Part shown: positions 1 to 64,000 of the stretch, one piece after another
Layout: every line of letters begins with the position of its first letter
How positions within the stretch are numbered: the stretch's first letter is position 1
Assembly: GCA_963711155.1 (NCBI GenBank)
Contig: CAVQDB010000005.1
Coordinates: forward strand, 899,298-963,297
Source of the DNA: an uncultured Armatimonadetes bacterium
Lineage (GTDB): Bacteria; Armatimonadota; UBA5829
Reading direction: 5' to 3'
DNA: 64,000 bases
Program-made: the position numbers and the translations under genes
The notes under the pieces: generated by a model
Seen by the model: the letters and a program-made list of their open reading frames with translations, nothing else
The model's database searches: none
Told to the model about the DNA's origin: nothing

Positions 1-2104
1 CACCATCAGCACCGCATCCATCCAACTCGCAAGCATCGGCCCGTCGCTGAACACGACCGTGCTCGGCGAATCGAACAGCACCAGGTCGCAGTGCTCCTCC
101 AAGCTTGCCCACGAGCTCGTGCATCCGCTCAGAGCCAAGCAGTTCCGACGGGTTCAGCGGCTGCGGACCGGCCGGAATCACTATCAGGTTATCGATCTCG
201 GTCTTCTGCAGCGCATCCGTAAGCGCGCTTGCCCTCTGCAGAAGCGTGCTCAGCCCCGCCTCGTTTGGAACGTCGAAGAACTCGTGCAGGCTCGGCCGCC
301 GCATATCCGCATCGATGAGGATGATCCGTTTGCCGATCTGGGCAAGCGCTATCGCAAGGTTGCATATCGTGGTAGTCGCGCCCTGGCCCGGCCGACCGGT
401 CGCGACCATGAGCGTCTTGAACGGGTTGTCGCGCAGCGTGAACAGTATATTGGTCCGCAGGATCCGGTACGACTCCGCCATCGCCGACAGCGGGTATAGA
501 TGCGTCAGCCTCGGAAGGCTTCCGTCCGCGCCCGTAAGCTGCGGCGTCAACCCCATCACCGGCAGTTCCAGCAGCTTCTCGACATCCGCCGCATTGCGCA
601 TCCTGTTATCGATGGAATCGAGCCAGACGACCGCAACCACCGCAAAGGCAAGCGACAGGGCCAGGCCGAACAGCAGCAGCAGCTTCCGCGAAGGCCCGAT
701 CTGAACCGGCTTGCCGAGAACGTGAGCCCACCCGTAGGGCACGATAGAGCCCGTCTTGGTAAACTCCTGCTCCGCGATCAGCGCCTGATCGTATTTCTCG
801 GACAACGTCCTATACGTGTTTTCCGCCTGAGTGTACTCGGTCATGAGTTCGGCCAACTCAGGCTGCTCCTGCGCCAGCTTGTTGATCTTAGCCTGCGCCT
901 GCACCGATGCTGGCCTCTATCGACGCGCTCCTGGCCCTGGCCTGCGCGAGCGCGTACTCGGCCTCTGATCGCTTCCTGGCCAGATCGAGGTGTATGTCGT
1001 TGACCACAGGCGAGTCATAGCTCGCGCCAGCCTTTGCTATGCGGTCCTTGAGTCCCGCAATCCTGGTCTGAGCGGCCTTGTAGAGATCGTGGTCGGGCTT
1101 GTAGCGCAAGGACAGCATGCGCATATCGCTCTCCGCCTGTGCGAGTTCCACCTGCAGCTTCTGCACTTCGGGGTTCATCTCCGAGGGCAGCTTCTGTCGA
1201 ACGACCAACGGCTGCACCGCCAACTGAGCGCCCACATCTCGCAGAGCCGCCTGAGCTTCTTGAATGGACGATTCGGCCGCGCTCTTCGCGGCGTTGAGGC
1301 TCGCCAGCGACGAGATCGCGCTGCCTGCCTCCGCATCCACGGACATCACGTTGTGCGTCTGCTTATACTCGGCCATCTTCTGGCGCATCGCATCGAGTTT
1401 GCCCTTAGCGTCCTCTTTGCTTGATCGCAGAAATGTCGTGTAGGTCTTTGTGTCTGCGCGGCTCTTGTCGCGGTAGGTCTCCGCAAAGGCCAGCGCTACC
1501 GCGTTCGCCAGATAGGGGACTACGTCACCGTTGTGCATTCTGACGGTGATACGAATGATATCGGTAGTCGTGCCCTTCTCGCCCACGCTGAGGTTCTGCA
1601 TCGGCGCGACGTCGAGCACTTCGGACCATTCCTGCGGGGTCAGAGGCCGGCCGGGTTCGATATCGATCTTGGTTATGGGATTCGCAGGGCACTTGGGCAA
1701 CTGCGTCTCCGGCGTATCGTCTCCACAAAGTCCCTGATCTCCCGTTCCTGCTCCGCTACAGGTCTCTCCAGAAACGAACGTGCCCTGTCGTAGACTTCTC
1801 CCTGCTGAGCAAGAATGATAAGGTTGCTGAGGATGACTTCCCGGTCCGGCACGACGCTGCGGTTGTCTCCCTTGTTGGCAGTCGTCAACCCGCCCTGCAT
1901 GACCTGGGCCGACGGGGACATATAAGCCGATGCTTCGTAGACGATCCTGGGCTTGGGCGCGGCTATCGCGATCACAAGCACGGTAACCCCGACGATCCCC
2001 GAGATCACCCACTTCCTATGCTTCACGACTCGGACTACATGCCAAAATCCCATTCGAGACCGCCTAATGGAGCTCGGCGCGACAGGTCGCCTTCCGTGGC
2101 TCAC
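1..2104 (-). CDS. Polysaccharide chain-length determinant / BY-kinase-like protein (Wzc/GumC/EpsB type); C-terminus runs off the window; at least 3 frame breaks
   Basis: N-terminal TM plus Wzz-like region is in ORF 1673..2104 and the long coiled coil in ORF 888..2012. My reverse translation of 1..887 gives a second TM and a P-loop ATPase block: 'LMVATGRPGQGATTTICNLAIALAQIGKRIILIDADMRRP...LIVIPAGP...CDLVLFDSPS'. Frames switch near ~1700, ~890 and ~107. Confidence 0.8.
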
Positions 2105-2253
2105 TACTCATGCATTATACCACGTCAGTCTCTGCCGCTTCCCATAGAGAATTGCGCGCACAGGCTCAACCAGCAGCGGTTGAGCTAGACGTATATACGG
2201 CTGCACGTTGTGATGAGTTCCGAGGTGAGGTCTGGTATCGCGTAGCGCGCCTG

Positions 2254-3054
2254 TTAGCAGGCGCCTCGCTTCAGCAGTACCGCGGGAATGGTGTAGGCCA
2301 GAATCCAGAGGTCGAGGAGTATGCTTCGCTCGTCGATATACTGCATGTCCATCCGGACACGATCCTCGTATGAGGTATTGCTGCGGCCCCTGGTCTGCCA
2401 CAGCCCGGTGATGCCGGGAGTGACCGTCTTGAACCGCTCGACGTTGGGGCCATAGATCGCCACTTCGTCGGCGTGTATCGGTCTGGGACCGACGAACGTC
2501 ATGTGCCCAAGGAACACGTTGATGAGCTGCGGCAACTCATCGAGGCTGGTCTTGCGCAGGAGTCTGCCCACGCTTGTTACGCGCGGGTCATCCTCGATCT
2601 TGCAGTTGATGTAATAGACCCTCCTGAGGTGCTCGTCTTCCGCCAGAATCTGCTCCGCGCCCGATACCATCGAGCGGAACTTGAGCATGTCGAAGCTCAT
2701 GCCGTTTCTGCCGACCACCCGGCGCCGGAACAGTATCGGCCCGGTGCCGCTCAGCCTCACAAGCAGTGCGAGCACTGCAAACACGGGGGCCAGCGCGATA
2801 AGCAGGCAGGACGACAGACAGAAATCGACACAGCGCTTGGTGATGAAATAGGCCGTTCCCACGCCGCGGCGCACCGCCGCCAGCTTCCGCCTTCGCCGCT
2901 CGACCGCAATCACCGCCCCTACGCCAAGAGGCGCGAGAACGGCGGCTGAGACTTCGGGGACCTGAGGCGTGTGGTTATCGTCGGCCCATGCCAGGCTTGA
3001 GCCTAGAATGACCAGGACAGGCACTATGAACAACAGGGCGGTAGTTGCACGCAA
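2254..3054 (-). CDS. Polyprenyl-phosphate glycosyl-1-phosphate transferase (bacterial sugar transferase, WbaP/EpsL type)
   Basis: Intact 266-aa ORF with N-terminal TM segments. C-terminal signature 'LDELPQLINVFLGHMTFVGPRP...TPGITGLWQ...RVRMDMQYI'. Lies next to the Wzc-like gene. Confidence 0.85.
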   Translation of the reverse strand: MRATTALLFIVPVLVILGSSLAWADDNHTPQVPEVSAAVLAPLGVGAVIAVERRRRKLAAVRRGVGTAYFITKRCVDFCLSSCLLIALAPVFAVLALLVRLSGTGPILFRRRVVGRNGMSFDMLKFRSMVSGAEQILAEDEHLRRVYYINCKIEDDPRVTSVGRLLRKTSLDELPQLINVFLGHMTFVGPRPIHADEVAIYGPNVERFKTVTPGITGLWQTRGRSNTSYEDRVRMDMQYIDERSILLDLWILAYTIPAVLLKRGAC

Positions 3055-3191
3055 ACCGCTTCACCCTCTCAAACGCATTCGCACTGAACCTCAGCAGAGC
3101 CGGGTCTGCCCACCCGTTCTTCGATGAATGAGAGTCAGCGTTACGATGCGTTGATCTTTACTGCGCAGAATTCGGCCCATCCGTATGAGGT

Positions 3192-3221
3192 AAACAACAG
3201 ACCCGCTCTTCCGTTAGCGGG
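3192..3221 (-). terminator. Putative intrinsic terminator after lipA
   Basis: On the minus strand about 44 nt after the lipA stop: stem CCCGCU/AGCGGG with an 8-nt loop, followed by UCUGUUGUUU. Confidence 0.45.
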
Positions 3222-3264
3222 CGAGCAAACACCGATTTCGTTATAGCACACATACGGAACAAAG

Positions 3265-4180
3265 TCAACCGCAGTCATATCCATCGCGCCAAAAACCGGT
3301 AATGGTACCAGCTTGCGACACTCTCCGCGGTACTTGTTCCATGACGCCCCGGCCCGCGTGATACGAACTGCGGACAAGAGGAGCGGATTCGACGCGCGAG
3401 AAGCCGAGTTCGAGCGCGATCCGCTTGAGACCCTCGAACTCATCAGGGGTGTAGTAGCGGGCGATTGGGTAATGCTGTTCAGAGGGCGCCAGGTATTGGC
3501 CGACGGTGAGCATGTCGCAGCGGGCCGAGCGCAGGTCGCGCATCGTCGCCAGAACCTCATCCCACGTCTCACCGGCGCCTACCATCAGACCGGACTTGGT
3601 GCGCAAGCGGCTATCCATCCCCTTCGCCTGACGAAGCAGCTCTATCGAACGGGCGTACACTGCCTGCGGGCGCACCGCCGGATAGCATCTCTCGACCGTT
3701 CTCCACGTTGTGATTGAGCACGTCCGGGCCCGCTTCGACCACGCAGCGAAGGGCGCTCTCGTCCCCTTGAAAATCGGGAATCAGCACTTCGATACTGCAG
3801 CCGGGCACGCACTCGCGAATGGCATGGATCGTCGCGGCGAAGGCGCTCGCGCCGCCGTCGGCTAGATCGTCGCGCGTGACACTCGTGACCACCGCGTGCT
3901 TGAGGCCCAGATGCCTGATCGCCTCCGCGACGCGCCTGGGTTCATCCTCGTCAACAGCCTCCGGCCGGCCGTGATCGACCGCGCAGAACGCACAGTTACG
4001 TGTGCAAGTATTTCCCAGAATCATAAACGTAGCTGTACGCTCACGCCAGCACTCGCCTATGTTCGGGCAATGCGCGCTCTGGCAGACAGTGTGCAGTCTC
4101 GCCGACTCCACCAGCCGCTTCAGCTCGCGATATTCCGCCCCGTCGGGGGCTTTGGCTCTTATCCAATCGGGACGCTTCAT
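3265..4180 (-). CDS. lipA: Lipoyl synthase, one frame break near ~3685
   Basis: ORFs 3611..4180 and 3265..3675 join to a full LipA. Motifs: '[12 protein letters not shown]', radical-SAM 'CTRNCAFC', 'RSSYHA'. The break looks like a single extra base in 'GAGA[A]CGG'. Confidence 0.9.
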
Positions 4181-4825
4181 CGGCCAGTGATTCCTAGCAC
4201 GCTGAGCAGCATGCCGGCGTAGCTCGACACATCTACGTCTTCCTTGGGCAGCTCAAGGGTGATGATAGGCAGGCGCTTGTCGAAGCCGTAGTAGTTGCCC
4301 ATCGAGCCGGGACAGGGGTAGCCTATGTCGCCGACGACCGGCAGGCCGGTTGCCCTGGATATGCGCCGCGCGAGTCTCACGCACGGACCGTTGTAGTTCA
4401 CACACGCAAGCGACGAGTGAAACGAAACGATCAGCCGCGGCTTGTAGTCACTCACGATCGCCATGATCGCCTTCGTCTCCGGCTCCGACCCCGCGACCTT
4501 CCCGCCGTAGAACTTGCCGGACTTCGTCGCCCGTGCCGAACGTCCTATCGGGGAAATTGCGGTTGATATCGACCCTGTTCGCGTTCTGGCGCTTGTTGGC
4601 GGCGTAGCCGTCCGGGTTCGCGCACGGCATGAGCACGATCCGGTGCCCATCGAGTGCATCCGCCGGCGCTTTCGAGAGCACCGCGTGGATCGCGCGAACG
4701 ATGTCTACGCCACGCTGTTCGTCACCGTGCACACCGGCCATGATCAGCGTGACCTTCGGCCCGGAGCCGAATGCGTAGACCTCTATCGGGCGCTCTTCAA
4801 TCGAAGTGAATTGGTGCTTGCACAT
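4177..4825 (-). CDS. M14-family zinc carboxypeptidase (MpaA / gamma-D-Glu-mDAP peptidase-like), one frame break near ~4520
   Basis: '[13 protein letters not shown]', 'NPDGYA...[12 protein letters not shown]' in ORF 4448..4825. 'GSEPETKAI...LIVSFHS' in ORF 4177..4659. ATGA-type overlap with the lipA start. Confidence 0.75.
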
Positions 4826-4849
4826 AGCTCAGTTACCCACCCCGCGCAA

Positions 4850-4885
4850 GTCCTGAGTAGCCCTGAAAGGGCGTATCGAAGGGCG
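4850..4885. repeat. REP-A family copy (GCAAGTCCTGAGTAG...CGTATCGAAGGGCG)
   Basis: Intergenic. Shares CCTGAGTAG and CGTATCGAAGGGCG with copies at 16361-16465, 16787-16823, 27528-27565 and 32987-33383. Confidence 0.75.
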
Positions 4886-4905
4886 CGGCGCGTACCGCCC
4901 GGCAC

Positions 4906-5745
4906 TCACGCGGATGGCGAGCAGACCGCGCGCAGCAGGAAGTCCCGCGAGTCCTTCAGCGTCTGGATCGGATCGCCGTCCGACGTGATCTCCAGACAGA
5001 TGACGGCGTCGTCGCGCAGTTCGCCGATGGCCTCGATGACGGGCGGCCAGTCGATATTGCCCTGGCCCGGCGGCAGGTGCAGGTCCTTCTCGCCGAGGTT
5101 ATCATCGACATGCACCTCAAGGATAAGCTCGCCAAACTCCTTCAGGAACGCCTCGGGCCGAATACCGTCCAGCGTGCAGCTTCGGTTCGCGTGACCGACG
5201 TCGATGCATATCCCCAGCCCGGTCCGTTCCGGCTCCGCGCCGACCATGTCCAGCGCCCGCCTCAACGAATTGACCCCCGTCTTGCCAAGGTTTTCAAGCG
5301 CGAGCATCACGCCGTTATCGAGAGCGAACCTGCACAGGTCCCGCACCTCAGATTCCGCCGGCCGGCAGTCCTCGATGTCCAGCCCGAGTACGTATGGATG
5401 AATCACCATCAACGGAATCCCGATCCGCGCAGCCAGCAGCGCTTCCTCCCGAAACGCGTCCGGGTTCCACGTGTTGAGGCACGCGTGCGTGGTCATGATC
5501 TTCGCCACCCGGCATATCTCGGTCAAATGCTCGATCGTCTCCTCCGACGGTCGCTCCCTCAGCATCCAATGATCCGCCAGCAGCACCTCGACCCCGAACC
5601 CGGCCTCCACCACCCGCCGCGCCGTCTCGGGAATCGAAAGCTCGCAGCTCGACTTCCCCCGAATGCCGTAGAAGACCTCTACAGAGGCGATCATATCGCG
5701 TGCCATACTAACAACGACTGCCTCCTGCGATGGCGTCCGCGCCAA
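4906..5745 (-). CDS. Sugar-phosphate isomerase/epimerase (xylose-isomerase-like TIM barrel)
   Basis: Intact 279-aa ORF with 'MLALENL', 'ICIDVGHAN', 'EVHVDDN' metal-ligand-like pattern typical of the AP-endo2/XI TIM-barrel family. Confidence 0.7.
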   Translation of the reverse strand: MARTPSQEAVVVSMARDMIASVEVFYGIRGKSSCELSIPETARRVVEAGFGVEVLLADHWMLRERPSEETIEHLTEICRVAKIMTTHACLNTWNPDAFREEALLAARIGIPLMVIHPYVLGLDIEDCRPAESEVRDLCRFALDNGVMLALENLGKTGVNSLRRALDMVGAEPERTGLGICIDVGHANRSCTLDGIRPEAFLKEFGELILEVHVDDNLGEKDLHLPPGQGNIDWPPVIEAIGELRDDAVICLEITSDGDPIQTLKDSRDFLLRAVCSPSA

Positions 5746-5775
5746 TTCGTATTTCGTAATTCGTAATTCGTAATT
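5746..5775. repeat. Short-period tract (TTCGTAA/TTCGTAT)n between gene ends
   Basis: 'TTCGTATTTCGTAATTCGTAATTCGTAATTC' fills the gap between the lepA stop (5776) and the start of the downstream gene (5745). The same motif recurs at 19146-19190. Confidence 0.9.
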
Positions 5776-7605
5776 CTATTTGTCGTCCCCTATCTTCAGC
5801 ACACTCATAAACGCTTCCTGCGGGACTTCGACGCTGCCGATGGACTTCATGCGCTTCTTGCCCTCTTTCTGCTTTTCGAGGAGCTTGCGCTTGCGGGTGA
5901 TGTCGCCGCCGTAGCATTTGGCCGTGACGTTCTTGCGGATAGGGCTTCACGGTCGCCGCGGCGATGATCTTGCTGGCCGAGCGTCGCCTGGATTCGGACT
6001 TCATACTGCTGGCGCGGGATCACTTCCTTGAGCCGTTCGACCAGCACCTTCGCCCGCGAGTAGGCGCGGTCGCGGTGGGTGATGAACGAGAGCGCATCGA
6101 CCGGATCGCCGTTGAGCATCACGTTCGAGCTTGCTGAAAGCTTGCGAGACCTCGTAGTCGGAGAACTCGTAGTCGAACGAGGCATAGCCGCGCGTGCGGC
6201 TCTTGAGCGCGTCGAAGAAGTCCATCACGATCTCGGCGAGCGGCAGCTTGTAGTGGATCATCACCCGATCGGGCGCGGGATACTCCATGTCGACGTAGAT
6301 CCCCCGCCTCTCCCTGCAAAGCTCGATCGCATACGCCGACGTATTCGCTCGGCACGAGGATCGTCGCGATGCGACGAACGGCTCCTCCACCTCCTCGATC
6401 TCGGTCGGAGGCGGGAGATTGTTCGGGATTCTCGATATCGAGATACGTCACCGCTGGTCTTGATCACGCGATAGACCACGCTCGGCGCGGTCGCGATAAG
6501 GGTCAGATCGAACTCGCGCTCCAGCCGCTCCTGCACGATGTCCATGTGCAGCAGCCCGAGGAATCCGCATCGAAAGCCGAACCCCAGGGCCGCGGAGCTT
6601 TCGGGCTCGTAAGTAAGCGCGGCGTCATTGAGCTGAAGCTTGACCAGAGCGTCGCGCAGAGACGGTATACTGCCCGGAATCGGTCGGGAACAGGCCGCAG
6701 AACACCATCGGCTTCACATCGCGATAGCCCGGCAGAGGCTCGGTAGCCGGCCGCGACGGCGTCGGTGACGGTGTCCCCCACCCGCGTATCGCCGACGTTC
6801 TTCATGCCCGCCGTGAAGTAGCCGACTTCGCCGGCCCCGAGCGAGCTCGTCGGCTCGACATCTCGGGCTTGAACACACCGACACCCGCTGACCTCGAACT
6901 CCTTGCCGCTCGCCATCATGCGAATTCGCATGCCGGGCTTGATCTCGCCGTCCACGACCCGAAGATACGCCACGACGCCCAGGTATTGATCGAAGTGGGA
7001 GTCGAATATCAGCGCCCGCAGCGGCTTCGCCGCATCGCCCGATGGCGGCGGGACGCTCTTGACGATCGCCTCAAGGACCTCCTCGGTGCCGATTCCCTGC
7101 CTGCGCGCTGGCCAGAATCGCCTCGGAGGCATCCACCGCCACCACGTTCTCGATCTCCTCCCGCACGCGCTCGGGATCGGCCAGTTCGAGATCGATCTTG
7201 TTGATGACCGGGATGATCTCCAGATTGGCGGCCATGGCGAGGTTGGTGTTGGCGAGCGTCTGCGCCTCCACGCCCTGGCTCGCATCCACCACGAGAATCG
7301 CGCCCTCGCACGCCATCAGCGAGCGCGAGACTTCGTAGTTGAAGTCCACGTGACCGGGGGTGTCGATGAGGTTGAGCTCATAAGTCTGCGCCGTCCTTGG
7401 CCGTGTACTCCAGCCGGACGGCGGTCATCTTGATCGTGATGCCGCGCTCGCGCTCCAGGTCCATGCCGTCGAGGACCTGGTCTTTCATCTCTCGGTCGTC
7501 GATTGCGCCGGTGAACTGGAGTATGCGGTCGGCAAGCGTGGACTTGCCGTGGTCGATATGGGCTATGATGCAGAAGTTGCGGATATGCGACTGGGTCCTG
7601 TTCAT
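5776..7605 (-). CDS. lepA: Elongation factor 4 (LepA), shattered by at least 7 frame breaks
   Basis: '[18 protein letters not shown]' with ATG at 7605. '[33 protein letters not shown]...NKIDL' in ORF 7071..7349. Further pieces lie in ORFs 6503..7285, 6261..6545, 6001..6390, 5847..6185 and 5708..6004. My translation of the 3' end gives '[20 protein letters not shown]' with the stop at 5776. Confidence 0.9.
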
Positions 7606-7663
7606 TACCTCTATTCTACCAGAGGAAGGGGCGAACACGGAAGCGCGGAGAAGGGGAATCGGC

Positions 7664-7738
7664 AAAGGGGGAAAGACAGAAAGGGAGAAAGGCAGTTCTG
7701 AAGCCCTCTCTTCTACCTTTCTGGTTTTCCCCCTTTCC
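7664..7738. repeat. Purine-arm/pyrimidine-arm long hairpin (AAAGGGGGAAAGACAGAAAGGGAGAAAGG ... CCTCTCTTCTACCTTTCTGGTTTTCCCCCTTT)
   Basis: Imperfect inverted repeat between the oxidoreductase stop (7713) and the lepA start (7605). Possible terminator. Related arms occur at 47780-47817 and 61577-61773. Confidence 0.6.
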
Positions 7739-8882
7739 CGATCAATTCCCATGAGCCGCCTTGGTTCGACGCTATGGCGGCGTCGCAGATGCGCTGGACC
7801 GCGGCGCCGTCGTCGAAGCTCGGATCGCCCGGGCGCGACCCGACGACGTTGGACACGAATGAATACAGGCTGGCGATATGGAACCGCATCCAGCCCACAG
7901 GCGCCTTGCCGCCCGGCAGAACCGCCGGTTTCGGATAGTTCTGAGTCGTCTCGACCCGCTGCCAGCCGCGCTCGCCGCCGTAAACGCCACCCGCCCTCGT
8001 GTCGTCGTAGACCGACAGCCAGTTCGCATCCATCAGGTCGAACGCGATCGACCCGCGCGAGCCGTTGATCTCGAACCGCAGATCGTCGGTCGCGCCGGTC
8101 GCGATGCGAGAGACTTCGATACTGCCCAGCGCGCCGTTCGGCAGTTCGACCTGCATCATCGCCATATCATCCACCGTCACCGGCACAAGCTCGGGACTGC
8201 CGGCGTGCGTGGGCCGCTCCTTAATGAGCGTGCGGAAGCGTGCGTTGACCTTGCCAAAATCGCCGGCCAGCCAGCGGATGATGTCGATGATGTGCGTCCC
8301 GAGATCGAGCAGCGCCCCGGCCCCGCTCGTCTCGCGCCTCATCTTCCAACTGATCGGCCGCTTGGGATCGTTGTAGCCGGTGTGCAGATACACCGCGCGG
8401 AACGAGAGCACATCGCCGAGAAAACCGTCCTCCACCAACTGCCTCGCGCGCAGCAATGCCGGACAGAACCGGTTATGGAACGTCACCTGGCAGGTCAGGC
8501 CCGACTCGCGCGCCAGGTCGGCCATCTCCTGCGCGTCGGAGCCGGTCATCGCGAGCGGCTTGTCGCAGTAGACGTGCTTGCCCGCGCCAATCGCCGCCAT
8601 CGCGTGCTCCTTGTGCAGGTAGTTAGGGGTGCAGACGTTGATGATGTGAATGTCCGGTCTTTCGAGAAGGTCTCTGTAGTCGGGCGTCGCAAACTCATAG
8701 CCGGCGCTCTCCAATGCGACCGCTCGGCTGGCCTCACTTGGCGCGCACGCGCCCACCAGCTTGATACGAAACGGCAGCGGGTGGTAGACGAACGGCAGCG
8801 ACGCATATGCGTAGCTGTGCATCTTGCCCATATAGCCGTAGCCAACCATCCCAACGCCAAGAGTCGAAACGTCCTTGCCCAC
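7713..8882 (-). CDS. Gfo/Idh/MocA-family NAD(P)-dependent oxidoreductase
   Basis: Intact 389-aa ORF with N-terminal Rossmann '[14 protein letters not shown]' and 'EKPLA'-like 'CDKPLAMT'. Confidence 0.8.
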
Positions 8883-8901
8883 GCTCAGATCTCCTCAATA
8901 A

Positions 8902-8993
8902 CACGTCATGAATAACACGTCATGCTCGAACTTGATTCAGCATCCAGACCACCAGCATCCACACTTGGACCCTGAATCAAATCCAGGGTGACG
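8902..8993. repeat. REP-B family element (GTCATGCTSGAACTTGATTCAGCATCC ... GGACCCTGAATCAAATCCAGGGTGAC)
   Basis: Two mutually inverted arms, each itself a small palindrome. Sits in a divergent intergenic region. Confidence 0.85.
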
Positions 8994-9026
8994 TGCTGCC
9001 ACACGTATTATATCAGCGGACGCGAA

Positions 9027-9055
9027 TGACCCGCAATGCTCATCTGTGGTATACT
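9027..9055 (+). promoter_or_regulatory. Putative sigma70-type promoter (extended -10 TGgTATACT) for the sulfatase gene
   Basis: TATACT at 9050-9055 preceded by TGG. Weak -35 TGACCC at 9027-9032. GGAGAC Shine-Dalgarno lies 6 nt before the ATG at 9086. Confidence 0.4.
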
Positions 9056-9085
9056 GGCGCAAACCAACCCCGCTGGAGACACTAC

Positions 9086-10579
9086 ATGAACGTCATTCTG
9101 ATCCTTATCGATAGCTGCAATCGCCATTATCTCTCCCCTTACGGATGCACCACCGTCTCGACGCCCAATGTATGCGCGCTAGCCGACAGAGGAGTCACGT
9201 TCACCAACCACTTCATCGGCTCAGCGCCCTGCATGCCGGCCCGTCGCGAGATGATGACCGGACGCCGGGAGTTCCTCTACAGGGGCTGGGGGCATATCGA
9301 ACCGTTCGACGCGCCCGTTGCGCGTGAGTGCGCCAGGGCCGGCGCGGTGACGCAGATGGTCACCGACCACTACCACTACTGGGAGAACGGCGCCCACGGC
9401 TACATAGAGCACTTCAACGGCTGCGAGATGATCCGCGGCCACGAAAACGACTATTGGAAGACCGAAAAGCAGCCCAACGAGCCCGATTGGGTCGCCGCTA
9501 TCAACAAACACAGGCCGGGCTGGGGCAGCAGATACTATCGCAACGTCGCTCAATTCAAAAGTGAGGAAGACTTCTTCTCGCCCAGGGTGTTCAAGGCCGC
9601 GGCCGAGTGGCTGGAGGCGAACCGAAACCAGGACAAGTTCTTCCTCCAGATCGAGAGCTTCGACGCCCACGAGCCGTTCCACGTGCCGGAGCCATATCGG
9701 TCCATGTACACCGATGACCTGAACCCCGAATACACCTGCTGGCCACCATATCAGAACGGCGAGCAGCGGAAGGCGTTCCTGAACCAGACCAGCCTCGAGG
9801 AGCTTGCGTACATTAGAGCGCAGTATCAGGGCAAGCTGACCATGGTCGATAAGGCGCTCGGGCAGGTCTGGGCGGTGATGGACAAGCACCATCTATGGGA
9901 CAACACGATGGTCATCCTCACAGCCGACCACGGTCACGAGCTCGCCGAGGCCATCACCGACCTTAGCGAGATCACGCCGGACGCGCGCGACGCCACCATG
10001 CGAATCCCGTTCGGCAAGCAGCACCCGCACTACCTCAGCCACGCCAACATCCCGCTCGTCGTCTGGCATCCGCACCTGACCAACGGCGGCGCGCGAACTG
10101 ATGCGATCACCTGCTCGGTCGATATGTATGCGACGGTGCTGGACGCACTCGGCGCGAGCGGCGTCAACGCGGTCCACAGCCGCTCAATACTCCCCATTCT
10201 TGCGGGCGAGAGCCCCGGAAGGGATTTCGCCTACTGGGGCACGTTCGGCGAGGGCTGCTGCTGCACGGATGGCGAACACGTCCTCTCCCAGGGGGCGAAA
10301 AGGGGCGGCGAGCTCTACTGGTACAGCGCTCTGGGCAGTTCGCCGGACGCCGTCGCCGGCAAGTTCATCAAGGGAGTAGATTGCCCGGTCTGGCGAATTC
10401 CAAGAGCCGCCAACTTCGAGTTCCCGTCGATCCTCTACAGGCGGGACACGCCATTGTTCAGCGAGACGAATATCATCGAGCAGAATTCCGACGTCGCCGA
10501 CCGGCTCCGCAAGCGCCTCAAAGATAAACTGGACGAAGAAGGCTGCCCGACCGAGCAGTACGACAGGCTGGGCCTGTAG
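9086..10579 (+). CDS. Sulfatase (formylglycine-dependent arylsulfatase family)
   Basis: Intact ORF. 'ILILIDSCNRH', C-x-P-x-R motif 'SAPCMPARREMMTGR', and 'LTADHGHEL'. I prefer the ATG at 9086 because of its SD, rather than the track start at 8993. Confidence 0.85.
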   Translation: MNVILILIDSCNRHYLSPYGCTTVSTPNVCALADRGVTFTNHFIGSAPCMPARREMMTGRREFLYRGWGHIEPFDAPVARECARAGAVTQMVTDHYHYWENGAHGYIEHFNGCEMIRGHENDYWKTEKQPNEPDWVAAINKHRPGWGSRYYRNVAQFKSEEDFFSPRVFKAAAEWLEANRNQDKFFLQIESFDAHEPFHVPEPYRSMYTDDLNPEYTCWPPYQNGEQRKAFLNQTSLEELAYIRAQYQGKLTMVDKALGQVWAVMDKHHLWDNTMVILTADHGHELAEAITDLSEITPDARDATMRIPFGKQHPHYLSHANIPLVVWHPHLTNGGARTDAITCSVDMYATVLDALGASGVNAVHSRSILPILAGESPGRDFAYWGTFGEGCCCTDGEHVLSQGAKRGGELYWYSALGSSPDAVAGKFIKGVDCPVWRIPRAANFEFPSILYRRDTPLFSETNIIEQNSDVADRLRKRLKDKLDEEGCPTEQYDRLGL

Positions 10580-13393
10580 TCACTGCTCGGCGGTGATGGC
10601 GATCAGGAACGGCGATGCCTCCGTGCCTTCCGAAACAAAGTCGATGCTGGCCACCTTCACGTCCGGCCGCCGGTTCTTCCACCGCGTTTCGCTGACGCCG
10701 ATGAGCCTTCCGTCCTGCGCGCGTGTGCGCCACGCGAACCCGTACGACATCGCCGTGGACTGATCGTCCCAAGCGTGGATGTTCCGGCCGTAGATCAGCC
10801 CGATGGTCTCGGTCTTGCCGTCTTCATAGTGAACGATATACTCGCCCACCTTCGCGCCGTTATCGGCCGCGAACGCGCAACCGTGCAGGAAATCCAGCGC
10901 GTTCAGCTTCGTGTTCACCTCGATCCCGTCAACGCGTTTGGGGAAGGTGCCGGGTAAGGCTCCGCCGTCGAGCATAATAGCCGCGGGCGAGTTCAGCCTT
11001 GCCGGCCGAATTCTGAACGGCGTCCCCTCCATCTCCACAAGTCCCTCGGGCATCTCGCGCAGATCGTTGCCGCGGCCGATTCCCAGCCAACCCATCGCGC
11101 GGCCGGAGTCAACGCGGGAGATGTTGCAGTAGCGATCGAGCCTCACTGTCGAAAAGCTGGGGCAGGTGTTTGAGCTCTGCCCATACCAGAGCCTGCCGAA
11201 CACGCAGTCGGGCCGGTAAGGCAGAGCGTCCACTGCGGGGCGAATCGGGTTCCATGCCCAGGCCGCCGAGAGGACGTAGGCGTAGACCTGGTCGGGCTGG
11301 TCGCGCAGTGTTTCCTGCTCGGTCTTCCAGCCGGTCCACGTGGTCTGCAACATGCCCGCGATGCCGCACCGCGCCGCGAAGCTGGAGAACGTGAATATGT
11401 TCCTGGGGTCGTACCAGGTGCATCCGACAACGGAAAACCCATGCGCCTGGTAGAACTCAACGGTCGGATACTCCGTGCTGGGGCCGTAGCGCCAATCGTT
11501 GATGAGGATGTCCTTGGGCAGTTCGTCTATCATCTCACGATAGCCGGGTCTGGGCAGCACATCGCCCCACACCATCATCTTGCAGCCCTTCGACTTGAGA
11601 TGCTCGTGTATCTTCAGGATGTCCTGGATGTAGAGCTTCTCCTTGCCAACGGCCTGACAGCGCTCGTCGCACGGCATCCTGCCACGCATGTCGAACTCGT
11701 CGTGGCCGGCGTGCAAATACTGCGGATGCCCGAACAGCTCGATTGCCTCGTCCATTATGCTGAAGATGAAGTCATAAGACTTGGGGTTCGTCATGCAATA
11801 GCAGTAGGGCGCCTTCGGATCCTCGGCGATGTCGAGATTGGCGCCGTTGCGAAACGCGTATTCCAGGTGGCCCGGCGACTGCACCAGCGGCGTGACGGTA
11901 ATATGGTGCCGCCGCGCGAACTCGACCAGCTTGGGCACATCCTCGCGCGGCATGAAGTTGGATTTGTCGATCACCTCGGGATGGCTCGCCCACGCGATCT
12001 TGTCCGTCTGCAGGACGATGTGGTTGATCTTGAGCGGCGCCAGAACGTTGTCGATAAGCTTGCTGATGTAGCTCAGCGCATCGCGCGACGTGAGCAGATG
12101 CACTCCGCGGAACGCAAACCGCGGGAAGTCGCGGACATTGACGGCCGGCACAGTGATAGAGCCGCTCACGCCACGCTTGAGCAGTTGCTTCAGCGTCTGA
12201 GCGCCGTAGTACGTGTCCGCCGGCGACGTCCCCGAGACCACGATGCGCTCCGGCAGCACGTCAACGACGTAGGCGCCCGTTCCGTAGCGCGACCGCGGCA
12301 TCCGCACTGAATCGCGATCGCACACCGCATGCAGCAATCGATTGCGAGCGCTCTCGCCGACTATGATGACGTTGCTCGCCGCTCCCGGTTCGCTCCCGAG
12401 TGCGAAGGAATGCACCACGCCGAGCCGCGCCCCGCCGAGCTTCTCGATGGCCGAGTTGATCTCGTCGACCGTCCACATGTCCTCTTCGCCGGCGTCGGCG
12501 TCGATGACGATCTGGGTGTCGGCGTTGATGCGGAACGGTTGCTTGCTGAGGCGATGGTGCATTTCTTGCGGCTCGGGGACGATATGGTCGGACGACCTGA
12601 GCTGAGCCGCCTGCTCCGAGACCGCTTCAGCGCCTTCCGGGGCGGCGGGGTCGGCTTTCAGCGCAACAGGCGCGCCGCGGAACGTGGCAAACCTGAATGC
12701 CGCCTCCGGCGCGACGAGCTTGCCGAAGCGGGAGCACGTCGAAAACCATCTCGGCACAGGCGACCAACTGCTCGTTTCACCGTGCGGGTGCTCGTTGCGG
12801 CAGAAGTTGACGCGCCAGCAGCGCTCGTTTCTGCCGAGCGGGCGAAGGGTATCGAACGGGATCGCGATCTCAGCCACCCACTTGCCGGCCAGCCGTGTAG
12901 CCGCCGCCTGCCACTTCTCCTGGCTCCGGACCCAGTCCGGCTGGTTGTAGCTCTTGGCGCCAGCGACATTCACCACAAACTGGTGCGTCTTCGCGTGGTC
13001 GGCAACCGCGTAGGGCGAGATCCATATCTCGACCGAATCGTCCTGCCAGACCGGCTCACCGTCTTGAGCGAACTCGCTCTTGACCCGGTCCATCTCGTCC
13101 TCGAAGCACTCGAACGAAATGTAGAGCGTGGACCGGTCATAGCAGACGCGGACCTTCGTGCGCTGTCCGGCCGGCTCGCCTGAACCAACCAAATGGAACT
13201 CGTCCACGCCTGGCGCGCTGGACCAAGCCTGGTCTCCCACCTTGCCGTCAACTTGCGGCGCATATCCTACGTAAGTGGGTACAACTACTGGAACACCGCT
13301 CATTGTGCCTCCGTACGCGCCAGAGCGAACCAGTAATGCACAGAGAAGAAGTCCGCATAAGACTACCGCGCGTCCTGCTAACATGCTCCACAC
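10580..13393 (-). CDS. Secreted CBM9/DOMON-like domain + GH20-like glycoside hydrolase (beta-N-acetylhexosaminidase family)
   Basis: Intact 937-aa ORF with a signal peptide. The N-terminal 'VDGKVGDQAW...DSVEIWISP...AIPFDTL' is CBM9-like. 'FPRFAFRGVHLL' and 'HAGHDEF' are GH20-like (H-x-G-x-D-E). Confidence 0.7.
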   Translation of the reverse strand: MWSMLAGRAVVLCGLLLCALLVRSGAYGGTMSGVPVVVPTYVGYAPQVDGKVGDQAWSSAPGVDEFHLVGSGEPAGQRTKVRVCYDRSTLYISFECFEDEMDRVKSEFAQDGEPVWQDDSVEIWISPYAVADHAKTHQFVVNVAGAKSYNQPDWVRSQEKWQAAATRLAGKWVAEIAIPFDTLRPLGRNERCWRVNFCRNEHPHGETSSWSPVPRWFSTCSRFGKLVAPEAAFRFATFRGAPVALKADPAAPEGAEAVSEQAAQLRSSDHIVPEPQEMHHRLSKQPFRINADTQIVIDADAGEEDMWTVDEINSAIEKLGGARLGVVHSFALGSEPGAASNVIIVGESARNRLLHAVCDRDSVRMPRSRYGTGAYVVDVLPERIVVSGTSPADTYYGAQTLKQLLKRGVSGSITVPAVNVRDFPRFAFRGVHLLTSRDALSYISKLIDNVLAPLKINHIVLQTDKIAWASHPEVIDKSNFMPREDVPKLVEFARRHHITVTPLVQSPGHLEYAFRNGANLDIAEDPKAPYCYCMTNPKSYDFIFSIMDEAIELFGHPQYLHAGHDEFDMRGRMPCDERCQAVGKEKLYIQDILKIHEHLKSKGCKMMVWGDVLPRPGYREMIDELPKDILINDWRYGPSTEYPTVEFYQAHGFSVVGCTWYDPRNIFTFSSFAARCGIAGMLQTTWTGWKTEQETLRDQPDQVYAYVLSAAWAWNPIRPAVDALPYRPDCVFGRLWYGQSSNTCPSFSTVRLDRYCNISRVDSGRAMGWLGIGRGNDLREMPEGLVEMEGTPFRIRPARLNSPAAIMLDGGALPGTFPKRVDGIEVNTKLNALDFLHGCAFAADNGAKVGEYIVHYEDGKTETIGLIYGRNIHAWDDQSTAMSYGFAWRTRAQDGRLIGVSETRWKNRRPDVKVASIDFVSEGTEASPFLIAITAEQ

Positions 13394-13458
13394 GATTGCG
13401 TCCTCATGGCCGCTTGAACTTAGTATACCAGACTCGCTTTACACTCGCAAGTCACTTC

Positions 13459-16132
13459 TTACTCACCAAGCGCGCGCCTGCGCTCGATGAGCTTCTCCCC
13501 CTTCTCACGGAGTTCGGTAACGATCCTACGCTCCTTTTCCACAATCTCGGCCGGCGCACGCGAGATGAACTGCTGGTTTGCCAGCTTCGACTCGTGCGGA
13601 GCAAGCTCTTTCGAAATCGCGTCAAGTTCAGCATCGATGCGTTCCAGTTCCTTCGCGACGTCGATAAGCCCAGCGACCTCCATATAGAGATCGAGTCCCA
13701 GAAAGATGCGCGGCAAGATATTTGCCCTTGTCCGAATCCGCTATGGAATCGGCGAAGCTGAGCCCTCCTATCCGAGCAAGCGACTTGATGCTCTCCGCAT
13801 TGCGCTCGACCGCGGCTCTTGCGGCGTCCGACCCCACCACAGCACGTCCACCGGCTTGCTCGGCGCCGCGCCCAGCTCGGCCCGGAGGTTCCTCACGGCC
13901 CTGACAGCGTCCATCACGGCGTTCATCTCAGCCTCGGCCGCTTCATCGATAAGTGACAAATCGGCCTCAGGGAACGGCGCGGTCATGATGCGACTCGCCC
14001 TCGTGCGGCAGCGCCTGCCATATCTCCTCGGTGATGAACGGCATGATCGGGTGCAGCAGGCGCAGGGTCGTCTCCAGCACGTGCATAGCAGCATCGCCTG
14101 CGCCTGCGCCTTTGCGTCGCCGCCCGCGCGCAGCCTCGGCTTGGCAAGCTCGATATACCAGTCGCAGAACTCGCTCCACACGAACTCATAGAGCCCGTTC
14201 GCGGCATCGTCGATGTCGTAGGTGGTGAAGCTTCTGTTGACCAGCTCGATAGTGCGGTTCAGGCGAGAGAGAATCCAGCGGTCTTCGAGGGCTGCGCCCG
14301 AGGACCCCTCCCCGACCCTCCCCGCTCGGAGAGGGCGTATAGCCCTCAAGGTTCATCATCACAAACCGCGAGGCGTTCCAAATCTTGTTGCCGAAGTTGC
14401 GCACGTTCTCCACGCGCTTGTCGGAGAACCGAATGTCCTGGTTCTTGCCGGCCTGCTGCATCAGCGCGTAGCGCAGCGCGTCCGCGCCGAATTGCTCGAT
14501 CAGATCCAGCGGGTCCACGCCGGTCCCGAGCGACTTGCTCATCCGCTTGCCCTCTTCGTTGAGCACGGTGGCGTAGATATACACGTCCTTGAACGGAATC
14601 TCGTCGAGATACTCCAGGCTGGAGAAGATCATTCGCGCGACCCAGAGATAGATGATCTCCCGCGCGGTCACGAGCACGTCGGTCGGGTAGAAGTAGTCCA
14701 GCTCAGGCGTCTTTGCAGGCCAGCCCAGCGTCGCGAACGGCCACAGCGCCGAGGAGAACCACGTATCGAGCACGTCCGGGTCCTGAGTCACATTCGAGCT
14801 GCCGCACTTCGAGCACGGCCTCAAGCTCGGTCTTGGCGGCCGTATACTGCCCGCAGTCCTCGCACTTCCAGACCGGAATCCGATGCCCCCACCAGAGCTG
14901 CCGGGAGATGCACCAGTCGCGCACGTTCTCCATCCAGTCGATGTAGATCGCTGCGTAGCGGTCCGGGAAGAACTTCACCTTGCCCTGCTTCACCACGTCG
15001 ATCGCCGGCTCGGCAAGCTCCTTCATCCTGCAGAACCACTGCTCGCGACAGCAGCGGCTCGATCACGGTGTGGCAGCGCTCGCACGTGCCCACGGAGTGC
15101 GTGTAGTCCTCGATCTTCTCGATCAGGCCCTGCGCTTCAAGGTCGGCGACGACCTTCTCTCGCGCCTCGTAGCGATCCAGCCCCTCGTAGCGCGCGCCGG
15201 CTTCCTGGGTCATGCGAGCCGTCCGGGCCGATCACGACCACCTGCGGCAGGTTGTGCCGCAGGCCGATCTCGAAGTCGTTGGGGTCGTGCGCGGGCGTCA
15301 CCTTCACCGCGCCGGTGCCGAACTCCATGTCCACGAACTCGTCGTCAACGATCGGGAATCATGCGGTCCGTCAGCGGCAGCTTCACGTTCTTGCCGAGCA
15401 TGCCTTGTAGCGCTCGTCGTCGGGATTCACCGCCACCGCCGTATCGCCGAGCATCGTCTCGGGCCGAGTCGTCGCCACCACCACATAGCCCGAACCGTCC
15501 TCCAGCGGGTATCGCAGATGCCAGAGGTGGCTGTGCTGCTCCACGTACTCGACCTCGATGTCGGAGATCGCCGTGTGGCAGCGCGGGCACCAGTTGATGA
15601 CGCGCGCGCCGCGATAGATTAGGCCCTTGTCGAACAGCCGCACGAACGATTCCAGCACCGCGTCGACGTAGCCCTCGTCCATCGTGAACCGCTCGCGCTC
15701 CCAGTCGAACGAGAACCCCATCGTCTTGAACTGGTGCAGGATCTGCCCGCCGTATTCCTCCTTCCAGGCCCACACGCGCTTGAGGAACTCCTCGCGGCCG
15801 AGGTCGTGCCGGGTGAGACCCTCCTCGGCAAGCTGCTGCTCCACCTTGTTCTGGGTCGCGATCCCGGCGTGGTCCGTGCCGGGCAGGCAGAGCGTTTCGT
15901 AGCCCTGCATGCGCTTCCAGCGCGTGAGCACGTCCTGGATCGTGTAGCACAGCGCGTGGCCGATGTGCAGCGAGCCGGTCACGTTCGGCGGCGGGATGGT
16001 GATGCAATACTCCGGCTTGCCGGGCTTCGCTTCGGCGTGGAAGTAGTCCTTCTCAAGCCAGAACTCATACCATTTGCTCTCCACCAGGGCCGGATCATAC
16101 ACTGTCGGCAATTGTGCGGTCTTTTCAGTCAT
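13459..16132 (-). CDS. valS: Valine--tRNA ligase, at least 8 frame breaks
   Basis: HIGH 'SLHIGHAL', '[14 protein letters not shown]', KMSKS '[10 protein letters not shown]', and a C-terminal coiled coil. Pieces lie in ORFs 15383..16177, 15137..15334, 14821..15213, 14703..15026, 14186..14824, 13768..14349, 13967..14179, 13628..13840 and 13459..13716. ATG at 16132 has AGGAG 7 nt upstream. Confidence 0.92.
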
Positions 16133-16200
16133 GGTTACGCTCCTGTGTAGCGGTTGAGTCTCAAATCCAAAATCCAAAATGCAAAATCCAAAATGCAGAA

Positions 16201-16233
16201 GCCCCCATCGTCCAACTCAAGGACGACGGGGGC
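16201..16233 (-). terminator. T-box terminator hairpin
   Basis: GCCCCCGUCGUCC-UUGAGUU-GGACGAUGGGGGC followed by UUCUGCAUUUUGGAUUUUG. The 5' arm can alternatively pair with GGGGG upstream of the T-box core, forming the antiterminator. Confidence 0.8.
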
Positions 16234-16282
16234 CTATTCCCTCGACGTGGTACCACCTTGATTCCCCCGCGCTGCTCGACGT

Positions 16283-16380
16283 ACTCCGCTAGCCCTGAGT
16301 AGCCGCATACTCCGTTAGCCCTGAGTAGCCGCATACTCCGTTAGCCCTGAGTAGCCGCATACTCCGCTAGCCCTGAGTAG
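16283..16380. repeat. 26-bp tandem repeat, ~3.7 copies (ACTCCGYTAGCCCTGAGTAGCCGCAT), derived from the REP-A arm
   Basis: Perfect or near-perfect head-to-tail copies at 16283, 16309, 16335 and 16361. The last copy runs into a full REP-A element (16361-16465). Confidence 0.95.
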
Positions 16381-16545
16381 CGAGGCACGAGCGTATCGAA
16401 GGGCGATGCCTGAAGCACACGCTTCGATACGGCCGCCAGACCCGGCCTACTCAGCACTTACGGTGTTGCTGTTCCAACGCCGACAAGCGCGAGGCTCAAA
16501 CAGCTATATCGGGCTTACCCGGCGGGTTCTACTCGGCCTCACCTC

Positions 16546-16708
16546 GTCATGCTCAACTTGATTCAGCATCCACGCTCACGTCATGCTGAACTTGATTCAG
16601 CATCCACGCTCATGTCACGCTGAACTTGATTCAGCATCCACGCTCATGTCATGCTGAACTTGATTCAGCATCCACTCCGGATGGGTCCTGAATCAAGTTC
16701 AGGATGAC
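16546..16708. repeat. REP-B cluster: four 36-bp tandem hairpin units plus one inverted arm
   Basis: GTCATGCTGAACTTGATTCAGCATCCACGCTCAY repeated 4 times, then GGGTCCTGAATCAAGTTCAGGATGAC. Confidence 0.95.
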
Positions 16709-16786
16709 GCGCGTGCACACGGCCTTTCTTCCCACGGCATACGGGGCGACGTTCGCGCGGCGGCAACCTGGAAACCTCACACCTCC

Positions 16787-16823
16787 GGCCCTTCGATACG
16801 CTCGTTCCTCGCTAATCAGGGCC
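16787..16823. repeat. REP-A hairpin lying inside the T-box Stem I distal loop
   Basis: GGCCCTTCGATACGCTCGTTCCTCGCTAATCAGGGCC, closed by GGCCC/GGGCC. Near-identical to the copy at 27528-27565. Confidence 0.85.
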
Positions 16824-16893
16824 TACGGTTTCCTCTCTCTAGGCGCCCACCGCCTACTCTTCCCCGCAATTGCCTTTGAATCAACTACCACCC

Positions 16894-16922
16894 ATTGTAG
16901 CGGATGGTTCGGGGGATGTAAA
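16894..16922 (-). promoter_or_regulatory. Sigma70-type promoter of the valS leader
   Basis: Minus strand reads TTTACA, 17 nt, TACAAT. This places the TSS about 20 nt upstream of the Stem I base helix. Confidence 0.65.
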
Positions 16923-16936
16923 GGTGCAAGGCAACC

Positions 16937-17782
16937 CTAAGGCCCTCTAGGTCCGTGGTTCACCTCGACAACATCTGCTTTCCAGTACCCGCTTCCACCT
17001 TGCCATTGCTTGCCAGTTCGCCGCGGCATGTGCAGACGCTCGCGATGCGAGACCAGTGGGCGCGGCGGAGGGCCAACATACTCGTTGTGCGAGCATGAAG
17101 ACCACAGCCAGTCGCCCACCCGCCAGAATTGGCTCTGGCCGTATTCGTTCTCGGAAGATGACACAGGCCCTACATCCAGAGCGAGATTCCAATAGCCTCG
17201 GCGGCCGCGGTCTACGCGCCCGAGATGCGCCCTCAGATCGCCCGGTAGTTCCTGATCCTTCCATTCGACTGCGAGATAAGACTTGTCGAACGCAAGGAAG
17301 TCGTGAAACGGTATCGGAACCCCATCGCGCATTGCGTAACGCGGTATCACGTGGCCGTTGGGGTCATACACACTCGTCCGCTTTTGGATGTCGTTCGTGG
17401 CATAGTTCACCACGACGACGTATGGCCGCATCTTCGTCTTTCTGCTTCGAACGACGAACTTGCACGCGCAGCCTTTCGTCTCAACGCACCGGATCACCAG
17501 TGTGCGGTAGATAGTGTCGCCCGGTCGAAAGGGCCAGTCTCCGCGCAGTCTGAGTGTAGCCGGAAGGACCTGCGAGAGCCGGATCACGGCCTCGTCCCCG
17601 ACATGCGGCATCACCGGACCGTAAGAATACTCCTTGTGTGTACGGCACCCGCCAACGCGCACTACTGCAGCCACGACGACCGCAACCAACACGCACAGCG
17701 ATATGGCAACCGGCTTCGCGTACCTCATAGTGGATGTGACGAGCGGCGCGTCTGCAGGGTTCCCGCATTCCCCATTCGGCAT
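16937..17782 (-). CDS. Hypothetical membrane-anchored protein (no recognisable domain)
   Basis: Intact 281-aa ORF. A TM helix 'VAISLCVLVAVVVAAVV' follows the internal Met 'MRYAKP'. Lies 17 nt downstream of the ParB-like gene on the same strand. Confidence 0.55.
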   Translation of the reverse strand: MPNGECGNPADAPLVTSTMRYAKPVAISLCVLVAVVVAAVVRVGGCRTHKEYSYGPVMPHVGDEAVIRLSQVLPATLRLRGDWPFRPGDTIYRTLVIRCVETKGCACKFVVRSRKTKMRPYVVVVNYATNDIQKRTSVYDPNGHVIPRYAMRDGVPIPFHDFLAFDKSYLAVEWKDQELPGDLRAHLGRVDRGRRGYWNLALDVGPVSSSENEYGQSQFWRVGDWLWSSCSHNEYVGPPPRPLVSHRERLHMPRRTGKQWQGGSGYWKADVVEVNHGPRGP

Positions 17783-17799
17783 TCCCCATTCCCCATTTG

Positions 17800-18951
17800 C
17801 TACGCCGCCGCCTGCACTTCAAACCGCGGCGTATAGTTCTCGCACTTGTAGGACTGGGAGTTTTCGTCGGGGCTTTCGGCGTCGGACATGAAGACCGCGT
17901 AGCCGAGCTTGGTGCACTTCTGGTAGGACTGATCGTAGTGCCCGCAGTCCAGGCACCGCCGCAGCACGCTCCAGCACACGCTGCACCGCAGGCTCCCGAT
18001 CAGCTCGATGCGGCCGCACAGCGGGCAGTGGATGTAGATCTCCTGGAAGTTGCGGTCGGTCTTCTGCAGCGACTCGCGCATGGCCTTGTTGAAGTTGTTG
18101 ATCTGCTCGGCAAGGTCGGCAGTCGCGCTGAGCATCTGGTTCATCTGCTCAGAGGAAAGATACTGCGCCACGCGCTCGTCGAGCAGGTCCAGCACCGACG
18201 TGCACGCCTTCTGCATCGACTTGAGGTGCTGCTCGGCGGTCTTGGGCTGATACGGCTTCTTGGTCCGCGTCTGCCTGCCGATGCTGCGGAGGATCTCCTC
18301 CGTGACGTGCAGCGGCACGCGCAGGAACGCCTCGGTCTTGGTCGGCACTTCGGCGATCGCGGCCATGACTTTCTTGAGGTCGTCCACGCTCATCTTCTCT
18401 GCGCGAACCTTCTTCGCGAGCCGAATCTGCAGCTTGAGGTTGTCGTTCAGGGGCCGCAGCGCGTAGGCGTGGCCTTCCAGGAACTCTCCTTCTTTCTCGC
18501 CGGGCTTGGCGAGCAGTTCCGTGAGTATCTGCTCGGGGAGGTCGAGAAGATCGAGGTAGCGGCGCATCGTGGAATCGGCCACGCCCAGGGTCTTCAGACA
18601 CTTCTCCCAGCTCATGAACTCCAGCAGCTTCTTGATCGCGCGAGCGCGCTCGACCGGGTTGAGGTCCTCTCGCTGGAAGTTCTCGACAAGCGCGTCGGCA
18701 CTGGCGTCTTCGTCTGTGAGTTCGCGGACGATTGCCGGGATCTGCGTGAGGCCGGCCAACTGCGAGGCGCGCCACCGCCGCTCGCCCATCACGATCTCAT
18801 ACTTGCCGTCGGCGACGGGCCGCACGACTATCGGCTCCAGCACGCCGCGCTCGCGGATCGACATCGCCAGTTCGAGAAGCGTTCCCTGGTCGAAGGACTT
18901 CCGTGGCTGGTCGGAGGCGGGCGAGATCTTGTCGAGATCGATCATTTCCAT
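17800..18951 (-). CDS. ParB/Srx-fold protein with C-terminal double zinc ribbon (orphan ParB-like)
   Basis: Intact 383-aa ORF with 'GERRWRA' arginine patch, 'VENFQREDLNPVE', and HTH-like 'LGVADSTMRRYLDLLDLP'. The C-terminus reads CxxC-x10-CxxC-x6-CxxC-x9-C. No parA is nearby. Confidence 0.75.
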   Translation of the reverse strand: MEMIDLDKISPASDQPRKSFDQGTLLELAMSIRERGVLEPIVVRPVADGKYEIVMGERRWRASQLAGLTQIPAIVRELTDEDASADALVENFQREDLNPVERARAIKKLLEFMSWEKCLKTLGVADSTMRRYLDLLDLPEQILTELLAKPGEKEGEFLEGHAYALRPLNDNLKLQIRLAKKVRAEKMSVDDLKKVMAAIAEVPTKTEAFLRVPLHVTEEILRSIGRQTRTKKPYQPKTAEQHLKSMQKACTSVLDLLDERVAQYLSSEQMNQMLSATADLAEQINNFNKAMRESLQKTDRNFQEIYIHCPLCGRIELIGSLRCSVCWSVLRRCLDCGHYDQSYQKCTKLGYAVFMSDAESPDENSQSYKCENYTPRFEVQAAA

Positions 18952-19189
18952 TGACAGCAGGCTCCTTGCACGATGTTCTCAGAAATGGGGTGTTCGGAGA
19001 GCATCCCATTTCTGACGGCGCGACCCAATCTCCATTATGGGCAGACTGGGCGCACTAGAGGAGACTTCCCGCACAGATTCCAGCACAATTACGAGGGAGA
19101 AGGCAATCGCGGATTACGAATCACGAGTTACAGGCTGCCCGCTACCCATGGTCCTTCGTATTTCGTAATTCGTATTTCGTAATTCGTGA

Positions 19190-21624
19190 TCAACGCACCG
19201 TATCCACGCGGATGGTCTCGCCGTCCGTCGTGATCGTCACCGCGCCGCACTGGCCCGTTATGTAGGTCCTGGCGCCAGAGGTTCTGAGGCGGTCGAGGGT
19301 CAGATGAGAGGGAAAATGGTATTGGCTTCGGCGCGCGCACGAGATCACCGCGATCTGGGGACGCACCGCCCCAAGCCACTCGGAGCTAGTCGCCTGACGC
19401 GACCCATGATGTCCCACCTGCAGAACCTGCGCCCGCACGTTCAGGCCGGCTTTGATCATATCCTGCTCCGCCGCGTCGCTTGCATCGGCCGTCAACAGGA
19501 TCGCAACTTTCTTGTAGGTAAGGCGCAGCACGATGGAGCGGTCGTTGAGGTTCGGGTAGCGCACATCCGACACGGGGTTCAGAACCCGCGCGCGCACGCC
19601 GTCACCCATGTCAATCATCTGCCCGCGCCGCGCGACTCGAAACCTCGCGCGACTGTCCTTGACCGCCCCGGTAAACGCCCTGTATTCGGGAGCCCTGCAT
19701 TTCGCGCCGCAATCGAGAACGAGTTCGGCCGGCTCCGACTTGAACAGGCCGGGGAATCCAACGTCGTGGTCCAGATGAGGGTGGCTCAGCACCGCCACAT
19801 CGATGGAGTCCAACCCCAGCCGCTGCAGATACGGCGCGACCAGCTTCGATCCGACCTCGGCGTTGTGGTCGCCCCAGCTCGACGTGCCGCAGTCCATCAG
19901 AAGCGTGTGGCCGGCGGGCGTGCGCACGACCGTGCACAGCCCGTCGCCGACGTCGAGGAAGGTGACCTGCAAGTTGTGAGGCGCGCCGAGAAGCACGCTC
20001 AGCCACAGCCCCGCCGCAACCGCCGCCACAACCCCTAAGACCCGAACGCGGTTATCTCGCAGCAACTTTCGACCTCACAAACCCCGCCACCCCATAGAGC
20101 ACGACGTAGTAACCCACAATCGCCAGCACGCCCGGCGACTGCACCGACACCGAGCTGTATCTCATCGACCCGAGGTAATCGACCGACGACAGCATCGCGC
20201 GAGTCGAGACCGTGCCCAACCCTCCGATCCAGTGCGCGCAGTGCGGAATGTGGGCGGTTATCGGCGAGATGAAGCTGTCGATGAACACCACCGGCACCCC
20301 GAACGCCACCGCCAGGTTTGCAGGCACGGACACGAGCGAGATGTAGTTGAAGTAGAACGCCACTATCGGCGCCGTCGCGAGGCTCACGGCCAACGTCGCG
20401 ATCCCAACCGATGCCAGTTCCCGTGCAAACCACGACGCGCCTGACCCTCGCCGTTCTCGACAGCCACGGCTCATGCGGCCGCCAGCGTGGTCGTCGCCCC
20501 ACCCCACGCAGCGGCGTCTGTTCGAGCAGCGTCTCCAACACCGGCGCGACCGCGATCAGCCCCAGCACCGCCAGGAACGACAACTGGAACCCGATGTCGA
20601 ACAGATGCGACGGATTGAACAGCAGCACCAGAAACGCCGCCACGTAGAACAGGTTCTTGTAGTCGGGAACGCGCTTGAACGGCGCTGCGAGCAGCACGAG
20701 GATCGCCATCACCGCCGCCCGCAGCATAGACGGCACCGGCCCCACCATCAGCAGATACAGCGCGATCAGCAGCACCATTACGCCCCACCTGTATCGCGGC
20801 AGCACTCGCAACAACCTCAACAGCGGCGAAGCAATGATCAGCAACACCAGGCAGTTGTATCCCGACGCCGCCAGCACGTGCAAGGTCCCCGTCCGGGTGA
20901 AGTCCCGGAGCGTGTCATCGTCGAGGTACGCGTATGTTCCGAGCACAACGCCGGACATCACCGACGCGACCTCCCGCGAATGAATCCGGTAGATCGACGA
21001 GACCAGATACCTCTTCCCCGCGAAAGCCGCCCGCACGATGCTGTGGGAGCTGCTCTTGCTGAGGACAGTCACCCGCGAACGGTCCCGAACCGACGCGCAG
21101 CAGTAGATCCCGTGCCGCTCGAGGTAGTTCTTCCAGGAAAACTGGCCGGGGTTCGTCGGCTCGTAGGGGATGTACGGATGCACTGCCAGCCTGAGCCTGT
21201 CACCGTATTCCAGCCGGGGAAGGCTCTGTTCGGGCGCAAGATACATCGTGACCATCACGTCCCCGCTCGCGGCACGCCATTTGTCGCCCACCCGCGCCCG
21301 GCTCACACGAAAGCTCAATCGCCTGGAATCCGGCGCGCCGCCGATATCCGAGGCGACCGTGCCCTCGATCGCCCTCACCTGCCGGCAGAATCGCGACACG
21401 TCATCGGGCGCGACAGACCGGTCCGCGGCGTATCTCAGCGCCCCGCACACGACGACGGCGGCAACCAGCAGCAGCGTCGCGCGGCGCTGGGCCGGCACCA
21501 TCAGCAGTCCCAGCAGCGCTGCCGACGCCGCCACCAGCGCGCAGCCCGCAAGGCCGAATCGATCGCCCGCCAGTATCCCGGCCGCAAACGCGACGGCCAC
21601 CACGGCCATGCGTCTCTCCGGCAC
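19190..21624 (-). CDS. comEC: DNA internalisation competence protein ComEC/Rec2 (membrane Competence domain + MBL-fold domain), 1-2 frame breaks
   Basis: The polytopic Competence domain is in ORFs 20035..21624 and 20052..20507, with a break near ~20480. The MBL domain 'LQVTFLDVGDG...HPHLDHDVG...LQVGHHGS' is in ORF 19190..20065. That ORF overlaps the membrane part by 14 nt in another frame. Confidence 0.8.
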
Positions 21625-21695
21625 GCCAAGCCCTCCTCATCCCGGTGTGTGATGCTTCGGCGCTCACTTTTCGCGCCAAAGCTCAACGCTGCCTA

Positions 21696-21724
21696 ATTCT
21701 ACATGCGATTTGCATGAACGGCAA
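21696..21724 (-). promoter_or_regulatory. Putative sigma70-type promoter for comEC
   Basis: Minus strand reads TTGCCG, 17 nt, TAGAAT, about 70 nt upstream of the start at 21624. Confidence 0.45.
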
Positions 21725-21987
21725 GGGTTTGCCGGACACCGGCAGGGGTACATACTTGGATGACAAGTTAATAGCTGGTTTCCCTTTGTCCGGGCTGATC
21801 CACGAGCCTTCTATATGTAGCCTGCGCTCTTTGGGCGTGGGTGGTGTATAGGAGGTTAGCGGTAGACTCTTGTTGGGTGATTCGACCCATTGTCGTCTTG
21901 TTTGATGGGAGTCCTCGCTACGCCGGTCGGTTAATCCCGATCTGTGACCGAGCTAAGGCCCGGGCATTTTGACGTACGAGGTCAGAC

Positions 21988-22030
21988 GAAAACAAACGAA
22001 GCCCACTCGTAAGTGGGCTTCGTTTGTTTT
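21988..22030. terminator. Bidirectional intrinsic terminator
   Basis: GAAAACAAACGAAGCCCACT-CGTA-AGTGGGCTTCGTTTGTTTT: a perfect 19-bp stem with A/T runs on both sides. Lies immediately 3' of tRNA-Pro on the minus strand. Confidence 0.85.
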
Positions 22031-22032
22031 AG

Positions 22033-22109
<77 letters not shown>

Positions 22110-22121
22110 CCGACCTCATTG

Positions 22122-22151
22122 ATTATACCATCCCGCGCACGCGTTACGCAA
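22122..22151 (-). promoter_or_regulatory. Putative promoter of tRNA-Pro
   Basis: Minus strand reads TTGCGT, 18 nt, (TGg)TATAAT. The -10 ends about 12 nt before the mature 5' end. Confidence 0.5.
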
Positions 22152-22170
22152 CCAGCCGCGAACGCGCGTA

Positions 22171-22199
22171 TTGCATAGATGAGTCCGTCTTGGTAGAAT
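22171..22199 (+). promoter_or_regulatory. Putative sigma70-type promoter of the polytopic membrane protein gene
   Basis: TTGCAT, 17 nt, TAGAAT. A REP-B arm (22205-22245) follows and overlaps the annotated start. Confidence 0.5.
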
Positions 22200-22211
22200 T
22201 GATCTGCCCCC

Positions 22212-24222
22212 GTGGATGCTGAAACGAGTTCGAGCATGACATGGGATGGAGGACCGCACCGCGTGAAGACAGTAGGCAAGCTCAAGGACGCCGGCGTAAC
22301 CTGGGTCGCCATCGTTATCGCGCTTCCGCTCATAGTCGTAAACAACCTCTGGATCACCGTGATAGAGGTGCGGTGGTATGCGCTCGACGGCACGTGCCTG
22401 CCGCTCTTCATCACGCCGGTCTTCATCCTTTTCGTCCTGTCACTGTGCAACCTCGTAGTCAGGCGAGTCGCGCCTCGGATCGCTCTGTCGAGAGGTGAGC
22501 TGCTGACGATCTACATCATGGTCGTGATGGGGGCGTGCCTGGCCTCGCACGACATGATACAGAACCTGTTCGGCACGCTCGGCCATCCCGCGCAGTTCGC
22601 CGACGACAGCAACCAGTACCAGAAGCTCTTCTGGCGGTATCTTCCGCACAACGGCAATATGTTCGTGTGGGACAAGGTCGCCCTGAAAGGCTTCTACGGC
22701 GGCGGGGTGGACCCGTTTGTCTGGTCCATCCTACGGGTACTGGATCGCGCCGCTTGCGATCTGGGGATCGCTGGTAGTAGTGCTGATCTCCATGATGCTT
22801 GCGATCAACGTTCTGATCCGCAAGCAGTGGACCGAGAACGAGAAACTCGTATTCCCGCTCGTTCAACTACCGATCGCCATGACCGCCGAGGATTCCGGGC
22901 CGAAGTTCTACGCGAACAAGCTGATGTGGATCGGGTTTGGCATGGCATTCCTGATAGGGCTGATCAATGGTCTTCACGTGCTCTATCCATCGATGCCTGT
23001 GATCGAGGGGATCAAAGCGTACGATCTGGCTCCGACGTTCGCGAACCGGCCATGGAACGCGATGAATGTTGGCGGCAACGGGTTCAAGACGGCCGCGTAC
23101 CCATTCACCATCGGCCTGGTTTACTTCATCCCGCTCGATCTGAGCTTCTCCTGCTGGTTCTTCTATATCGCCCGCAAGCTCTGGCAGGTGTTCGGGGCCA
23201 CAATGGGATGGGATACCGCCGGCAACACGGGCTTCCCGTATTGGGATGCGCAGTCGTCGGGCGCGTGGCTGGCGTTGAGCATCGTCATCGTCATCGGGAC
23301 AGTGCCCCACCTCAAGAGCGTCTGGCGGCAGGCATTCCGCCCTGAGGGCACGCCCGAGGAGATCTCGGAGGCGAGCCTCTACCGCAAGTCGTTCTATCGT
23401 TCTTGGTTTCGGCAGCCTGTTTCTGATCGCGCTCGGAGTCTACATGCACCTGCCCGTATACCTCGCGATCATATTCTTCGCCCTCTACTTCCTGCTCTCC
23501 ATCGCCATGACCAGGGTCCGCGCGGAACTCGGCACCCCGCACGAGATCGTGTTCGTCAATCCGCAGCAGATCATGCTCAGCTTGCTCGGGTTCAACTTCA
23601 TCGGCGTGCAGAGCATGACCATCCTGCAGAGCATGTACTGGTTCAACCGCTGCTATCGCAGCCACCCCATGCCCAACCAACTCGAAGCGATGAAGATGGC
23701 CGAGGGAACCAAGATCAGGCTACGACCGCTCATATTCGTGCTCATGCTGTCGGCAGTCGTCGGACTGCTTGCGAGCTACTGGGCAAACCTGCACGTGACG
23801 TACGATGCCGGAGCGACGGCGAAATGCCTGGGCTTCAAGCGTGGGTCGGGGCGGAGTCGTTCGACCGCCTCTCCAACTGGATCAAGAACAAGCCGACTAC
23901 CGACCTGCCCTGGATGCTGCACATGGTCGCGGGAGCGCTGATCGTCGTCGGGCTCAAGTCCATGCGCGGCGCGTTCGTCAACTGGCCGTTCCACCCCGCC
24001 GGCTATGCGCTCGCGATCAGCTACGCGATGGACTACTTCTGGTTCGCGTTCTTCGTGGGCTGGCTGGTCAAGCTCATCATCATCCGATACGGCGGCATGA
24101 AACTGCACAACACGTTCGTGCCGTTCTTCCTGGGGCTCATACTCGGTGACTTCTCCATCGGCTCGATCTGGGCGATCATCGGCCCCATCATCCACACGCA
24201 GTGCTACAAGATATTCATCTAG
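22212..24222 (+). CDS. Large polytopic membrane protein of unknown function (DUF-only type family), about 3 frame breaks
   Basis: Hydrophobic pieces lie in ORFs 22212..23345 (first ~170 aa), 22717..24222, 23444..23941 and the 3' part of 22717..24222. Breaks are near ~22720, ~23400 and ~23830. The first 8 codons are REP-B sequence, so the start may be the ATG at 22236. Confidence 0.6.
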
Positions 24223-26395
24223 AGGTCCGAGGTTTGAGGTTCGAGGTCATCGAAGTCCGAAGTCCGAGGTCTAATGGCAGCCTGCTGAACAACTGCGGCG
24301 GGCGCGCCACCGGCCTTCGTCGAGGCCGGCCAACTCAGCACCACGGTGACTACACCCAGGCTCAGGAGCCCACCGCGCTCGCCGAAGACCGGCACGTGCT
24401 CGGCCAGGCGGCAGGCCGTCGATGTGAGAAGGTAGGCAGAGAAGCGCGGATGCGTCTTGCCCATCTGCGCCGGGAACGCAAGGTCGCCCACACCGCGAAT
24501 CGGCGACATGATCAGCGCCGTCCCGTACGGCACGTCACGGTGCAAAAGGCCCATGACGGCGCAGAAGAAGAAACGCGCTATCCCGCCCGGCGAGACCAGC
24601 AGCACGACCGCCAACGCGGCGACCTTGCCCCAAAGGCTGATGTCGCCTGCGTGCACTTGGTAGTGCTTTGCCAGTTGGATCCCAAACACCCCGAGGAGCA
24701 GGTAGACCCACTCGGAACGCACCGTGGCCACGAAGATCAGGCCGGTGACGTACTGCTGGACTGTTTTGTGGCCGGCTATGCGAACGAACTCCTCGGCATC
24801 GTCCGGCGTGATCACGCCTCGCTTCACGTCCGCCGCGGTACGGCTGGCTACCCAGTCTTCGTTGACTTGGCGCCGGTAAGCCGACACGAAGATATAGCGA
24901 AAGGGACTCGTGAACAGCCGGCGCCAGCAATCCAACTGGTAGCTCCAGTCGGTGAAGAACCGCTGCCACGCCCCGGGCATCCATCCGCAGAGCATGCGGT
25001 CGGCGAAGTAGCACGGTAATGAGTCCAGACACTTGCCGGCACGGCGCTCGGTGGTGCGGCCGTCCAGTACCCGGCCTTCACAGCGCCGGTACGCTGCCGG
25101 TCGAGGTCCTCGCGCCGATAGGCGCCCTCGCGCCGGAAGCGCGAGACGTGCCGCCGATAGTCAACATTACCGAGCCATTTCTGTAAGCGCAGGCCCAGCA
25201 GTGGGATGATGCTCAGCAGGAGGTGACCGGTGTAGCGCGCGGAACTGCGCTCCAGGCGATCGCGAGTCTTGGCGTCGATACGGCCGGAACGGTGCCAATA
25301 CTCCACCACGCCGGCAGCGATGTCACCGCGCAGGCTGCGGTCGCTCAGAATGCGCAAGCGGTGGGTGCACCAATCCACTTGCGTGCGCCGATAACGCCGG
25401 TCGGCGGCTTCCAATCGGTCAGCCAGTTCCTCCCATTCGCCGCGGTTCGGCGCCTTGGGCCACGCCCGGAGCTTGCGGTAGTTGATGCGGTCGAAGGGCG
25501 GGATGGACCCGCGCGCGAACGCCCGCGCCAGCAGCGCGAAGTCACCGATGGACAGGAGCAGACCGGGCAAGCCGGGGCGGCGGTCCACCCACACGAAGTC
25601 CGGCTCGCCCGCGGGGCCACTTCCATCGCGGCGCGTAAGCACGTTCGGCTGGCTGGCGCCCGTCCACCAGTCGACCTGCCGCAGGAGGTCGTCGAGACCC
25701 ATCTCCCGGCAGAGCGAGCAGAGACGCGCCATGAAACGCCGCTTGTGAGACATCTCATCGCTCGGCTGCAGCAGGTCGGCTTCGCTGGCAGCTCCACGGC
25801 GGATCGCCTTACGAACTCGGCGGTTGTGCGCCCGGCGCAGCAGGATCTGGTCGTCGGGCACCGGCTCCGTCACACCGCCGGATACCCACTCGTTCACCTC
25901 GGCGAAAGCGCCGACGTGCTCGTCCCAGAACGTGCCGTAGAACTCGTTGATAGGCCGGGCGCTGCCCATCGTCGCTTGGCAGGCGATCTGGAGCAATCGC
26001 GTCAGCGGCAGCCCGGCTCTTACGGAATCCTCGTTGAATTGGTAAGGGAAGGGTGTCAGGAAGCAGAGGCGGTATAGGATATCGCGGAACATGCGTCGCA
26101 GCCCGCTGCGCGGCGAGAAGAACTTCAGCGCGACGACCTGCCCAGCGGCCACGGAACCGCCCGCCGTCGCGACGCAGTGCGCTCGATAGACCTGCCCGGC
26201 AAACCCCCCGCCGCAGTAACCCTCGATCTCGAACTCGGTGGCGTACTCACGGTCCTCGGCGTCCTTCACCTGGGCCTGTACACGGTCGCCGGCATCGTAA
26301 CCGCCTGGGCGCAGGATGCCCCGTAACCGCTGCAACAAGCTCGATCGTGGGGGTTCTTCACCCGGTGTCATATTCCGCTGAGAGATCAACTGCAT
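24219..26395 (-). CDS. ABC1/UbiB-like atypical kinase-fold protein with C-terminal multi-TM domain, one frame break near ~25000-25080
   Basis: Gly-rich loop plus Lys: 'GGGFAGQVYRA...VVALKFFSPRSGLRRMFRDILYRL' in ORF 24848..26437. The C-terminal TM region is in ORF 24219..24995. ATG at 26395 shares one base with the TAA stop of the upstream transporter. Confidence 0.5.
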
Positions 26396-27527
26396 TACCT
26401 CAAGACTGCGGGTTGTGCGGGGGCAACGGCCCGGCATTCTCTGGGCCTGATGTCGTACTTCCGAACAAGTTCCCGGCAGATCGCGGCAACGGGTGGCGCA
26501 AGGAACATCCCCGCGATCCCAAAGAACTCCGCGCCGATCAGCAGCGCTACTATGATGACAGCGGGATGGAGCTGCAATCTGTACCCGATCAACTGCGGCA
26601 TAATGAACTTGCTCTCTATGAAGTGCATAGCGATGACGAAGAGCAGCAGGTATACCGGGATGTCGAACCGGCCGGGATACTCAGCGCGCCCACCAGCACG
26701 ATCGGAACCCCGCTCACGACGGGACCGATAATGGGTATGGCGCGAGTAATGCCGGCGAACAGCGCCAGCACGACAATGAACTTCATGTGCAGCCCGGGAA
26801 TGCTCAAGACCCCCCCAGTCAGCACTCCCGCGATCACACACAGTATCAACTGCCCGAAGATGTAGTTCTGCAGCATCGCTCCGGCCATGCGACCTATCCT
26901 CACCGCCTCGCGGCGCTTGGGGCGCGGTAGGAGCGCGTAGAACTCGCTCGTGACGGATCGATAGTCGAACACGAAATAGAACGCAAGCACCGGCACAAGC
27001 ACGAGCTCGACGACCACGCGTATGGACGAGCCGGCAAGATGCAGCAGCCATTCCCCGATCCTTGCCGCCAGATCACCATACTTCGACAGGTCCGGCCTCT
27101 TCATGAACTCCTGAACGTCCAGATTCGACTGGAACGCCTCCACTACCCGGTTCAAAGGCCCCGCCAGCTTTCCCACATACTGGTTGATCATGTTCGTGAA
27201 TTCGCCCAGTTCCGATAGGAATGGCACGATGAAGAGGCTGAGCATCGCCGCCAGGAGAGCCACGAAAACGCAGAACACCATGATCGTGGCAACGAGCCGG
27301 CGCGCCTTGGGACGAAGCCGCCCGCGCCGCCTCCTGCACAACCATTCGACCCCGGGCAGCAGAATGTATGTCAGCACAACCGCCAGGAACACCGACAGGA
27401 TGATCGAACGGATCCGGTAGAGTATGTAGCCCAAAAGGACCAGCAGGCCGAGAAACAGCGCCCACCTGGCCACTCGCCGGATGATTTCCCACGTTGACTC
27501 GACTCTGCTCAGCGCACTGCTGTCCAT
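26395..27527 (-). CDS. AI-2E family transporter (PerM/YdiK-like), one frame break near ~26650
   Basis: Polytopic, with 'QLILCVIAGVLTGGVL...ITRAIPIIGPVVSGVPIVLV' in ORF 26616..27527 and 'FIESKFIMPQLIGYRLQLHPAVIIVALLIGAEFFGIAGMFLAPPV' in ORF 26395..27051. Confidence 0.75.
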
Positions 27528-27565
27528 CCTTCGATACGCTCGTTTCTCGCTACTCAGGACTTGCG
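27528..27565. repeat. REP-A copy overlapping the 3' end of wecB
   Basis: CCTTCGATACGCTCGTTTCTCGCTACTCAGGACTTGC. The arm GCAAGTCCTGAGTAG (identical at 4847-4860) supplies the last codons and the TGA stop of wecB. Confidence 0.85.
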
Positions 27566-28684
27566 GGGTACAAACCGGGCCCGGATTATCTCCCAGATCC
27601 TCTCCGCCGCGTGTCCGTCGCCGTACGGGTTCTCGACCTTCGCCATAGCCTCATACGCCTTATCATCGCTCAGCAGTTTCTGCGTCTCGCGAACGATTGT
27701 CTCGACATCCGTCCCCACGAGCTTCAGGTTCCCTGACCCGACGCCCTCGGGCCGCTCGGTAGTCTTGCGAAGCACAAGAACAGGTTTCCCCAGCGATGGG
27801 GCTTCCTCCTGCAAACCGCCGGAATCCGTCAGGATCAGATATGACGCCTTCATCAGGTGCACGAACGGCACATAGTCCGGCGGCTCGATCAATATCACGC
27901 GCTCGAGGCCGTCCAGTTCCGGATAGACCGTATCGCGCACGATCGGGTTCTTATGCACTGCGTAGACGACGGTCACGTCGGGATTGCGCCTGACGATCTC
28001 CTTGACCGCGAGGCAGATATCGCGGATCGGCTCGCCCCAGTTCTCGCGGCGGTGAGCCGTCATCAGGATCACCCTGCCCGACCTGGCGGCCGCCTCGATC
28101 CGCTCGTCGGTGAGAGCGTGATCTCGCGCGGCGATGCTCAGCAGCGCGTCGATCACCGTGTTGCCGGTGACGAATACGTTCTCTTCTCTTGCGCCCTCGG
28201 CGAGCAGATTCCTTTTGGAGAGCTCCGTCGGCGCGAAGTGCAGGTCCGCCATCACGCTCGTCAGGCGGCGGTTCATCTCCTCCGGGAACGGGTCATACTT
28301 ATTATCGGTGCGCAGTCCCGCCTCAACATGCCCGAACGGCGTCTTGTTGTAGAACGCGGCCAGGCTTGCCACGAACGTCGTCGTGGTGTCGCCCTGCGCG
28401 AGTATCAAGCCGGGCTGAACCTGCCTGATGACGCTATCCAGCCCTTCGAGGGCGCGCGTGGTGATCTGCGAGAGGGTCTGCCGCGCGGACATGATGTTGA
28501 GGTCGAAATCGGGGTGCAGGTCGAACGCGTCAAGGACCTGAACGAGCATCTCGCGGTGCTGGCCGGTGACTGCGAGGACCAGTTCTACTTCGTCGGAGTG
28601 CCGCTTCAACTCGTTGATGACCGGCGCCATCTTCACCGTGTCGGGCCGCGTGCCACAGACCGCCAGAACCTTGAATGCTGCCAT
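27554..28684 (-). CDS. wecB: UDP-N-acetylglucosamine 2-epimerase (non-hydrolysing)
   Basis: Intact 376-aa ORF with 'KVLAVCGTRPDTVKMAP', 'QGDTTT', 'HVEAGLRT' and 'TDSGGLQEEAPSLGKPVLVLR'. Confidence 0.9.
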   Translation of the reverse strand: MAAFKVLAVCGTRPDTVKMAPVINELKRHSDEVELVLAVTGQHREMLVQVLDAFDLHPDFDLNIMSARQTLSQITTRALEGLDSVIRQVQPGLILAQGDTTTTFVASLAAFYNKTPFGHVEAGLRTDNKYDPFPEEMNRRLTSVMADLHFAPTELSKRNLLAEGAREENVFVTGNTVIDALLSIAARDHALTDERIEAAARSGRVILMTAHRRENWGEPIRDICLAVKEIVRRNPDVTVVYAVHKNPIVRDTVYPELDGLERVILIEPPDYVPFVHLMKASYLILTDSGGLQEEAPSLGKPVLVLRKTTERPEGVGSGNLKLVGTDVETIVRETQKLLSDDKAYEAMAKVENPYGDGHAAERIWEIIRARFVPRKS

Positions 28685-28688
28685 CGGC

Positions 28689-29678
28689 CTACATCCCCAC
28701 CCGGCTCAGATGCAGGAATATGAGATAGGCAATCCCGCAAGATATGATGGCCAGCGCGTAGATGCACCAGATCACCTGGCGATGCGAGAGGCCCATCTTG
28801 ACCAGCCGATGGTGCAGGTGGGTCGTGTCCGCCTCGCCGATCTTCTTGCCCGACGTCGCCCGCCGCAGCACAACGAAAGTCGTATCGAACAACGGCACCG
28901 CCAGGATCAGCACCGGCACCGCCACGGCCAGCATCGCGGTGATCTTCATCGTGCCCAGGATCGATATTCCGGCCAGCGTGAAGCCAAGAAACTGAGCGCC
29001 CACCGTCCCCATGAACACCTTCGCGGGCGGATAGTTGTATCGCAGGAACCCCACCGCCGCCCCAAACAGCGCCGCCGCCATCACCGCCGACATCTGCCTC
29101 GTGGCGAAGTGCGCGGCCATGACCATCAGCGTCAGCGCGGCTATTGCCGAGATTCCCGCCGCGAGACCGTCGAGGCCGTCCATGCAGTCCACGGCCTTCG
29201 TCACCATCAACACCCACATCATGGTGATCGGTATGCTCGCCCACGGCGCGAACTTCACGTGAATCGGGCTTGTGATCTCGGTGATCTGCACCCCGAACAG
29301 CGACAGGACGAGCGCCGCGCCGAGTATGCTGCCCGCCTGGACCCATCCCGGCAGCTCGAATCTGTCGTCGAGGATACCCATCAGCGCCACCAGCGTTCCG
29401 CCCACGAGAATCCCCAGCACCATGTGCCTCTGGACGGCAACAAACTGCTTCTGAGCTTCGGTGACCGGCTGCGGCAGCAGCATATACACGACGCCGACCG
29501 CCGCGATGAACGCAACGTACATCGCCAACCCACCCATCAATGGGGTCGGGCGGGCGTGCACGCGTCTGCCGCCGGGGTGCGCGACAATGCCCCGCCTCTC
29601 CGCAAAGCGGCGAACAACGGGGGTCAGTATAAATGCAACGACCGCGGCAATCCCCGCGGCTATCAGGTTGAGGACCAT
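28689..29678 (-). CDS. MraY/WecA-family polyprenyl-phosphate GlcNAc-1-phosphate transferase (WecA/TagO-like)
   Basis: Intact 329-aa polytopic ORF with 'HARPTPLMGGLAMY', 'ILDDRFELP', 'AVDCMDGLDGLAAG' and 'HLHHRL'. Confidence 0.85.
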   Translation of the reverse strand: MVLNLIAAGIAAVVAFILTPVVRRFAERRGIVAHPGGRRVHARPTPLMGGLAMYVAFIAAVGVVYMLLPQPVTEAQKQFVAVQRHMVLGILVGGTLVALMGILDDRFELPGWVQAGSILGAALVLSLFGVQITEITSPIHVKFAPWASIPITMMWVLMVTKAVDCMDGLDGLAAGISAIAALTLMVMAAHFATRQMSAVMAAALFGAAVGFLRYNYPPAKVFMGTVGAQFLGFTLAGISILGTMKITAMLAVAVPVLILAVPLFDTTFVVLRRATSGKKIGEADTTHLHHRLVKMGLSHRQVIWCIYALAIISCGIAYLIFLHLSRVGM

Positions 29679-29687
29679 AAAGCTTGT

Positions 29688-29745
29688 GTCATCCTGAACT
29701 TGATTCAGGAACCACGCCTGGATGCTGAAACGAGTTCAGCATGAC
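29688..29745. repeat. REP-B element (two inverted arms)
   Basis: GTCATCCTGAACTTGATTCAGGAACC...GGATGCTGAAACGAGTTCAGCATGAC, lying between the wecA-like start and the glyA stop. Confidence 0.9.
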
Positions 29746-29756
29746 AAGGCACTGCG

Positions 29757-31055
29757 CTAGTAGACGGGGAAGGCGTCGGCCAGCGCCCGTGCTTCCCTTG
29801 CGACCTCCTGTCGCGCGGCGACCGCCGCCGGCGCCTCGCCGAGATTCGTAAGGCAGCGCACGATCAGGCCGGCGATGGTCTGCATGTCGCTCTCGGTCAT
29901 GCCGCGCGTGGTAACGCAGGGCGTCCCGATGCGGATGCCGCTGGTAACCATCGGCTTTTCCTTATCGAACGGGATCATGTTCTTGTTGACCACGATCCCG
30001 ACCTCATCCAGCGCCTCCTGGGCGATCTTCCCGGTGATGCCGAGCGGCGTCACGTCGGCCAGCATCAGATGATTGTCCGTGCCGCCGCTGACGAGCCTCA
30101 AGCCGCGCTTCGCCAGCCCATCGGCCAGAGCCGCGGCGTTCCGGCGAATCGCGCGCTGGTAGTCGGTAAATGATGGCTCCATCGCTTCCTTGAGGCACAC
30201 CGCCTTCGCCGCTATCACGTGCATCAGCGGCCCGCCCTGCAGGCCGGGGAACACGGCCTTATCGATTGCCTTTGCGTGCTCGGCCTTGCACAGAATCATA
30301 CCCGAGCGCGGCCCGCGCAGCGTCTTGTGTGTCGTAAACGTCACCACATCGCAGTAAGGCACGGGAGACGGATGCTCACCCGCCGCCACCAGCCCGGCGA
30401 TGTGCGCGATATCGGCCATCAGTATCGCTCCGACCGCGTCCGCGATCTTGCGAAAGCGCTCGAAGTCGATGATGCGAGGATAGGCGGTCGCGCCTGTCAT
30501 GATCACGCGCGGGCGGCACTCCTTTGCCAACCGCTCGATCTCGTCGTAGTCGAACACCTCGGTTGTCGGGCTGACGCCGTAGTAGCACGGCTTGTAGAGA
30601 ATCCCAGAGAAGTTTACGGCGCTGCCGTGCGTAAGGTGCCCGCCGTGGGCCAGTTCCATCGCCAGGAACGTGTCGCCCGGCTGCATGAACGCGAAATAGG
30701 CCGCCATGTTCGCCTGGGAGCCGGCGTGCGGCTGGACGTTAGCGTGATCGGCCCCGAAAAGCTCCTTTGCGCGCTCGATGGCGATCGCTTCCACGACATC
30801 GACGTTCTCGCACCCGCCGTAGTAGCGCCTGTTGGGGTAACCTTCGGCGTATTTGTTGGTGAGCACCGAGCCGGTCGCTTCCAACACCGCGCGGCTTACG
30901 TAGTTCTCCGATGCGATGAGCAGTATCTTATGGTTCTGCCGGTCGATATCCGCCTGAATCGCTTCCGCGATCTCCGGATCCACCTGCGACAGCGGCAGGT
31001 CCAGCCCTTTTGCTATGGCACGCTCGCTAACTCCCAACTCGTTCCTCCCTTGCAC
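29757..31055 (-). CDS. glyA: Serine hydroxymethyltransferase
   Basis: Intact 432-aa ORF with 'LIASENY', '[11 protein letters not shown]' and the PLP site '[12 protein letters not shown]'. Confidence 0.95.
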
Positions 31056-31072
31056 TCACAGAGTGCATCGCT

Positions 31073-31543
31073 CTACCCGCACGCGTCCAGTGCGTTGATC
31101 TTATTCACGCGGCGCTCGTGACGGCCGCCCTCGAAATCGGTTTGCAGGAATGCCTCCGCGATCTCATGCGCAAGCCCCGGCCCGACGACGCGTCCGCCCA
31201 TGCCGAGCACATTTGCGTTATTGTGCGCTCGGGCCATTCGAGCGGAATAGGTGTCTGAAACGGCGGCGGCGCGAATCCCCTTGACCTTGTTGGCGGTGAT
31301 GGTGACGCCGATACCGGTCCCGCAGATCAGGATCCCTCTATCGAACCGCCCCGCGGCGACCTCACGCGCCACCGCCACGGCAATGTCCGGGTAATCGCAT
31401 GATTCAGTGGAATACGTGCCCAGGTCTTCGATGTCGTAGCCGTCTTCCCGCAGCGCGTTGGCGACCTCCTCCTTGAGCGGATAGCCCGCGTGATCGGACC
31501 CAATCGCCACCCTCAGCTTCCGTGTATTATCAGTCTCGCTCAT
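31073..31543 (-). CDS. rpiB: Ribose-5-phosphate isomerase B
   Basis: 'RVAIGSDHAGY', 'ILICGTGIGVTITANK', 'NANVLGMGGRV'. The start at 31543 has GGAGG 6 nt upstream; the longer track ORF start is rejected. Confidence 0.9.
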   Translation of the reverse strand: MSETDNTRKLRVAIGSDHAGYPLKEEVANALREDGYDIEDLGTYSTESCDYPDIAVAVAREVAAGRFDRGILICGTGIGVTITANKVKGIRAAAVSDTYSARMARAHNNANVLGMGGRVVGPGLAHEIAEAFLQTDFEGGRHERRVNKINALDACG

Positions 31544-31562
31544 CTCGCGCCTCCCACGCCAT

Positions 31563-31591
31563 ATTATAAACCCGGCAGGAGGCATTGTAAA
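31563..31591 (-). promoter_or_regulatory. Sigma70 promoter of rpiB-glyA
   Basis: Minus strand reads TTTACA, 17 nt, TATAAT, followed by the GGAGG Shine-Dalgarno. Confidence 0.65.
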
Positions 31592-31637
31592 GCTCGCGCC
31601 CCCTGGCTGGGCCTTGCGCGCTTGCGCGCCGTTCTCT

Positions 31638-31666
31638 TTGACACGCCTGGCGCCGCGGCATATACT
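31638..31666 (+). promoter_or_regulatory. Sigma70 promoter of the YprB-like gene (near-leaderless)
   Basis: TTGACA, 17 nt, TATACT. The -10 ends 10 nt before the ATG at 31677 and there is no SD. Confidence 0.6.
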
Positions 31667-31676
31667 GTGGATAACT

Positions 31677-32639
31677 ATGCCGTCAGACGATCTCAAGAGC
31701 CGAATCGAGGCCCTCAACAAACGGCCGCTGCGCAACGTGCCCGGCGAAATGGACGGCCTGCGCCGCAAACTCGCCAAGCAGGCCGAAACAAAATCCCGCG
31801 CGCCCGTCGAGCCTGCTCCGTCCCCGAACGCATCTCCGGCGGCGTTCGAGCCGGTGGTCTATTCACGCAGCACTCCTCGGGCGTACTCGACCGTCAGCGA
31901 TCCCTTCGATGATGGAGAGGTCGTCGCGCTGGAGGAGGTCGTGAGCGGAGTTGCGTCGGCGGCGCCGTCGGGGCCGGATTACTATCACATCGAGTACGCG
32001 GCGGTGGATGTCGACGAGAGCGCGCTGGAAATGCACGCGTGTTTCCTGCCGCTGATCGGCCATCCCGAAGGGGCGGCGGTCGAGAAGGTCGCCGCGCTGT
32101 GCAACTCGAAGCGACTCGCGCCGGAAGACACGCTGTTCATGGACATCGAGACGACCGGACTCGGCAACACGCCCGTCTTTCTGATCGGAACGATGGAATC
32201 CGACGCGGACGGATTCGTGTTCAAGCAGTATTTCGCCCGGGATTACTCCGAGGAGATGAGCATACTGTCGGCGTTCTCCAAGCGGCTCGCGGACGCGCGG
32301 ATGCTGGTGACGTTCAACGGCAAGTCGTTCGACATGCCGTATCTGCGGAACCGTGCCGTGGCGACGGCGGTCAAGCTGTCCCACCCCAGGCATCACCTCG
32401 ACCTGCTGCACGAGGCGCGGCGGCACTACGGTCATTCGACGCCGAACCACAAGCTGCAGACCCTCGAGCAGCTCGTGTGCGGAAGGTGCCGCGAGGACGA
32501 TATCCCCGGCGCGCTGATACCGGCGGCGTATCACGAGTTCGTCCGCACCGGCAACGCGCGCAAGATCGGCCTGATACTTCAGCACAACCTCTACGACCTG
32601 CTGACCATGGCGGATCTGATGGCGCGGATGTGGGGGTAG
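31677..32639 (+). CDS. RNase H-like 3'-5' exonuclease, YprB/MrfB-like
   Basis: Intact ORF with 'LFMDIETTGL', 'LVTFNGKSFDMPYL', 'HLDLLH' and 'HNLYDLLTMADL' (DEDDh-like pattern). Lies directly upstream of a YprA-type helicase. Confidence 0.7.
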   Translation: MPSDDLKSRIEALNKRPLRNVPGEMDGLRRKLAKQAETKSRAPVEPAPSPNASPAAFEPVVYSRSTPRAYSTVSDPFDDGEVVALEEVVSGVASAAPSGPDYYHIEYAAVDVDESALEMHACFLPLIGHPEGAAVEKVAALCNSKRLAPEDTLFMDIETTGLGNTPVFLIGTMESDADGFVFKQYFARDYSEEMSILSAFSKRLADARMLVTFNGKSFDMPYLRNRAVATAVKLSHPRHHLDLLHEARRHYGHSTPNHKLQTLEQLVCGRCREDDIPGALIPAAYHEFVRTGNARKIGLILQHNLYDLLTMADLMARMWG

Positions 32640-32690
32640 TGACGCGCTTCGATAAGGCCGCCAGCCTGAGCGCTTACAGTTAGGACAGCC

Positions 32691-35443
32691 ATGGGCTTTG
32701 AGGCGTTTCTCAATAAGCTGCGGGAGTCGCCGGTCTATCGGAACCAGATAGTCCACAGCCATACCGTCGAGGCGCGCGAAGCGCAGTACGCCGAGCCGGA
32801 GTCGCCGCTTGCGGAGGCGTGCTCACGCTATCTCGCCTCGATGGGCATCGAGAAGCTCTACTCGCATCAGGTCGAGGCCATCGACGCCGTGCGCGAAGGC
32901 AGGGACACGCTCGTTGTCACCGGCACCGCGAGCGGCAAGAGCTTGTGCTACCAGCTTCCCCTGCTGGAGATGCTCGAAACGCAGCCCTCCGCTAGCCCTG
33001 AGTGCGAAGCGTATCGAAGGGCGCGCGCGATTCTGCTTCATCCCACCAAGGCGCTCTCCCAGGACCAGTTTCAGGCACTGCAGCGGATGCTGGACGCGGC
33101 GGCTCACTCCGCTAGCCCTGAGTGCGAAGCGTATCGAAGGGCGCGCGCGATTCTGCTTCATCCCACCAAGGCGCTCTCCCAGGACCAGTTTCAGGCACTG
33201 CAGCGGATGCTGGACGCGGCGGCTCACTCCGCTAGCCCTGAGTGCGAAGCGTATCGAAGGGCGCGCGCGATTCTGCTTCATCCCACCAAGGCGCTCTCCC
33301 AGGACCAGTTTCAGGCACTGCAGCGGACGCTGGACGCGGCGGCTCACTCCGCTAGCCCTGAGTGCGAAGCGTATCGAAGGGCGGCCAACTCAGCGCTGGC
33401 GGGGTCCAGTTCCCCACAACTGAACTCATTACATTCGACGGCCCCAGGGCGCTCAGTCGTCGGCGTCTTCGACGGCGACACGCCCGCGAACATGCGCCGC
33501 AAGCTGCGCGATGAGGCGGCGATCATCCTCACAAACCCCGACATGCTCCACGCCGCGCTGCTGCCCAACCACACCCGCTGGGCCGAGTTCCTGCGCAACC
33601 TCAAGTACGTCATAGTCGATGAGATGCACACCTATTCGGGCTTGTTCGGCTCGAACGCGGCCAATCTCTTCCGGCGGTTCGATCGCGTCTGCCGGCACTA
33701 CGGCGCGAGGCCGCAGTTCATCTTCTGCTCGGCGACTGTCGGCAATCCGCTCGAGGTCGCGAAGAAGCTCACCGGCAGGAATCCCGTCCTGATCGACAAC
33801 GACGGCAGCCCGCGCGGCCGCAGGACCTACGTGTTCTGGAACCCGCCCAGGATTCGCGAGCGGCGGATTCGGTCGAGAAGAAGCGCGAACGTCGAGGCGC
33901 ACGAGCTGATGGCCGAGCTGCTCGTGGCCGGCGTTCCGACGATAACGTTCTCCAAGGCGAAGGTGACCGCGGAGCTGATCTATCGATACGTGGTCGAGAC
34001 GCTGGAGCGCAACGCGCCGCATCTTGCGAGCAAGGTGACGCCGTATCGCGGCGGCTATCTGCCCGAGGAGCGGCGCGAGATCGAGCGCAGGCTGTTCTCG
34101 GGCGAGCTGATGGGCGTCAGCACGACGCGCGCGCTGGAGCTTGGAATCGACGTCGGCGGGCTGGATGCGTCGATCATCGTCGGCTATCCCGGCACGCTCG
34201 CGGGTTTCTTCCAGCAGGCGGGCCGCGCGGGCCGGCGGGACCGGGAGTCGCTGGCGGTGCTGGTCGGCATCGACACGGCCGTCAACCAATACGTGATGAA
34301 GCACCCCGATTATGTCTTCGGCAAGCCCATCGAGCGGATCGTGCTCGATCCCGGACAATCCCTACGTGCTCTCCGGCCAGCTCCGATGCGCGGCATACGA
34401 GCTGCCGATCTCGGAGGACGAGGTCGACTTCGTTCGGCGAGTACGCGCGGCTCGTGCTCGATGTGCTCACCGAGCAGCACAAGCTCAACAAGGTCGGCGA
34501 CAAGTGGTATCACGCCTCGGAGGACATCCCCGCAGCACGAGGTCAGCCTGCGCGACTGACTGCGACGCTAACGTCGCGATCACCGACGTCGACACCGGCC
34601 GCGTGATCGGCGAGCTCAACAAATACGACGCGCAGCCGATCATCCACCCGGACGCCATCTACATGCACCAGGGCGAGACGTATCTCGTGCTCGAACTGGA
34701 CCTGGACCGCAACCTCTGCCTGGTCAAGCGCGTCGAGACGGACTACTACACCCAGCCGCTCGGCGGGACCGACGTGCACCACATCGACCAGCCGCTGCGC
34801 GAGCGCGATTTCGGCACGGCGAAGGCGTACTTCGGCGAGGTGACCGTCTACTTCAGCACCGCCGCTCTACGAGCGCATCCACTTCTACAGCCTCGACGCG
34901 ATCTCCCGGCACGAGGTCGAACCTGCCCACCTATCAGCTCGAAACGATGGCGTTCTGGATCACGCCGCGCGAGGAGATCGATGCGCGAGATGATCGAGGA
35001 GGGGCTGGACGTGCACAAGGCGCTGATGGGAATCGGCTACGCGACCCGCATGATCCTGCCGCTGTTCATCCAGTGCGAGACGCTCGATTTCTCGCATTCG
35101 TCCTGCACCGCCGATCAACGCGCCCTGGCATACGATGTTCATCTACGAGCGCTATCCGCACGGGCTCGGCTTCACCGAGCAGGCCTTCGAGATGCTGGGC
35201 GACCTCCTCCCGGCGGTCTACGACACGATCCTCAAGTGCGGCTGCCGCAACGGCTGCCCGTGCTGCGTGGGCAAGCCGCTGCGCGGATACACGACCTGGA
35301 ACATCGAGCGCGGCGAGGCGAACGTGCCCAGCAAGCGCGCGGCGCTGCGGCTGCTCAAGGACATCATCGGCGACGGAACCAAACTGCGCGCAAGCAACCG
35401 TCCAAGAGCATGGGCAAGACGACGCCGAGCGACAGACTGCTGA
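32691..35443 (+). CDS. DEAD/DEAH-box helicase with C-terminal DUF1998-type zinc module (YprA/MrfA-like); contains an in-frame tandem amplification and at least 6 frame breaks; 3' end uncertain
   Basis: Motif I 'TGTASGKSLCYQLP', Ia 'PTKALSQDQ' (present 3 times), II 'VIVDEMH', 'FCSATVGNP', 'VSTTRALELGIDVG' and 'QQAGRAGRR'. The C-terminal reads 'ERYPHGLGF...LKCGCRNGCPCCVGKP' (ORF 35135..35443). Pieces lie in ORFs 32691..34559, 34312..35724, 34947.. and 35135..35443. Confidence 0.8.
32987..33383 (+). repeat. 120-bp tandem repeat, ~3.3 copies, inside the helicase ORF (each unit = REP-A arm + helicase motif Ia segment)
   Basis: Unit starts at 32987, 33107, 33227 and 33347. Copies are identical except one T>C (M>T) in copy 3. 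Each unit encodes 'ASPECEAYRRARAILLHPTKALSQDQFQALQRMLDAAAHS'. Confidence 0.95.
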
Positions 35444-36077
35444 TCGAGCGTGGCATCCGGCGCAGGCTGGAGCGGATGGGCGACCCCGAGGTATTCCATC
35501 CCATCGACCCCAACCCGCAGGTCGGGTTCCCCGAGGTTGAGAAGCCCGCGGCATCGACCGACGCCGACATCGCGCGGCGGGCGTTCAAGCGCGTCATGCT
35601 CGAACTCGACTCAGCATCCAGCCGACGATCGAATGCTCGATGCGAAGCATCGATGGCACGACTGGACCGAGCCGCCGGAGCATCTGACGAAGCCCGAGGG
35701 CGCGTTCGCCGAGCGGGGTTCTGATGTGGACCGGCGGAGTGTTGGTCCGGAGCAGGCGCCGCCGGGTCAGAGCGTGACCGACGCCAGCCGTGGGGCGCGC
35801 GACTTCGACGCGGCTGGCGATCCTGATCTCGCGCACGAGGCAGCGCCGCGCAGCCGCCGCGTGACGTCGAAGGCGCTCAGAGCATTGATGAGGGGAAACG
35901 CGGCGGGAGGGCCGCCGTTGGCGACGGGAGGGCCGCCGTCGAGCGATCCGAAGCCTCAGGCGAAGCAGATCGAGCTTGGGGATTCGACGGCAGCGAAAGC
36001 CAGAAGGCTGAAAAAGCGCAAGTAACATCCTACGCCGCTCAGCCGCAGGAAGTGTATGGCGAAGGAAGTACCCGGCC

Positions 36078-36861
36078 ATGTCACGGATGCGGAAGGGTTT
36101 CACACTAGTAGAACTGCTCACGGTTATCTCAATCATCTCGGTCCTGGCGGCGATGATCTTCCCGGTGTTCCAGCACGCCAAGATGGCAGGACAGCGAGCG
36201 TCATGTCTGAACAACCTGAGGCAGTTGGGGACGGCGGTCAGGTTCTACGAGGACGACTACAACAGGTTTCCGGGCGAATGGCCTTACGTCAGCAATGAGG
36301 AACACTTCACGGCCTGGGCGGCGAGGATCTACAGATACACAAGGAACGATCGGGTGTACCAATGCCCCAGCGCTATCCAGGTACTGGGTGCTGGACATTC
36401 ATACGCCGCCGTTTCAGGGCGTTGTGAGGAACTACAAAGTCAACTACAGCTACAACGAATACATCAACTGGCAGTCGCCGACCGATCCCCACTATCAGTT
36501 CGAATCCGAGAACAAGCTGCGCAACCCGTCATCGACCGCGCTCATCGCCGACGGCTACCAGCACGCGCTGTTCCACGATTGGAACGACTCCGAGGCCTGG
36601 CCGAACAAGGACGGTCTGCCGAGCGGGATGAATCGAATCCGATACTCCGACGGCCCCAGGATCGTCAACGGCGTCAAGCACTGGGAACTCCCACTCGTGC
36701 GACATGGCGGCCCGAACATCGTGTTCTGCGACCTGCACGTGGCGAACGTTCTGAAGGACAAATTCCACGCAGCCAACTACCCCGGCGCGAACTACGACAA
36801 CAACGGCTACTGCACGTGCAAGGAGTACCCGATCGTTTACCCGAACGCCCTGAGGTACTAG
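36078..36861 (+). CDS. Prepilin-type N-terminal cleavage/methylation-domain protein with DUF1559-like C-terminus, one frame break near ~36385
   Basis: 'KGFTLVELLTVISIISVLAAMIFPVF' in ORF 36078..36902. The C-terminal 'RHGGPNIVFCDLHV' is in ORF 36295..36861. Confidence 0.8.
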
Positions 36862-36933
36862 AAAAAAGGGGACAGAGCCCTTTTCTGGCACTCTGCCGTT
36901 GAGACTGCTGAAAAAGGGATCTGTCCCCTTTTC
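36861..36933. terminator. Long hairpin between convergent genes (bidirectional terminator candidate)
   Basis: GAAAAAAGGGGACAGAGCCCTTTT ... AAAAAGGGATCTGTCCCCTTTTC. The outer 12-bp stem AAAAGGGGACAG/CTGTCCCCTTTT is perfect. Confidence 0.6.
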
Positions 36934-37142
36934 TACATTGCCTGCTTGACGACCTCGCGGTTTCCCGAGACGCGTTCTTTCACGCTCGATGCGACCTTGC
37001 CGACCTTCTCCGTCGCAGACTTCGACGTGTCCGCTATCTTGCGCCGTGTTTCCTCGCCCTTCATAGGAGCAAACAGAAGCGCCGCGCCCGCGCCCACGAC
37101 TCCACCAACAAGCATCCCGATCAGGAACCCCTTTGCAGTCAT
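36933..37142 (-). CDS. YtxH-domain small protein
   Basis: 69 aa: 'MTAKGFLIGMLVGGVVGAGAALLFAPMKGEETRRKI...'. The track ORF extension to 37691 is translated repeat DNA and is rejected. Confidence 0.75.
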   Translation of the reverse strand: MTAKGFLIGMLVGGVVGAGAALLFAPMKGEETRRKIADTSKSATEKVGKVASSVKERVSGNREVVKQAM

Positions 37143-37185
37143 CTCGATCCGCCTCCGCAATGGCCTATTTGCTCCTATATACCCT

Positions 37186-37812
37186 TGCGGTTTCGGGGCG
37201 AAAAGGAGAACGGTCAAGAACTTGCCCGTCCAGCACATCCAAGCCCTGGACGCCTGCATCCGGCTCCGGAAGCCTTCCAACGACGATACTTCGGGGCTGC
37301 TTTTCGCCCCGAAGGCCCCGCGACTATCCACCAGCCTGCCAATCGCGGACGGCCACGCACTGCGCACCGGCATCGCCCACAGCGGTCTTGCGAACCGCTC
37401 CGGGGAAGCCCCCAACGACGATACTTCGGGGCTGCTTTTCGCCCCGAAGGCCCAGCGACTATCCACAAGGCTGCCAGTCGCGGACGGCCACGCACTGCGC
37501 ACCGGCATCGCCCACAGCGGTCTTGCGAACCGCTCCGGGGAAGCCTCCAACGACGATGCTTCGGGGCTGCTTTTCGCCCCGAAGGCCCAGCGACTATCCA
37601 CCAGCCTGCCAATCGCGGACCCGCCATCTGGCTTGTGCACTCCCGACAGGTCCGGTGCATTCGGGGCGAAAAGCGAGCCCCGAAAGATCACTCTGTGCTT
37701 GACCAGGGCCTTCGGACGGCCAGCCGTCTAGCCCCGAGGCATCGAAAGATCACTCTGTGCCTGACCAGGGCCTCCAGACGGCGGGCCATCCAGCCCCGAG
37801 GCATCGAAGTCG
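37186..37812. repeat. REP-C cluster: ~135-bp tandem (2.7 copies, 37263-37625) plus 61-bp tandem (2 copies, 37686-37810)
   Basis: Core hairpin CTTCGGGGC-TGCTTTT-GCCCCGAAG with flanking CCAACGACGATRCTT and GACTATCCACCAGCCTGCCAATCGCGGAC. The second module reads GATCACTCTGTGCYTGACCAGGGCC...AGCCCCGAGGCATCGAA. Confidence 0.9.
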
Positions 37813-38219
37813 CGGCAACGTCCTTCGACAGGCTCATGATGCTCGACAGGCTCACGATGCGCGAAGTCGGCCTGCGCCGACTGGGCGGCGGAGAAGGCCA
37901 ACACGTAGCGCGCCTCCACCGACTGCCGGCGCTTGGCGGGGTCTTTGCTCCTCGCATTGGAGTCGATGAGTAGCTGGGCGGCGGACTCGGCCTGGCGATA
38001 CTTGCCGTGGTTGCAGGCGTCCACGATTGGCGCGACGGGGCTGGTGGACTTGCGCTGTAGCTGGTCTGCCCGCTTCAGACCGCCGAATCCCTCGGGCGAG
38101 TAGACGGATTTGGTCCCGCGATGCGTCGCCCACCACCAGACCACTCCGCCTGCCACTATCACGATCGCCGCGATCACGGCAATCACGCGCCTACCCGATA
38201 CAAAACACCTCAAAGCCAT
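37728..38219 (-). CDS. Hypothetical membrane-anchored protein; 3' part reads into repeat DNA
   Basis: 163-aa ORF with N-terminal TM 'VIAVIAAIVIVAGGVVWWW'. No recognisable domain. Confidence 0.4.
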   Translation of the reverse strand: MALRCFVSGRRVIAVIAAIVIVAGGVVWWWATHRGTKSVYSPEGFGGLKRADQLQRKSTSPVAPIVDACNHGKYRQAESAAQLLIDSNARSKDPAKRRQSVEARYVLAFSAAQSAQADFAHREPVEHHEPVEGRCRDFDASGLDGPPSGGPGQAQSDLSMPRG

Positions 38220-39426
38220 CCTCCCATCCCGATCTCAAGACCGCTGGAGCCCCGATGCACCGCAATCCGTGTTCGTCCGTGTGCGGGAAGCGAATCGAAC
38301 ACGGATAACACGGATGAACACGGACCGCCCTATGGCACGGCGCAATCGCGCTGCAGTAGCCCGTGCTCGCCGACGGACATCTGCTTCGGGGCGAAAAACG
38401 AGCCCGCGAAGCATCTGTCCTTACGCTTGATCGCCAGTGTCGGGGCCGGGTGGAGCCCCGAGGCATAGAAACTGCAACTATGACACTATGGACGCAGGCG
38501 GTACTTGACGCCACTTCTATAGGGAGGCATCGAAGAAACGTACTAATGTCGATCTCTGTATCCGGGCAGAGTTCCGTCAGCCCTGGAGGCAGCTTTCCGC
38601 TGGTGGCCCATTCCCTGAACGTGTCCAGACCTCTGCTGTGAAAGCACTGAAAGCCAGCGTCTGCCATCACTGCTAGAGCGGACGACAAGAACGAGCTAAG
38701 CTCTAGGCACTTCGAGTAGAAATTGGCGCCTATCACGCAGTTGGCATGTGCACCTGCCATCAGGTAGAATGTGGCCTCGTCTATAACCGAGGGAGCGCTG
38801 GCGAAGCTGCTTGGCACATGGCCAATCGGGGCGTATGCGGGCGAGACGAACATGAGATGGATTGCGCTGTCCAGGTCACCTTCAGCAAGCGCCCTATCGA
38901 GGCTCTGCCGGTACTTTCCGGCGCGAGACGAGAACGACATGGCTGTTCCGCTCGCGCTCCACCGACCTGGCCACCAGACCTCGCCAGGGAAGTGGCGGGG
39001 CGGCACGCGTCTGAAGACATTTCCAGGAACGCCGTCGCGAGACGAACCGACCCATGCCTCCGATGCTGACCATTGTGATACCAGGGCCGCCACGGCGTCT
39101 GCAGCCGACACCCCGCAGGTGTAGACAACGTCGTTGTTTCGCGCGATCCCCACCACTATCTGTCTGATCGCCTGCGCCGCGCTCTGCCAGGCAACGTCCG
39201 CATCCTCGCCGCTGGCCTCTCGATAGCCATCCAGGATCCCGGCCACCAGATTCACGCGCCACACGCGTGCGCCCGCTTCAGTGTCCGCAAACGGGTGCTC
39301 GGCGCTGACAAGGGACTGATTCACTTCTGCAACACGTCCTTCAGACACTCCCACTCCGCGTTCAGGTTGCCAGCATTCGATACTTCGGTGCTTCGCCGCG
39401 CACGGTGCTCTCGCGTAACGCACCAA
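38191..39426 (-). CDS. Hypothetical protein in the Rhs island (about 290 aa of unique sequence; both ends run into REP-C DNA)
   Basis: 411-aa ORF. The unique core is roughly 38470-39340. The last ~90 codons and first ~10 codons are repeat-encoded. Confidence 0.4.
   Translation of the reverse strand: MVRYARAPCAAKHRSIECWQPERGVGVSEGRVAEVNQSLVSAEHPFADTEAGARVWRVNLVAGILDGYREASGEDADVAWQSAAQAIRQIVVGIARNNDVVYTCGVSAADAVAALVSQWSASEAWVGSSRDGVPGNVFRRVPPRHFPGEVWWPGRWSASGTAMSFSSRAGKYRQSLDRALAEGDLDSAIHLMFVSPAYAPIGHVPSSFASAPSVIDEATFYLMAGAHANCVIGANFYSKCLELSSFLSSALAVMADAGFQCFHSRGLDTFREWATSGKLPPGLTELCPDTEIDISTFLRCLPIEVASSTACVHSVIVAVSMPRGSTRPRHWRSSVRTDASRARFSPRSRCPSASTGYCSAIAPCHRAVRVHPCYPCSIRFPHTDEHGLRCIGAPAVLRSGWEDGFEVFCIG
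38267..38323. repeat. Hairpin repeat CCGTGTTCGTCCGTGT ... ACACGGATGAACACGG
   Basis: 16-bp inverted arms with a single mismatch, plus an inner ACACGGATAACACGG duplication. Confidence 0.7.
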
Positions 39427-39429
39427 GTG

Positions 39430-39665
39430 TCCGCGACCCGCTCCGGGAAGCCCCCCAACGACGATGCTTCGGGGCTGCTTTTCGCCCCGAAGGCCCCCGG
39501 ACTATCCACCAGCCCGCCAAGCGCGGACGGACGAGGCAACGCCCCGGCAGCCTCGTGCTCACCGACGGACAGTTGCTTCGGGGCGAAAAACGAGCCGCCG
39601 AAGCATCTGTCCTCACGCTTGATTGCCAATGTCAGGGCCGGGTGTAGCCCCGAGACATACAACCT
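39430..39665. repeat. REP-C copies
   Basis: Same CCAACGACGATGCTTCGGGGCTGCTTTTCGCCCCGAAGG module, plus the GAAGCATCTGTCCTCACGCTTGATTGCCAATGTCAGGGCCGGGTGTAGCCCCGAG module. Copies of the second module also occur at 38385-38465 and 40855-40965. Confidence 0.9.
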
Positions 39666-39668
39666 GGG

Positions 39669-39890
39669 TCAGGCTGACGGTCCGCGCGCCGACCGCGCCT
39701 GAACGCACAGCGCGACCCCCAAAACTAACAACAAGATGCTTACCAGCCTGCCATGGCCCAGGCCCGGGTGTATGAGCCCGAACACCCCGGTGCCAGCCGA
39801 CAGCAGGCCCAGCAACAGGGGCATCCAGCGTCGCACTAGGGCCAAGCGTCTGTGGTTGTCCTGACTCATCTTCCACCTCTCCGGCGTCAA
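39669..39890 (-). CDS. Small two-TM membrane protein (candidate immunity/accessory)
   Basis: 73-aa ORF: 'WMPLLLGLLSAGTGVFGLI...LVSILLLVLGVALCV'. Confidence 0.4.
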   Translation of the reverse strand: MTPERWKMSQDNHRRLALVRRWMPLLLGLLSAGTGVFGLIHPGLGHGRLVSILLLVLGVALCVQARSARGPSA

Positions 39891-39912
39891 GTCGTAGGAG
39901 GCGAGCTCAGCA

Positions 39913-40197
39913 TCAGTTGGCGGGCGGCTGGTCCATGTCCTCGACCATCATGATGGCGAGACTTGCCAACGCAACCAAGCCCCCAACAAGCCCGGCTACC
40001 TCAAAGAGCACGCCGCCGTTCGGGACAGCAATGGCTTCCTGGGCGAGCGAGATGCCGAGTTCAATCCACGGCAGGCCCAAAGGTGGAGCACAGCCCGCAT
40101 TCGTAAGCATCGACAGTATGGCTCCCCCTACGCAGAGAAGTACCGCATCAAACATCCGGCTGGTCACTACTGCGCACAACACTCCAGTAATCGCCAA
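39913..40197 (-). CDS. Small Gly/Ala-rich hydrophobic protein (about 3 TM); either an immunity protein or the frame-shifted C-terminal toxin tip of the upstream Rhs fragment
   Basis: 94-aa ORF with a TTG start. It overlaps the last 50 nt of the Rhs ORF in another frame, and its frame opens right after the DPDGK motif. Confidence 0.4.
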   Translation of the reverse strand: MAITGVLCAVVTSRMFDAVLLCVGGAILSMLTNAGCAPPLGLPWIELGISLAQEAIAVPNGGVLFEVAGLVGGLVALASLAIMMVEDMDQPPAN

Positions 40198-48798: not shown

Positions 48799-49824
48799 CT
48801 ATCTGACCGTGATAGTCTTGTCCTCATTCTCGCCCAAGACAAAACCCTTGCGCACCGAGCAAGTCTTCCATTCAGTGACGGGGCCGCGGCGGACTTGGAT
48901 CGAGAGATCGTAGGCGCCCGGCGGGAGAGTCATCGAGAACGAGCCGTCCGCCTGAACGCCCACGCCCTGGCCTCCGCCCTTGTGGTCGGCCTCGAACCAG
49001 ATCGCGTAGTCGGGGTAGCCGCCGGCCTGCGTAGACTGGCCCATGGGAACGTCGATGCCGTTGCGCTGCAGAAACGACTGCTGCACTTTGCCGCTGATCT
49101 TGGATCGATACACGAGCTTCACCACGATCGGCTGTGCATAGTTGTCCTGCGCGGCGATGAAGTCCGGACTGAGATTGTAGTCCCACGCACTCAGACGATC
49201 CTCGTCGAGCCGCATGCTGAACCCAGGTGTCACCTTGAGCTTGGCGAAAAGCGGGTCGTCGAGCAGCGCGGGCGCCTGAAGTGTCACTCTTCCAGCCTTG
49301 TCCGTAGTGCCGGATGCGGGCGCGGCCGCGAGTTCGGACAGTACCATCCCGTCGAAATAGCCAAAATACTCCATGTCCGGAATAGACTGCCTCAGGAACA
49401 CTTTGCGGTCGGCGAGCGGAGTGCCGTCCGAGAGGGTGAGCTTGAGAGTGATCACCGAGGTGGGCAGCTTTTCGAAGAGGGGCGTGAACGGCTCTGAGGC
49501 ATCCGCGCTGGCCATCTCGGCGGTCACGATCTTGCAGCCGGGGTAGTAGATGAGCAGCTTGACGGACTTCGTGGCCTCGCCGATCGCGGCCGTGAAGTCC
49601 GCCTCGCCCTTTTCCCTTCGCGCCTGCCCGAGTGTGAGCCCCTGCCCGTACTGAGCAGACAGCACAAGCATCCGATCCGCGTCGATTCCCGGCGGGACTT
49701 TGATGTGCAGGACCGGAGCGTCCTCAGCCAACGCGCCAACACAGAACGCAGCCATGCAAAGAAACAATATCGAACCAGCTGCCAGCAGCTTCACATTCGG
49801 GCCTCCTAGTGTGAGAGAGTCCAC
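48799..49824 (-). CDS. Secreted hypothetical protein (beta-rich)
   Basis: Intact 341-aa ORF with signal peptide 'LLAAGSILFLCMAAFCVGALA'. Confidence 0.55.
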   Translation of the reverse strand: MDSLTLGGPNVKLLAAGSILFLCMAAFCVGALAEDAPVLHIKVPPGIDADRMLVLSAQYGQGLTLGQARREKGEADFTAAIGEATKSVKLLIYYPGCKIVTAEMASADASEPFTPLFEKLPTSVITLKLTLSDGTPLADRKVFLRQSIPDMEYFGYFDGMVLSELAAAPASGTTDKAGRVTLQAPALLDDPLFAKLKVTPGFSMRLDEDRLSAWDYNLSPDFIAAQDNYAQPIVVKLVYRSKISGKVQQSFLQRNGIDVPMGQSTQAGGYPDYAIWFEADHKGGGQGVGVQADGSFSMTLPPGAYDLSIQVRRGPVTEWKTCSVRKGFVLGENEDKTITVR

Positions 49825-49879
49825 ACTGTTAGATGCCCCCAGAGCGCAATAGCTTCATGGAGTTTTGATCGCCGGCTCC

Positions 49880-51007
49880 CTACCGCGACAGGTTCGTCCA
49901 GATGACTGCTCGGTTGTTGGATGAGCCAACGATCGTGCCGGCGTTGTTGATGTCGAATGCCTGGCTCCAGTTGCTGCCGGCGGCCCAGGACTCCAATACC
50001 GCGCTGCGGATCACCTTCGTTCCCAGCACAGTACCCGGCTTGGGCTGCTCAGGCAGTTCGAGATAGCCGAGGTTGACGATCCCGGCCTTTGCGCTCCAAT
50101 AGAACGCGCGGCTCTCGGTGTGTGCGCCCGTTGACCAGCCCACGACCTCGGCGGAGTCGTTCATGCCGGCCGGCGCGCTGGACGCAACCGACGGCGGATT
50201 GCTGAAGGCGATAGATCTCGGAATGTCGGTCAGCATGCCGATGTCCGTGAGGCCCACCTTTGGGTCCCACAGAAACGCCGTACCGCTGCCCCACTCGTGA
50301 CCTGACTTGCCCGCGATCTGGCCGCGGTTGTTGATGGCGTAAGCACTGCTCTGGGGAAGATCGGCGCGCTTGCCCAGGTCGGTGACTGTGCCATCGAGCT
50401 CCCAGATCACGGCGTGGAGGTAGCCGTCGGAATCGTACGAACAGCCGGCCACGCGCCCTAAGTCGTCAATGGCGGTCGCCATGCTCTCGAACCGGCTCAG
50501 GGAGCCGAGGTCGGTCATGCCGGTGTCGGGCTTCCACAGAAACGCGTGGTATCTTCCTTGCTTGCGCGTGGAATGGCCGACAACCCAGCCTCTGCTGTTG
50601 ATCGCACTGGCTTCGCTGATGTCGCCGCCGAGCGTGCCGAGGTCCTTGATCGAGCCATCAGCCTCCCACAACACGGCATGCTTGTGTCTGTTGCCCACGC
50701 CAGCCGACCAGCCGACTGCCTGGCCGGCATTGTTGATGTCCATCGCCCATGCCACCGCATCGCCCGGCAGCACCGCCAGTTCCCTGATCGCGCCCTTGCA
50801 GTCCCAGACGACGGCGCGGTCGCACTTGCCCGCGTCGGACATGATCCCGGCGATTTCGCCATTGTTGTTGATCGCTCGCGCCCCTCGACCGCCCGTCGCG
50901 CCGGGCAGGCTCGGAAGCTCCTTGATGGTGTAGACGACCGCCCCGGCAGAGGTCGCCGCAAGGGCTAACAAGGCCATTGATGCCGCAAAAACGCGATACT
51001 TTCGCAC
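49880..51007 (-). CDS. HAF-family extracellular repeat protein
   Basis: Intact 375-aa ORF with a signal peptide. Repeated 'A.AINN.GQ.VG.S......HA.LW....G..DLG.L' units. Confidence 0.75.
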   Translation of the reverse strand: MRKYRVFAASMALLALAATSAGAVVYTIKELPSLPGATGGRGARAINNNGEIAGIMSDAGKCDRAVVWDCKGAIRELAVLPGDAVAWAMDINNAGQAVGWSAGVGNRHKHAVLWEADGSIKDLGTLGGDISEASAINSRGWVVGHSTRKQGRYHAFLWKPDTGMTDLGSLSRFESMATAIDDLGRVAGCSYDSDGYLHAVIWELDGTVTDLGKRADLPQSSAYAINNRGQIAGKSGHEWGSGTAFLWDPKVGLTDIGMLTDIPRSIAFSNPPSVASSAPAGMNDSAEVVGWSTGAHTESRAFYWSAKAGIVNLGYLELPEQPKPGTVLGTKVIRSAVLESWAAGSNWSQAFDINNAGTIVGSSNNRAVIWTNLSR

Positions 51008-51029
51008 TGCTCAACCTCCGTTCCCGGCA

Positions 51030-52875
51030 CTACAACTTGGTCGGGGTTCTGACAAGACCGCGGAAGCCAGAAGGCGACTCGGCCTTTGCCGGCGGGTCGC
51101 CGGGTTGCATTACCACTTCGACGGTATCCGTCCAATCCGCCGAACCCACGACCGGTAGTTCGAGTTGTTCGTCCTGATGGTAGCCTTCCCGCTTGACTGC
51201 CAGGGCGTGCCGGTCACCGTCGTAGAAACCCCCAAGCTCCACGCGGCCCGTTGCGTCCGTGGTGACTGGCGCGCTGGAGTGACCGAAACCATCGTGTACG
51301 ATCAGTGAGACAGCGGCGCGGCCCAGAGGACCCCCGCTCGCGCTCTTCACGACTACGGTCAGCTTGCGAGCGGGACGCGCTGTCACAGTCAGGTTTCCCT
51401 TCAGCAGGTCTTCCCGACTCGCTGCCTGATTCGCCCCCGATGCATGGCTCGGCCCATCTACGCGAACGGCGATCTGCCCCGGCTCGATGCCGTTCATGGT
51501 CGTAGCTCGCCTTGCCTGGCTCTTGCGGCGGAATGGGAATCTCGAACGCCCCGTGCTCGTCAGTCGAGCAGGACTGGTAGACTCCCGGCGCCTGTAGTTG
51601 CACCCGCGCTCGCGCGACCGGCTTGCCGGCCTCATCAACTACCCTTCCCCTGGCAACCTCGGCGCGCTTCACCCGAATATCGGCCCCTTTGAGACCTTTG
51701 GCAGGGACGTCAAGGCGGCCTTTGCCGAAACCGAAGTCTGGCAGGTATTGCGGGTTGCCGCCCCGGTAGCGGACGGTAACGTTTCCCGGCAGAACGCGGG
51801 CTTCGTAGACTCCTGAAGAATCCGCCTGTACCTCTATCCCTCTCGGCCTCGCCTTCCCCAGAACACTCACGCGCGCATTGCTTATTGGCTTGCCGGTGTC
51901 GGCATCCAGGACGCGCCCGCTGATGAATGTTCCGGCAGACGCGACCATATCAGGCACCCTGGCTGTCTGGCCGGCTTTGACGTCGATTTTGCTGATCGTT
52001 CGGGCCACCAGATCGGGCGGACCGACAAGAGACACATCGAACCTGTGCGTGCCCAGGCCTCGGATGGTATACGAGCCGTCGGCCTGAGTGGCTGCCTTGC
52101 CGGACCCCGCGATGAAGCCTCTGTTGATCAGGGCTCCCGGCTTGTCTCCCGGCTGGCTGTACGATGCGACTGCCTGCACGCTAGCCCCTGAGACCGGCTT
52201 CCCGTGCTCATCGACGACTCGGCCCGAGATGCTGCCGCCGGGGATCATGACGACAGTGCTGCCGAACGGCTGCGCCCGGCCCTTGTATGCGAGGCCCTCC
52301 TTCTCCGGCCGGACCGAGACAGGCACGAATTCCGGCACGCCATCAAGCTGATAGAACCCATCGGCATCCGTCGTCACGGGCTTCAGCGTGATCACCGTGC
52401 GCAGCGCCGCCCCGCTGAGATCGAGCGAGAGGTCCGTCGGGACGACGGTCGCGCCGGGCACGCCTGCGCCACTCTCGTCCACCACCCGACCCCTGACCGA
52501 GCCCAGCTTGTGCAGCGTGATCTTGTATGGGTGATCCGCGGGGAATGCAGTCCAGTAGTGAGCCCAGCCGAACAGGCCGTCCGCGGTGTCCGCGACGAAG
52601 TAGCAGCGCCACTCCCGGGCAGGCAAGTCCGAAGGTGACCATCGATCGGGAAGAGGCAGCTTTCGGAAACTGAATGAGCCATCGGCGCCGGACAACACCG
52701 TAAGCTCCACGGACGCTTGATCAACTTTGGGGTACTCCAGAATGGCTCGCACCCTCGCCCCCTCGACGGGCTTGCCGGACGCGTCAGCAACGGTCCCGTG
52801 CACGGTAACGGTGTTCGCCGCGCAGGCAACGGAACTGCACAACAGCGCCAGGACCAGCAGACGGATCGTATTCAC
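51030..52875 (-). CDS. Secreted multi-CarboxypepD_reg-like-domain protein, one frame break near ~51520
   Basis: Signal peptide 'LLVLALLCSSVACA'. Repeated 'V.G.V.D..GKPV.GA.V' beta-sandwich starts. ORFs 51214..52875 and 51030..51638. Confidence 0.65.
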
Positions 52876-52890
52876 GGATGGCCTCCTTAT

Positions 52891-53715
52891 TCAGCAGAAC
52901 GCGTTCAGCTTCTTCCCCACCCCGTGCGCCTCGGCGATCGCCCTCAGCCTCACGCCAAGGTTCGCGCAGTAGGCCTGGTATTCCTCTTCATCAAAGAAGA
53001 GACGGCGGTAGCCGTCGAGATGTTCCGGATGATAGCGTTTCAGAAACGGAACGAGCGAGTTCCAGACGCCGGGGCGGCGGTTGAGCTTGTCGGCGTGGAA
53101 GTGCGTGAGCGGAAGCGGCGCGACGGCGGAGATGAGCGCGTCGAGGGCATCGTCGGTATCGGACAGACCGGGCATGAACGGGCCGAGGAATGCTGATGCG
53201 GCGATGCCTCGGTTGCACGCCTCCTCCAGCGCGGCGATGCGCTCGCGAGTGGGCGACGCGCCCGGTTCGATACGGAAGCGAAGCTGCTCGTCCATCGTGG
53301 TCAGCGTGCAGGAGACGTCGCAGTTGGAGTGGCCCTGGAGTATGTCGAAGTCGCGCGTGACGAGCTTGCTCTTGGTGAGAATGCCGGGGTGGAATCCGGC
53401 CTCGATGAGGATGCGCAGGCACTGCCGCGTCAGCTTGTAGCGCATCTCGATGGGCTGATACGCGTCGCAGACCGAGCTTACGAAGACGTGACCGGGCGGC
53501 TTGCGTCTGACCTCTCGCGCCAGCACGTCGGCGGCATTGATCTTCACGTCGAGAAACTTGCCCCAGGGCTCTTCGTGGCCGGTGAAGCGCTTCATGAACC
53601 GCGCGTAGCAGTAGACGCAGCCGTGCGTGCAGCCGACGTAGCAGTTGACGGAGTAGTCGGTGATGCCCGACTTGCACAGGATCGACTTCGCCGGTATTTC
53701 GCGTGGGGAGGGCAT
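52891..53715 (-). CDS. Radical SAM protein of the SplB/DNA-photolyase-like (COG1533-type) family
   Basis: Intact 274-aa ORF with 'NCYVGCTHGCVYCYARF'. Confidence 0.7.
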   Translation of the reverse strand: MPSPREIPAKSILCKSGITDYSVNCYVGCTHGCVYCYARFMKRFTGHEEPWGKFLDVKINAADVLAREVRRKPPGHVFVSSVCDAYQPIEMRYKLTRQCLRILIEAGFHPGILTKSKLVTRDFDILQGHSNCDVSCTLTTMDEQLRFRIEPGASPTRERIAALEEACNRGIAASAFLGPFMPGLSDTDDALDALISAVAPLPLTHFHADKLNRRPGVWNSLVPFLKRYHPEHLDGYRRLFFDEEEYQAYCANLGVRLRAIAEAHGVGKKLNAFC

Positions 53716-53838
53716 GACTCGATTATATCACGGAAGGAAAAGAGCTTCGTCTTGTGCAAGATGGAACGCGGGGTTGGGTTAGATTCGTCTATCAAAGAGC
53801 AAGGGATTCTCAATCGCAGGGCACTCGTTGGAGGCAGT

Positions 53839-55000
53839 ATGGACGCAAGAGGTCGGATTCTGATAGGGACGTTGGTTCTGTTGGCAATGTGCGCGGTCTG
53901 TGCGCACGCGGAGCCGCCGGGGTTCGCGACCGATTTCACTTATACGCAGCGTGACGGCGCGGTGGACATACTGAAGGGCAGCACGGTCATCGCCAGCTAT
54001 GTCTACAAGGACACGCCGCGGCCGTATATCTATCCGCTGCTCTCGCCGAGCGGGCTGCAGGTCACGCGCAACTATCCCATGAAGACCGTCGCGGGCGAGC
54101 CCACGGATCACGCCCATCATCGTTCGATGTGGATCGGGTTCGGGAACGTCAACGGCATGGACTTCTGGGCCGACACGCGACAAGAGCGGGAAGATCGTTC
54201 AGACCAGCATCGACTTCAAGCCCATAACAGTCGGCCCCTACTGGGCGATCCACACCACCGACGACTGGGTCAAACCCGACGGCAATAAGATGTGCGAAGA
54301 CGAGCGCTACACCGCGTTCTACTCCTGCGACTACGGCACGCTGATCGTAGAGACGATCAAGATCACGGCTTCCCCGGGGCCGATCAAGTTCGGCGACACC
54401 AAGGAAGGCTTCGCGGCGATCAGAATGGCGCCCAGCCTCGCGCTCAAGGGCGGCACGGGACACATCCTGAACTCCGAAGGCGACAAGGACGACAAAGCCT
54501 GGGGCAAGCGCGCGAAGTGGGTCGACTACACCGGCCAGATGAACGGCAAGACCGTCGGCGTGACCATGTTCGACGCCCATACCAACTACGGCTATCCCAC
54601 CTACTGGCACGCCCGCGACTATGGCCTTCTCGCCGCGAATCCGTTCGGAGGCAAGGCGTTCACCGGCGATGCCAAGAACGAGGCGCCGCTGGAGGTCAAG
54701 ATGGGCGATTCCGTCCGCTTCCGCTATATCACGCTTATCCACGACGGCGCTATCGACGCCGCAACGCTCAACGCGCTCGCGGATGAGGTCGCCGGCAGCC
54801 CGAAGAAGCCTTATACGCCGCCTGCAGCCGACGGGAAGTCGAAGCCGACAGCGCCGGAACCGGCCGCAAGTCAGGTCGCGCCGGCCGCCGGCAATACCGG
54901 CAACACCGGCAGCCCTGGCAGCCCGAAGCCACCTGCGCACGGAGTCTTCCGCACCAATCCGAGCGCGCCCGCGCAACCCAGCGCATCCCCGGACAAGTAG
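53839..55000 (+). CDS. Secreted PmoA-family/DUF6807-like protein, one frame break near ~54185
   Basis: Signal peptide 'LIGTLVLLAMCAVCAHA', then 'PRPYIYPLLSPSG', 'HAHHRSMWIGFGNVNG.DFW', 'GDTKEG', 'WVDY' and 'HARDYGLLAANPFG'. ORFs 53329..54288 and 54290..55000. Confidence 0.65.
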
Positions 55001-55009
55001 GCATTATTG

Positions 55010-56356
55010 ATGACAGTAGAGCAGTTGGTGGATCAGCTTAACGACTTCTCGCCGCGCGCGCGCGTGTCGGGGTTGATGGAATTGGCCGCGCGGGTCGAGT
55101 GCGGCGAGATCGCCGCGCCGCCCACGAAGCAGGAGGTCAACCTCCACTTCCACACGTTCTTCTCCTACAACGCCTATGGCTGGTCGCCGTCACGGATCGC
55201 GTGGGAGGCGAAAAAGTACGGGCTTGGCGGTGGCGGGCATAGTCGATTTCGACGTGCTCGACGGCATGGAGGAGTTCCTCTGCGGCGGGGGAAGATCATC
55301 GGCCTCAAGACGACCGCCGCGATGGAGACGCGCGTGCTCATACCCGAGTACGCCGACAAGGTGATCAACTCCCAAACGAGCCCGGCATCTGCTATTTCAT
55401 GGCCGGCGGGTGCTTCAAGCAGCCCGCGATGATGGCACCGCACTCTGCGCAGATGCTGCGCAATCATGCGCGATATGGCGAGGCGGCGCAACGTTGGGGT
55501 GATGGAGCGGGTGAACGACTACCTGGACACCGTCCGCCTGGACTATGACACGGACGTGCTGCCGCTGACTCCGTCGGGCAACGCCACCGAAAGGCACATG
55601 CTCGCAGCTTATGACGCGAAGGCCAGGGCGGTCATCGGCGAACCCGGTGCTCGCGGCATTCTGGGCGAAGGCGCTGAGCATTGGCGGGACCGAGGCGGCT
55701 GCTCTGCTCGCCAACACGCCGGCTCTGCACGAGAAGATGCGCTCGAAGCTGATGAAGTTCGGCGGCGTGGGGTACGTCGCCGCCGGAGTTCCGAGACGTT
55801 CCCGACCGTCGACACGGTGATCGAGATGATCAAGGGCATCGACGCGCTGCCGACGATGACCTGGCTGGACGGGACCAGCCCGGGCGAATCCGATATGCCC
55901 GCGCTGCTGGGGCTGATGGTCGAGAAGGGCGTGGTCGCGCTCAATATCGTGCCCGACCGCAACTGGAACATCAAGAACGCCGACGAGAAGCGCGTCAAGG
56001 TCGAGAACCTGGGCAAGGTCATCGACGCGGCCAGAAAGCTGGACCTGCCGTTGTGCGTCGGCACCGAGCTCAACAAGCTGGGGCTGCCGTTTGTGGACGA
56101 CTTCTCCGCGCCCGAGCTTGCGCCGTACGTCGCGGACTTCATCGAGGGCGCCCACTTCTTCTGGGGACACACGTTCCTGGCGCGAAAGGCCGGCATTGGG
56201 TTCGCAAGCGACTGGGCGGACGCGCATTTCGGCACGGAGCGCGCCGCGGAGAACGCGTTCTACGCGGAAGTCGGCAGGCTGGCCGGTCCGAACGCCGAGA
56301 TCGATGGGATCGACCTCCCGAACGCATCGCCTCGCGAGATCATCCGCGCGTTGTAG
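55010..56356 (+). CDS. PHP-domain-like metal-dependent phosphoesterase, 3-4 frame breaks
   Basis: 'VNLHFHTFFSYNAYGWSPSRIAWEAKKYGL' followed after a frameshift by 'AVAGIVDFD'. The C-terminal part is in ORF 55466..56356. Confidence 0.5.
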
Positions 56357-56410
56357 GAGGGCTCTCCAGACCCCGAACGCACGGGGATTCGGGGTCTGGA
56401 AGCCCCTCCT
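56355..56410. terminator. Long hairpin between convergent genes
   Basis: AGGAGGGCTCTCCAGACCCCGAA-CGCACGGGGA-TTCGGGGTCTGGAAGCCCCTCCT. Confidence 0.65.
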
Positions 56411-56428
56411 ACGATCACGACATCCGGG

Positions 56429-57215
56429 CTAGTAGTACGCCACCTTCGTTATCTTGACCTTCACCGGAAGCCGGCCGGCGTTGATGTCGGAGATCGAGAG
56501 CCTCTGCCTGTTCCTGCTGGGCAAAGCCCGTGATCAGCGCCTCGCCCCCCGGAATCGACTGCTTGATGATCGGCGCCGAGACTAATCGGCCGTTGTAGAA
56601 TACCGCCAGATACTCCCCCGTATTGGCCTTGGTGAACGCGAAGAAAGCCTGGGCGCCCGTCTTGTCGAAGTGCACCCACACCGCCCAGCCGTCTCGCACC
56701 TGCCGAAGAGACGCGTTCGGCAGGATATCGCGGCCCGTGAGAATGGGTTTGGACTTGCCCAGGATCTCGTCGCGAAGCTCCGCGGGGTCCTTCCGGCTGT
56801 CTATCAGGCGCGCGTTCGGCCCGACGAACAGATACGGGCCGCCCCGCGCGGCTGGAACGGTGATCTTCCACGGGCGGTCAGGATGGCGCGGCGTGGCGAC
56901 GCTGGTGAGATGGTAGAGCTCGATGCTGTAGGACTGGATCAGCTTCTCCGCACGCGCTTTCGACACTCTCTTCCCAGGCAGCAGCAGAGTGAGCGAATAG
57001 CCTGTGTAGCTCTGGACCCTCGGCCCCCTCACATCGAGCACGTGGCGACCTCTGGCAACGAGGTACTTCGATATGGCCGCGAGCTGGTCGCGCCGGATGG
57101 GTTTGGGCGTATCGAACGCGACCGTGACCTTGGTGCCGTGCCTGGGTTCCAGCTCCGAGCATCCCTGCGCGAGAAGCGCGATCCCAACCAGGGCGGCAAT
57201 GATCCACTTTCCCAT
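56429..57215 (-). CDS. Lipoprotein with SecD P1-head-like domain, one frame break near ~56500
   Basis: Lipobox 'LLAQGCS'. 'LAVFYNGRLVSAPIIKQSIPGGEALITGF...AEAL' followed after a frameshift by 'SISDINAGRLPVKVKITKVAYY*', which resembles the SecD periplasmic head. Confidence 0.55.
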
Positions 57216-57293
57216 AGAGCATTTCTTCACGGACTTCAGGAGGTATTCCTGCAGGCGTGGAAGATATAGAGTAGCACTACTTGAGAGCGGCAC

Positions 57294-59406
57294 ATGCTGG
57301 ACCAGTTCGCCAATCCGCCCGAGCAGTATCGCCTCGCCCCGTTCTGGGTCTGGGGACGAGACGCCCGACCCCTCCGAGATCGACCGCCAGGTGCGCGAGA
57401 TGCACGCCAAGGGATTAGGCGGGTTCATCATCGACGGCAGGGTCGCCGGACGCGCCGACGACTCCGGCGAGGAGCTTCTCCGTCTGACCCGGCGCGCGGC
57501 GGACGTGGCGGAACGCCTCGGACTGCGCATCTATCAATACGACGAGCCGCCGCCATCGGAGAACCTGCCCGCAATGGTTGAGATCAAGCTCCGCACGTCG
57601 GCGGTTCACTGCGACGGCCGCATTCGCGCTCTCGCGCGGGCGCCTTACGCAGACGACTGGTCGCTCTCGATGGAAGCCATGAAGCGCGACGTTGATCGGC
57701 TCGGCGTGCCTCGGAGTGAACTTCTTCTGCCCAGACGCGTTCGACTACAGCTTATCCGGTCTGCAGGCGAACCAGCCGCGCTCGCAGTTCTACCAGGCGA
57801 CCTACTGGCGCGACTACAAGCACTTCGCCGACTACGCCGCAAGACTGAGTTACGTGCTCTCGCAGGGCAAGCACAAGCCGCAGGCCGCGCTGCTGCGACC
57901 GGGCAGTTTCTCTCGATTCGACTGGACAACGAGCTGATCGAGTGGCTGCAGGCGTACTGCGAGTGCCTGCTCGCCGAGCACGTCGACTTCGACATCATCG
58001 ACGAGCCGTCTCTTGCGCGGGCGACCATCGAGGACGAGCGGCTCGTGCTCGGCGAGGAGGGCTACGAGCTGCTGATACTGCCGCCGATGGCGTCCGTCGA
58101 CATGGCGGACGGCGGACAAGATCAAGGTGTTTGCCGACGAGGGCGGGAAGCTGATCGGCACGACGTCGCTGCCCGCAGAGGATGCGGCAGGTGATCGGCA
58201 CGCCGACGTGCGCGAGTCGTTCGCCATCGCGTTCGAGGAGGGCGGCCACGCGCATCTGCTGGAAATCAGCAGGCCGTCCGACCTCGCAGCGGCGCTCGAA
58301 CCGGCGCTGCGCGGGTCGATAAAGCGGAACGTATCGGTTCGCAGGGACAACACCGAGTGCCCGGACATCGCGTGCGTCCACCGGTCGGCCGAGAAGCTCG
58401 ACATATTCCTGCTGGCGAACTACTCCGACGATCCCCGCGAGGCGCGCGTTTCGGTCCGATGCGACGGCGCCCCGCACATGCTCAACCTCGAGACCGGCGA
58501 CTGCACCGCGCTTCCGAACTGCACCCAGCAGGGCAACAGGACCGTCCTGCTGCACCGCTTCGATCCGCACGGGTCGCTCGTGATGGTTTTCGTGAACGAG
58601 CCCGCGTTCGCGGTGCTGCCACCGATGGTCGAGCACGGGCAGGAGATCGCCGTTTCGGACGAGTGGGAGTTCGTGCCGGAGCAGCCCAATTGTCTAACTC
58701 TGCATGATTGGGCCATTAACACACTTATGCAGAACGACCGCGAAGCTGTTCGAGTACACCACATCGTTTGAGGCCGCGTTCACGCCGGAGCGCCTGCTGC
58801 TGGCGTTCCCGGAGAGTGATGGGTTCCGAGTGGGCGACCGGCTCAGGATGTTTGTGAATGACACGGAAGTACCGCCGACCGGCGAGTGGGCGGTCGATAT
58901 CAGTTTCAAGACCTTTGATGTGACGGCGCTTGCGCGCAAGGGGTCGAATACGGTTCGAATGGTTGTCGAGCGGGAGGGTTGGACCGGCGGCGCGGTCCCA
59001 TCTCCGGCAAGAGCGAAGCTGATGGGATCGTTTTCGCTTGGCAACGACCGCCCGACCCTGCAGCCGCCCCGAAACTCTCTGCGGAATGGCTCGTGGACCG
59101 ACCAGGGCTATCCCTACTACTCCGGCACGGCGGCGTATCGGCAGACCATATTCGTACCCGGAGTTCGCGCGCGGCCAGAGGATCATTCTGCGCGCCGACG
59201 AACCCGCGGATTCGGTCGAGTTCGTGGTCAACCGGAGGGTAGCCGGCCTCCGAGCCTGGGCGCCGTTTGAAGTTGACATCACGGCCCTGGTCACACCCGG
59301 CGCGAACGCGATCGAACTGCGCGTCACGAACAGCCTGGCGAACATGATGTCGGCCGAACCGCGGCCGTCCGGGCTCATTGCCGGCGCAACAGCATTCCTC
59401 GCGTAG
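57294..59406 (+). CDS. Glycosyl-hydrolase-like protein with C-terminal jelly-roll sugar-binding domain, at least 5 frame breaks
   Basis: 'FANPPEQYRLAPFWVW' N-terminus. C-terminal 'YSGTAAYRQTIFVP...IILRADEPADSVEFVVNRRVAG...ANAIELRVTNSLANMM'. Pieces lie in ORFs 57294.., 57073.., 57692.., 58127.., 58704.. and 59038..59406. Confidence 0.5.
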
Positions 59407-59600
59407 GAGCCCTCTTCAGACGACGACCGGCGGCAGTGTCGCGGTCGGAGACCCGCTGCTCCACGCCTGCTTGTCACATTGTTTACCTGGTTTGGCCACA
59501 GGGTAGTAACATGCCGAGAAAGCTGCCCAGGCCGCGCGCCACTCAGGGAGCAGTGCGCGCTGGGGCTTTCGCGCATACTATCCGGGAGGGGTGACCAGTT

Positions 59601-60685
59601 ATGAACAAGAGGAGCCGAGCAGCAATTGCTCTAGCGGTAGTGATGGCGCTGACGCTGGCGCTGTCGGCGGTGGTGTTTGCGGCGCGCACGAGCGCCGCGA
59701 AGCCGAGGTGCCGGGAAGATGCCCACCGCGCGCGCGTCATCCACTACCAGCGACGCCTGGATCTATACGAGCAAGTTCCAGACGTCCACGCCCAAACACA
59801 TCACCGGCTCGATCCAGTTATCCGCGGTCAAGGCCGCGAGAGTCTCTCAGGACCGGGCGGACGTCGTGGCGAAGTTCAAGTGGAACAACGCCAACTACAC
59901 AGTCCGCGTGATGTGTCCGTATCCGGTTGCCGGCCAGGACTTCCCCGGGCACGGCGCTGTCCAGTTCATGCGGCCAGTGCTCGGACCGACCGACCTCGGA
60001 ACGCTCGGTCTGCCGGAAACCCACGCGCACGTGGCGGTCTACGGCCGGGCAACGATCAGCAGAAACGGCAGGATGCTCGTCGACGAATCAGCCGACAATC
60101 GCTATGGTAACGCAGGCGATCCACGGCTCGGATCACCAGTTGCTTTCCTCGCCCACCCAGAACCGCAATGAGATCCAGTTGATCGTGCCGGGGCCGCTCG
60201 ACGGTCAGAAGTTCGTCAAGCCGTTTCCGAACGGCTACTTCTACATTTATTGGCCGGACGTCAAGCTCACGATGAGCGGCAACATGAAGCCGACGCCGAT
60301 GGTAAGCACGACCCCGTCGAAGATCGGTAGAGGCCCGGTCGCTCCCAGTCTCGGAACCCAGTCGCCACGCGGCACGGTCGAGATCTCGCTAACGAACACC
60401 GGAATCAAGAAGACGGTGGGCACCGCGCCGAGCGGGCTGTATGACGTCGCGATCACGAACAACTCGTCGCGGCGTCGAGGGCTGGAGTTGACCGGCGCCG
60501 ACCTGTGCTGCACGTTCTACACCCGGTTCTCGACGCTCATGGGACCGGGCGGGCATCAGACGTTCAGATGGTACTTCGCCCCCGGCAAGGTCGTGCTCAA
60601 GGACTTCCTGAGTGGAAGAAAGACGAGGACGTCATACGCCAATGTGAAGTACGGCGGCCATTCGTCCTCGATAGTGTTTGAGTAG
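59601..60685 (+). CDS. Secreted hypothetical protein, 2 frame breaks
   Basis: GGGAGGGG SD and signal peptide 'AAIALAVVMALTLALSAVVFA'. Pieces lie in ORFs 59601.., 59677.. and 59927..60685. Confidence 0.5.
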
Positions 60686-60693
60686 GAAGAAGT

Positions 60694-60798
60694 CGCTTGT
60701 TTCGGGATTTCGGATATGCGCGGCGGCAGGGCTTTCCACTGCGCCCAGAGCCAAGTGGTAGGCCGGCCATTGTGGACGTCCGAAATCCCGAAACAGCG
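60694..60798. repeat. MITE-like palindromic element, copy 1 (~105 bp, 20-bp terminal inverted repeats)
   Basis: CGCTTGTTTCGGGATTTCGGA...TCCGAAATCCCGAAACAGCG. The interior aligns with the reverse complement of copy 2. Confidence 0.85.
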
Positions 60799-60805
60799 TT
60801 TGCGG

Positions 60806-64000: not shown

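Follow-up and report, generated by a model that had tools for sequence, protein, structure and literature searches.

The T-box riboswitch is a standard example of an RNA closely shaped to fit its ligand, and the Stem I distal loop is considered a precise docking platform. In the actinobacterial ileS T-boxes, which have a truncated Stem I, Stem II and the Stem IIA/B element are present and the switch can operate without the canonical elbow platform. The locus presented here resembles the canonical T-boxes (RF00230; tyrS and glyQS of Bacillus subtilis) in having a K-turn in Stem I, a specifier loop, an AG bulge and a distal T-loop, followed by Stem II, the IIA/B region, Stem III, a 14-nt T-box sequence with a UGGN bulge, a competing terminator and the gene for the matching aminoacyl-tRNA synthetase.

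Extra elements within T-box leaders have been described. The staphylococcal glyS T-box stays functional with a 42-nt insertion, stem Sa (PMC9177973, where the actinobacterial ileS class is also mentioned), and in the pneumococcal trp leader, a 5' UTR of ~1 kb, a BOX element lies between two T boxes while RNA-seq suggests that regulation persists (PMC3049150). The tRNA-elbow platform itself has a counterpart in the ribosome, since the L1 stalk (23S rRNA helices 76-78) and the T-box alike receive the tRNA elbow on a platform of two T-loops arranged head to tail, the motif being defined as AGNNA...UGNNA (PMC3664808). H78 of the L1 stalk branches off between T-loop 2 and the 5' strand of the short helix H77, and it contacts T-loop 1; T-box Stem I has been described as having no H78 equivalent (PMC3664808). 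A literature search found no T-box paper on Armatimonadota.

Identity of the valS leader

Judged from sequence homology, minus-strand positions 16922-16133 of the 64-kb window (the whole stretch of DNA analysed) are a genuine valS T-box riboswitch leader with a GUC specifier from Armatimonadota (Table 1). All the T-box parts named in the preliminary description are found on the minus strand, in the order claimed, and two lines of evidence, homology with orthologous leaders and weak matches of the separated parts to RF00230, back its reading of the region as a valS T-box with a valine specifier. The RF00230 matches were obtained only once the leader was split, because the intact leader, which had been proposed for an unedited RF00230 search, gives no match at the gathering threshold (93 bits) or at E<=10, whether the whole window or 16100-16960 is searched. 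Stem I on its own matches RF00230 positions 1-119 (18.1 bits, E 0.026), and the 3' core on its own matches positions 183-216, including the antiterminator helices (13.5 bits, E 0.35). The searches of the window and of 16100-16960 also returned Rfam matches on the REP-B hairpins; these are to miRNA families and were set aside as spurious.

Relatives with the same GUC specifier score above the RF00230 gathering value (L004, 98.0 bits; L005, 94.3 bits; L006, 97.6 bits), whereas the nearest relatives, namely the insertion-free and closest L001 and L002 and L009 with a hairpin in the distal loop only, also fall under it. Failure of RF00230 after excision of the repeats, put forward earlier as grounds for rejecting the T-box, is thus an unfair test. 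An nhmmer profile was built from six orthologous Armatimonadota valS leaders. The repeat-excised leader matches this profile over its full length (165.9 bits, E 6e-53), and in the 64-kb window the sole locus found is the valS leader, with two matches (94.7 and 54.1 bits) that flank the Stem III insert and break exactly there. The comparison with orthologous leaders of related genomes, which had also been proposed, agrees: the excised leader aligns with the six orthologs throughout, each conserved block being invariant.

Folding is consistent with this alignment. RNAalifold (alignment A1, with the window sequence excised) recovers Stem I, Stem II, the IIA hairpin, Stem III and the terminator, with compensatory changes in 20 of the 59 pairs spread over Stem I, II, III and the terminator, and the excised sequence folds to the canonical T-box architecture (-126 kcal/mol, z -4.4). 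The Stem I pairing, whose lack of conservation would have spoken against the T-box, covaries in its helices among orthologs.

Table 1. Features of the valS leader and adjoining sequence, in window coordinates, with hairpin-bearing relatives in the last line.
Feature	Position	Strand	Basis or remark
Promoter-like TTTACA-17-TACAAT	16894..16922	-	only sigma-70-like site in 16050-17050
Inferred TSS	near 16887	-	
T-box Stem I	16740..16868	-	RF00230 1-119 match, ortholog alignment, covariation
Stem I base helix UGCGGGG / CCCCGUA	16868-16862 / 16746-16740	-	
GA/AGUA (K-turn) motif	16860-16853	-	
AG bulge AGAGA	16838-16834	-	
Stem I distal helix	16833-16827 / 16776-16770	-	
REP-A copy 1, 37-nt hairpin	16787..16823	-	dispersed-family member, Stem I distal loop
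T-loop 2 UGUGA	16781-16777	-	within GGAGGUGUGA
Specifier loop GAACGUCG	16754-16747	-	GAACGUCG-CCCC aligns to RF00230 specifier loop, adjoining base helix
Specifier GUC (Val)	16748..16750	-	then purine G at 16747; downstream gene valS
Stem II	16522..16735	-	ortholog alignment; compensatory changes in base helix
Stem II base helix GUGGG / CCCGC	16735-16731 / 16526-16522	-	
REP-B array, ~four tandem 34-nt hairpin units and one inverted unit	16545..16709	-	period 34, 3.9 copies, 95% identity
Stem IIA/B pseudoknot region CGGGUAAGCCCG AUAUAGC UG UUUGAGC	16494..16521	-	nearly invariant across orthologs
Stem III	16265..16494	-	helix covaries in orthologs
Stem III arms CCUCGCGCU / AGCGCGGGG	16494-16486 / 16273-16265	-	
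Composite Stem III loop insertion, 212 nt	16485-16274	-	enclosed by Stem III arms
REP-A copy 2, inverted relative to copy 1	16370..16404	-	35 nt, 94% complementarity
26-nt x3.8 tandem	16282..16381	-	built from REP-A end and its flank
T-box sequence AAUCAAGGUGGUACCACG	16246..16263	-	RF00230 positions 183-216; invariant in all orthologs
UGGU bulge of T-box sequence	16255-16252	-	within AAUCAAGGUGGUACCACG
Intrinsic terminator, 15-bp stem	16199..16235	-	compensatory changes in helix
Heptamer tandem, UGGAUUU-type, 4.6 copies	16163..16197	-	between terminator and SD
SD AGGAG	16144-16140	-	upstream of valS start
valS start codon ATG	16132-16130	-	ValRS alignment begins at residue 1 of orthologs
valS coding region	13462..16132	-	883-aa ValRS after frame correction
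Hairpin-extended distal loops in other valS T-boxes	L009 (= L089), L090, L096, L103, L104, L108, L110, L113, L082/L098, L084, L106		

Expression signals

The promoter claimed for the leader is present and is accompanied by hexamers of the TTTACA/TTGACC-17-TAGAAT type at the equal relative position in L001, L009, L004, L006 and L110. An internal promoter within the repeats, which would bypass Stem I, was looked for by consensus scan and none was found. At the other end the T-box core, terminator, SD and ATG follow in the order described earlier; the 5' arm of the terminator overlaps the 3' strand of the antiterminator, and its U-tract is interrupted (CUUCUGCAUUUUGG) and weak. The specifier too is as first read, GUC followed by a purine and matching the downstream valS, and none of the seven orthologous leaders departs from GUC (CGAANGUCGCC). 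No tRNA-Val gene was found in the window or in the retrieved loci of the relatives.

Repeat insertions in Stem I, Stem II and Stem III

From the base of Stem I to the terminator the leader spans ~670 nt, as against ~240-320 nt in relatives, nearly three times the usual length. The ortholog alignment upholds the proposal that dispersed repeats inserted at three places account for the extra length, the Stem I distal loop being one of these places. In Stem I, REP-A copy 1 enters 3 nt after the 5' arm of the distal helix and directly 5' of GGAGGUGUGA, forming a local hairpin of -16.1 kcal/mol. The RF00230 alignment of Stem I accordingly shows a 46-nt insertion at the terminal loop, the distal loop measuring 50 nt instead of the usual 11-12 nt. 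Both halves of the AGNNA...UGNNA motif are present (AGAGA and UGUGA), with the hairpin interrupting the loop on the 5' side of UGUGA.

In Stem II the base helix is continued by an inner helix (GGCC/GGCC) with purine-rich internal loops (AAGAAA and GAGUAGAA), and the REP-B array takes the place of the apical part of the stem. The preliminary description had placed this array between Stem I and Stem II; it lies inside Stem II, whose base strands enclose it on both sides. Inserts of 53-98 nt are found at the equivalent Stem II model position in relatives above the RF00230 threshold. The Stem IIA/B element proper comprises CGGGUAAGCCCG-AUAUAGC (16521-16503), and its nearly invariant block, rather than the CCGUAA motif first taken for Stem IIA/B, marks this region, CCGUAA falling within the Stem III insertion. 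The third insertion had likewise been set where Stem III is expected, but it is contained in the Stem III loop and does not replace the stem; the Stem III arms pair with each other both after excision and when the insert is retained in a local fold. All three insertions are in apical loops, and the base helices and conserved motifs are intact.

All three repeat families recur in the 64-kb window, with 8-9 matches against 0-0.2 expected from shuffled sequence: REP-A-like matches lie at 4870, 16390, 16788, 27526 and 33008-33368, and REP-B matches at 8925, 16551-16703 and, as an inverted pair, 29693/29720. Within the window they fit the description of REP/BIME-like elements, which are short (~20-40 nt) imperfect palindromes, multicopy, mostly intergenic and often arranged in tandem or as inverted pairs. 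The tandem part of the REP-B array (34 nt x3.9) occupies 16545-16675, the inverted unit extending it to 16709. The two REP-A elements reported earlier are both present, their mutual inverted orientation having been missed. The duplex predicted between copy 1 and copy 2 has an energy of -69.8 kcal/mol, and the full-leader MFE structure, a prediction for thermodynamic equilibrium (-335.8 kcal/mol), pairs both copies with loss of the distal helix, so that in these models a REP-A:REP-A duplex could disable the tRNA-elbow platform. Besides the three insertions a fourth repeat, overlooked in the earlier count of three repeat sites, is the 7-nt x4.6 tandem at 16163-16197. Comparable 7-nt tandems occur at 5744, 17763, 19155 and 42539.

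Dispersed repeats are a classic cause of misassembly, and error-type indels are numerous in the adjacent valS and the nearby lepA, so the leader might lie in a low-quality stretch with its repeat content and copy number partly unreal. We consider this distinctly improbable. On both sides of each insertion the T-box sequence continues in ortholog register, which is not what a chimera would produce; the repeat units of the tandems line up perfectly, with 0% indels; and relatives carry independent repeat or hairpin insertions at matching sites. The 22-mer spanning the Stem I/REP-A junction is absent from metagenome contigs, an uninformative absence that offers the exact locus no independent copy or confirmation.

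The valS gene and local sequence quality

The downstream valS is present and starts at 16132 as described, but its frameshifted state had been missed: as assembled it contains ~10 frameshifting indels in 2.7 kb. These are mostly +1 insertions outside homopolymers, and lepA, 6 kb from valS, is shredded in like manner, whereas the 5.7 kb beside valS (7713-13438) hold three intact ORFs. The frameshifts are firm for valS and lepA only, the GC3 phase walk over the whole window being too noisy. After frame correction ValRS has 78% identity to the L009 protein, no in-frame stops and a short branch, its identity to L001 ValRS being 75.5% compared with 72.6% between L009 and L001. The short branch and the lack of stops argue for purifying selection on valS. 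Because the frame-corrected ValRS is without accelerated evolution, sequence error is favoured over decay, and the valS and lepA frameshifts look like local sequence errors. The pattern in the two genes points to locally unreliable stretches in this assembly.

Decay of the locus would mean that valS and its T-box are pseudogenes which gathered repeats after selection was lost, an intact valS residing elsewhere. The concentration of indels in valS next to intact ORFs would fit such a history, as would the weak U-tract of the terminator, and the long-range REP-A duplex would be tolerable if the switch served nothing. We nevertheless hold decay to be unlikely. The frame-corrected ValRS is free of stops, nearer to each ortholog than the orthologs are to one another and shows no excess of amino-acid changes, while the +1 character of most indels outside homopolymers and the like damage to lepA suggest errors in the local sequence, not two pseudogenes that arose independently. 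Moreover, the T-box motifs are all intact, the three insertions avoid helices, and a second valS is absent from the 64-kb window.

Distal-loop hairpins in other valS T-boxes

The distal-loop site occupied by REP-A also carries a hairpin in eleven further, distinct natural valS T-boxes, which come from MAGs and metagenomes (Table 1). Their extended distal loops are 24-60 nt long, the inserts of all of them fold as hairpins, and the hairpin always lies 5' of G(G/C)UGNRA. Downstream of each hairpin-bearing Stem I lies a T-box core and, on contigs that extend far enough, a ValRS gene; one such leader, L090, still scores 98.7 bits with Rfam. The hairpin sequences of the other lineages are mutually unrelated; L009 and L089, two genomes with 92% ValRS identity, have an identical Stem I including the hairpin. 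The ends of REP-A resemble those of the L009 and L110 hairpins (GCCCUG.../...CAGGGC; GUA|(A)GGCC(C)UGAUU), but homology with these hairpins was set aside, the similarity being too weak for a call.

The REP-A hairpin and those of L009, L090, L096 and others occupy the topological position of H78 in the L1 stalk, a likeness that is topological only. By this analogy, a hairpin on the 5' side of the distal loop may represent an unrecognised natural T-box variant whose apex has H76-H77-H78 topology, the elbow platform being modular and rebuilt by random repeat landings, and the complementarity of REP-A to the copy 383 nt downstream could then give transcription-timed inactivation; we put this forward tentatively, as less likely than not.

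A further step would be to regard the extra helices as functional, for example as an H78-like buttress, or with the REP-A:REP-A pairing timing the folding, or affecting processing or stability, and so shifting the set point. The chances of such co-option seem very slim, even though distal hairpins recur across many lineages and are stable in L009/L089, H78 touches T-loop 1 in the L1 stalk (PMC3664808) and stem Sa provides a precedent for a functional lineage-specific insertion (PMC9177973). The window hairpin is one copy of a dispersed repeat that is also found at unrelated intergenic sites, the hairpins of other lineages are unrelated in sequence, and no such hairpin is present in L001 and L002, the closest relatives.

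Proposed working of the leader

The leader is probably a tRNA-Val-sensing, transcription-attenuating T-box that controls valS and still works, at worst in attenuated form, the repeats being tolerated passengers whose positions have been filtered by selection. Stem I would offer the GUC specifier to the tRNA anticodon, and the AGAGA and UGUGA T-loops would together make up the double-T-loop platform against which the tRNA elbow stacks. The UGGU bulge is predicted to pair with the ACCA-3' end of uncharged tRNA, and this pairing would stabilise the antiterminator over the terminator at 16235-16199. Members of two dispersed REP-like families and their tandem amplifications occupy the apical loops of Stem I, II and III.

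The preliminary description had offered two outcomes, either that the riboswitch tolerates or uses the extra helices or that regulation has been broken. The choice is now narrowed, tolerance being better supported because the insertions are apical, the helices are intact, the Stem II site is variable in length among relatives and the distal site bears a hairpin in eleven other T-boxes. Since the distal site is the H78 position and has been used repeatedly, the switch is probably functional. As counterpoints, ~470 nt have to be transcribed after the specifier before the T-box sequence is reached, a strain on a kinetically controlled switch, and the ~10 frameshifts of valS signify unreliable local sequence or a dead locus.

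Comparison with known systems

Canonical T-boxes measure ~220-300 nt, whereas the window leader reaches ~670 nt with repeat insertions of 37, ~165 and 212 nt in three apical loops. With ~410 nt of repeat DNA in three tips, it may be read as a natural insertion scan of the positions that are free to vary. Covariance-model searches miss such leaders, and T-box regulation is therefore probably under-annotated in poorly studied phyla.

Among T-boxes with added elements, staphylococcal glyS is alike in having a lineage-specific extra hairpin inside the T-box, but stem Sa belongs to the antiterminator/terminator domain, is conserved in the genus and is not a copy of a dispersed repeat. The pneumococcal trp leader shares the embedding of a dispersed repeat in a T-box-regulated 5' UTR; there, however, the repeat separates two complete T-boxes, whereas the repeats of the window lie inside the domains of a single one. 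The actinobacterial ileS T-boxes are translational and have no platform, unlike the window leader, which keeps both T-loop motifs and a terminator, and they would supply the precedent for a fallback route to function if the platform of the window leader were compromised. Finally, the L1 stalk differs in being part of rRNA and in binding protein L1, yet the recurrent hairpins at one point of the distal loop tie the apex of the T-box topologically to L1-stalk architecture.

Architecture and identity of the valS leader

All the parts listed in the preliminary description are found on the minus strand between 16922 and 16130 (see table), and the promoter is the sole sigma-70-like site within 16050-17050. 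The RF00230 (Rfam T-box family) search proposed there for the reverse complement gives nothing for the intact leader, which has no T-box match in Rfam at the gathering threshold or at E<=10, and gives weak matches for its separated ends: Stem I aligns to model positions 1-119 (18.1 bits, E 0.026), the terminal loop being the precise site of a 46-nt insertion, and the 3' end aligns to positions 183-216 (13.5 bits, E 0.35).

The decisive evidence comes from orthologs, retrieved from Armatimonadota MAGs with an N-terminal ValRS fragment (74-89% identity). In three relatives (L004, L005, L006) valS is preceded by a T-box that Rfam scores as significant (94-98 bits) and that has the GUC specifier of the window; the leaders of L001, L002 and L009 are compact homologs just under Rfam's high threshold. 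With 16823-16787, 16716-16545 and 16482-16277 removed, the window leader is 281 nt long and can be aligned over its full length with each of the six orthologs, each conserved block being invariant. A profile of the six orthologs (window left out) scores this excised leader at 165.9 bits (E 6e-53); on the intact 64 kb it recovers only two pieces, 16877-16488 and 16274-16196, adjoining the Stem III insertion. RNAalifold of the excised leader and orthologs recovers Stems I, II, IIA and III as well as the terminator, and 20 of the 59 pairs show compensatory changes, which bears out the Stem I proposed earlier; the excised leader folded on its own takes the same canonical architecture. The split Rfam matches, ortholog alignment, profile score and covariation uphold the claim of a valS T-box with a GUC specifier, and on this sequence evidence its identity as a T-box is secure. 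The terminator U-tract is interrupted, a trait common to L002 and L009.

Features of the valS leader and neighboring genes
Feature	Position	Strand	Basis or remark
Sigma-70-like promoter, TTTACA-17-TACAAT	16922-16894	-	consensus scan
Stem I base helix	16868-16862 / 16746-16740	-	
Stem I AGUA, AGAGA bulge and distal helix	distal helix 16833-16827 / 16776-16770	-	
Specifier GUC + G	16750-16747	-	
REP-A, 35-nt element, two copies	16788-16822 and 16370-16404		
REP-B array, 34-nt x3.9 tandem plus inverted unit to 16709	16545-16675		
Stem II, base GUGGG/CCCGC, inner GGCC/GGCC		-	tip replaced by REP-B array
Stem IIA/B conserved region, CGGGUAAGCCCG-AUAUAGC	16521-16503	-	ortholog comparison
Stem III base, 9 bp	16494-16486 / 16273-16265	-	intact
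26-nt x3.8 tandem	16282-16381		
T-box sequence AAUCAAGGUGGUACCACG	16263-16246	-	
Terminator, 15-bp stem	16235-16199	-	
7-nt tandem	16163-16197		3' of terminator, before valS SD
AGGAG, then ATG	ATG at 16132	-	
valS coding region	13462-16132	-	~10 frameshifting indels (8 insertions, 2 deletions)
lepA (EF4)	~5780-7640	-	at least 7 pieces in successive frames, TIGR01393 positions 2-594

Placement of the repeats

Tandem and inverted-repeat detection together with ortholog comparison confirms that three repeat families have entered the leader, with REP-A in the Stem I distal loop. The three motifs are also found in other parts of the window (8-9 occurrences, where shuffled sequence predicts 0-0.2) and are therefore dispersed REP-like families rather than local oddities. 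The other two placements are revised by ortholog comparison: the REP-B array lies at the Stem II tip, not between Stems I and II, and the third block, thought to stand in place of Stem III, is a 212-nt insertion within its loop that leaves the base paired in the folds. So located, all three large insertions are apical, with helices and conserved motifs uninterrupted. The CCGUAA assigned to Stem IIA/B falls within the Stem III insertion. The Stem II tip is also extended in L004, L005 and L006, by unrelated 65, 98 and 53 nt, and all three pass Rfam.

Outside the leader, REP-B occurs in a divergent intergenic region (8925-8945) and as an inverted pair (29693-29740) between ORFs 29757-31055 (SHMT/glyA homolog by eye) and 28689-29735 (MraY/WecA-like by eye). 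A 120-nt x3.3 tandem (32987-33383, 99% identity) containing a REP-A-like element lies in frame within a DEAH-box helicase ORF (32670-34556, plus strand), splitting an N-terminal motif from the remaining core (NCBIfam stretches 58-99 and 195-562). Intergenic 7-nt (or 14-nt) tandems are at 5744-5781, 16163-16197, 17760-17797, 19155-19187 and 42539-42569, and other large tandems at 37268-37620 (135 nt x2.6), 37681-37808 (62 nt x2.1) and 47945-48287 (72 nt x4.8).

Among the relatives, short TTAGTAG/CTAACAA-type repeats make up a long hairpin at the tip of Stem II in L004 (3640-3745), which also has two REP-like hairpins between terminator and valS start (3860-3950); colonization by repeats seems to be common among the valS leaders of the clade. 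One small membrane-protein ORF separates terminator and valS in L001 (3476-3978), L009 (3450-3930) and L005 (3370-3912), and several ORFs together spanning 2.9 kb do so in L006 (1141-4000), unlike the window, which has none. L003 shows neither a T-box core nor an AG-box upstream of valS (3300-4010), and its ValRS shares 82% identity with the one from L004, a relative with a T-box; the L003 lineage has apparently lost or replaced the leader.

Integrity of the locus

The broken valS frame would fit a decaying pseudogene locus. However, the frame-corrected ValRS (883 aa) has no stops and a short branch, and is nearer to every ortholog than the orthologs are among themselves, whereas a gene long dead should show the reverse; decay is thus unlikely. 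The indels are mostly +1 insertions, none in homopolymers, and the contig switches between error-prone and clean stretches: the 5.7 kb that separate valS from the similarly damaged lepA hold three intact long ORFs (7713-13438). The frameshifts are quite likely local sequence or assembly error, so single bases and tandem copy numbers in the leader need caution. That the repeat content is itself an assembly artefact is nevertheless improbable, since in-register T-box sequence flanks each insertion on both sides, which is not the outcome of a misjoin.

The REP-A copies lie in inverted orientation to each other, with 94% complementarity across 35 nt. Their predicted duplex (-69.8 kcal/mol; the local hairpin reaches -16.1) is taken in the full-length MFE fold, which loses the distal helix. 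Because Stem I and its local hairpin are transcribed about 400 nt before the second copy, which has a predicted local partner just upstream, kinetic avoidance of the duplex during transcription is plausible.

A recurrent hairpin in the Stem I distal loop

The canonical distal loop has 11-12 nt (G-G/U-N-N-GGUGNRA), against 50 nt in the window, where GUA is followed by the 37-nt REP-A hairpin and GGAGGUGUGA. L009, the nearest relative, is likewise interrupted there, by a 31-nt hairpin whose sequence differs. When metagenomes were scanned for Stem I elements with a GUC specifier and 15-45 nt over normal length, 34 loci came up, about twenty with an additional hairpin in the lower part of Stem I and the rest with one in the distal loop (L090, L096, L103, L104, L108, L110, L113, L082/L098, L084, L106 and L089, whose Stem I is identical to that of L009). 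The distal-loop inserts all fold as hairpins; in each, 0-4 nt separate the hairpin from the 5' arm, and G(G/C)UGNRA stays free on the 3' side. A T-box core follows 55-190 nt later in every case, and L090 scores 98.7 bits in Rfam. On contigs that extend further, a ValRS gene is next (31-92% identity to that of L009), so the group is phylogenetically broad. The insert of L110 (8487-8536), a T-box that is distant in other respects, opens GUA, AGGCCUGAUUCGAGCGG, resembling GUA, GGCCCUGAUUAGCGAGG in the window, which may reflect homology of the insert or coincidence. In a separate group of metagenomic T-boxes with a GUC specifier (L083, L085-L088, L093-L095, L099, L102, L105, L111, L112 and L114), a conserved extra hairpin precedes the AG bulge in lower or middle Stem I (GAGAGAGCAG..CUCUCUC), so that Stem I may contain a three-way junction.

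The best explanation, which we consider probable, is a T-box that would sense tRNA-Val and attenuate transcription, its hairpin tips colonized by REP-like repeats tolerated according to position, with function likely kept. Co-option of the extra helices is very improbable.

Comparison with known systems

In 23S rRNA, H78 (L1-stalk helix 78) ends just before residues 2162-2173 and is therefore an extra helix 5' of T-loop 2. The Stem I apex and the ribosomal L1 stalk share the double-T-loop module AGNNA...UGNNA (Lehmann et al., PMC3664808), the T-loop 2 bulge loop of the stalk being residues 2162-2173 (PMC3664808). Topologically, the position 5' of T-loop 2 in the stalk is the exact site of the distal-loop hairpins, and by this analogy the site is a recurrent, structurally rationalized permissive position. 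Our literature search found no paper describing a T-box with a distal-loop hairpin, and none on T-boxes in Armatimonadota. The leader offers a concrete, testable structural lead and exposes an annotation blind spot, a significance tempered by the sequence-based view of function and by doubtful local assembly quality. Two related precedents, the stem Sa insertion of the staphylococcal glyS T-box (PMC9177973) and the BOX repeat between two T-boxes of the pneumococcal trp leader (PMC3049150), place no repeat within the Stem I platform, unlike the window. The T-box is known as a kind; new here are its exceptional length, the repeats carried as passengers in three of its domains, and a recurrent L1-stalk-like platform hairpin.

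Follow-up and report, generated by a model that had tools for sequence, protein, structure and literature searches.

The gene that we call ParBZ is real and intact and encodes a second ParB-type protein. The best explanation of its origin is that the partition protein ParB has a chromosomal paralog, ParBZ, which is confined to Armatimonadota and passed on vertically. Below, we present its architecture, its relation to the canonical partition system and the evidence on its neighbors, and we then weigh what such a protein may do.

Results

The ParBZ gene occupies positions 17800-18951 (stop codon included) on the minus strand of the window, the 64,000-nt stretch of DNA analyzed here. The first-pass annotation had called it an intact ORF of 383 aa, and the ORF list, Pfam, NCBIfam and homologs bear this out: over 100 homologs, 60-92% identical, are all ~383 aa long. 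Residues 1-200 form a full ParB N-terminal and helix-turn-helix (HTH) module, and residues 200-383 consist of helices followed by eight invariant cysteines. Searches against PDB sequences returned Spo0J, Noc and ParB over residues 5-210 (E 1e-36 to 1e-26). The AF2 model of the full protein has a pLDDT of 83, and its Foldseek matches include Noc and ParB at E 1e-14 with TM scores of 0.70-0.75. Statements on conservation refer to a family alignment of 57 sequences at 47-92% identity.

The N-terminal CTPase-fold domain (residues 2-93; 18673-18948, minus strand) aligns with Noc and ParB in Foldseek at E 1e-14 and matches PF02195 (ParB_N) at E 2.2e-34, with 117.8 bits against a gathering cut-off of 26.3. 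Ten of its pocket residues, Q15, R17, S31, G36, E57, R58, R59, E90, N91 and R94, are invariant in all 57 sequences (10/10). They correspond to Caulobacter ParB Q58, R60, S74, G79, E102, R103, R104, E135, N136 and R139, and CTP-pocket roles have been tested in Caulobacter ParB for every one of these (PMC8367383). P-motif 1 is Q15-P16-R17 (18901-18909, minus strand; Caulobacter Q58/R60), likewise invariant in the 57 sequences. P-motif 2, GERRxRA, is the invariant G56-E57-R58-R59-W-R61-A62 (18766-18786, minus strand), in which E57 is the equivalent of the hydrolysis residue E102 (PMC8367383); the GERRWRA arginine patch reported at first pass was therefore correctly placed, at residues 56-62. P-motif 3, ENxQR, is E90-N91-F-Q-R94 (18670-18684, minus strand; E135/N136/R139), again in invariant columns. 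As judged by alignment, the nucleotide-binding domain of ParBZ is complete and lacks none of the known CTP-contacting or catalytic residues. According to a section heading of a 2025 survey of ParB-CTPase folds (PMC12704722), nucleotide specificity is not reliably predicted by sequence analysis or AlphaFold3; hence, a preference of ParBZ for CTP is not readable from its sequence. The ParA-activating N-terminal peptide (LG+GL motif) is absent from ParBZ. The domain begins at residue 2, and the N terminus, MEMIDLDKISP, runs directly into strand 1 of the fold in the AF2 model. Only 9 open codons lie 5' of the ATG (open frame of 392 codons), which leaves no room for such a peptide.

The predicted ParB-type HTH DNA-binding domain (residues 95-199; 18355-18669, minus strand), also noticed at first pass, is recognized by PF17762 (HTH_ParB; E 2.7e-10, 40.7 bits), and matches to PDB sequences extend to about residue 200. 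Its recognition helix, G123-VADSTMRRYLDLLDL-P139 (18535-18585, minus strand), has diverged from its canonical Armatimonadota counterpart, GKSRSxVANTLRLLxLP. In ParB, conservation of R173 and G201 is absolute, and K171, S172, N178 and R204 are common with Noc (PMC7383237). Of the six DNA contacts common to ParB and Noc, five are missing from ParBZ: V124, A125, D126, R131 and Y163 stand in for K171, S172, R173, N178 and R204, so that the acidic D126 occupies the R173 position. The sole parS-reading residue kept is G201, as G160. The Noc specificity residues Q173, K179, K184 and R201 are likewise replaced, by D126, Y132, D137 and G160. In aligned sequence, then, the ParBZ HTH differs in its contact residues from ParB as well as from Noc. 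In the recognition helix, S127, T128, R130, R131, L135 and L136 are strongly conserved across the 57-sequence family alignment. Given the five replaced contacts and the acidic residue at the R173 position, DNA binding by ParBZ is an assumption.

A search for a ParBZ binding site returned repeats and no candidate. No conserved palindrome lies within 1.5 kb of the ParBZ gene in 83 loci, save coding-sequence coincidences, and a genome-wide scan placed canonical parS at the parAB locus only. All over-represented genomic palindromes are either REP-like repeats, the flanks of which are conserved, or heptamer arrays that are genome-specific. The palindrome TTGTCAATTGACAA (22 copies) was rejected, because it marks the point where inverted ATTGTCA heptamer arrays meet and is missing from six of six same-genus genomes with ParBZ; GCGTTTCGAAACGC, with 3 copies, belongs to a repeat. 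Their conserved flanks identify the other enriched gapped palindromes as REP/MITE-like elements or tandem arrays.

Pfam has no match past ParBZ residue 199, and the canonical C-terminal ParB dimerization domain was not detected there. Residues 200-305 (18037-18354, minus strand) are helical in the AF2 model, at a pLDDT of mostly 80-90, and include a 32-residue helix at 267-298; they are a candidate dimerization element. The predicted Cys8 zinc module follows (residues 306-375; 17827-18036, minus strand). Its cysteines, C309, C312, C323, C326, C333, C336, C346 and C370, are all invariant in the 57 sequences. The first-pass annotation had given the pattern C309xxC312-x10-C323xxC326-x6-C333xxC336-x9-C346 exactly but overlooked the eighth invariant cysteine, C370. 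With C370 the set becomes 2 x Cys4, and the module probably binds two zinc ions. H308 is conserved in closer homologs only. The module has 20 of 70 alignment columns invariant, a conservation equal to that of the CTPase domain, and a signature, RRCxDCxxYD...AExP...S.S..C..Y.P, that is specific to the ParBZ family. It is also autonomous, occurring in standalone ~80-aa proteins, in a GDPD fusion and in a fusion to a degenerate ParB; Pfam does not match the standalone homologs P0141 and P0144.

For the C-terminal half as a whole, Pfam, PHROGs, a PDB profile search and Foldseek against PDB and BFVD gave nothing significant. The complete Cys8 module is unmatched (best E 0.057 in PDB, 0.075 in BFVD). 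The architecture of helices and a putative zinc module, proposed at first pass to be novel, indeed lacks any counterpart in sequence or fold among Pfam, PHROGs and PDB, and it is not described in the literature searched, including the 2025 survey (PMC12704722). The closest likeness of the module is to generic double zinc ribbons (DZR, DZR_2, RanBP2/NZF-type): the first pair, CxxC-x10-CxxC, is a predicted small zinc ribbon, and 25-residue pieces of the module superpose on NZF/RanBP2 fingers. However, ParBZ scores only 11.1 bits (E 0.37) on DZR_2 (PF18912), against a Pfam cut-off of 27, and reaches the gathering score of neither PF18912 nor DZR (PF12773). Three further candidates were set aside. 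The zinc-binding C-terminal domain of GATOR2 MIOS resembles the module weakly (E 0.06-0.45), which is not evidence of kinship. A fusion of the module to the ComEC metallo-beta-lactamase (MBL) domain was rejected, since the N-terminal domain of the long 735-aa and 771-aa forms, which also have a proline-rich linker, is an unrelated one. A C-terminal "AA" tail that might act as a degron occurs in only 30 of 57 sequences.

Databases name ParBZ "ParB/RepB/Spo0J family partition protein," and it matches TIGR00180 above the NCBIfam cut-off, with 158 bits. Taken at face value, this would make ParBZ simply a chromosome-partition ParB with an unusual tail. However, the same genome encodes a canonical parA-parB pair at C2:568.6-569.7 kb, on a contig other than that of ParBZ, and all 4 genomic parS sites lie next to it on C2, within 36 kb. 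All four complete relatives (G144, G303, G333 and G153) also have a canonical ParB of 287-298 aa besides ParBZ, with the HTH sequence GKSRSxVANTLRLL. In three of these the protein starts with the KGLGKGL peptide (as MxKKGLGKGLGAL), the G333 gene call being without it, and a parA-sized ORF lies upstream in three of the four. ParBZ, by contrast, lacks the N-terminal ParA peptide, has no parA-like neighbor cluster in 82 loci, has no parS on its contig and carries recognition residues that are incompatible with parS. A role as the partition ParB is therefore very unlikely. The window itself holds no parS at up to 3 mismatches, and its sole ParA-like match is a Wzz/BY-kinase at the window start. 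The first-pass statements that ParBZ is an orphan ParB and that neither parA nor parS is nearby both stand, with canonical parAB-parS elsewhere in the genome.

Over residues 4-195, ParBZ is 38-46% identical to the canonical ParBs of Armatimonadota. In the tree, from which eight mis-extracted antisense ORFs were disregarded, ParBZ forms its own clade with support 100/100; families f1, f2, f3, f4, f5 and f18 are each monophyletic, and the tree agrees with taxonomy. The gene is carried by about 110 of the 401 genomes of Armatimonadota. GTDB holds 123 ParBZ loci, and among the 80 listed nearly all are from Armatimonadota or from genomes without a phylum name. The family is vertically inherited in Armatimonadota and is found essentially nowhere else. 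It is single copy in most lineages, its synteny is stable, and its neighbors are housekeeping genes (valS, comEC, rpoN, tilS and ispE).

This distribution also bears on whether ParBZ is the orphan ParB of a mobile element or defense system. Orphan ParBs are often tied to mobile elements, according to the 2025 survey (PMC12704722), and PHROG ParB-like models match the N-terminal half of ParBZ. Yet neither PHROGs nor viral folds match the C-terminal half, and PADLOC returned no system match, only 18.6 bits to a methyltransferase model via ParB_N. The agreement of tree and taxonomy and the housekeeping neighbors argue against such an origin as well, and the loci examined contain no integrase, phage or plasmid genes; for phage and plasmid genes, this absence agrees with the first-pass annotation. 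We regard a mobile or defense role as highly improbable.

ParBZ had also been proposed to form a two-gene unit with the ORF downstream, on the same strand and after a short gap. A (AATGGGG)n heptamer tract (17763-17799, minus strand) lies just 3' of the ParBZ stop, and the first 18 codons of the 281-aa version of this ORF (from 17782) are spurious, coming from that tract. The database call begins at the ATG at 17728 and gives 263 aa (16937-17728, minus strand), so that the gap is 71 nt instead of the 17 nt first reported. The N terminus looks like a lipoprotein signal (VGGC; LSGC in the homolog) rather than the plain membrane anchor first described, and the ORF probably encodes a rare lipoprotein. 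That it is without a recognizable domain is confirmed: Pfam, NCBIfam, PHROG and PADLOC have no match to it. One homolog, at 35% identity, was found among 5.8 billion proteins, against hundreds for ParBZ. Searches with tblastn found the ORF absent from loci L013, L015 and L016, and in L013 the slot is replaced (tblastn, DNA alignment). In the closest relative, whose ParBZ is 92% identical, an unrelated gene, PEP-CTERM-like and on the other strand, occupies the slot. Across the 82 ParBZ loci no +1 neighbor is common to the lineages, and GC3 is 0.69 for the downstream ORF vs. 0.89 for ParBZ. The two-gene unit is refuted, since its partner is not conserved in relatives; we give a functional pairing practically no credence.

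On the other side, comEC lies directly upstream of ParBZ on the same strand, as the first-pass annotation had it. Here and in relatives, comEC consists of two ORFs. The membrane (TM) part, with DUF4131 and Competence regions (20052-21624, minus strand), was delimited by tblastn of the L013 ComEC and the Pfam labels of relatives, and carries one frameshift near 20444-20482, where the L013 ComEC aligns in two frames. The MBL part is a separate ORF of 291 aa (19190-20065, minus strand), 70% identical to the L013 MBL gene by tblastn and in line with the split calls of relatives. The spacer to ParBZ (18952-19189, minus strand) has a heptamer tract at its 5' end, and no promoter or terminator consensus was found in it.

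In families f1-f4, 22 of the 26 loci that could be assessed keep the order and strand comEC(TM)-comEC(MBL)-parBZ, even where ParBZ identity falls to 55%; spacers are mostly 100-200 nt, while the outer genes differ between loci. Such conservation would fit a ParBZ that works with ComEC, handling incoming DNA or regulating comEC and competence in the manner of KorB, BisD and VirB-type clamps. Outside these families, however, comEC is near ParBZ in none of the 3 f5 loci and none of the 52 loci from other classes, and in complete genomes the two genes lie 140 kb to >1 Mb apart. Even in f4 a C11 peptidase gene intervenes, and in other lineages ParBZ follows ECF sigma, anti-sigma and DUF4446 genes or precedes ispE. 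Clustering of the ±4 genes in the 82 loci gave lineage-specific neighbors only and no universal one. Moreover, 299 of 300 good genomes have comEC, whereas the ParBZ C-terminal module is present in 96 of 300, roughly a third; since comEC is universal in the phylum, co-occurrence is uninformative. Because the adjacency is confined to four related families and comEC is near-universal, it lends no support to a role in DNA uptake, and the link that had been speculated on at first pass is unsupported. The adjacency of comEC and ParBZ is lineage synteny, not a functional link, and we consider a partnership with ComEC quite unlikely.

Discussion

To our knowledge, ParB-type CTP switches with known roles outside segregation are few (Noc, KorB, BisD, VirB and PadC), and the field is young. 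It is useful to contrast ParBZ with these and with canonical ParB/Spo0J. ParBZ shares the ParB_N and HTH_ParB domains and identical nucleotide-pocket residues with the latter, but lacks the LG(K/R)GL peptide, a parA neighbor, the parS-reading residues and the C-terminal dimerization domain. Noc of Firmicutes (TIGR04285) is similar in being a chromosomal ParB paralog away from parA with an intact CTP pocket, and in combining a ParB-type HTH of altered specificity with a lineage-specific effector end, as proposed for ParBZ; it is also the fold in PDB that matches best (7nfu, E 1e-14, TM 0.70). However, ParBZ scores 156.9 bits on TIGR04285 against a cut-off of 315, has no N-terminal amphipathic membrane-targeting helix, lacks Q173, K179, K184 and R201, and has an unrelated C-terminal half with the zinc module. 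Since the two occur in different phyla, the ParBZ duplication is independent of that of Noc. KorB (RK2), BisD and VirB likewise use a ParB fold and HTH outside segregation, and KorB structures match the ParBZ fold at E 1e-11 in Foldseek. Unlike ParBZ, which is chromosomal, vertically inherited and different at its C terminus, they are encoded by plasmids or integrative elements, and their operators and partners (e.g., KorA) are known.

PadC, the Myxococcus bactofilin-ParA adaptor, is another orphan ParB fold, and it uses nucleotide binding for a nonclamp adaptor role; its structure (6ryk) is a weak fold match to ParBZ (E 8e-6, Foldseek). ParBZ could be a nucleotide-dependent adaptor of this kind, having lost DNA binding and using its zinc module and helices to scaffold proteins. 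That five of six conserved DNA contacts are lost, that the residue at the R173 position is acidic and that the module is portable, sitting also on GDPD, a non-DNA enzyme, is consistent with this. However, the HTH is still recognized by Pfam, the recognition helix is strongly conserved in the family, and the catalytic Q15 and E57 are retained, unlike in PadC (PMC8367383), which lacks both the HTH and the catalytic glutamine. An adaptor role is thus rather unlikely.

We lean, if only slightly beyond an even chance, toward ParBZ being a CTP-gated DNA clamp of non-parS specificity that bears the zinc module as an effector or dimerization tail. It would be analogous to Noc, likewise a duplicated ParB with a changed site and effector end, but invented independently. 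In such a clamp, the dimer would be held together by the C-terminal half, as the model of the monomer suggests, and the diverged HTH would load ParBZ at a specific, non-parS DNA site. CTP binding would then close the N-terminal gate and allow the clamp to slide, and hydrolysis, for which Q15 and E57 are present, would reopen it. The zinc module, which also occurs alone and on an unrelated enzyme, would be the dimerization or partner-recruiting end. ParBZ would act without ParA, without the downstream lipoprotein gene and, on present evidence, without ComEC.

A further step, which we offer tentatively and hold to be less than probable, is that ParBZ adds a third functional class to the chromosomal ParB-type CTP switches, next to ParB and Noc: a phylum-specific clamp that marks its own chromosomal sites and that the portable Cys8 domain couples to a partner in the cell, such as one in division, envelope or nucleoid organization. 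If so, Armatimonadota would have independently rerun the ParB-to-Noc innovation. MAGs labeled Armatimonas sp. and Capsulimonadaceae carry the gene, so cultured members of these groups could make ParBZ testable. The protein has long been conserved in a phylum that is poorly studied, across several of its classes, and it defines a new small zinc domain that also stands alone. Having apparently kept the full CTP machinery, changed the DNA-reading surface and swapped its tail for that domain, ParBZ would provide a second natural experiment, beside Noc, on the retargeting of the ParB clamp.

ParBZ architecture

The 383-aa open reading frame that we call ParBZ (17800–18951, minus strand in the ORF list of the window) matches Pfam ParB_N at residues 2–93 (E 2.2e-34) and HTH_ParB at residues 95–199 (E 2.7e-10), with no significant Pfam match past residue 200. 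GERRWRA occupies residues 56–62. The NCBIfam generic ParB domain model scores the protein at 158 bits, and the Noc model at 157 bits, far under its 315-bit cut-off. Thus, the ORF list, Pfam and NCBIfam confirm the ParB-type frame with GERRWRA and a helix-turn-helix described in a first-pass annotation, whose overall observation is confirmed with small corrections.

One correction concerns the C-terminal half. The cysteine pattern CxxC-x10-CxxC-x6-CxxC-x9-C is exactly as first written, but alignment adds an overlooked invariant cysteine, C370, bringing the total to eight. H308 is kept among closer homologs and is not invariant. AF2 predicts helices for this half, including one of 32 residues (267–298), and after them a small cysteine module rich in beta structure. 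Conservation of the module equals that of the CTPase domain, with 20 of its 70 columns invariant. No relatives of the C-terminal half were found in Pfam, PHROG, PDB sequences, PDB folds or viral folds. Against 1.84 billion cluster representatives, residues 200–383 matched only 31 clusters: full-length ParBZ, two forms with an N-terminal extension, and standalone ∼80-aa proteins sharing the signature. In the long forms P0125 (735 aa) and P0127 (771 aa), a globular domain of ∼200 aa, matching no Pfam family, and a proline-rich linker precede ParB_N. Standalone zinc-module proteins of 76–118 aa (family f26; loci L128, L131, L136 and L137 of genomes G178, G058, G151 and G083) sit in a conserved order of CDF transporter, recJ, relA/spoT, zinc protein and 278-aa gene. 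In one protein (L133:3650–4611, G322), the module precedes a glycerophosphodiester phosphodiesterase (GDPD) domain as an N-terminal fusion, and a 475-aa divergent paralog (L132:5111–6538, G366) joins a degenerate ParB_N (GARR for GERR, 42 bits) to a C-terminal zinc module. As these standalone and fused occurrences show, the Cys8 module is a portable unit, and such portability would suit protein interaction or dimerisation more than catalysis.

A C-terminal -AA end (AAA, KAA, QAA, RAA and others; 17803–17826 in ParBZ) occurs in 30 of 57 family members, the remainder ending otherwise; these ends are reminiscent of ssrA-type ClpXP degrons.

Nucleotide pocket and DNA-reading surface

Alanine scanning of Caulobacter ParB defined ten residues for CTP binding and hydrolysis: Q58, R60, S74, G79, E102, R103, R104, E135, N136 and R139 (PMC8367383). 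Their ParBZ equivalents, assigned by motif position, are Q15, R17, S31, G36, E57, R58, R59, E90, N91 and R94, and an alignment of 57 sequences at 47–92% identity shows no variation at any of the ten. In the AF2 model (pLDDT 83), residues 1–200 match Noc and ParB structures (E 1e-14, TM 0.70–0.75).

The DNA-reading surface is different. ParB and Noc share contacts at Q162, G170, K171, S172, N178 and R204; parS reading is defined by R173 and G201, and NBS reading by Q173, K179, K184 and R201 (PMC7383237). Anchored on the G...LP frame common to canonical Armatimonadota ParBs, ParBZ has W115, G123, V124, A125, R131 and Y163 at the shared positions, and D126 and G160 at the ParB-specific ones (R173 and G201). 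With five of the six shared contacts replaced, ParBZ does not read parS as ParB does, nor NBS as Noc does. Within the family, its recognition helix is strongly conserved (S127, T128, R130, R131, L135, L136, L138 and P139), which argues for a conserved, different ligand.

A search for a candidate binding site yielded nothing usable, and no conserved palindrome was found near the ParBZ gene. The perfect 14–16-bp palindrome TTGTCAATTGACAA occurs 22 times, between unique flanks, in the window's own genome (62% GC; for example, at C5:1370759 and C3:1235794, outside the window). It was rejected because it is absent from same-genus genomes carrying ParBZ (zero of six; at most three copies elsewhere in the phylum), and it marks where inverted arrays of the 7-nt unit ATTGTCA/ATTGACA meet head to head. 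The remaining enriched palindromes were rejected as parts of REP-like repeats.

Other heptamer tracts flank ParBZ at 19146–19190 and 17763–17799. Contig C3 of this genome holds a tandem array (C3:1259017–1260384, period ∼58 bp) with the palindrome GCGCAATTCCATTGCGC in each unit, and several REP or MITE-like composite elements occur, such as GGGTTTTCCAAAACCC...GGCGTTTGGAAACGCC (∼40 copies) and CTCCCCGNNNCGGGGAG (78 copies).

Paralogy and descent

That no parA or parS lies near ParBZ, as first annotated, is borne out: the window has no parS even allowing three mismatches, and its sole ParA-like match is the Wzz/tyrosine-kinase gene at its start. The genome carries a frame-broken parA-parB pair at C2:568.6–569.7 kb, and its four parS sites (TGTTTCACGTGAAACA, ≤1 mismatch) all fall within 36 kb around that pair, none being on C5, the window's contig. 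Since this assembly is open to question, we checked single-contig relatives for both ParB types. Each of G144, G303, G333 and G153 has ParBZ plus a canonical 287- to 298-aa ParB whose recognition helix reads GKSRSxVANTLRLL and whose C-terminus is of the standard type. KGLGKGL opens three of these four canonical proteins, and an ORF the size of parA precedes the gene in three. G230 has a canonical ParB only. ParBZ itself begins directly in the fold's first strand with only nine open codons upstream, so that a ParA-activating peptide cannot be present.

At its extreme end, contig C2 holds one more open frame with a ParB_N domain, the genome's third (318 aa, 67.5 bits; C2:977793–978074).

The named ParBZ homologs come from Armatimonadota. 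Residues 200–383 match 132 of 401 sampled genomes of the phylum, ∼110 of them, spread over eleven families, with full-length ParBZ; two or three paralogs occur in Armatimonadaceae. A GTDB species-genome scan found 123 loci; among the 80 listed, nearly all are labelled Armatimonadota or lack a phylum name, and the two odd labels belong to MAG contigs. In a maximum-likelihood tree (eight mis-extracted rows ignored), a long, fully supported branch divides ParBZ from canonical ParBs. Families f1, f2, f3, f4, f5 and f18 are each monophyletic there, which indicates vertical inheritance.

Genomic neighborhood

The same-strand comEC adjacency noted earlier is present, but as lineage synteny. Across a set of 82 ParBZ loci, comEC (membrane part and separate metallo-beta-lactamase part) precedes ParBZ in the same orientation at 22 of 26 assessable f1–f4 loci, at none of three f5 loci and at none of 52 loci of other classes. 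comEC is present in 299 of 300 good genomes and is far from ParBZ in complete genomes outside f1–f4; neighbors in other lineages include tilS, anti-sigma, ECF sigma and DUF4446 genes, ispE, or a C11 peptidase. The adjacency is thus ancestral synteny of one class, and nothing supports a possible regulatory link between comEC and ParBZ in f1–f4.

In all relatives examined (L013, the closest relative's locus, L015 and L016), comEC naturally consists of two genes, one for DUF4131 + Competence (∼500–545 aa) and an overlapping, separate one for the metallo-beta-lactamase part (∼263–316 aa), as in the window (19190–21624, minus strand). Many ComEC open frames in Armatimonadota are ∼520–560 aa, others 800–950 aa; given the many short frames, the split form seems widespread.

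In f16 (Armatimonadaceae), a conserved gene for a proline-rich, helical protein of ∼253 aa without a Pfam family comes after the early-branching second and third ParBZ paralogs (L080, L082, L088, L093, L095, L115 and L124) and may form a real two-gene unit with them. At other f16 loci (L081, L087, L092, L094 and L096), ECF sigma, anti-sigma and tilS genes precede a DUF4446 gene (128 bits) directly upstream of ParBZ. DUF4446 genes often adjoin parB in other phyla.

The two-gene unit proposed with the downstream 281-aa ORF is refuted. Only one homolog, a distant one, was found among 5.8 billion proteins. In the closest relative, whose ParBZ is 92% identical, DNA homology ends at the ParBZ stop codon and restarts at the valS leader, and the slot between is taken by a 321-aa PEP-CTERM-like gene, unrelated and oppositely oriented. 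The description as a protein without a recognisable domain holds in that no library searched gave a family match. An (AATGGGG)n tract makes up the initial 18 codons of the ORF, and the likely start at 17728 gives 263 aa and a gap to ParBZ of 71 nt rather than 17. Both this product and its homolog have lipobox-like N-termini; GC3 is 0.69, versus 0.89 for ParBZ. This ORF is no partner of ParBZ; it is an insertion specific to the strain, in a slot of variable content. The non-coding DNA upstream of valS (16484–16923) is conserved with L013 (69–91% identity) and gave no Rfam match at the gathering threshold.

The frame-broken genes noted in the window include comEC and valS. Against intact L013 genes, the comEC membrane part has one break (20444–20482) and valS, which lies in at least four pieces, has at least four (13459–16177). 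The 5.6-Mb assembly, nearly twice the ∼3 Mb of same-genus genomes, has many such breaks and an estimated completeness of 60% despite comprising only five contigs; either error-prone assembly or real decay would account for the breaks.

A putative clamp

A Pfam-based 2025 survey of the ParB-CTPase fold found orphan ParBs and lineage-specific fusions to be common, and its text says nothing of Armatimonadota or of a zinc domain attached to ParB (PMC12704722). Our full-text literature searches returned no description of this arrangement, in line with the initial suggestion of novelty. The ParBZ architecture is real, conserved and undescribed. Most likely, ParBZ would act as a DNA clamp that is gated by CTP, has a new target and ends in a zinc-module tail, its DNA binding, zinc binding, dimerisation and cellular role being putative. 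Although ParBZ is a member neither of Noc nor of the partition ParBs, such a clamp would resemble Noc in its logic.

Follow-up and report, generated by a model that had tools for sequence, protein, structure and literature searches.

A helicase gene of the mrfA/yprA type, located in the window (the whole 64,000-nucleotide stretch of DNA that was analysed), contains a tandem array which we consider to be probably the product of a recent, lineage-specific, in-frame amplification, through recombination or slippage between two direct copies of a short repeat, R. In this reading one copy of the amplified segment folds into the RecA1 domain, and the frameshifts found further along the gene are assembly noise. 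Tandem Repeats Finder placed the array at 32987..33383 with a period of 120, 3.3 copies, 99% matches, no indels and a score of 787. Direct reading gave its layout as R (37 bp) followed by S (83 bp), three times over, with a closing R, confirming the original prediction of an in-frame 120-bp array of about 3.3 copies in which four R bracket three S with one T>C difference. The copy number of S is that of a single error-prone assembly. All four R copies are identical (CTCCGCTAGCCCTGAGTGCGAAGCGTATCGAAGGGCG), and the sole difference among the units is the T>C at 33328, which exchanges Met for Thr in unit 3 (1 substitution in 397 bp). The array starts with the first base of a complete R and ends with the last base of a complete R. 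It lies in frame within ORF 32691..34559 and is translated as SASPECEAYRRA / RAILLHPTKALSQDQFQALQRMLDAAAH, three times, in keeping with the earlier statement that a period divisible by 3 keeps the frame. The window contains 8 occurrences of the 17-nt R arm, where shuffles predict 0.02.

Table 1. Coordinates in the window of the helicase gene, its upstream partner, the array and associated repeats.
Feature	Position	Strand	Remarks
26-bp x 3.8 array, valS leader	16282..16381	+	R 5' half-arm repeated; ends in a complete R of another subtype
mrfB/yprB-like 3'-5' exonuclease gene	31677..32639	+	Upstream partner of the helicase; Pfam RNase_H_2 E=1.6e-36
mrfA/yprA-family SF2 helicase gene	32691..36025	+	Single open frame to about 34345, beyond that readable only by frame hopping
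R copy 1	32987..33023	+	37 bp; relative to orthologues, net 30-bp insertion after native CCC TCC GC (Pro-Ser-Ala)
S copy 1	33024..33106	+	RAILLHPTKALSQDQFQALQRMLDAAAH; beta-strand, motif Ia, helix
R copy 2	33107..33143	+	
S copy 2	33144..33226	+	Same sequence as S copy 1
R copy 3	33227..33263	+	
S copy 3	33264..33346	+	T>C at 33328 (Met to Thr); copy set into the predicted RecA1 fold by MAFFT and AlphaFold2
R copy 4	33347..33383	+	Array end
Further repeat-derived DNA, ANSALAGSSSPQLNSL	33384..33430	+	Part of the translated loop from motif Ia to Ib; resembles first an inverted R 5' arm and then the terminus of a 138-bp MITE
Single-base (+1) frameshifts, 9-10	34350..35433	+	In the WH/OB/MZB-coding part; from frameshift-aware alignments to L009 and P0003

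The identification of the gene as YprA/MrfA-like was borne out by Pfam domains and by matches to PDB 6znp. Its SF2 core, with the RecA1 and RecA2 motifs, is present (Pfam DEAD 4.7e-35, Helicase_C 7.2e-10; phmmer against 6znp, E=1.1e-109), and the product is 84% identical to the orthologue P0003, which itself matches 6znp MrfA with E=4.6e-173. A winged-helix domain follows RecA2 on the second frame piece (WHD_HRQ1 1.1e-6), and a C-terminal zinc-binding DUF1998/MZB domain with four Cys (Pfam MZB 2.5e-12) lies on frame piece 35054-35443, reading CGCRNGCPCC. As assembled, the MZB domain is reached only across frameshifts; it is intact in orthologues P0003-P0009. The C-terminus reads ...GDSTAAKARRLKKRK, with the stop at 36025. 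From S, LLHPTKALSQDQ aligns to residues 104-116 of Bacillus subtilis MrfA, P107 of motif Ia included (on motif Ia and P107 see PMC7797055), which upholds the claim that the repeated segment holds motif Ia. S is native helicase sequence: it aligns to MrfA motif Ia, and every orthologue has one copy to which it aligns.

The exonuclease gene also adjoins orthologues P0003 and P0004, and the three-gene neighborhood seen here recurs in both orthologous contigs. The gene downstream of the helicase encodes a prepilin-type N_methyl protein and is not a defence gene, and the adjacent genes examined included no DISARM, Dpd or Druantia partner genes. The YprA family has a repair branch (bioRxiv 10.1101/2025.09.15.676423). 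On the sequence evidence, the helicase and exonuclease appear to belong with the MrfAB repair pair rather than with the YprA clades of defence systems.

Comparison with homologues bears on the age of the array. Neither copies of R nor a second motif Ia were found in about 120 homologues, including P0003 (84%), L009 (83%) and P0004 (82%), all three of which share gene neighbors with the present helicase. Because of this, the array appears to be young and lineage-specific; the orthologues are single-copy and without R, and the array is not an ancient conserved insertion. A protein search returned no match above 84% identity, and exact-pattern scans of metagenome and genome contigs did not find the S sequence in other assemblies, hence neither a second allele nor an R-S-R intermediate. 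In about 70 of 80 homologues, 29 residues separate motif Ia from Ib; in the closest clade the figure is 33-53, and in P0004 the loop after motif Ia holds a different hairpin repeat. These alignments indicate that the loop is permissive and already enlarged in the closest relatives. Within the repeat-derived DNA that follows the array, a 29-nt match to the MITE end had a score of 31, whereas shuffles averaged 14 (sd 2.3) and 0/1000 of them scored as high; a 48-nt match to this region is also present at C5:1431469-1431517.

The R family comprises about 125 copies of 30-46 bp, with the consensus CCGC-TAGCCCTGAGT-(variable insert)-GTATCGAAGGGC-GG. Its structure is supported by covariation and not by folding energy: the outer stem GCCC/GGGC covaries, with 12 compensated double changes and 5 wobble changes, and single-strand folds of individual copies are no more stable than shuffles (z = -0.9 to -1.5). 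R was found in none of six same-genus genomes, in 41 copies in G017 and in 9 copies in G007. Few loci form +/- pairs, most being singletons or direct tandem arrays, so that the family does not consist predominantly of inverted doublets (REPINs). About 12 of 84 R loci (about 14%) are in frame inside ORFs, which contradicts the original prediction that R is normally intergenic and had strayed into one ORF. Beyond the helicase, five further in-frame cases were confirmed by Pfam domains that flank R (IspDF, FGGY kinase, a radical SAM protein, CbiM-PDGLE and a flavoprotein); positions of R in these other genes include the IspD-IspF linker, the inside of FGGY_N, the end of Radical_SAM and the CbiM-PDGLE linker. 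In relatives the IspD-IspF linker is too diverged for reconstruction of an empty site (R ends, target duplication). No Rfam family matches R or the array, apart from weak chance matches to a human lncRNA model, and a literature search for the R sequence returned unrelated primers only. R was also considered as the REP of a RAYT, and this was rejected, as the two Y1_Tnp loci are flanked by arrays of another repeat (a cggggc...gccccg hairpin) and R is absent there. The conserved CUGAGUA / GUAUCGAA loop was considered as a possible hammerhead-like or sarcin-ricin-like motif, an idea that was dropped because its core nucleotides do not match those of a hammerhead.

The layout of the array, n S with n+1 R, fits recombination or slippage between pre-existing direct copies of R, supporting the earlier suggestion of unequal recombination or slippage. 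We propose that members of R entered in frame two surface loops that flank beta2, motif Ia and alpha2 of RecA1, which would have given R-S-R. The identical 37-bp direct repeats, 120 bp apart, may then have misaligned to produce R-(S-R)3, with whole R+S units added by unequal sister exchange or by template switching at a hairpin. That both R insertions were in frame would account for a period divisible by 3 and for the intact reading frame. A point against this origin is the low a priori likelihood of R inserting twice, 83 bp apart, with matching orientation and frame. R copy 1 opens with 6-7 bases (CTCCGC) that are common to the native Pro-Ser-Ala codons, so that the events may have followed more than one order.

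In the protein, RecA1 would be built from one copy of the three, with the other two (about 80-90 residues) looped out, either between helix alpha1 and strand beta2 or between alpha2 and beta3. The AlphaFold2 model had a mean pLDDT of 82 and put copy 3 within the RecA1 fold at pLDDT 83-93, a placement that was steered by the alignment, in which MAFFT set the homologues on copy 3, and that speaks for feasibility only. Residues 99-189 of the model form a low-confidence helical excursion at pLDDT 60-77. Foldseek gave MrfA 6znp as the best match (E=5.7e-39, TMq 0.68). The model thus suggests that it is feasible for RecA1 to fold with one copy and for the extra beta-alpha copies to loop out. The earlier view that three motif Ia segments are 'hard to reconcile with a normal fold' is overstated, given that tandem beta-alpha units are able to loop out, that AlphaFold2 builds RecA1 with copy 3 and that the closest relatives already have an enlarged loop after motif Ia. 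Helicase activity would probably be reduced or unchanged, and not new.

Frameshifts in the 3' third of the helicase gene, absent from the original prediction, bear on the trust to be placed in details of the assembly. All are +1 insertions; neither deletions nor in-frame stops occur, and every insertion falls in the last 40% of the gene (0/10 in the first 60%). The dN/dS was 0.097 in the frameshifted part and 0.05-0.10 upstream. Because all are +1, all lie within 34350-35433 and dN/dS is low there, we read them as most likely long-read assembly errors and not gene decay. An annotation caution follows from these roughly ten assembly frameshifts, as automated pipelines would call the helicase gene a pseudogene.

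The quality of the assembly raises the question of the array itself, as the true genome could have one (or two) S and a noisy long-read consensus could have expanded it. We judge this unlikely. The assembly is error-prone, reaching only 60.6% completeness in 5 contigs, it puts 9-10 single-base insertions into a 1.1-kb stretch of this helicase gene, and the array is known from this assembly alone; however, the visible errors are single-base insertions rather than 120-bp blocks, and the array and the 1.6 kb around it are free of indels. The substitution in one unit speaks against a copy-paste consensus, and an array of 397 bp is far below long-read length. Arrays of this kind are also not confined to the helicase gene, there being 110 young arrays in the genome, and arrays of R recur in an independent complete genome of 97% completeness.

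It is also improbable that the gene is a decaying pseudogene in which triplication and frameshifts are both real and selection has been lost, perhaps as two YprA paralogues remain. Such paralogous loci are present in the genome, ten frame disruptions are seen as assembled, and a triplicated core motif would be odd to retain. Against decay, the pattern of +1 insertions described above leaves the first 60% of the gene untouched and dN/dS in the frameshifted part is as low as in the intact part. The other YprA paralogues of the genome are equally 'broken', carrying stops, while 40 relatives show none, which points to the assembly. Lastly, the period of the array is a multiple of 3, like those of two other in-ORF R arrays (84 and 27 bp) and unlike those of the six intergenic R arrays with a period of at least 50 bp, none of which is a multiple of 3.

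Across the genome, 14 of 84 R loci lie in young tandem arrays against 0.52 expected, a 27-fold enrichment (P=2e-16), which agrees with the prediction that the R family is prone to expansion. The related claim that the R arm is tandemly amplified in the valS leader was right in part: a 26-bp array is there, but what recurs in it is the 17-nt 5' half of a related R and not the whole 37 bp. A 127-bp array on contig C2 with an identical R was considered as kin of S beyond R, and this was rejected, its non-R similarity being equalled by 38/500 shuffles (not significant). Tandem duplication in this genome does not always join at R, as most other R-containing arrays neither begin nor end on R and several have their joints outside it (107 bp x 2.0, 127 bp x 3.7, 308 bp x 2.8). 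With 96 of the 110 young arrays lacking R altogether, R could be a mere passenger in a unit duplicated by ordinary microhomology; we regard this as quite improbable for the helicase array, which is bounded exactly by complete R at both ends, and in view of the 27-fold enrichment. Selected copy-number variation, with the array as a tuning or contingency device that alters helicase behavior as units are gained and lost, would suit the in-frame period, the near-identical copies (which would permit frequent gain and loss) and the position of the repeats beside the DNA-binding groove (PMC7797055), but is very improbable, as nothing similar is seen in any homologue, and as the R family also forms arrays in leaders, in linkers and between genes, where they serve no apparent purpose.

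If the array is real, amplification between direct copies of R would represent an early stage in the birth of a protein repeat, with a RecA-like beta-alpha unit multiplied, almost undivergent, and the mechanism still legible in the DNA. The R family unites two behaviors that are usually described apart, in-frame residence in genes and local tandem duplication, making testable how far a helicase core tolerates internal duplication and whether hairpin repeats raise local duplication rates. A further idea, possible although doubtful, is that R is an active agent: a structured element, without a recognizable transposase partner here, that settles in frame in coding loops and provokes tandem amplification of neighboring DNA, the likely route being fork stalling and template switching at the R hairpin. 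R would then be a source of new repeats in proteins and of enlarged RNA leaders across these Armatimonadota-like genomes, and the helicase would show a catalytic-core unit in the course of multiplication while the gene is still in use.

The present pair shares with MrfA/YprA and MrfB/YprB of B. subtilis (PDB 6znp; PMC7797055, PMC11194089) the domain set of RecA1, RecA2, WH and MZB zinc, with a strong match to 6znp in sequence and fold. An RNase_H_2/DEDDh-type exonuclease gene is adjacent here too, but the gene order differs, the exonuclease coming first. Helicase activity and protection against mitomycin C are further marks of the MrfAB pair, for which complementation in published work requires closely related alleles. 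B. subtilis MrfA has 749 aa, whereas orthologues of the present helicase have 930-960 aa, with a longer C-terminal tail. The unit of beta2, motif Ia and alpha2 is present three times here, with a 12-residue repeat-encoded peptide between, and the Ia to Ib loop has 62 residues rather than 29.

Among repeat systems, the Rickettsia palindromic elements (RPEs) that lie in frame within protein-coding genes were reportedly described by Ogata and colleagues in 2000. Passages of PMC1779305 and PMC10969869 mention in-frame RPEs. Like R, RPEs are dispersed palindromic repeats tolerated in frame in ORFs, mostly in loops and linkers, where they add a short peptide, and R was likewise found inserted in frame in ORFs with domain matches on both sides. 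RPEs are about 100-150 bp, much longer than R at 30-46 bp, and unlike Rickettsia the hosts of R are free-living, large-genome Armatimonadota-like bacteria. R is also strongly tied to local tandem amplification, which to our knowledge is not a described property of RPEs.

REP-mediated duplication joints in enterobacteria are said to have been reported by Shyamala and colleagues in 1990. REPs and REPINs are, like R, many-copy short imperfect palindromes able to supply homology at the joints of tandem duplications; in Escherichia coli, REPs occur at amplification junctions, yet are not preferred joints (PMC1428787). Known cases are kb-scale duplications between intergenic REPs, whereas here a 120-bp unit lies inside a catalytic domain. 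R has neither a cognate flanked RAYT nor predominant inverted doublets, the RAYT-like transposase genes of this genome being flanked by another repeat family. Intragenic tandem repeats and the birth of protein repeats offer the same in-frame, near-identical duplication, its period divisible by 3. Such repeats are usually found in surface or low-complexity regions, whereas the unit here holds a conserved catalytic-core motif of an SF2 helicase. As an example of selfish repeats reshaping a protein, the case is unusually clear rather than unprecedented, as repeat-mediated duplication and in-frame repeat insertion are both known.

The ORF that holds the array carries DEAD and Helicase_C domains, and the frame pieces after it carry WHD_HRQ1 and the MrfA zinc-binding MZB domain. 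The nearest public protein, P0003 (84% identity), matched the B. subtilis DNA-repair helicase YprA/MrfA (PDB 6znp) at E=4.6e-173, and the N-terminal 553 residues of the window helicase matched 6znp at E=1.1e-109. An AlphaFold2 model of these 553 residues also had 6znp as its top structural neighbour (E=5.7e-39, TMq 0.68), so that domains, sequence and structure all supported the original prediction of a YprA/MrfA-like helicase. Because an RNase_H_2-type exonuclease ORF lies upstream, and the gene order exonuclease, helicase, prepilin-type gene is identical on two orthologous contigs, the locus is by sequence an MrfAB-type repair pair, placed within the repair branch shown for the YprA family in bioRxiv 10.1101/2025.09.15.676423.

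Tandem Repeats Finder reported a single array at 32987-33383 (period 120, 3.3 copies, 99% matches, 0 indels). By direct reading, this comprises four identical copies of R, a 37-bp dispersed hairpin-forming repeat (CTCCGCTAGCCCTGAGTGCGAAGCGTATCGAAGGGCG), alternating with three copies of S, an 83-bp helicase-coding segment; the units differ only by a T>C in the third, at 33328. The window has 8 occurrences of the 17-nt R arm, where 0.02 would be expected. The array is in frame with the ORF starting at 32691 and translates as (SASPECEAYRRA + RAILLHPTKALSQDQFQALQRMLDAAAH) x3 followed by one further SASPECEAYRRA. Both approaches bore out the in-frame 120-bp x 3.3 array first described. The presence of motif Ia within the repeated segment was likewise upheld, as LLHPTKALSQDQ aligned to MrfA residues 104-116, including P107 of that motif, and this makes S the beta2, motif Ia, alpha2 unit of RecA1. 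R491 of MrfA bridges P107 to motif Ic, and P107 contributes to holding the DNA backbone (PMC7797055).

Neither a second motif Ia nor the R peptide was present in ten orthologues from relatives or in about 120 proteins from a large collection, giving the single-copy orthologues that had been sought as a check, and the S sequence of the window was not found in any other assembly searched. At the first junction the nearest orthologues encode Pro-Ser-Ala-Arg-Ala (P0003: CCG TCG GCG CGG GCG) and the window reads CCC TCC GC[T AGC ... GGG C]G CGC GCG; the first R thus adds a net 30 bp, and its initial 6-7 bases match native codons. Motifs Ia and Ib are 29 residues apart in about 70 of 80 homologues, 33, 38 and 53 apart in the homologous helicases P0003, P0004 and P0020, and 62 apart in the window helicase when measured from the last copy. 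The extra loop residues of P0004, from another species (about 1515-1545 of its DNA, L022), are encoded by an antisense hairpin repeat, CCTGAGCCTGTCGAAGG, which is distinct from R and has five copies in the window's genome; a repeat would thus have arrived independently in the same Ia-Ib loop. The 47 bp following the last R are also repeat-derived, with an inverted-R-arm-like stretch and then one resembling the end of a 138-bp MITE-like element (terminal inverted repeats AGTGAACGAGTTCATTTCTCCGGGAA ... TTCCCGGAGAACTGAACTCATT; about 38 copies, e.g. C2:393615-393752). Together, the P0004 repeat and this post-array DNA mark the loops flanking the motif Ia unit as permissive landing sites in this clade.

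Topologically, beta2 and alpha2 can come from any one copy, with the remaining two forming a loop insertion. AlphaFold2, given a 92-sequence alignment with homologues placed on copy 3, returned a model with mean pLDDT 82 and pTM 0.80. Copy 3 lay within the fold (pLDDT 83-93), the choice of copy being steered by the input alignment, and residues 99-189 (R1-S1-R2-S2-R3) formed four helices at pLDDT 60-77. The model, which speaks to the fold and not to a working protein, suggests that a RecA1 fold with three copies may be feasible. The earlier view that the triplication is hard to reconcile with a normal fold therefore goes too far. Extra mass is predicted beside the DNA groove, so reduced helicase activity is plausible.

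We consider it probable that the array is genuine and of very recent origin, a repeat-mediated in-frame triplication affecting a core unit of the helicase, whose gene is otherwise intact. The 5.6-Mb genome has 110 young tandem arrays of period at least 20 bp and identity at least 90%. They cover 0.54% of it, and 14 of the 84 R loci lie within them where 0.52 would be expected (P=2e-16), which agrees with the suggestion that the R arm is prone to expansion. R arrays are present too in an independent genome of 97% completeness, which argues that they are biological. Expansion of the array during assembly is therefore unlikely, even in a genome (5 contigs, 5.64 Mb) with a completeness score of 60.6%, against 91-100% for relatives.

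Split by frameshifts in its 3' third, the helicase gene would be called a pseudogene by annotation pipelines. Frameshift-aware alignment to two orthologues showed every event to be one extra base, with zero events in the first 1.65 kb. The protein between the frameshifts is conserved to the same degree as the rest of the helicase, and dN/dS against the P0003 gene was 0.097 in the frameshifted part and 0.104 and 0.053 in the two intact parts. Two further YprA-like loci of this genome contain stops, unlike the YprA-like matches of 40 relatives, which had none. We attribute the frameshifts to error in a noisy long-read assembly, its long-read nature being deduced from contiguity and error type, rather than to gene decay, and there is little likelihood of a true pseudogene. 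On this reading, fine assembly details, array copy number included, need read support.

Features of the helicase locus and of related loci elsewhere in the genome (C3-C5, contigs of the same genome; positions without a contig are those of the window)
Feature	Position	Context	E
RNase_H_2-type exonuclease ORF	31677-32639	upstream of helicase	1.6e-36
29-nt MITE-end-like stretch	33402-33430	translated inside helicase loop	
9-10 single-base insertions	about 34350-35433	3' third of helicase gene, split into many frames	
YprA-like helicase locus	C5:599008-600339	in-frame stops, split matches	
YprA-like helicase locus	C5:633485-634673	in-frame stops, split matches	
Single R	C3:1235835-1235871	IspD-IspF linker, in frame	
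Single R	C4:170997-171033	inside FGGY_N of FGGY kinase, in frame	
Single R	C3:417279-417319	just after Radical_SAM, in frame, antisense orientation	
Single R	C5:1883663-1883703	CbiM-PDGLE linker, in frame	
84-bp x 4 R array	C3:1517203-1517489	Fer4_20 to NAD_binding_8 of Oxidored_FMN flavoprotein, in frame	
RAYT-like Y1 transposase gene	C3:1441075-1442564	flanked by tandem arrays of another repeat	
RAYT-like Y1 transposase gene	C5:2273400-2274650	flanked by tandem arrays of another repeat	

When a tandem duplication arises de novo between short direct repeats m, the outcome is n units and a single additional m. Given that the extra piece in the helicase array is exactly one complete R, we infer from the array anatomy a hypothetical intermediate, R-S-R, in which R-R misalignment would have created the joints. 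The R-bounded anatomy agrees with the unequal recombination or slippage originally proposed; as for the route, unequal sister exchange or template switching at the hairpin could each have produced it. A priori, two R insertions separated by 83 bp would be improbable, but R copies do cluster, pairs with different inserts lying 48-56 bp from each other within two other ORFs; CTCCGC|G is read at both insertion sites of the helicase, which may reflect target preference or microhomology. In several other R arrays the joints fall outside R, and duplication in the genome therefore has routes other than R, but with a complete R at the joint a duplication unrelated to it is quite improbable here. Among R arrays of period at least 50 bp, periods divisible by three occur only in the two in-ORF arrays (84 and 120 bp), as would be expected of the residue of selection for an open frame; selected copy-number variation is very improbable.

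ORFs with high GC3 to either side run across about 12 of the 84 R loci, and for 5 of these Pfam domains lie on both sides. R within a coding frame is therefore recurrent in this genome, in both orientations, which contradicts its description as a normally intergenic repeat. The 84-bp array lengthens its flavoprotein linker by four 28-residue units.

A pattern search of the genome found 125 copies of R, 105 of them distinct, with the consensus CCGC-TAGCCCTGAGT-[3-40 nt, often small hairpin]-GTATCGAAGGGC-GG. The outer stem GCCC...GGGC covaries (variants GCGC/GCGC, GTCC/GGAC, GCCG/CGGC, GCAC/GTGC), with 12 compensated double changes, 5 wobble changes and 12 breaks, 8 of the breaks being a terminal G-G, perhaps a shift of register. 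Folding energies of single copies were not exceptional, and an Rfam search returned no family matching R. The exact pattern had 74 copies in this genome. A genome of 8.2 Mb from another genus had 41, a third genome had 9 and six same-genus genomes (one of them a single contig) had none, a patchy distribution that suggests lineage-specific bursts or horizontal spread.

R is REP-like in form, but both RAYT-like genes of the genome are flanked by a different hairpin family, cggggctcg-ttttcgccccgaa, which is the REP-C of the original prediction (37.2-41 kb of the window) and is likely to form a REP/RAYT pair with them; R is therefore not placed in such a pair. In recurring in coding frame, R resembles the rickettsial palindromic elements. 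In-frame palindromic repeats within genes are already known from the RPE literature, as are short repeats acting as duplication joints (PMC1428787). What is unusual is the combination of the two within a catalytic core, on a scale of 120 bp, and also a repeat family so strongly tied to tandem arrays.
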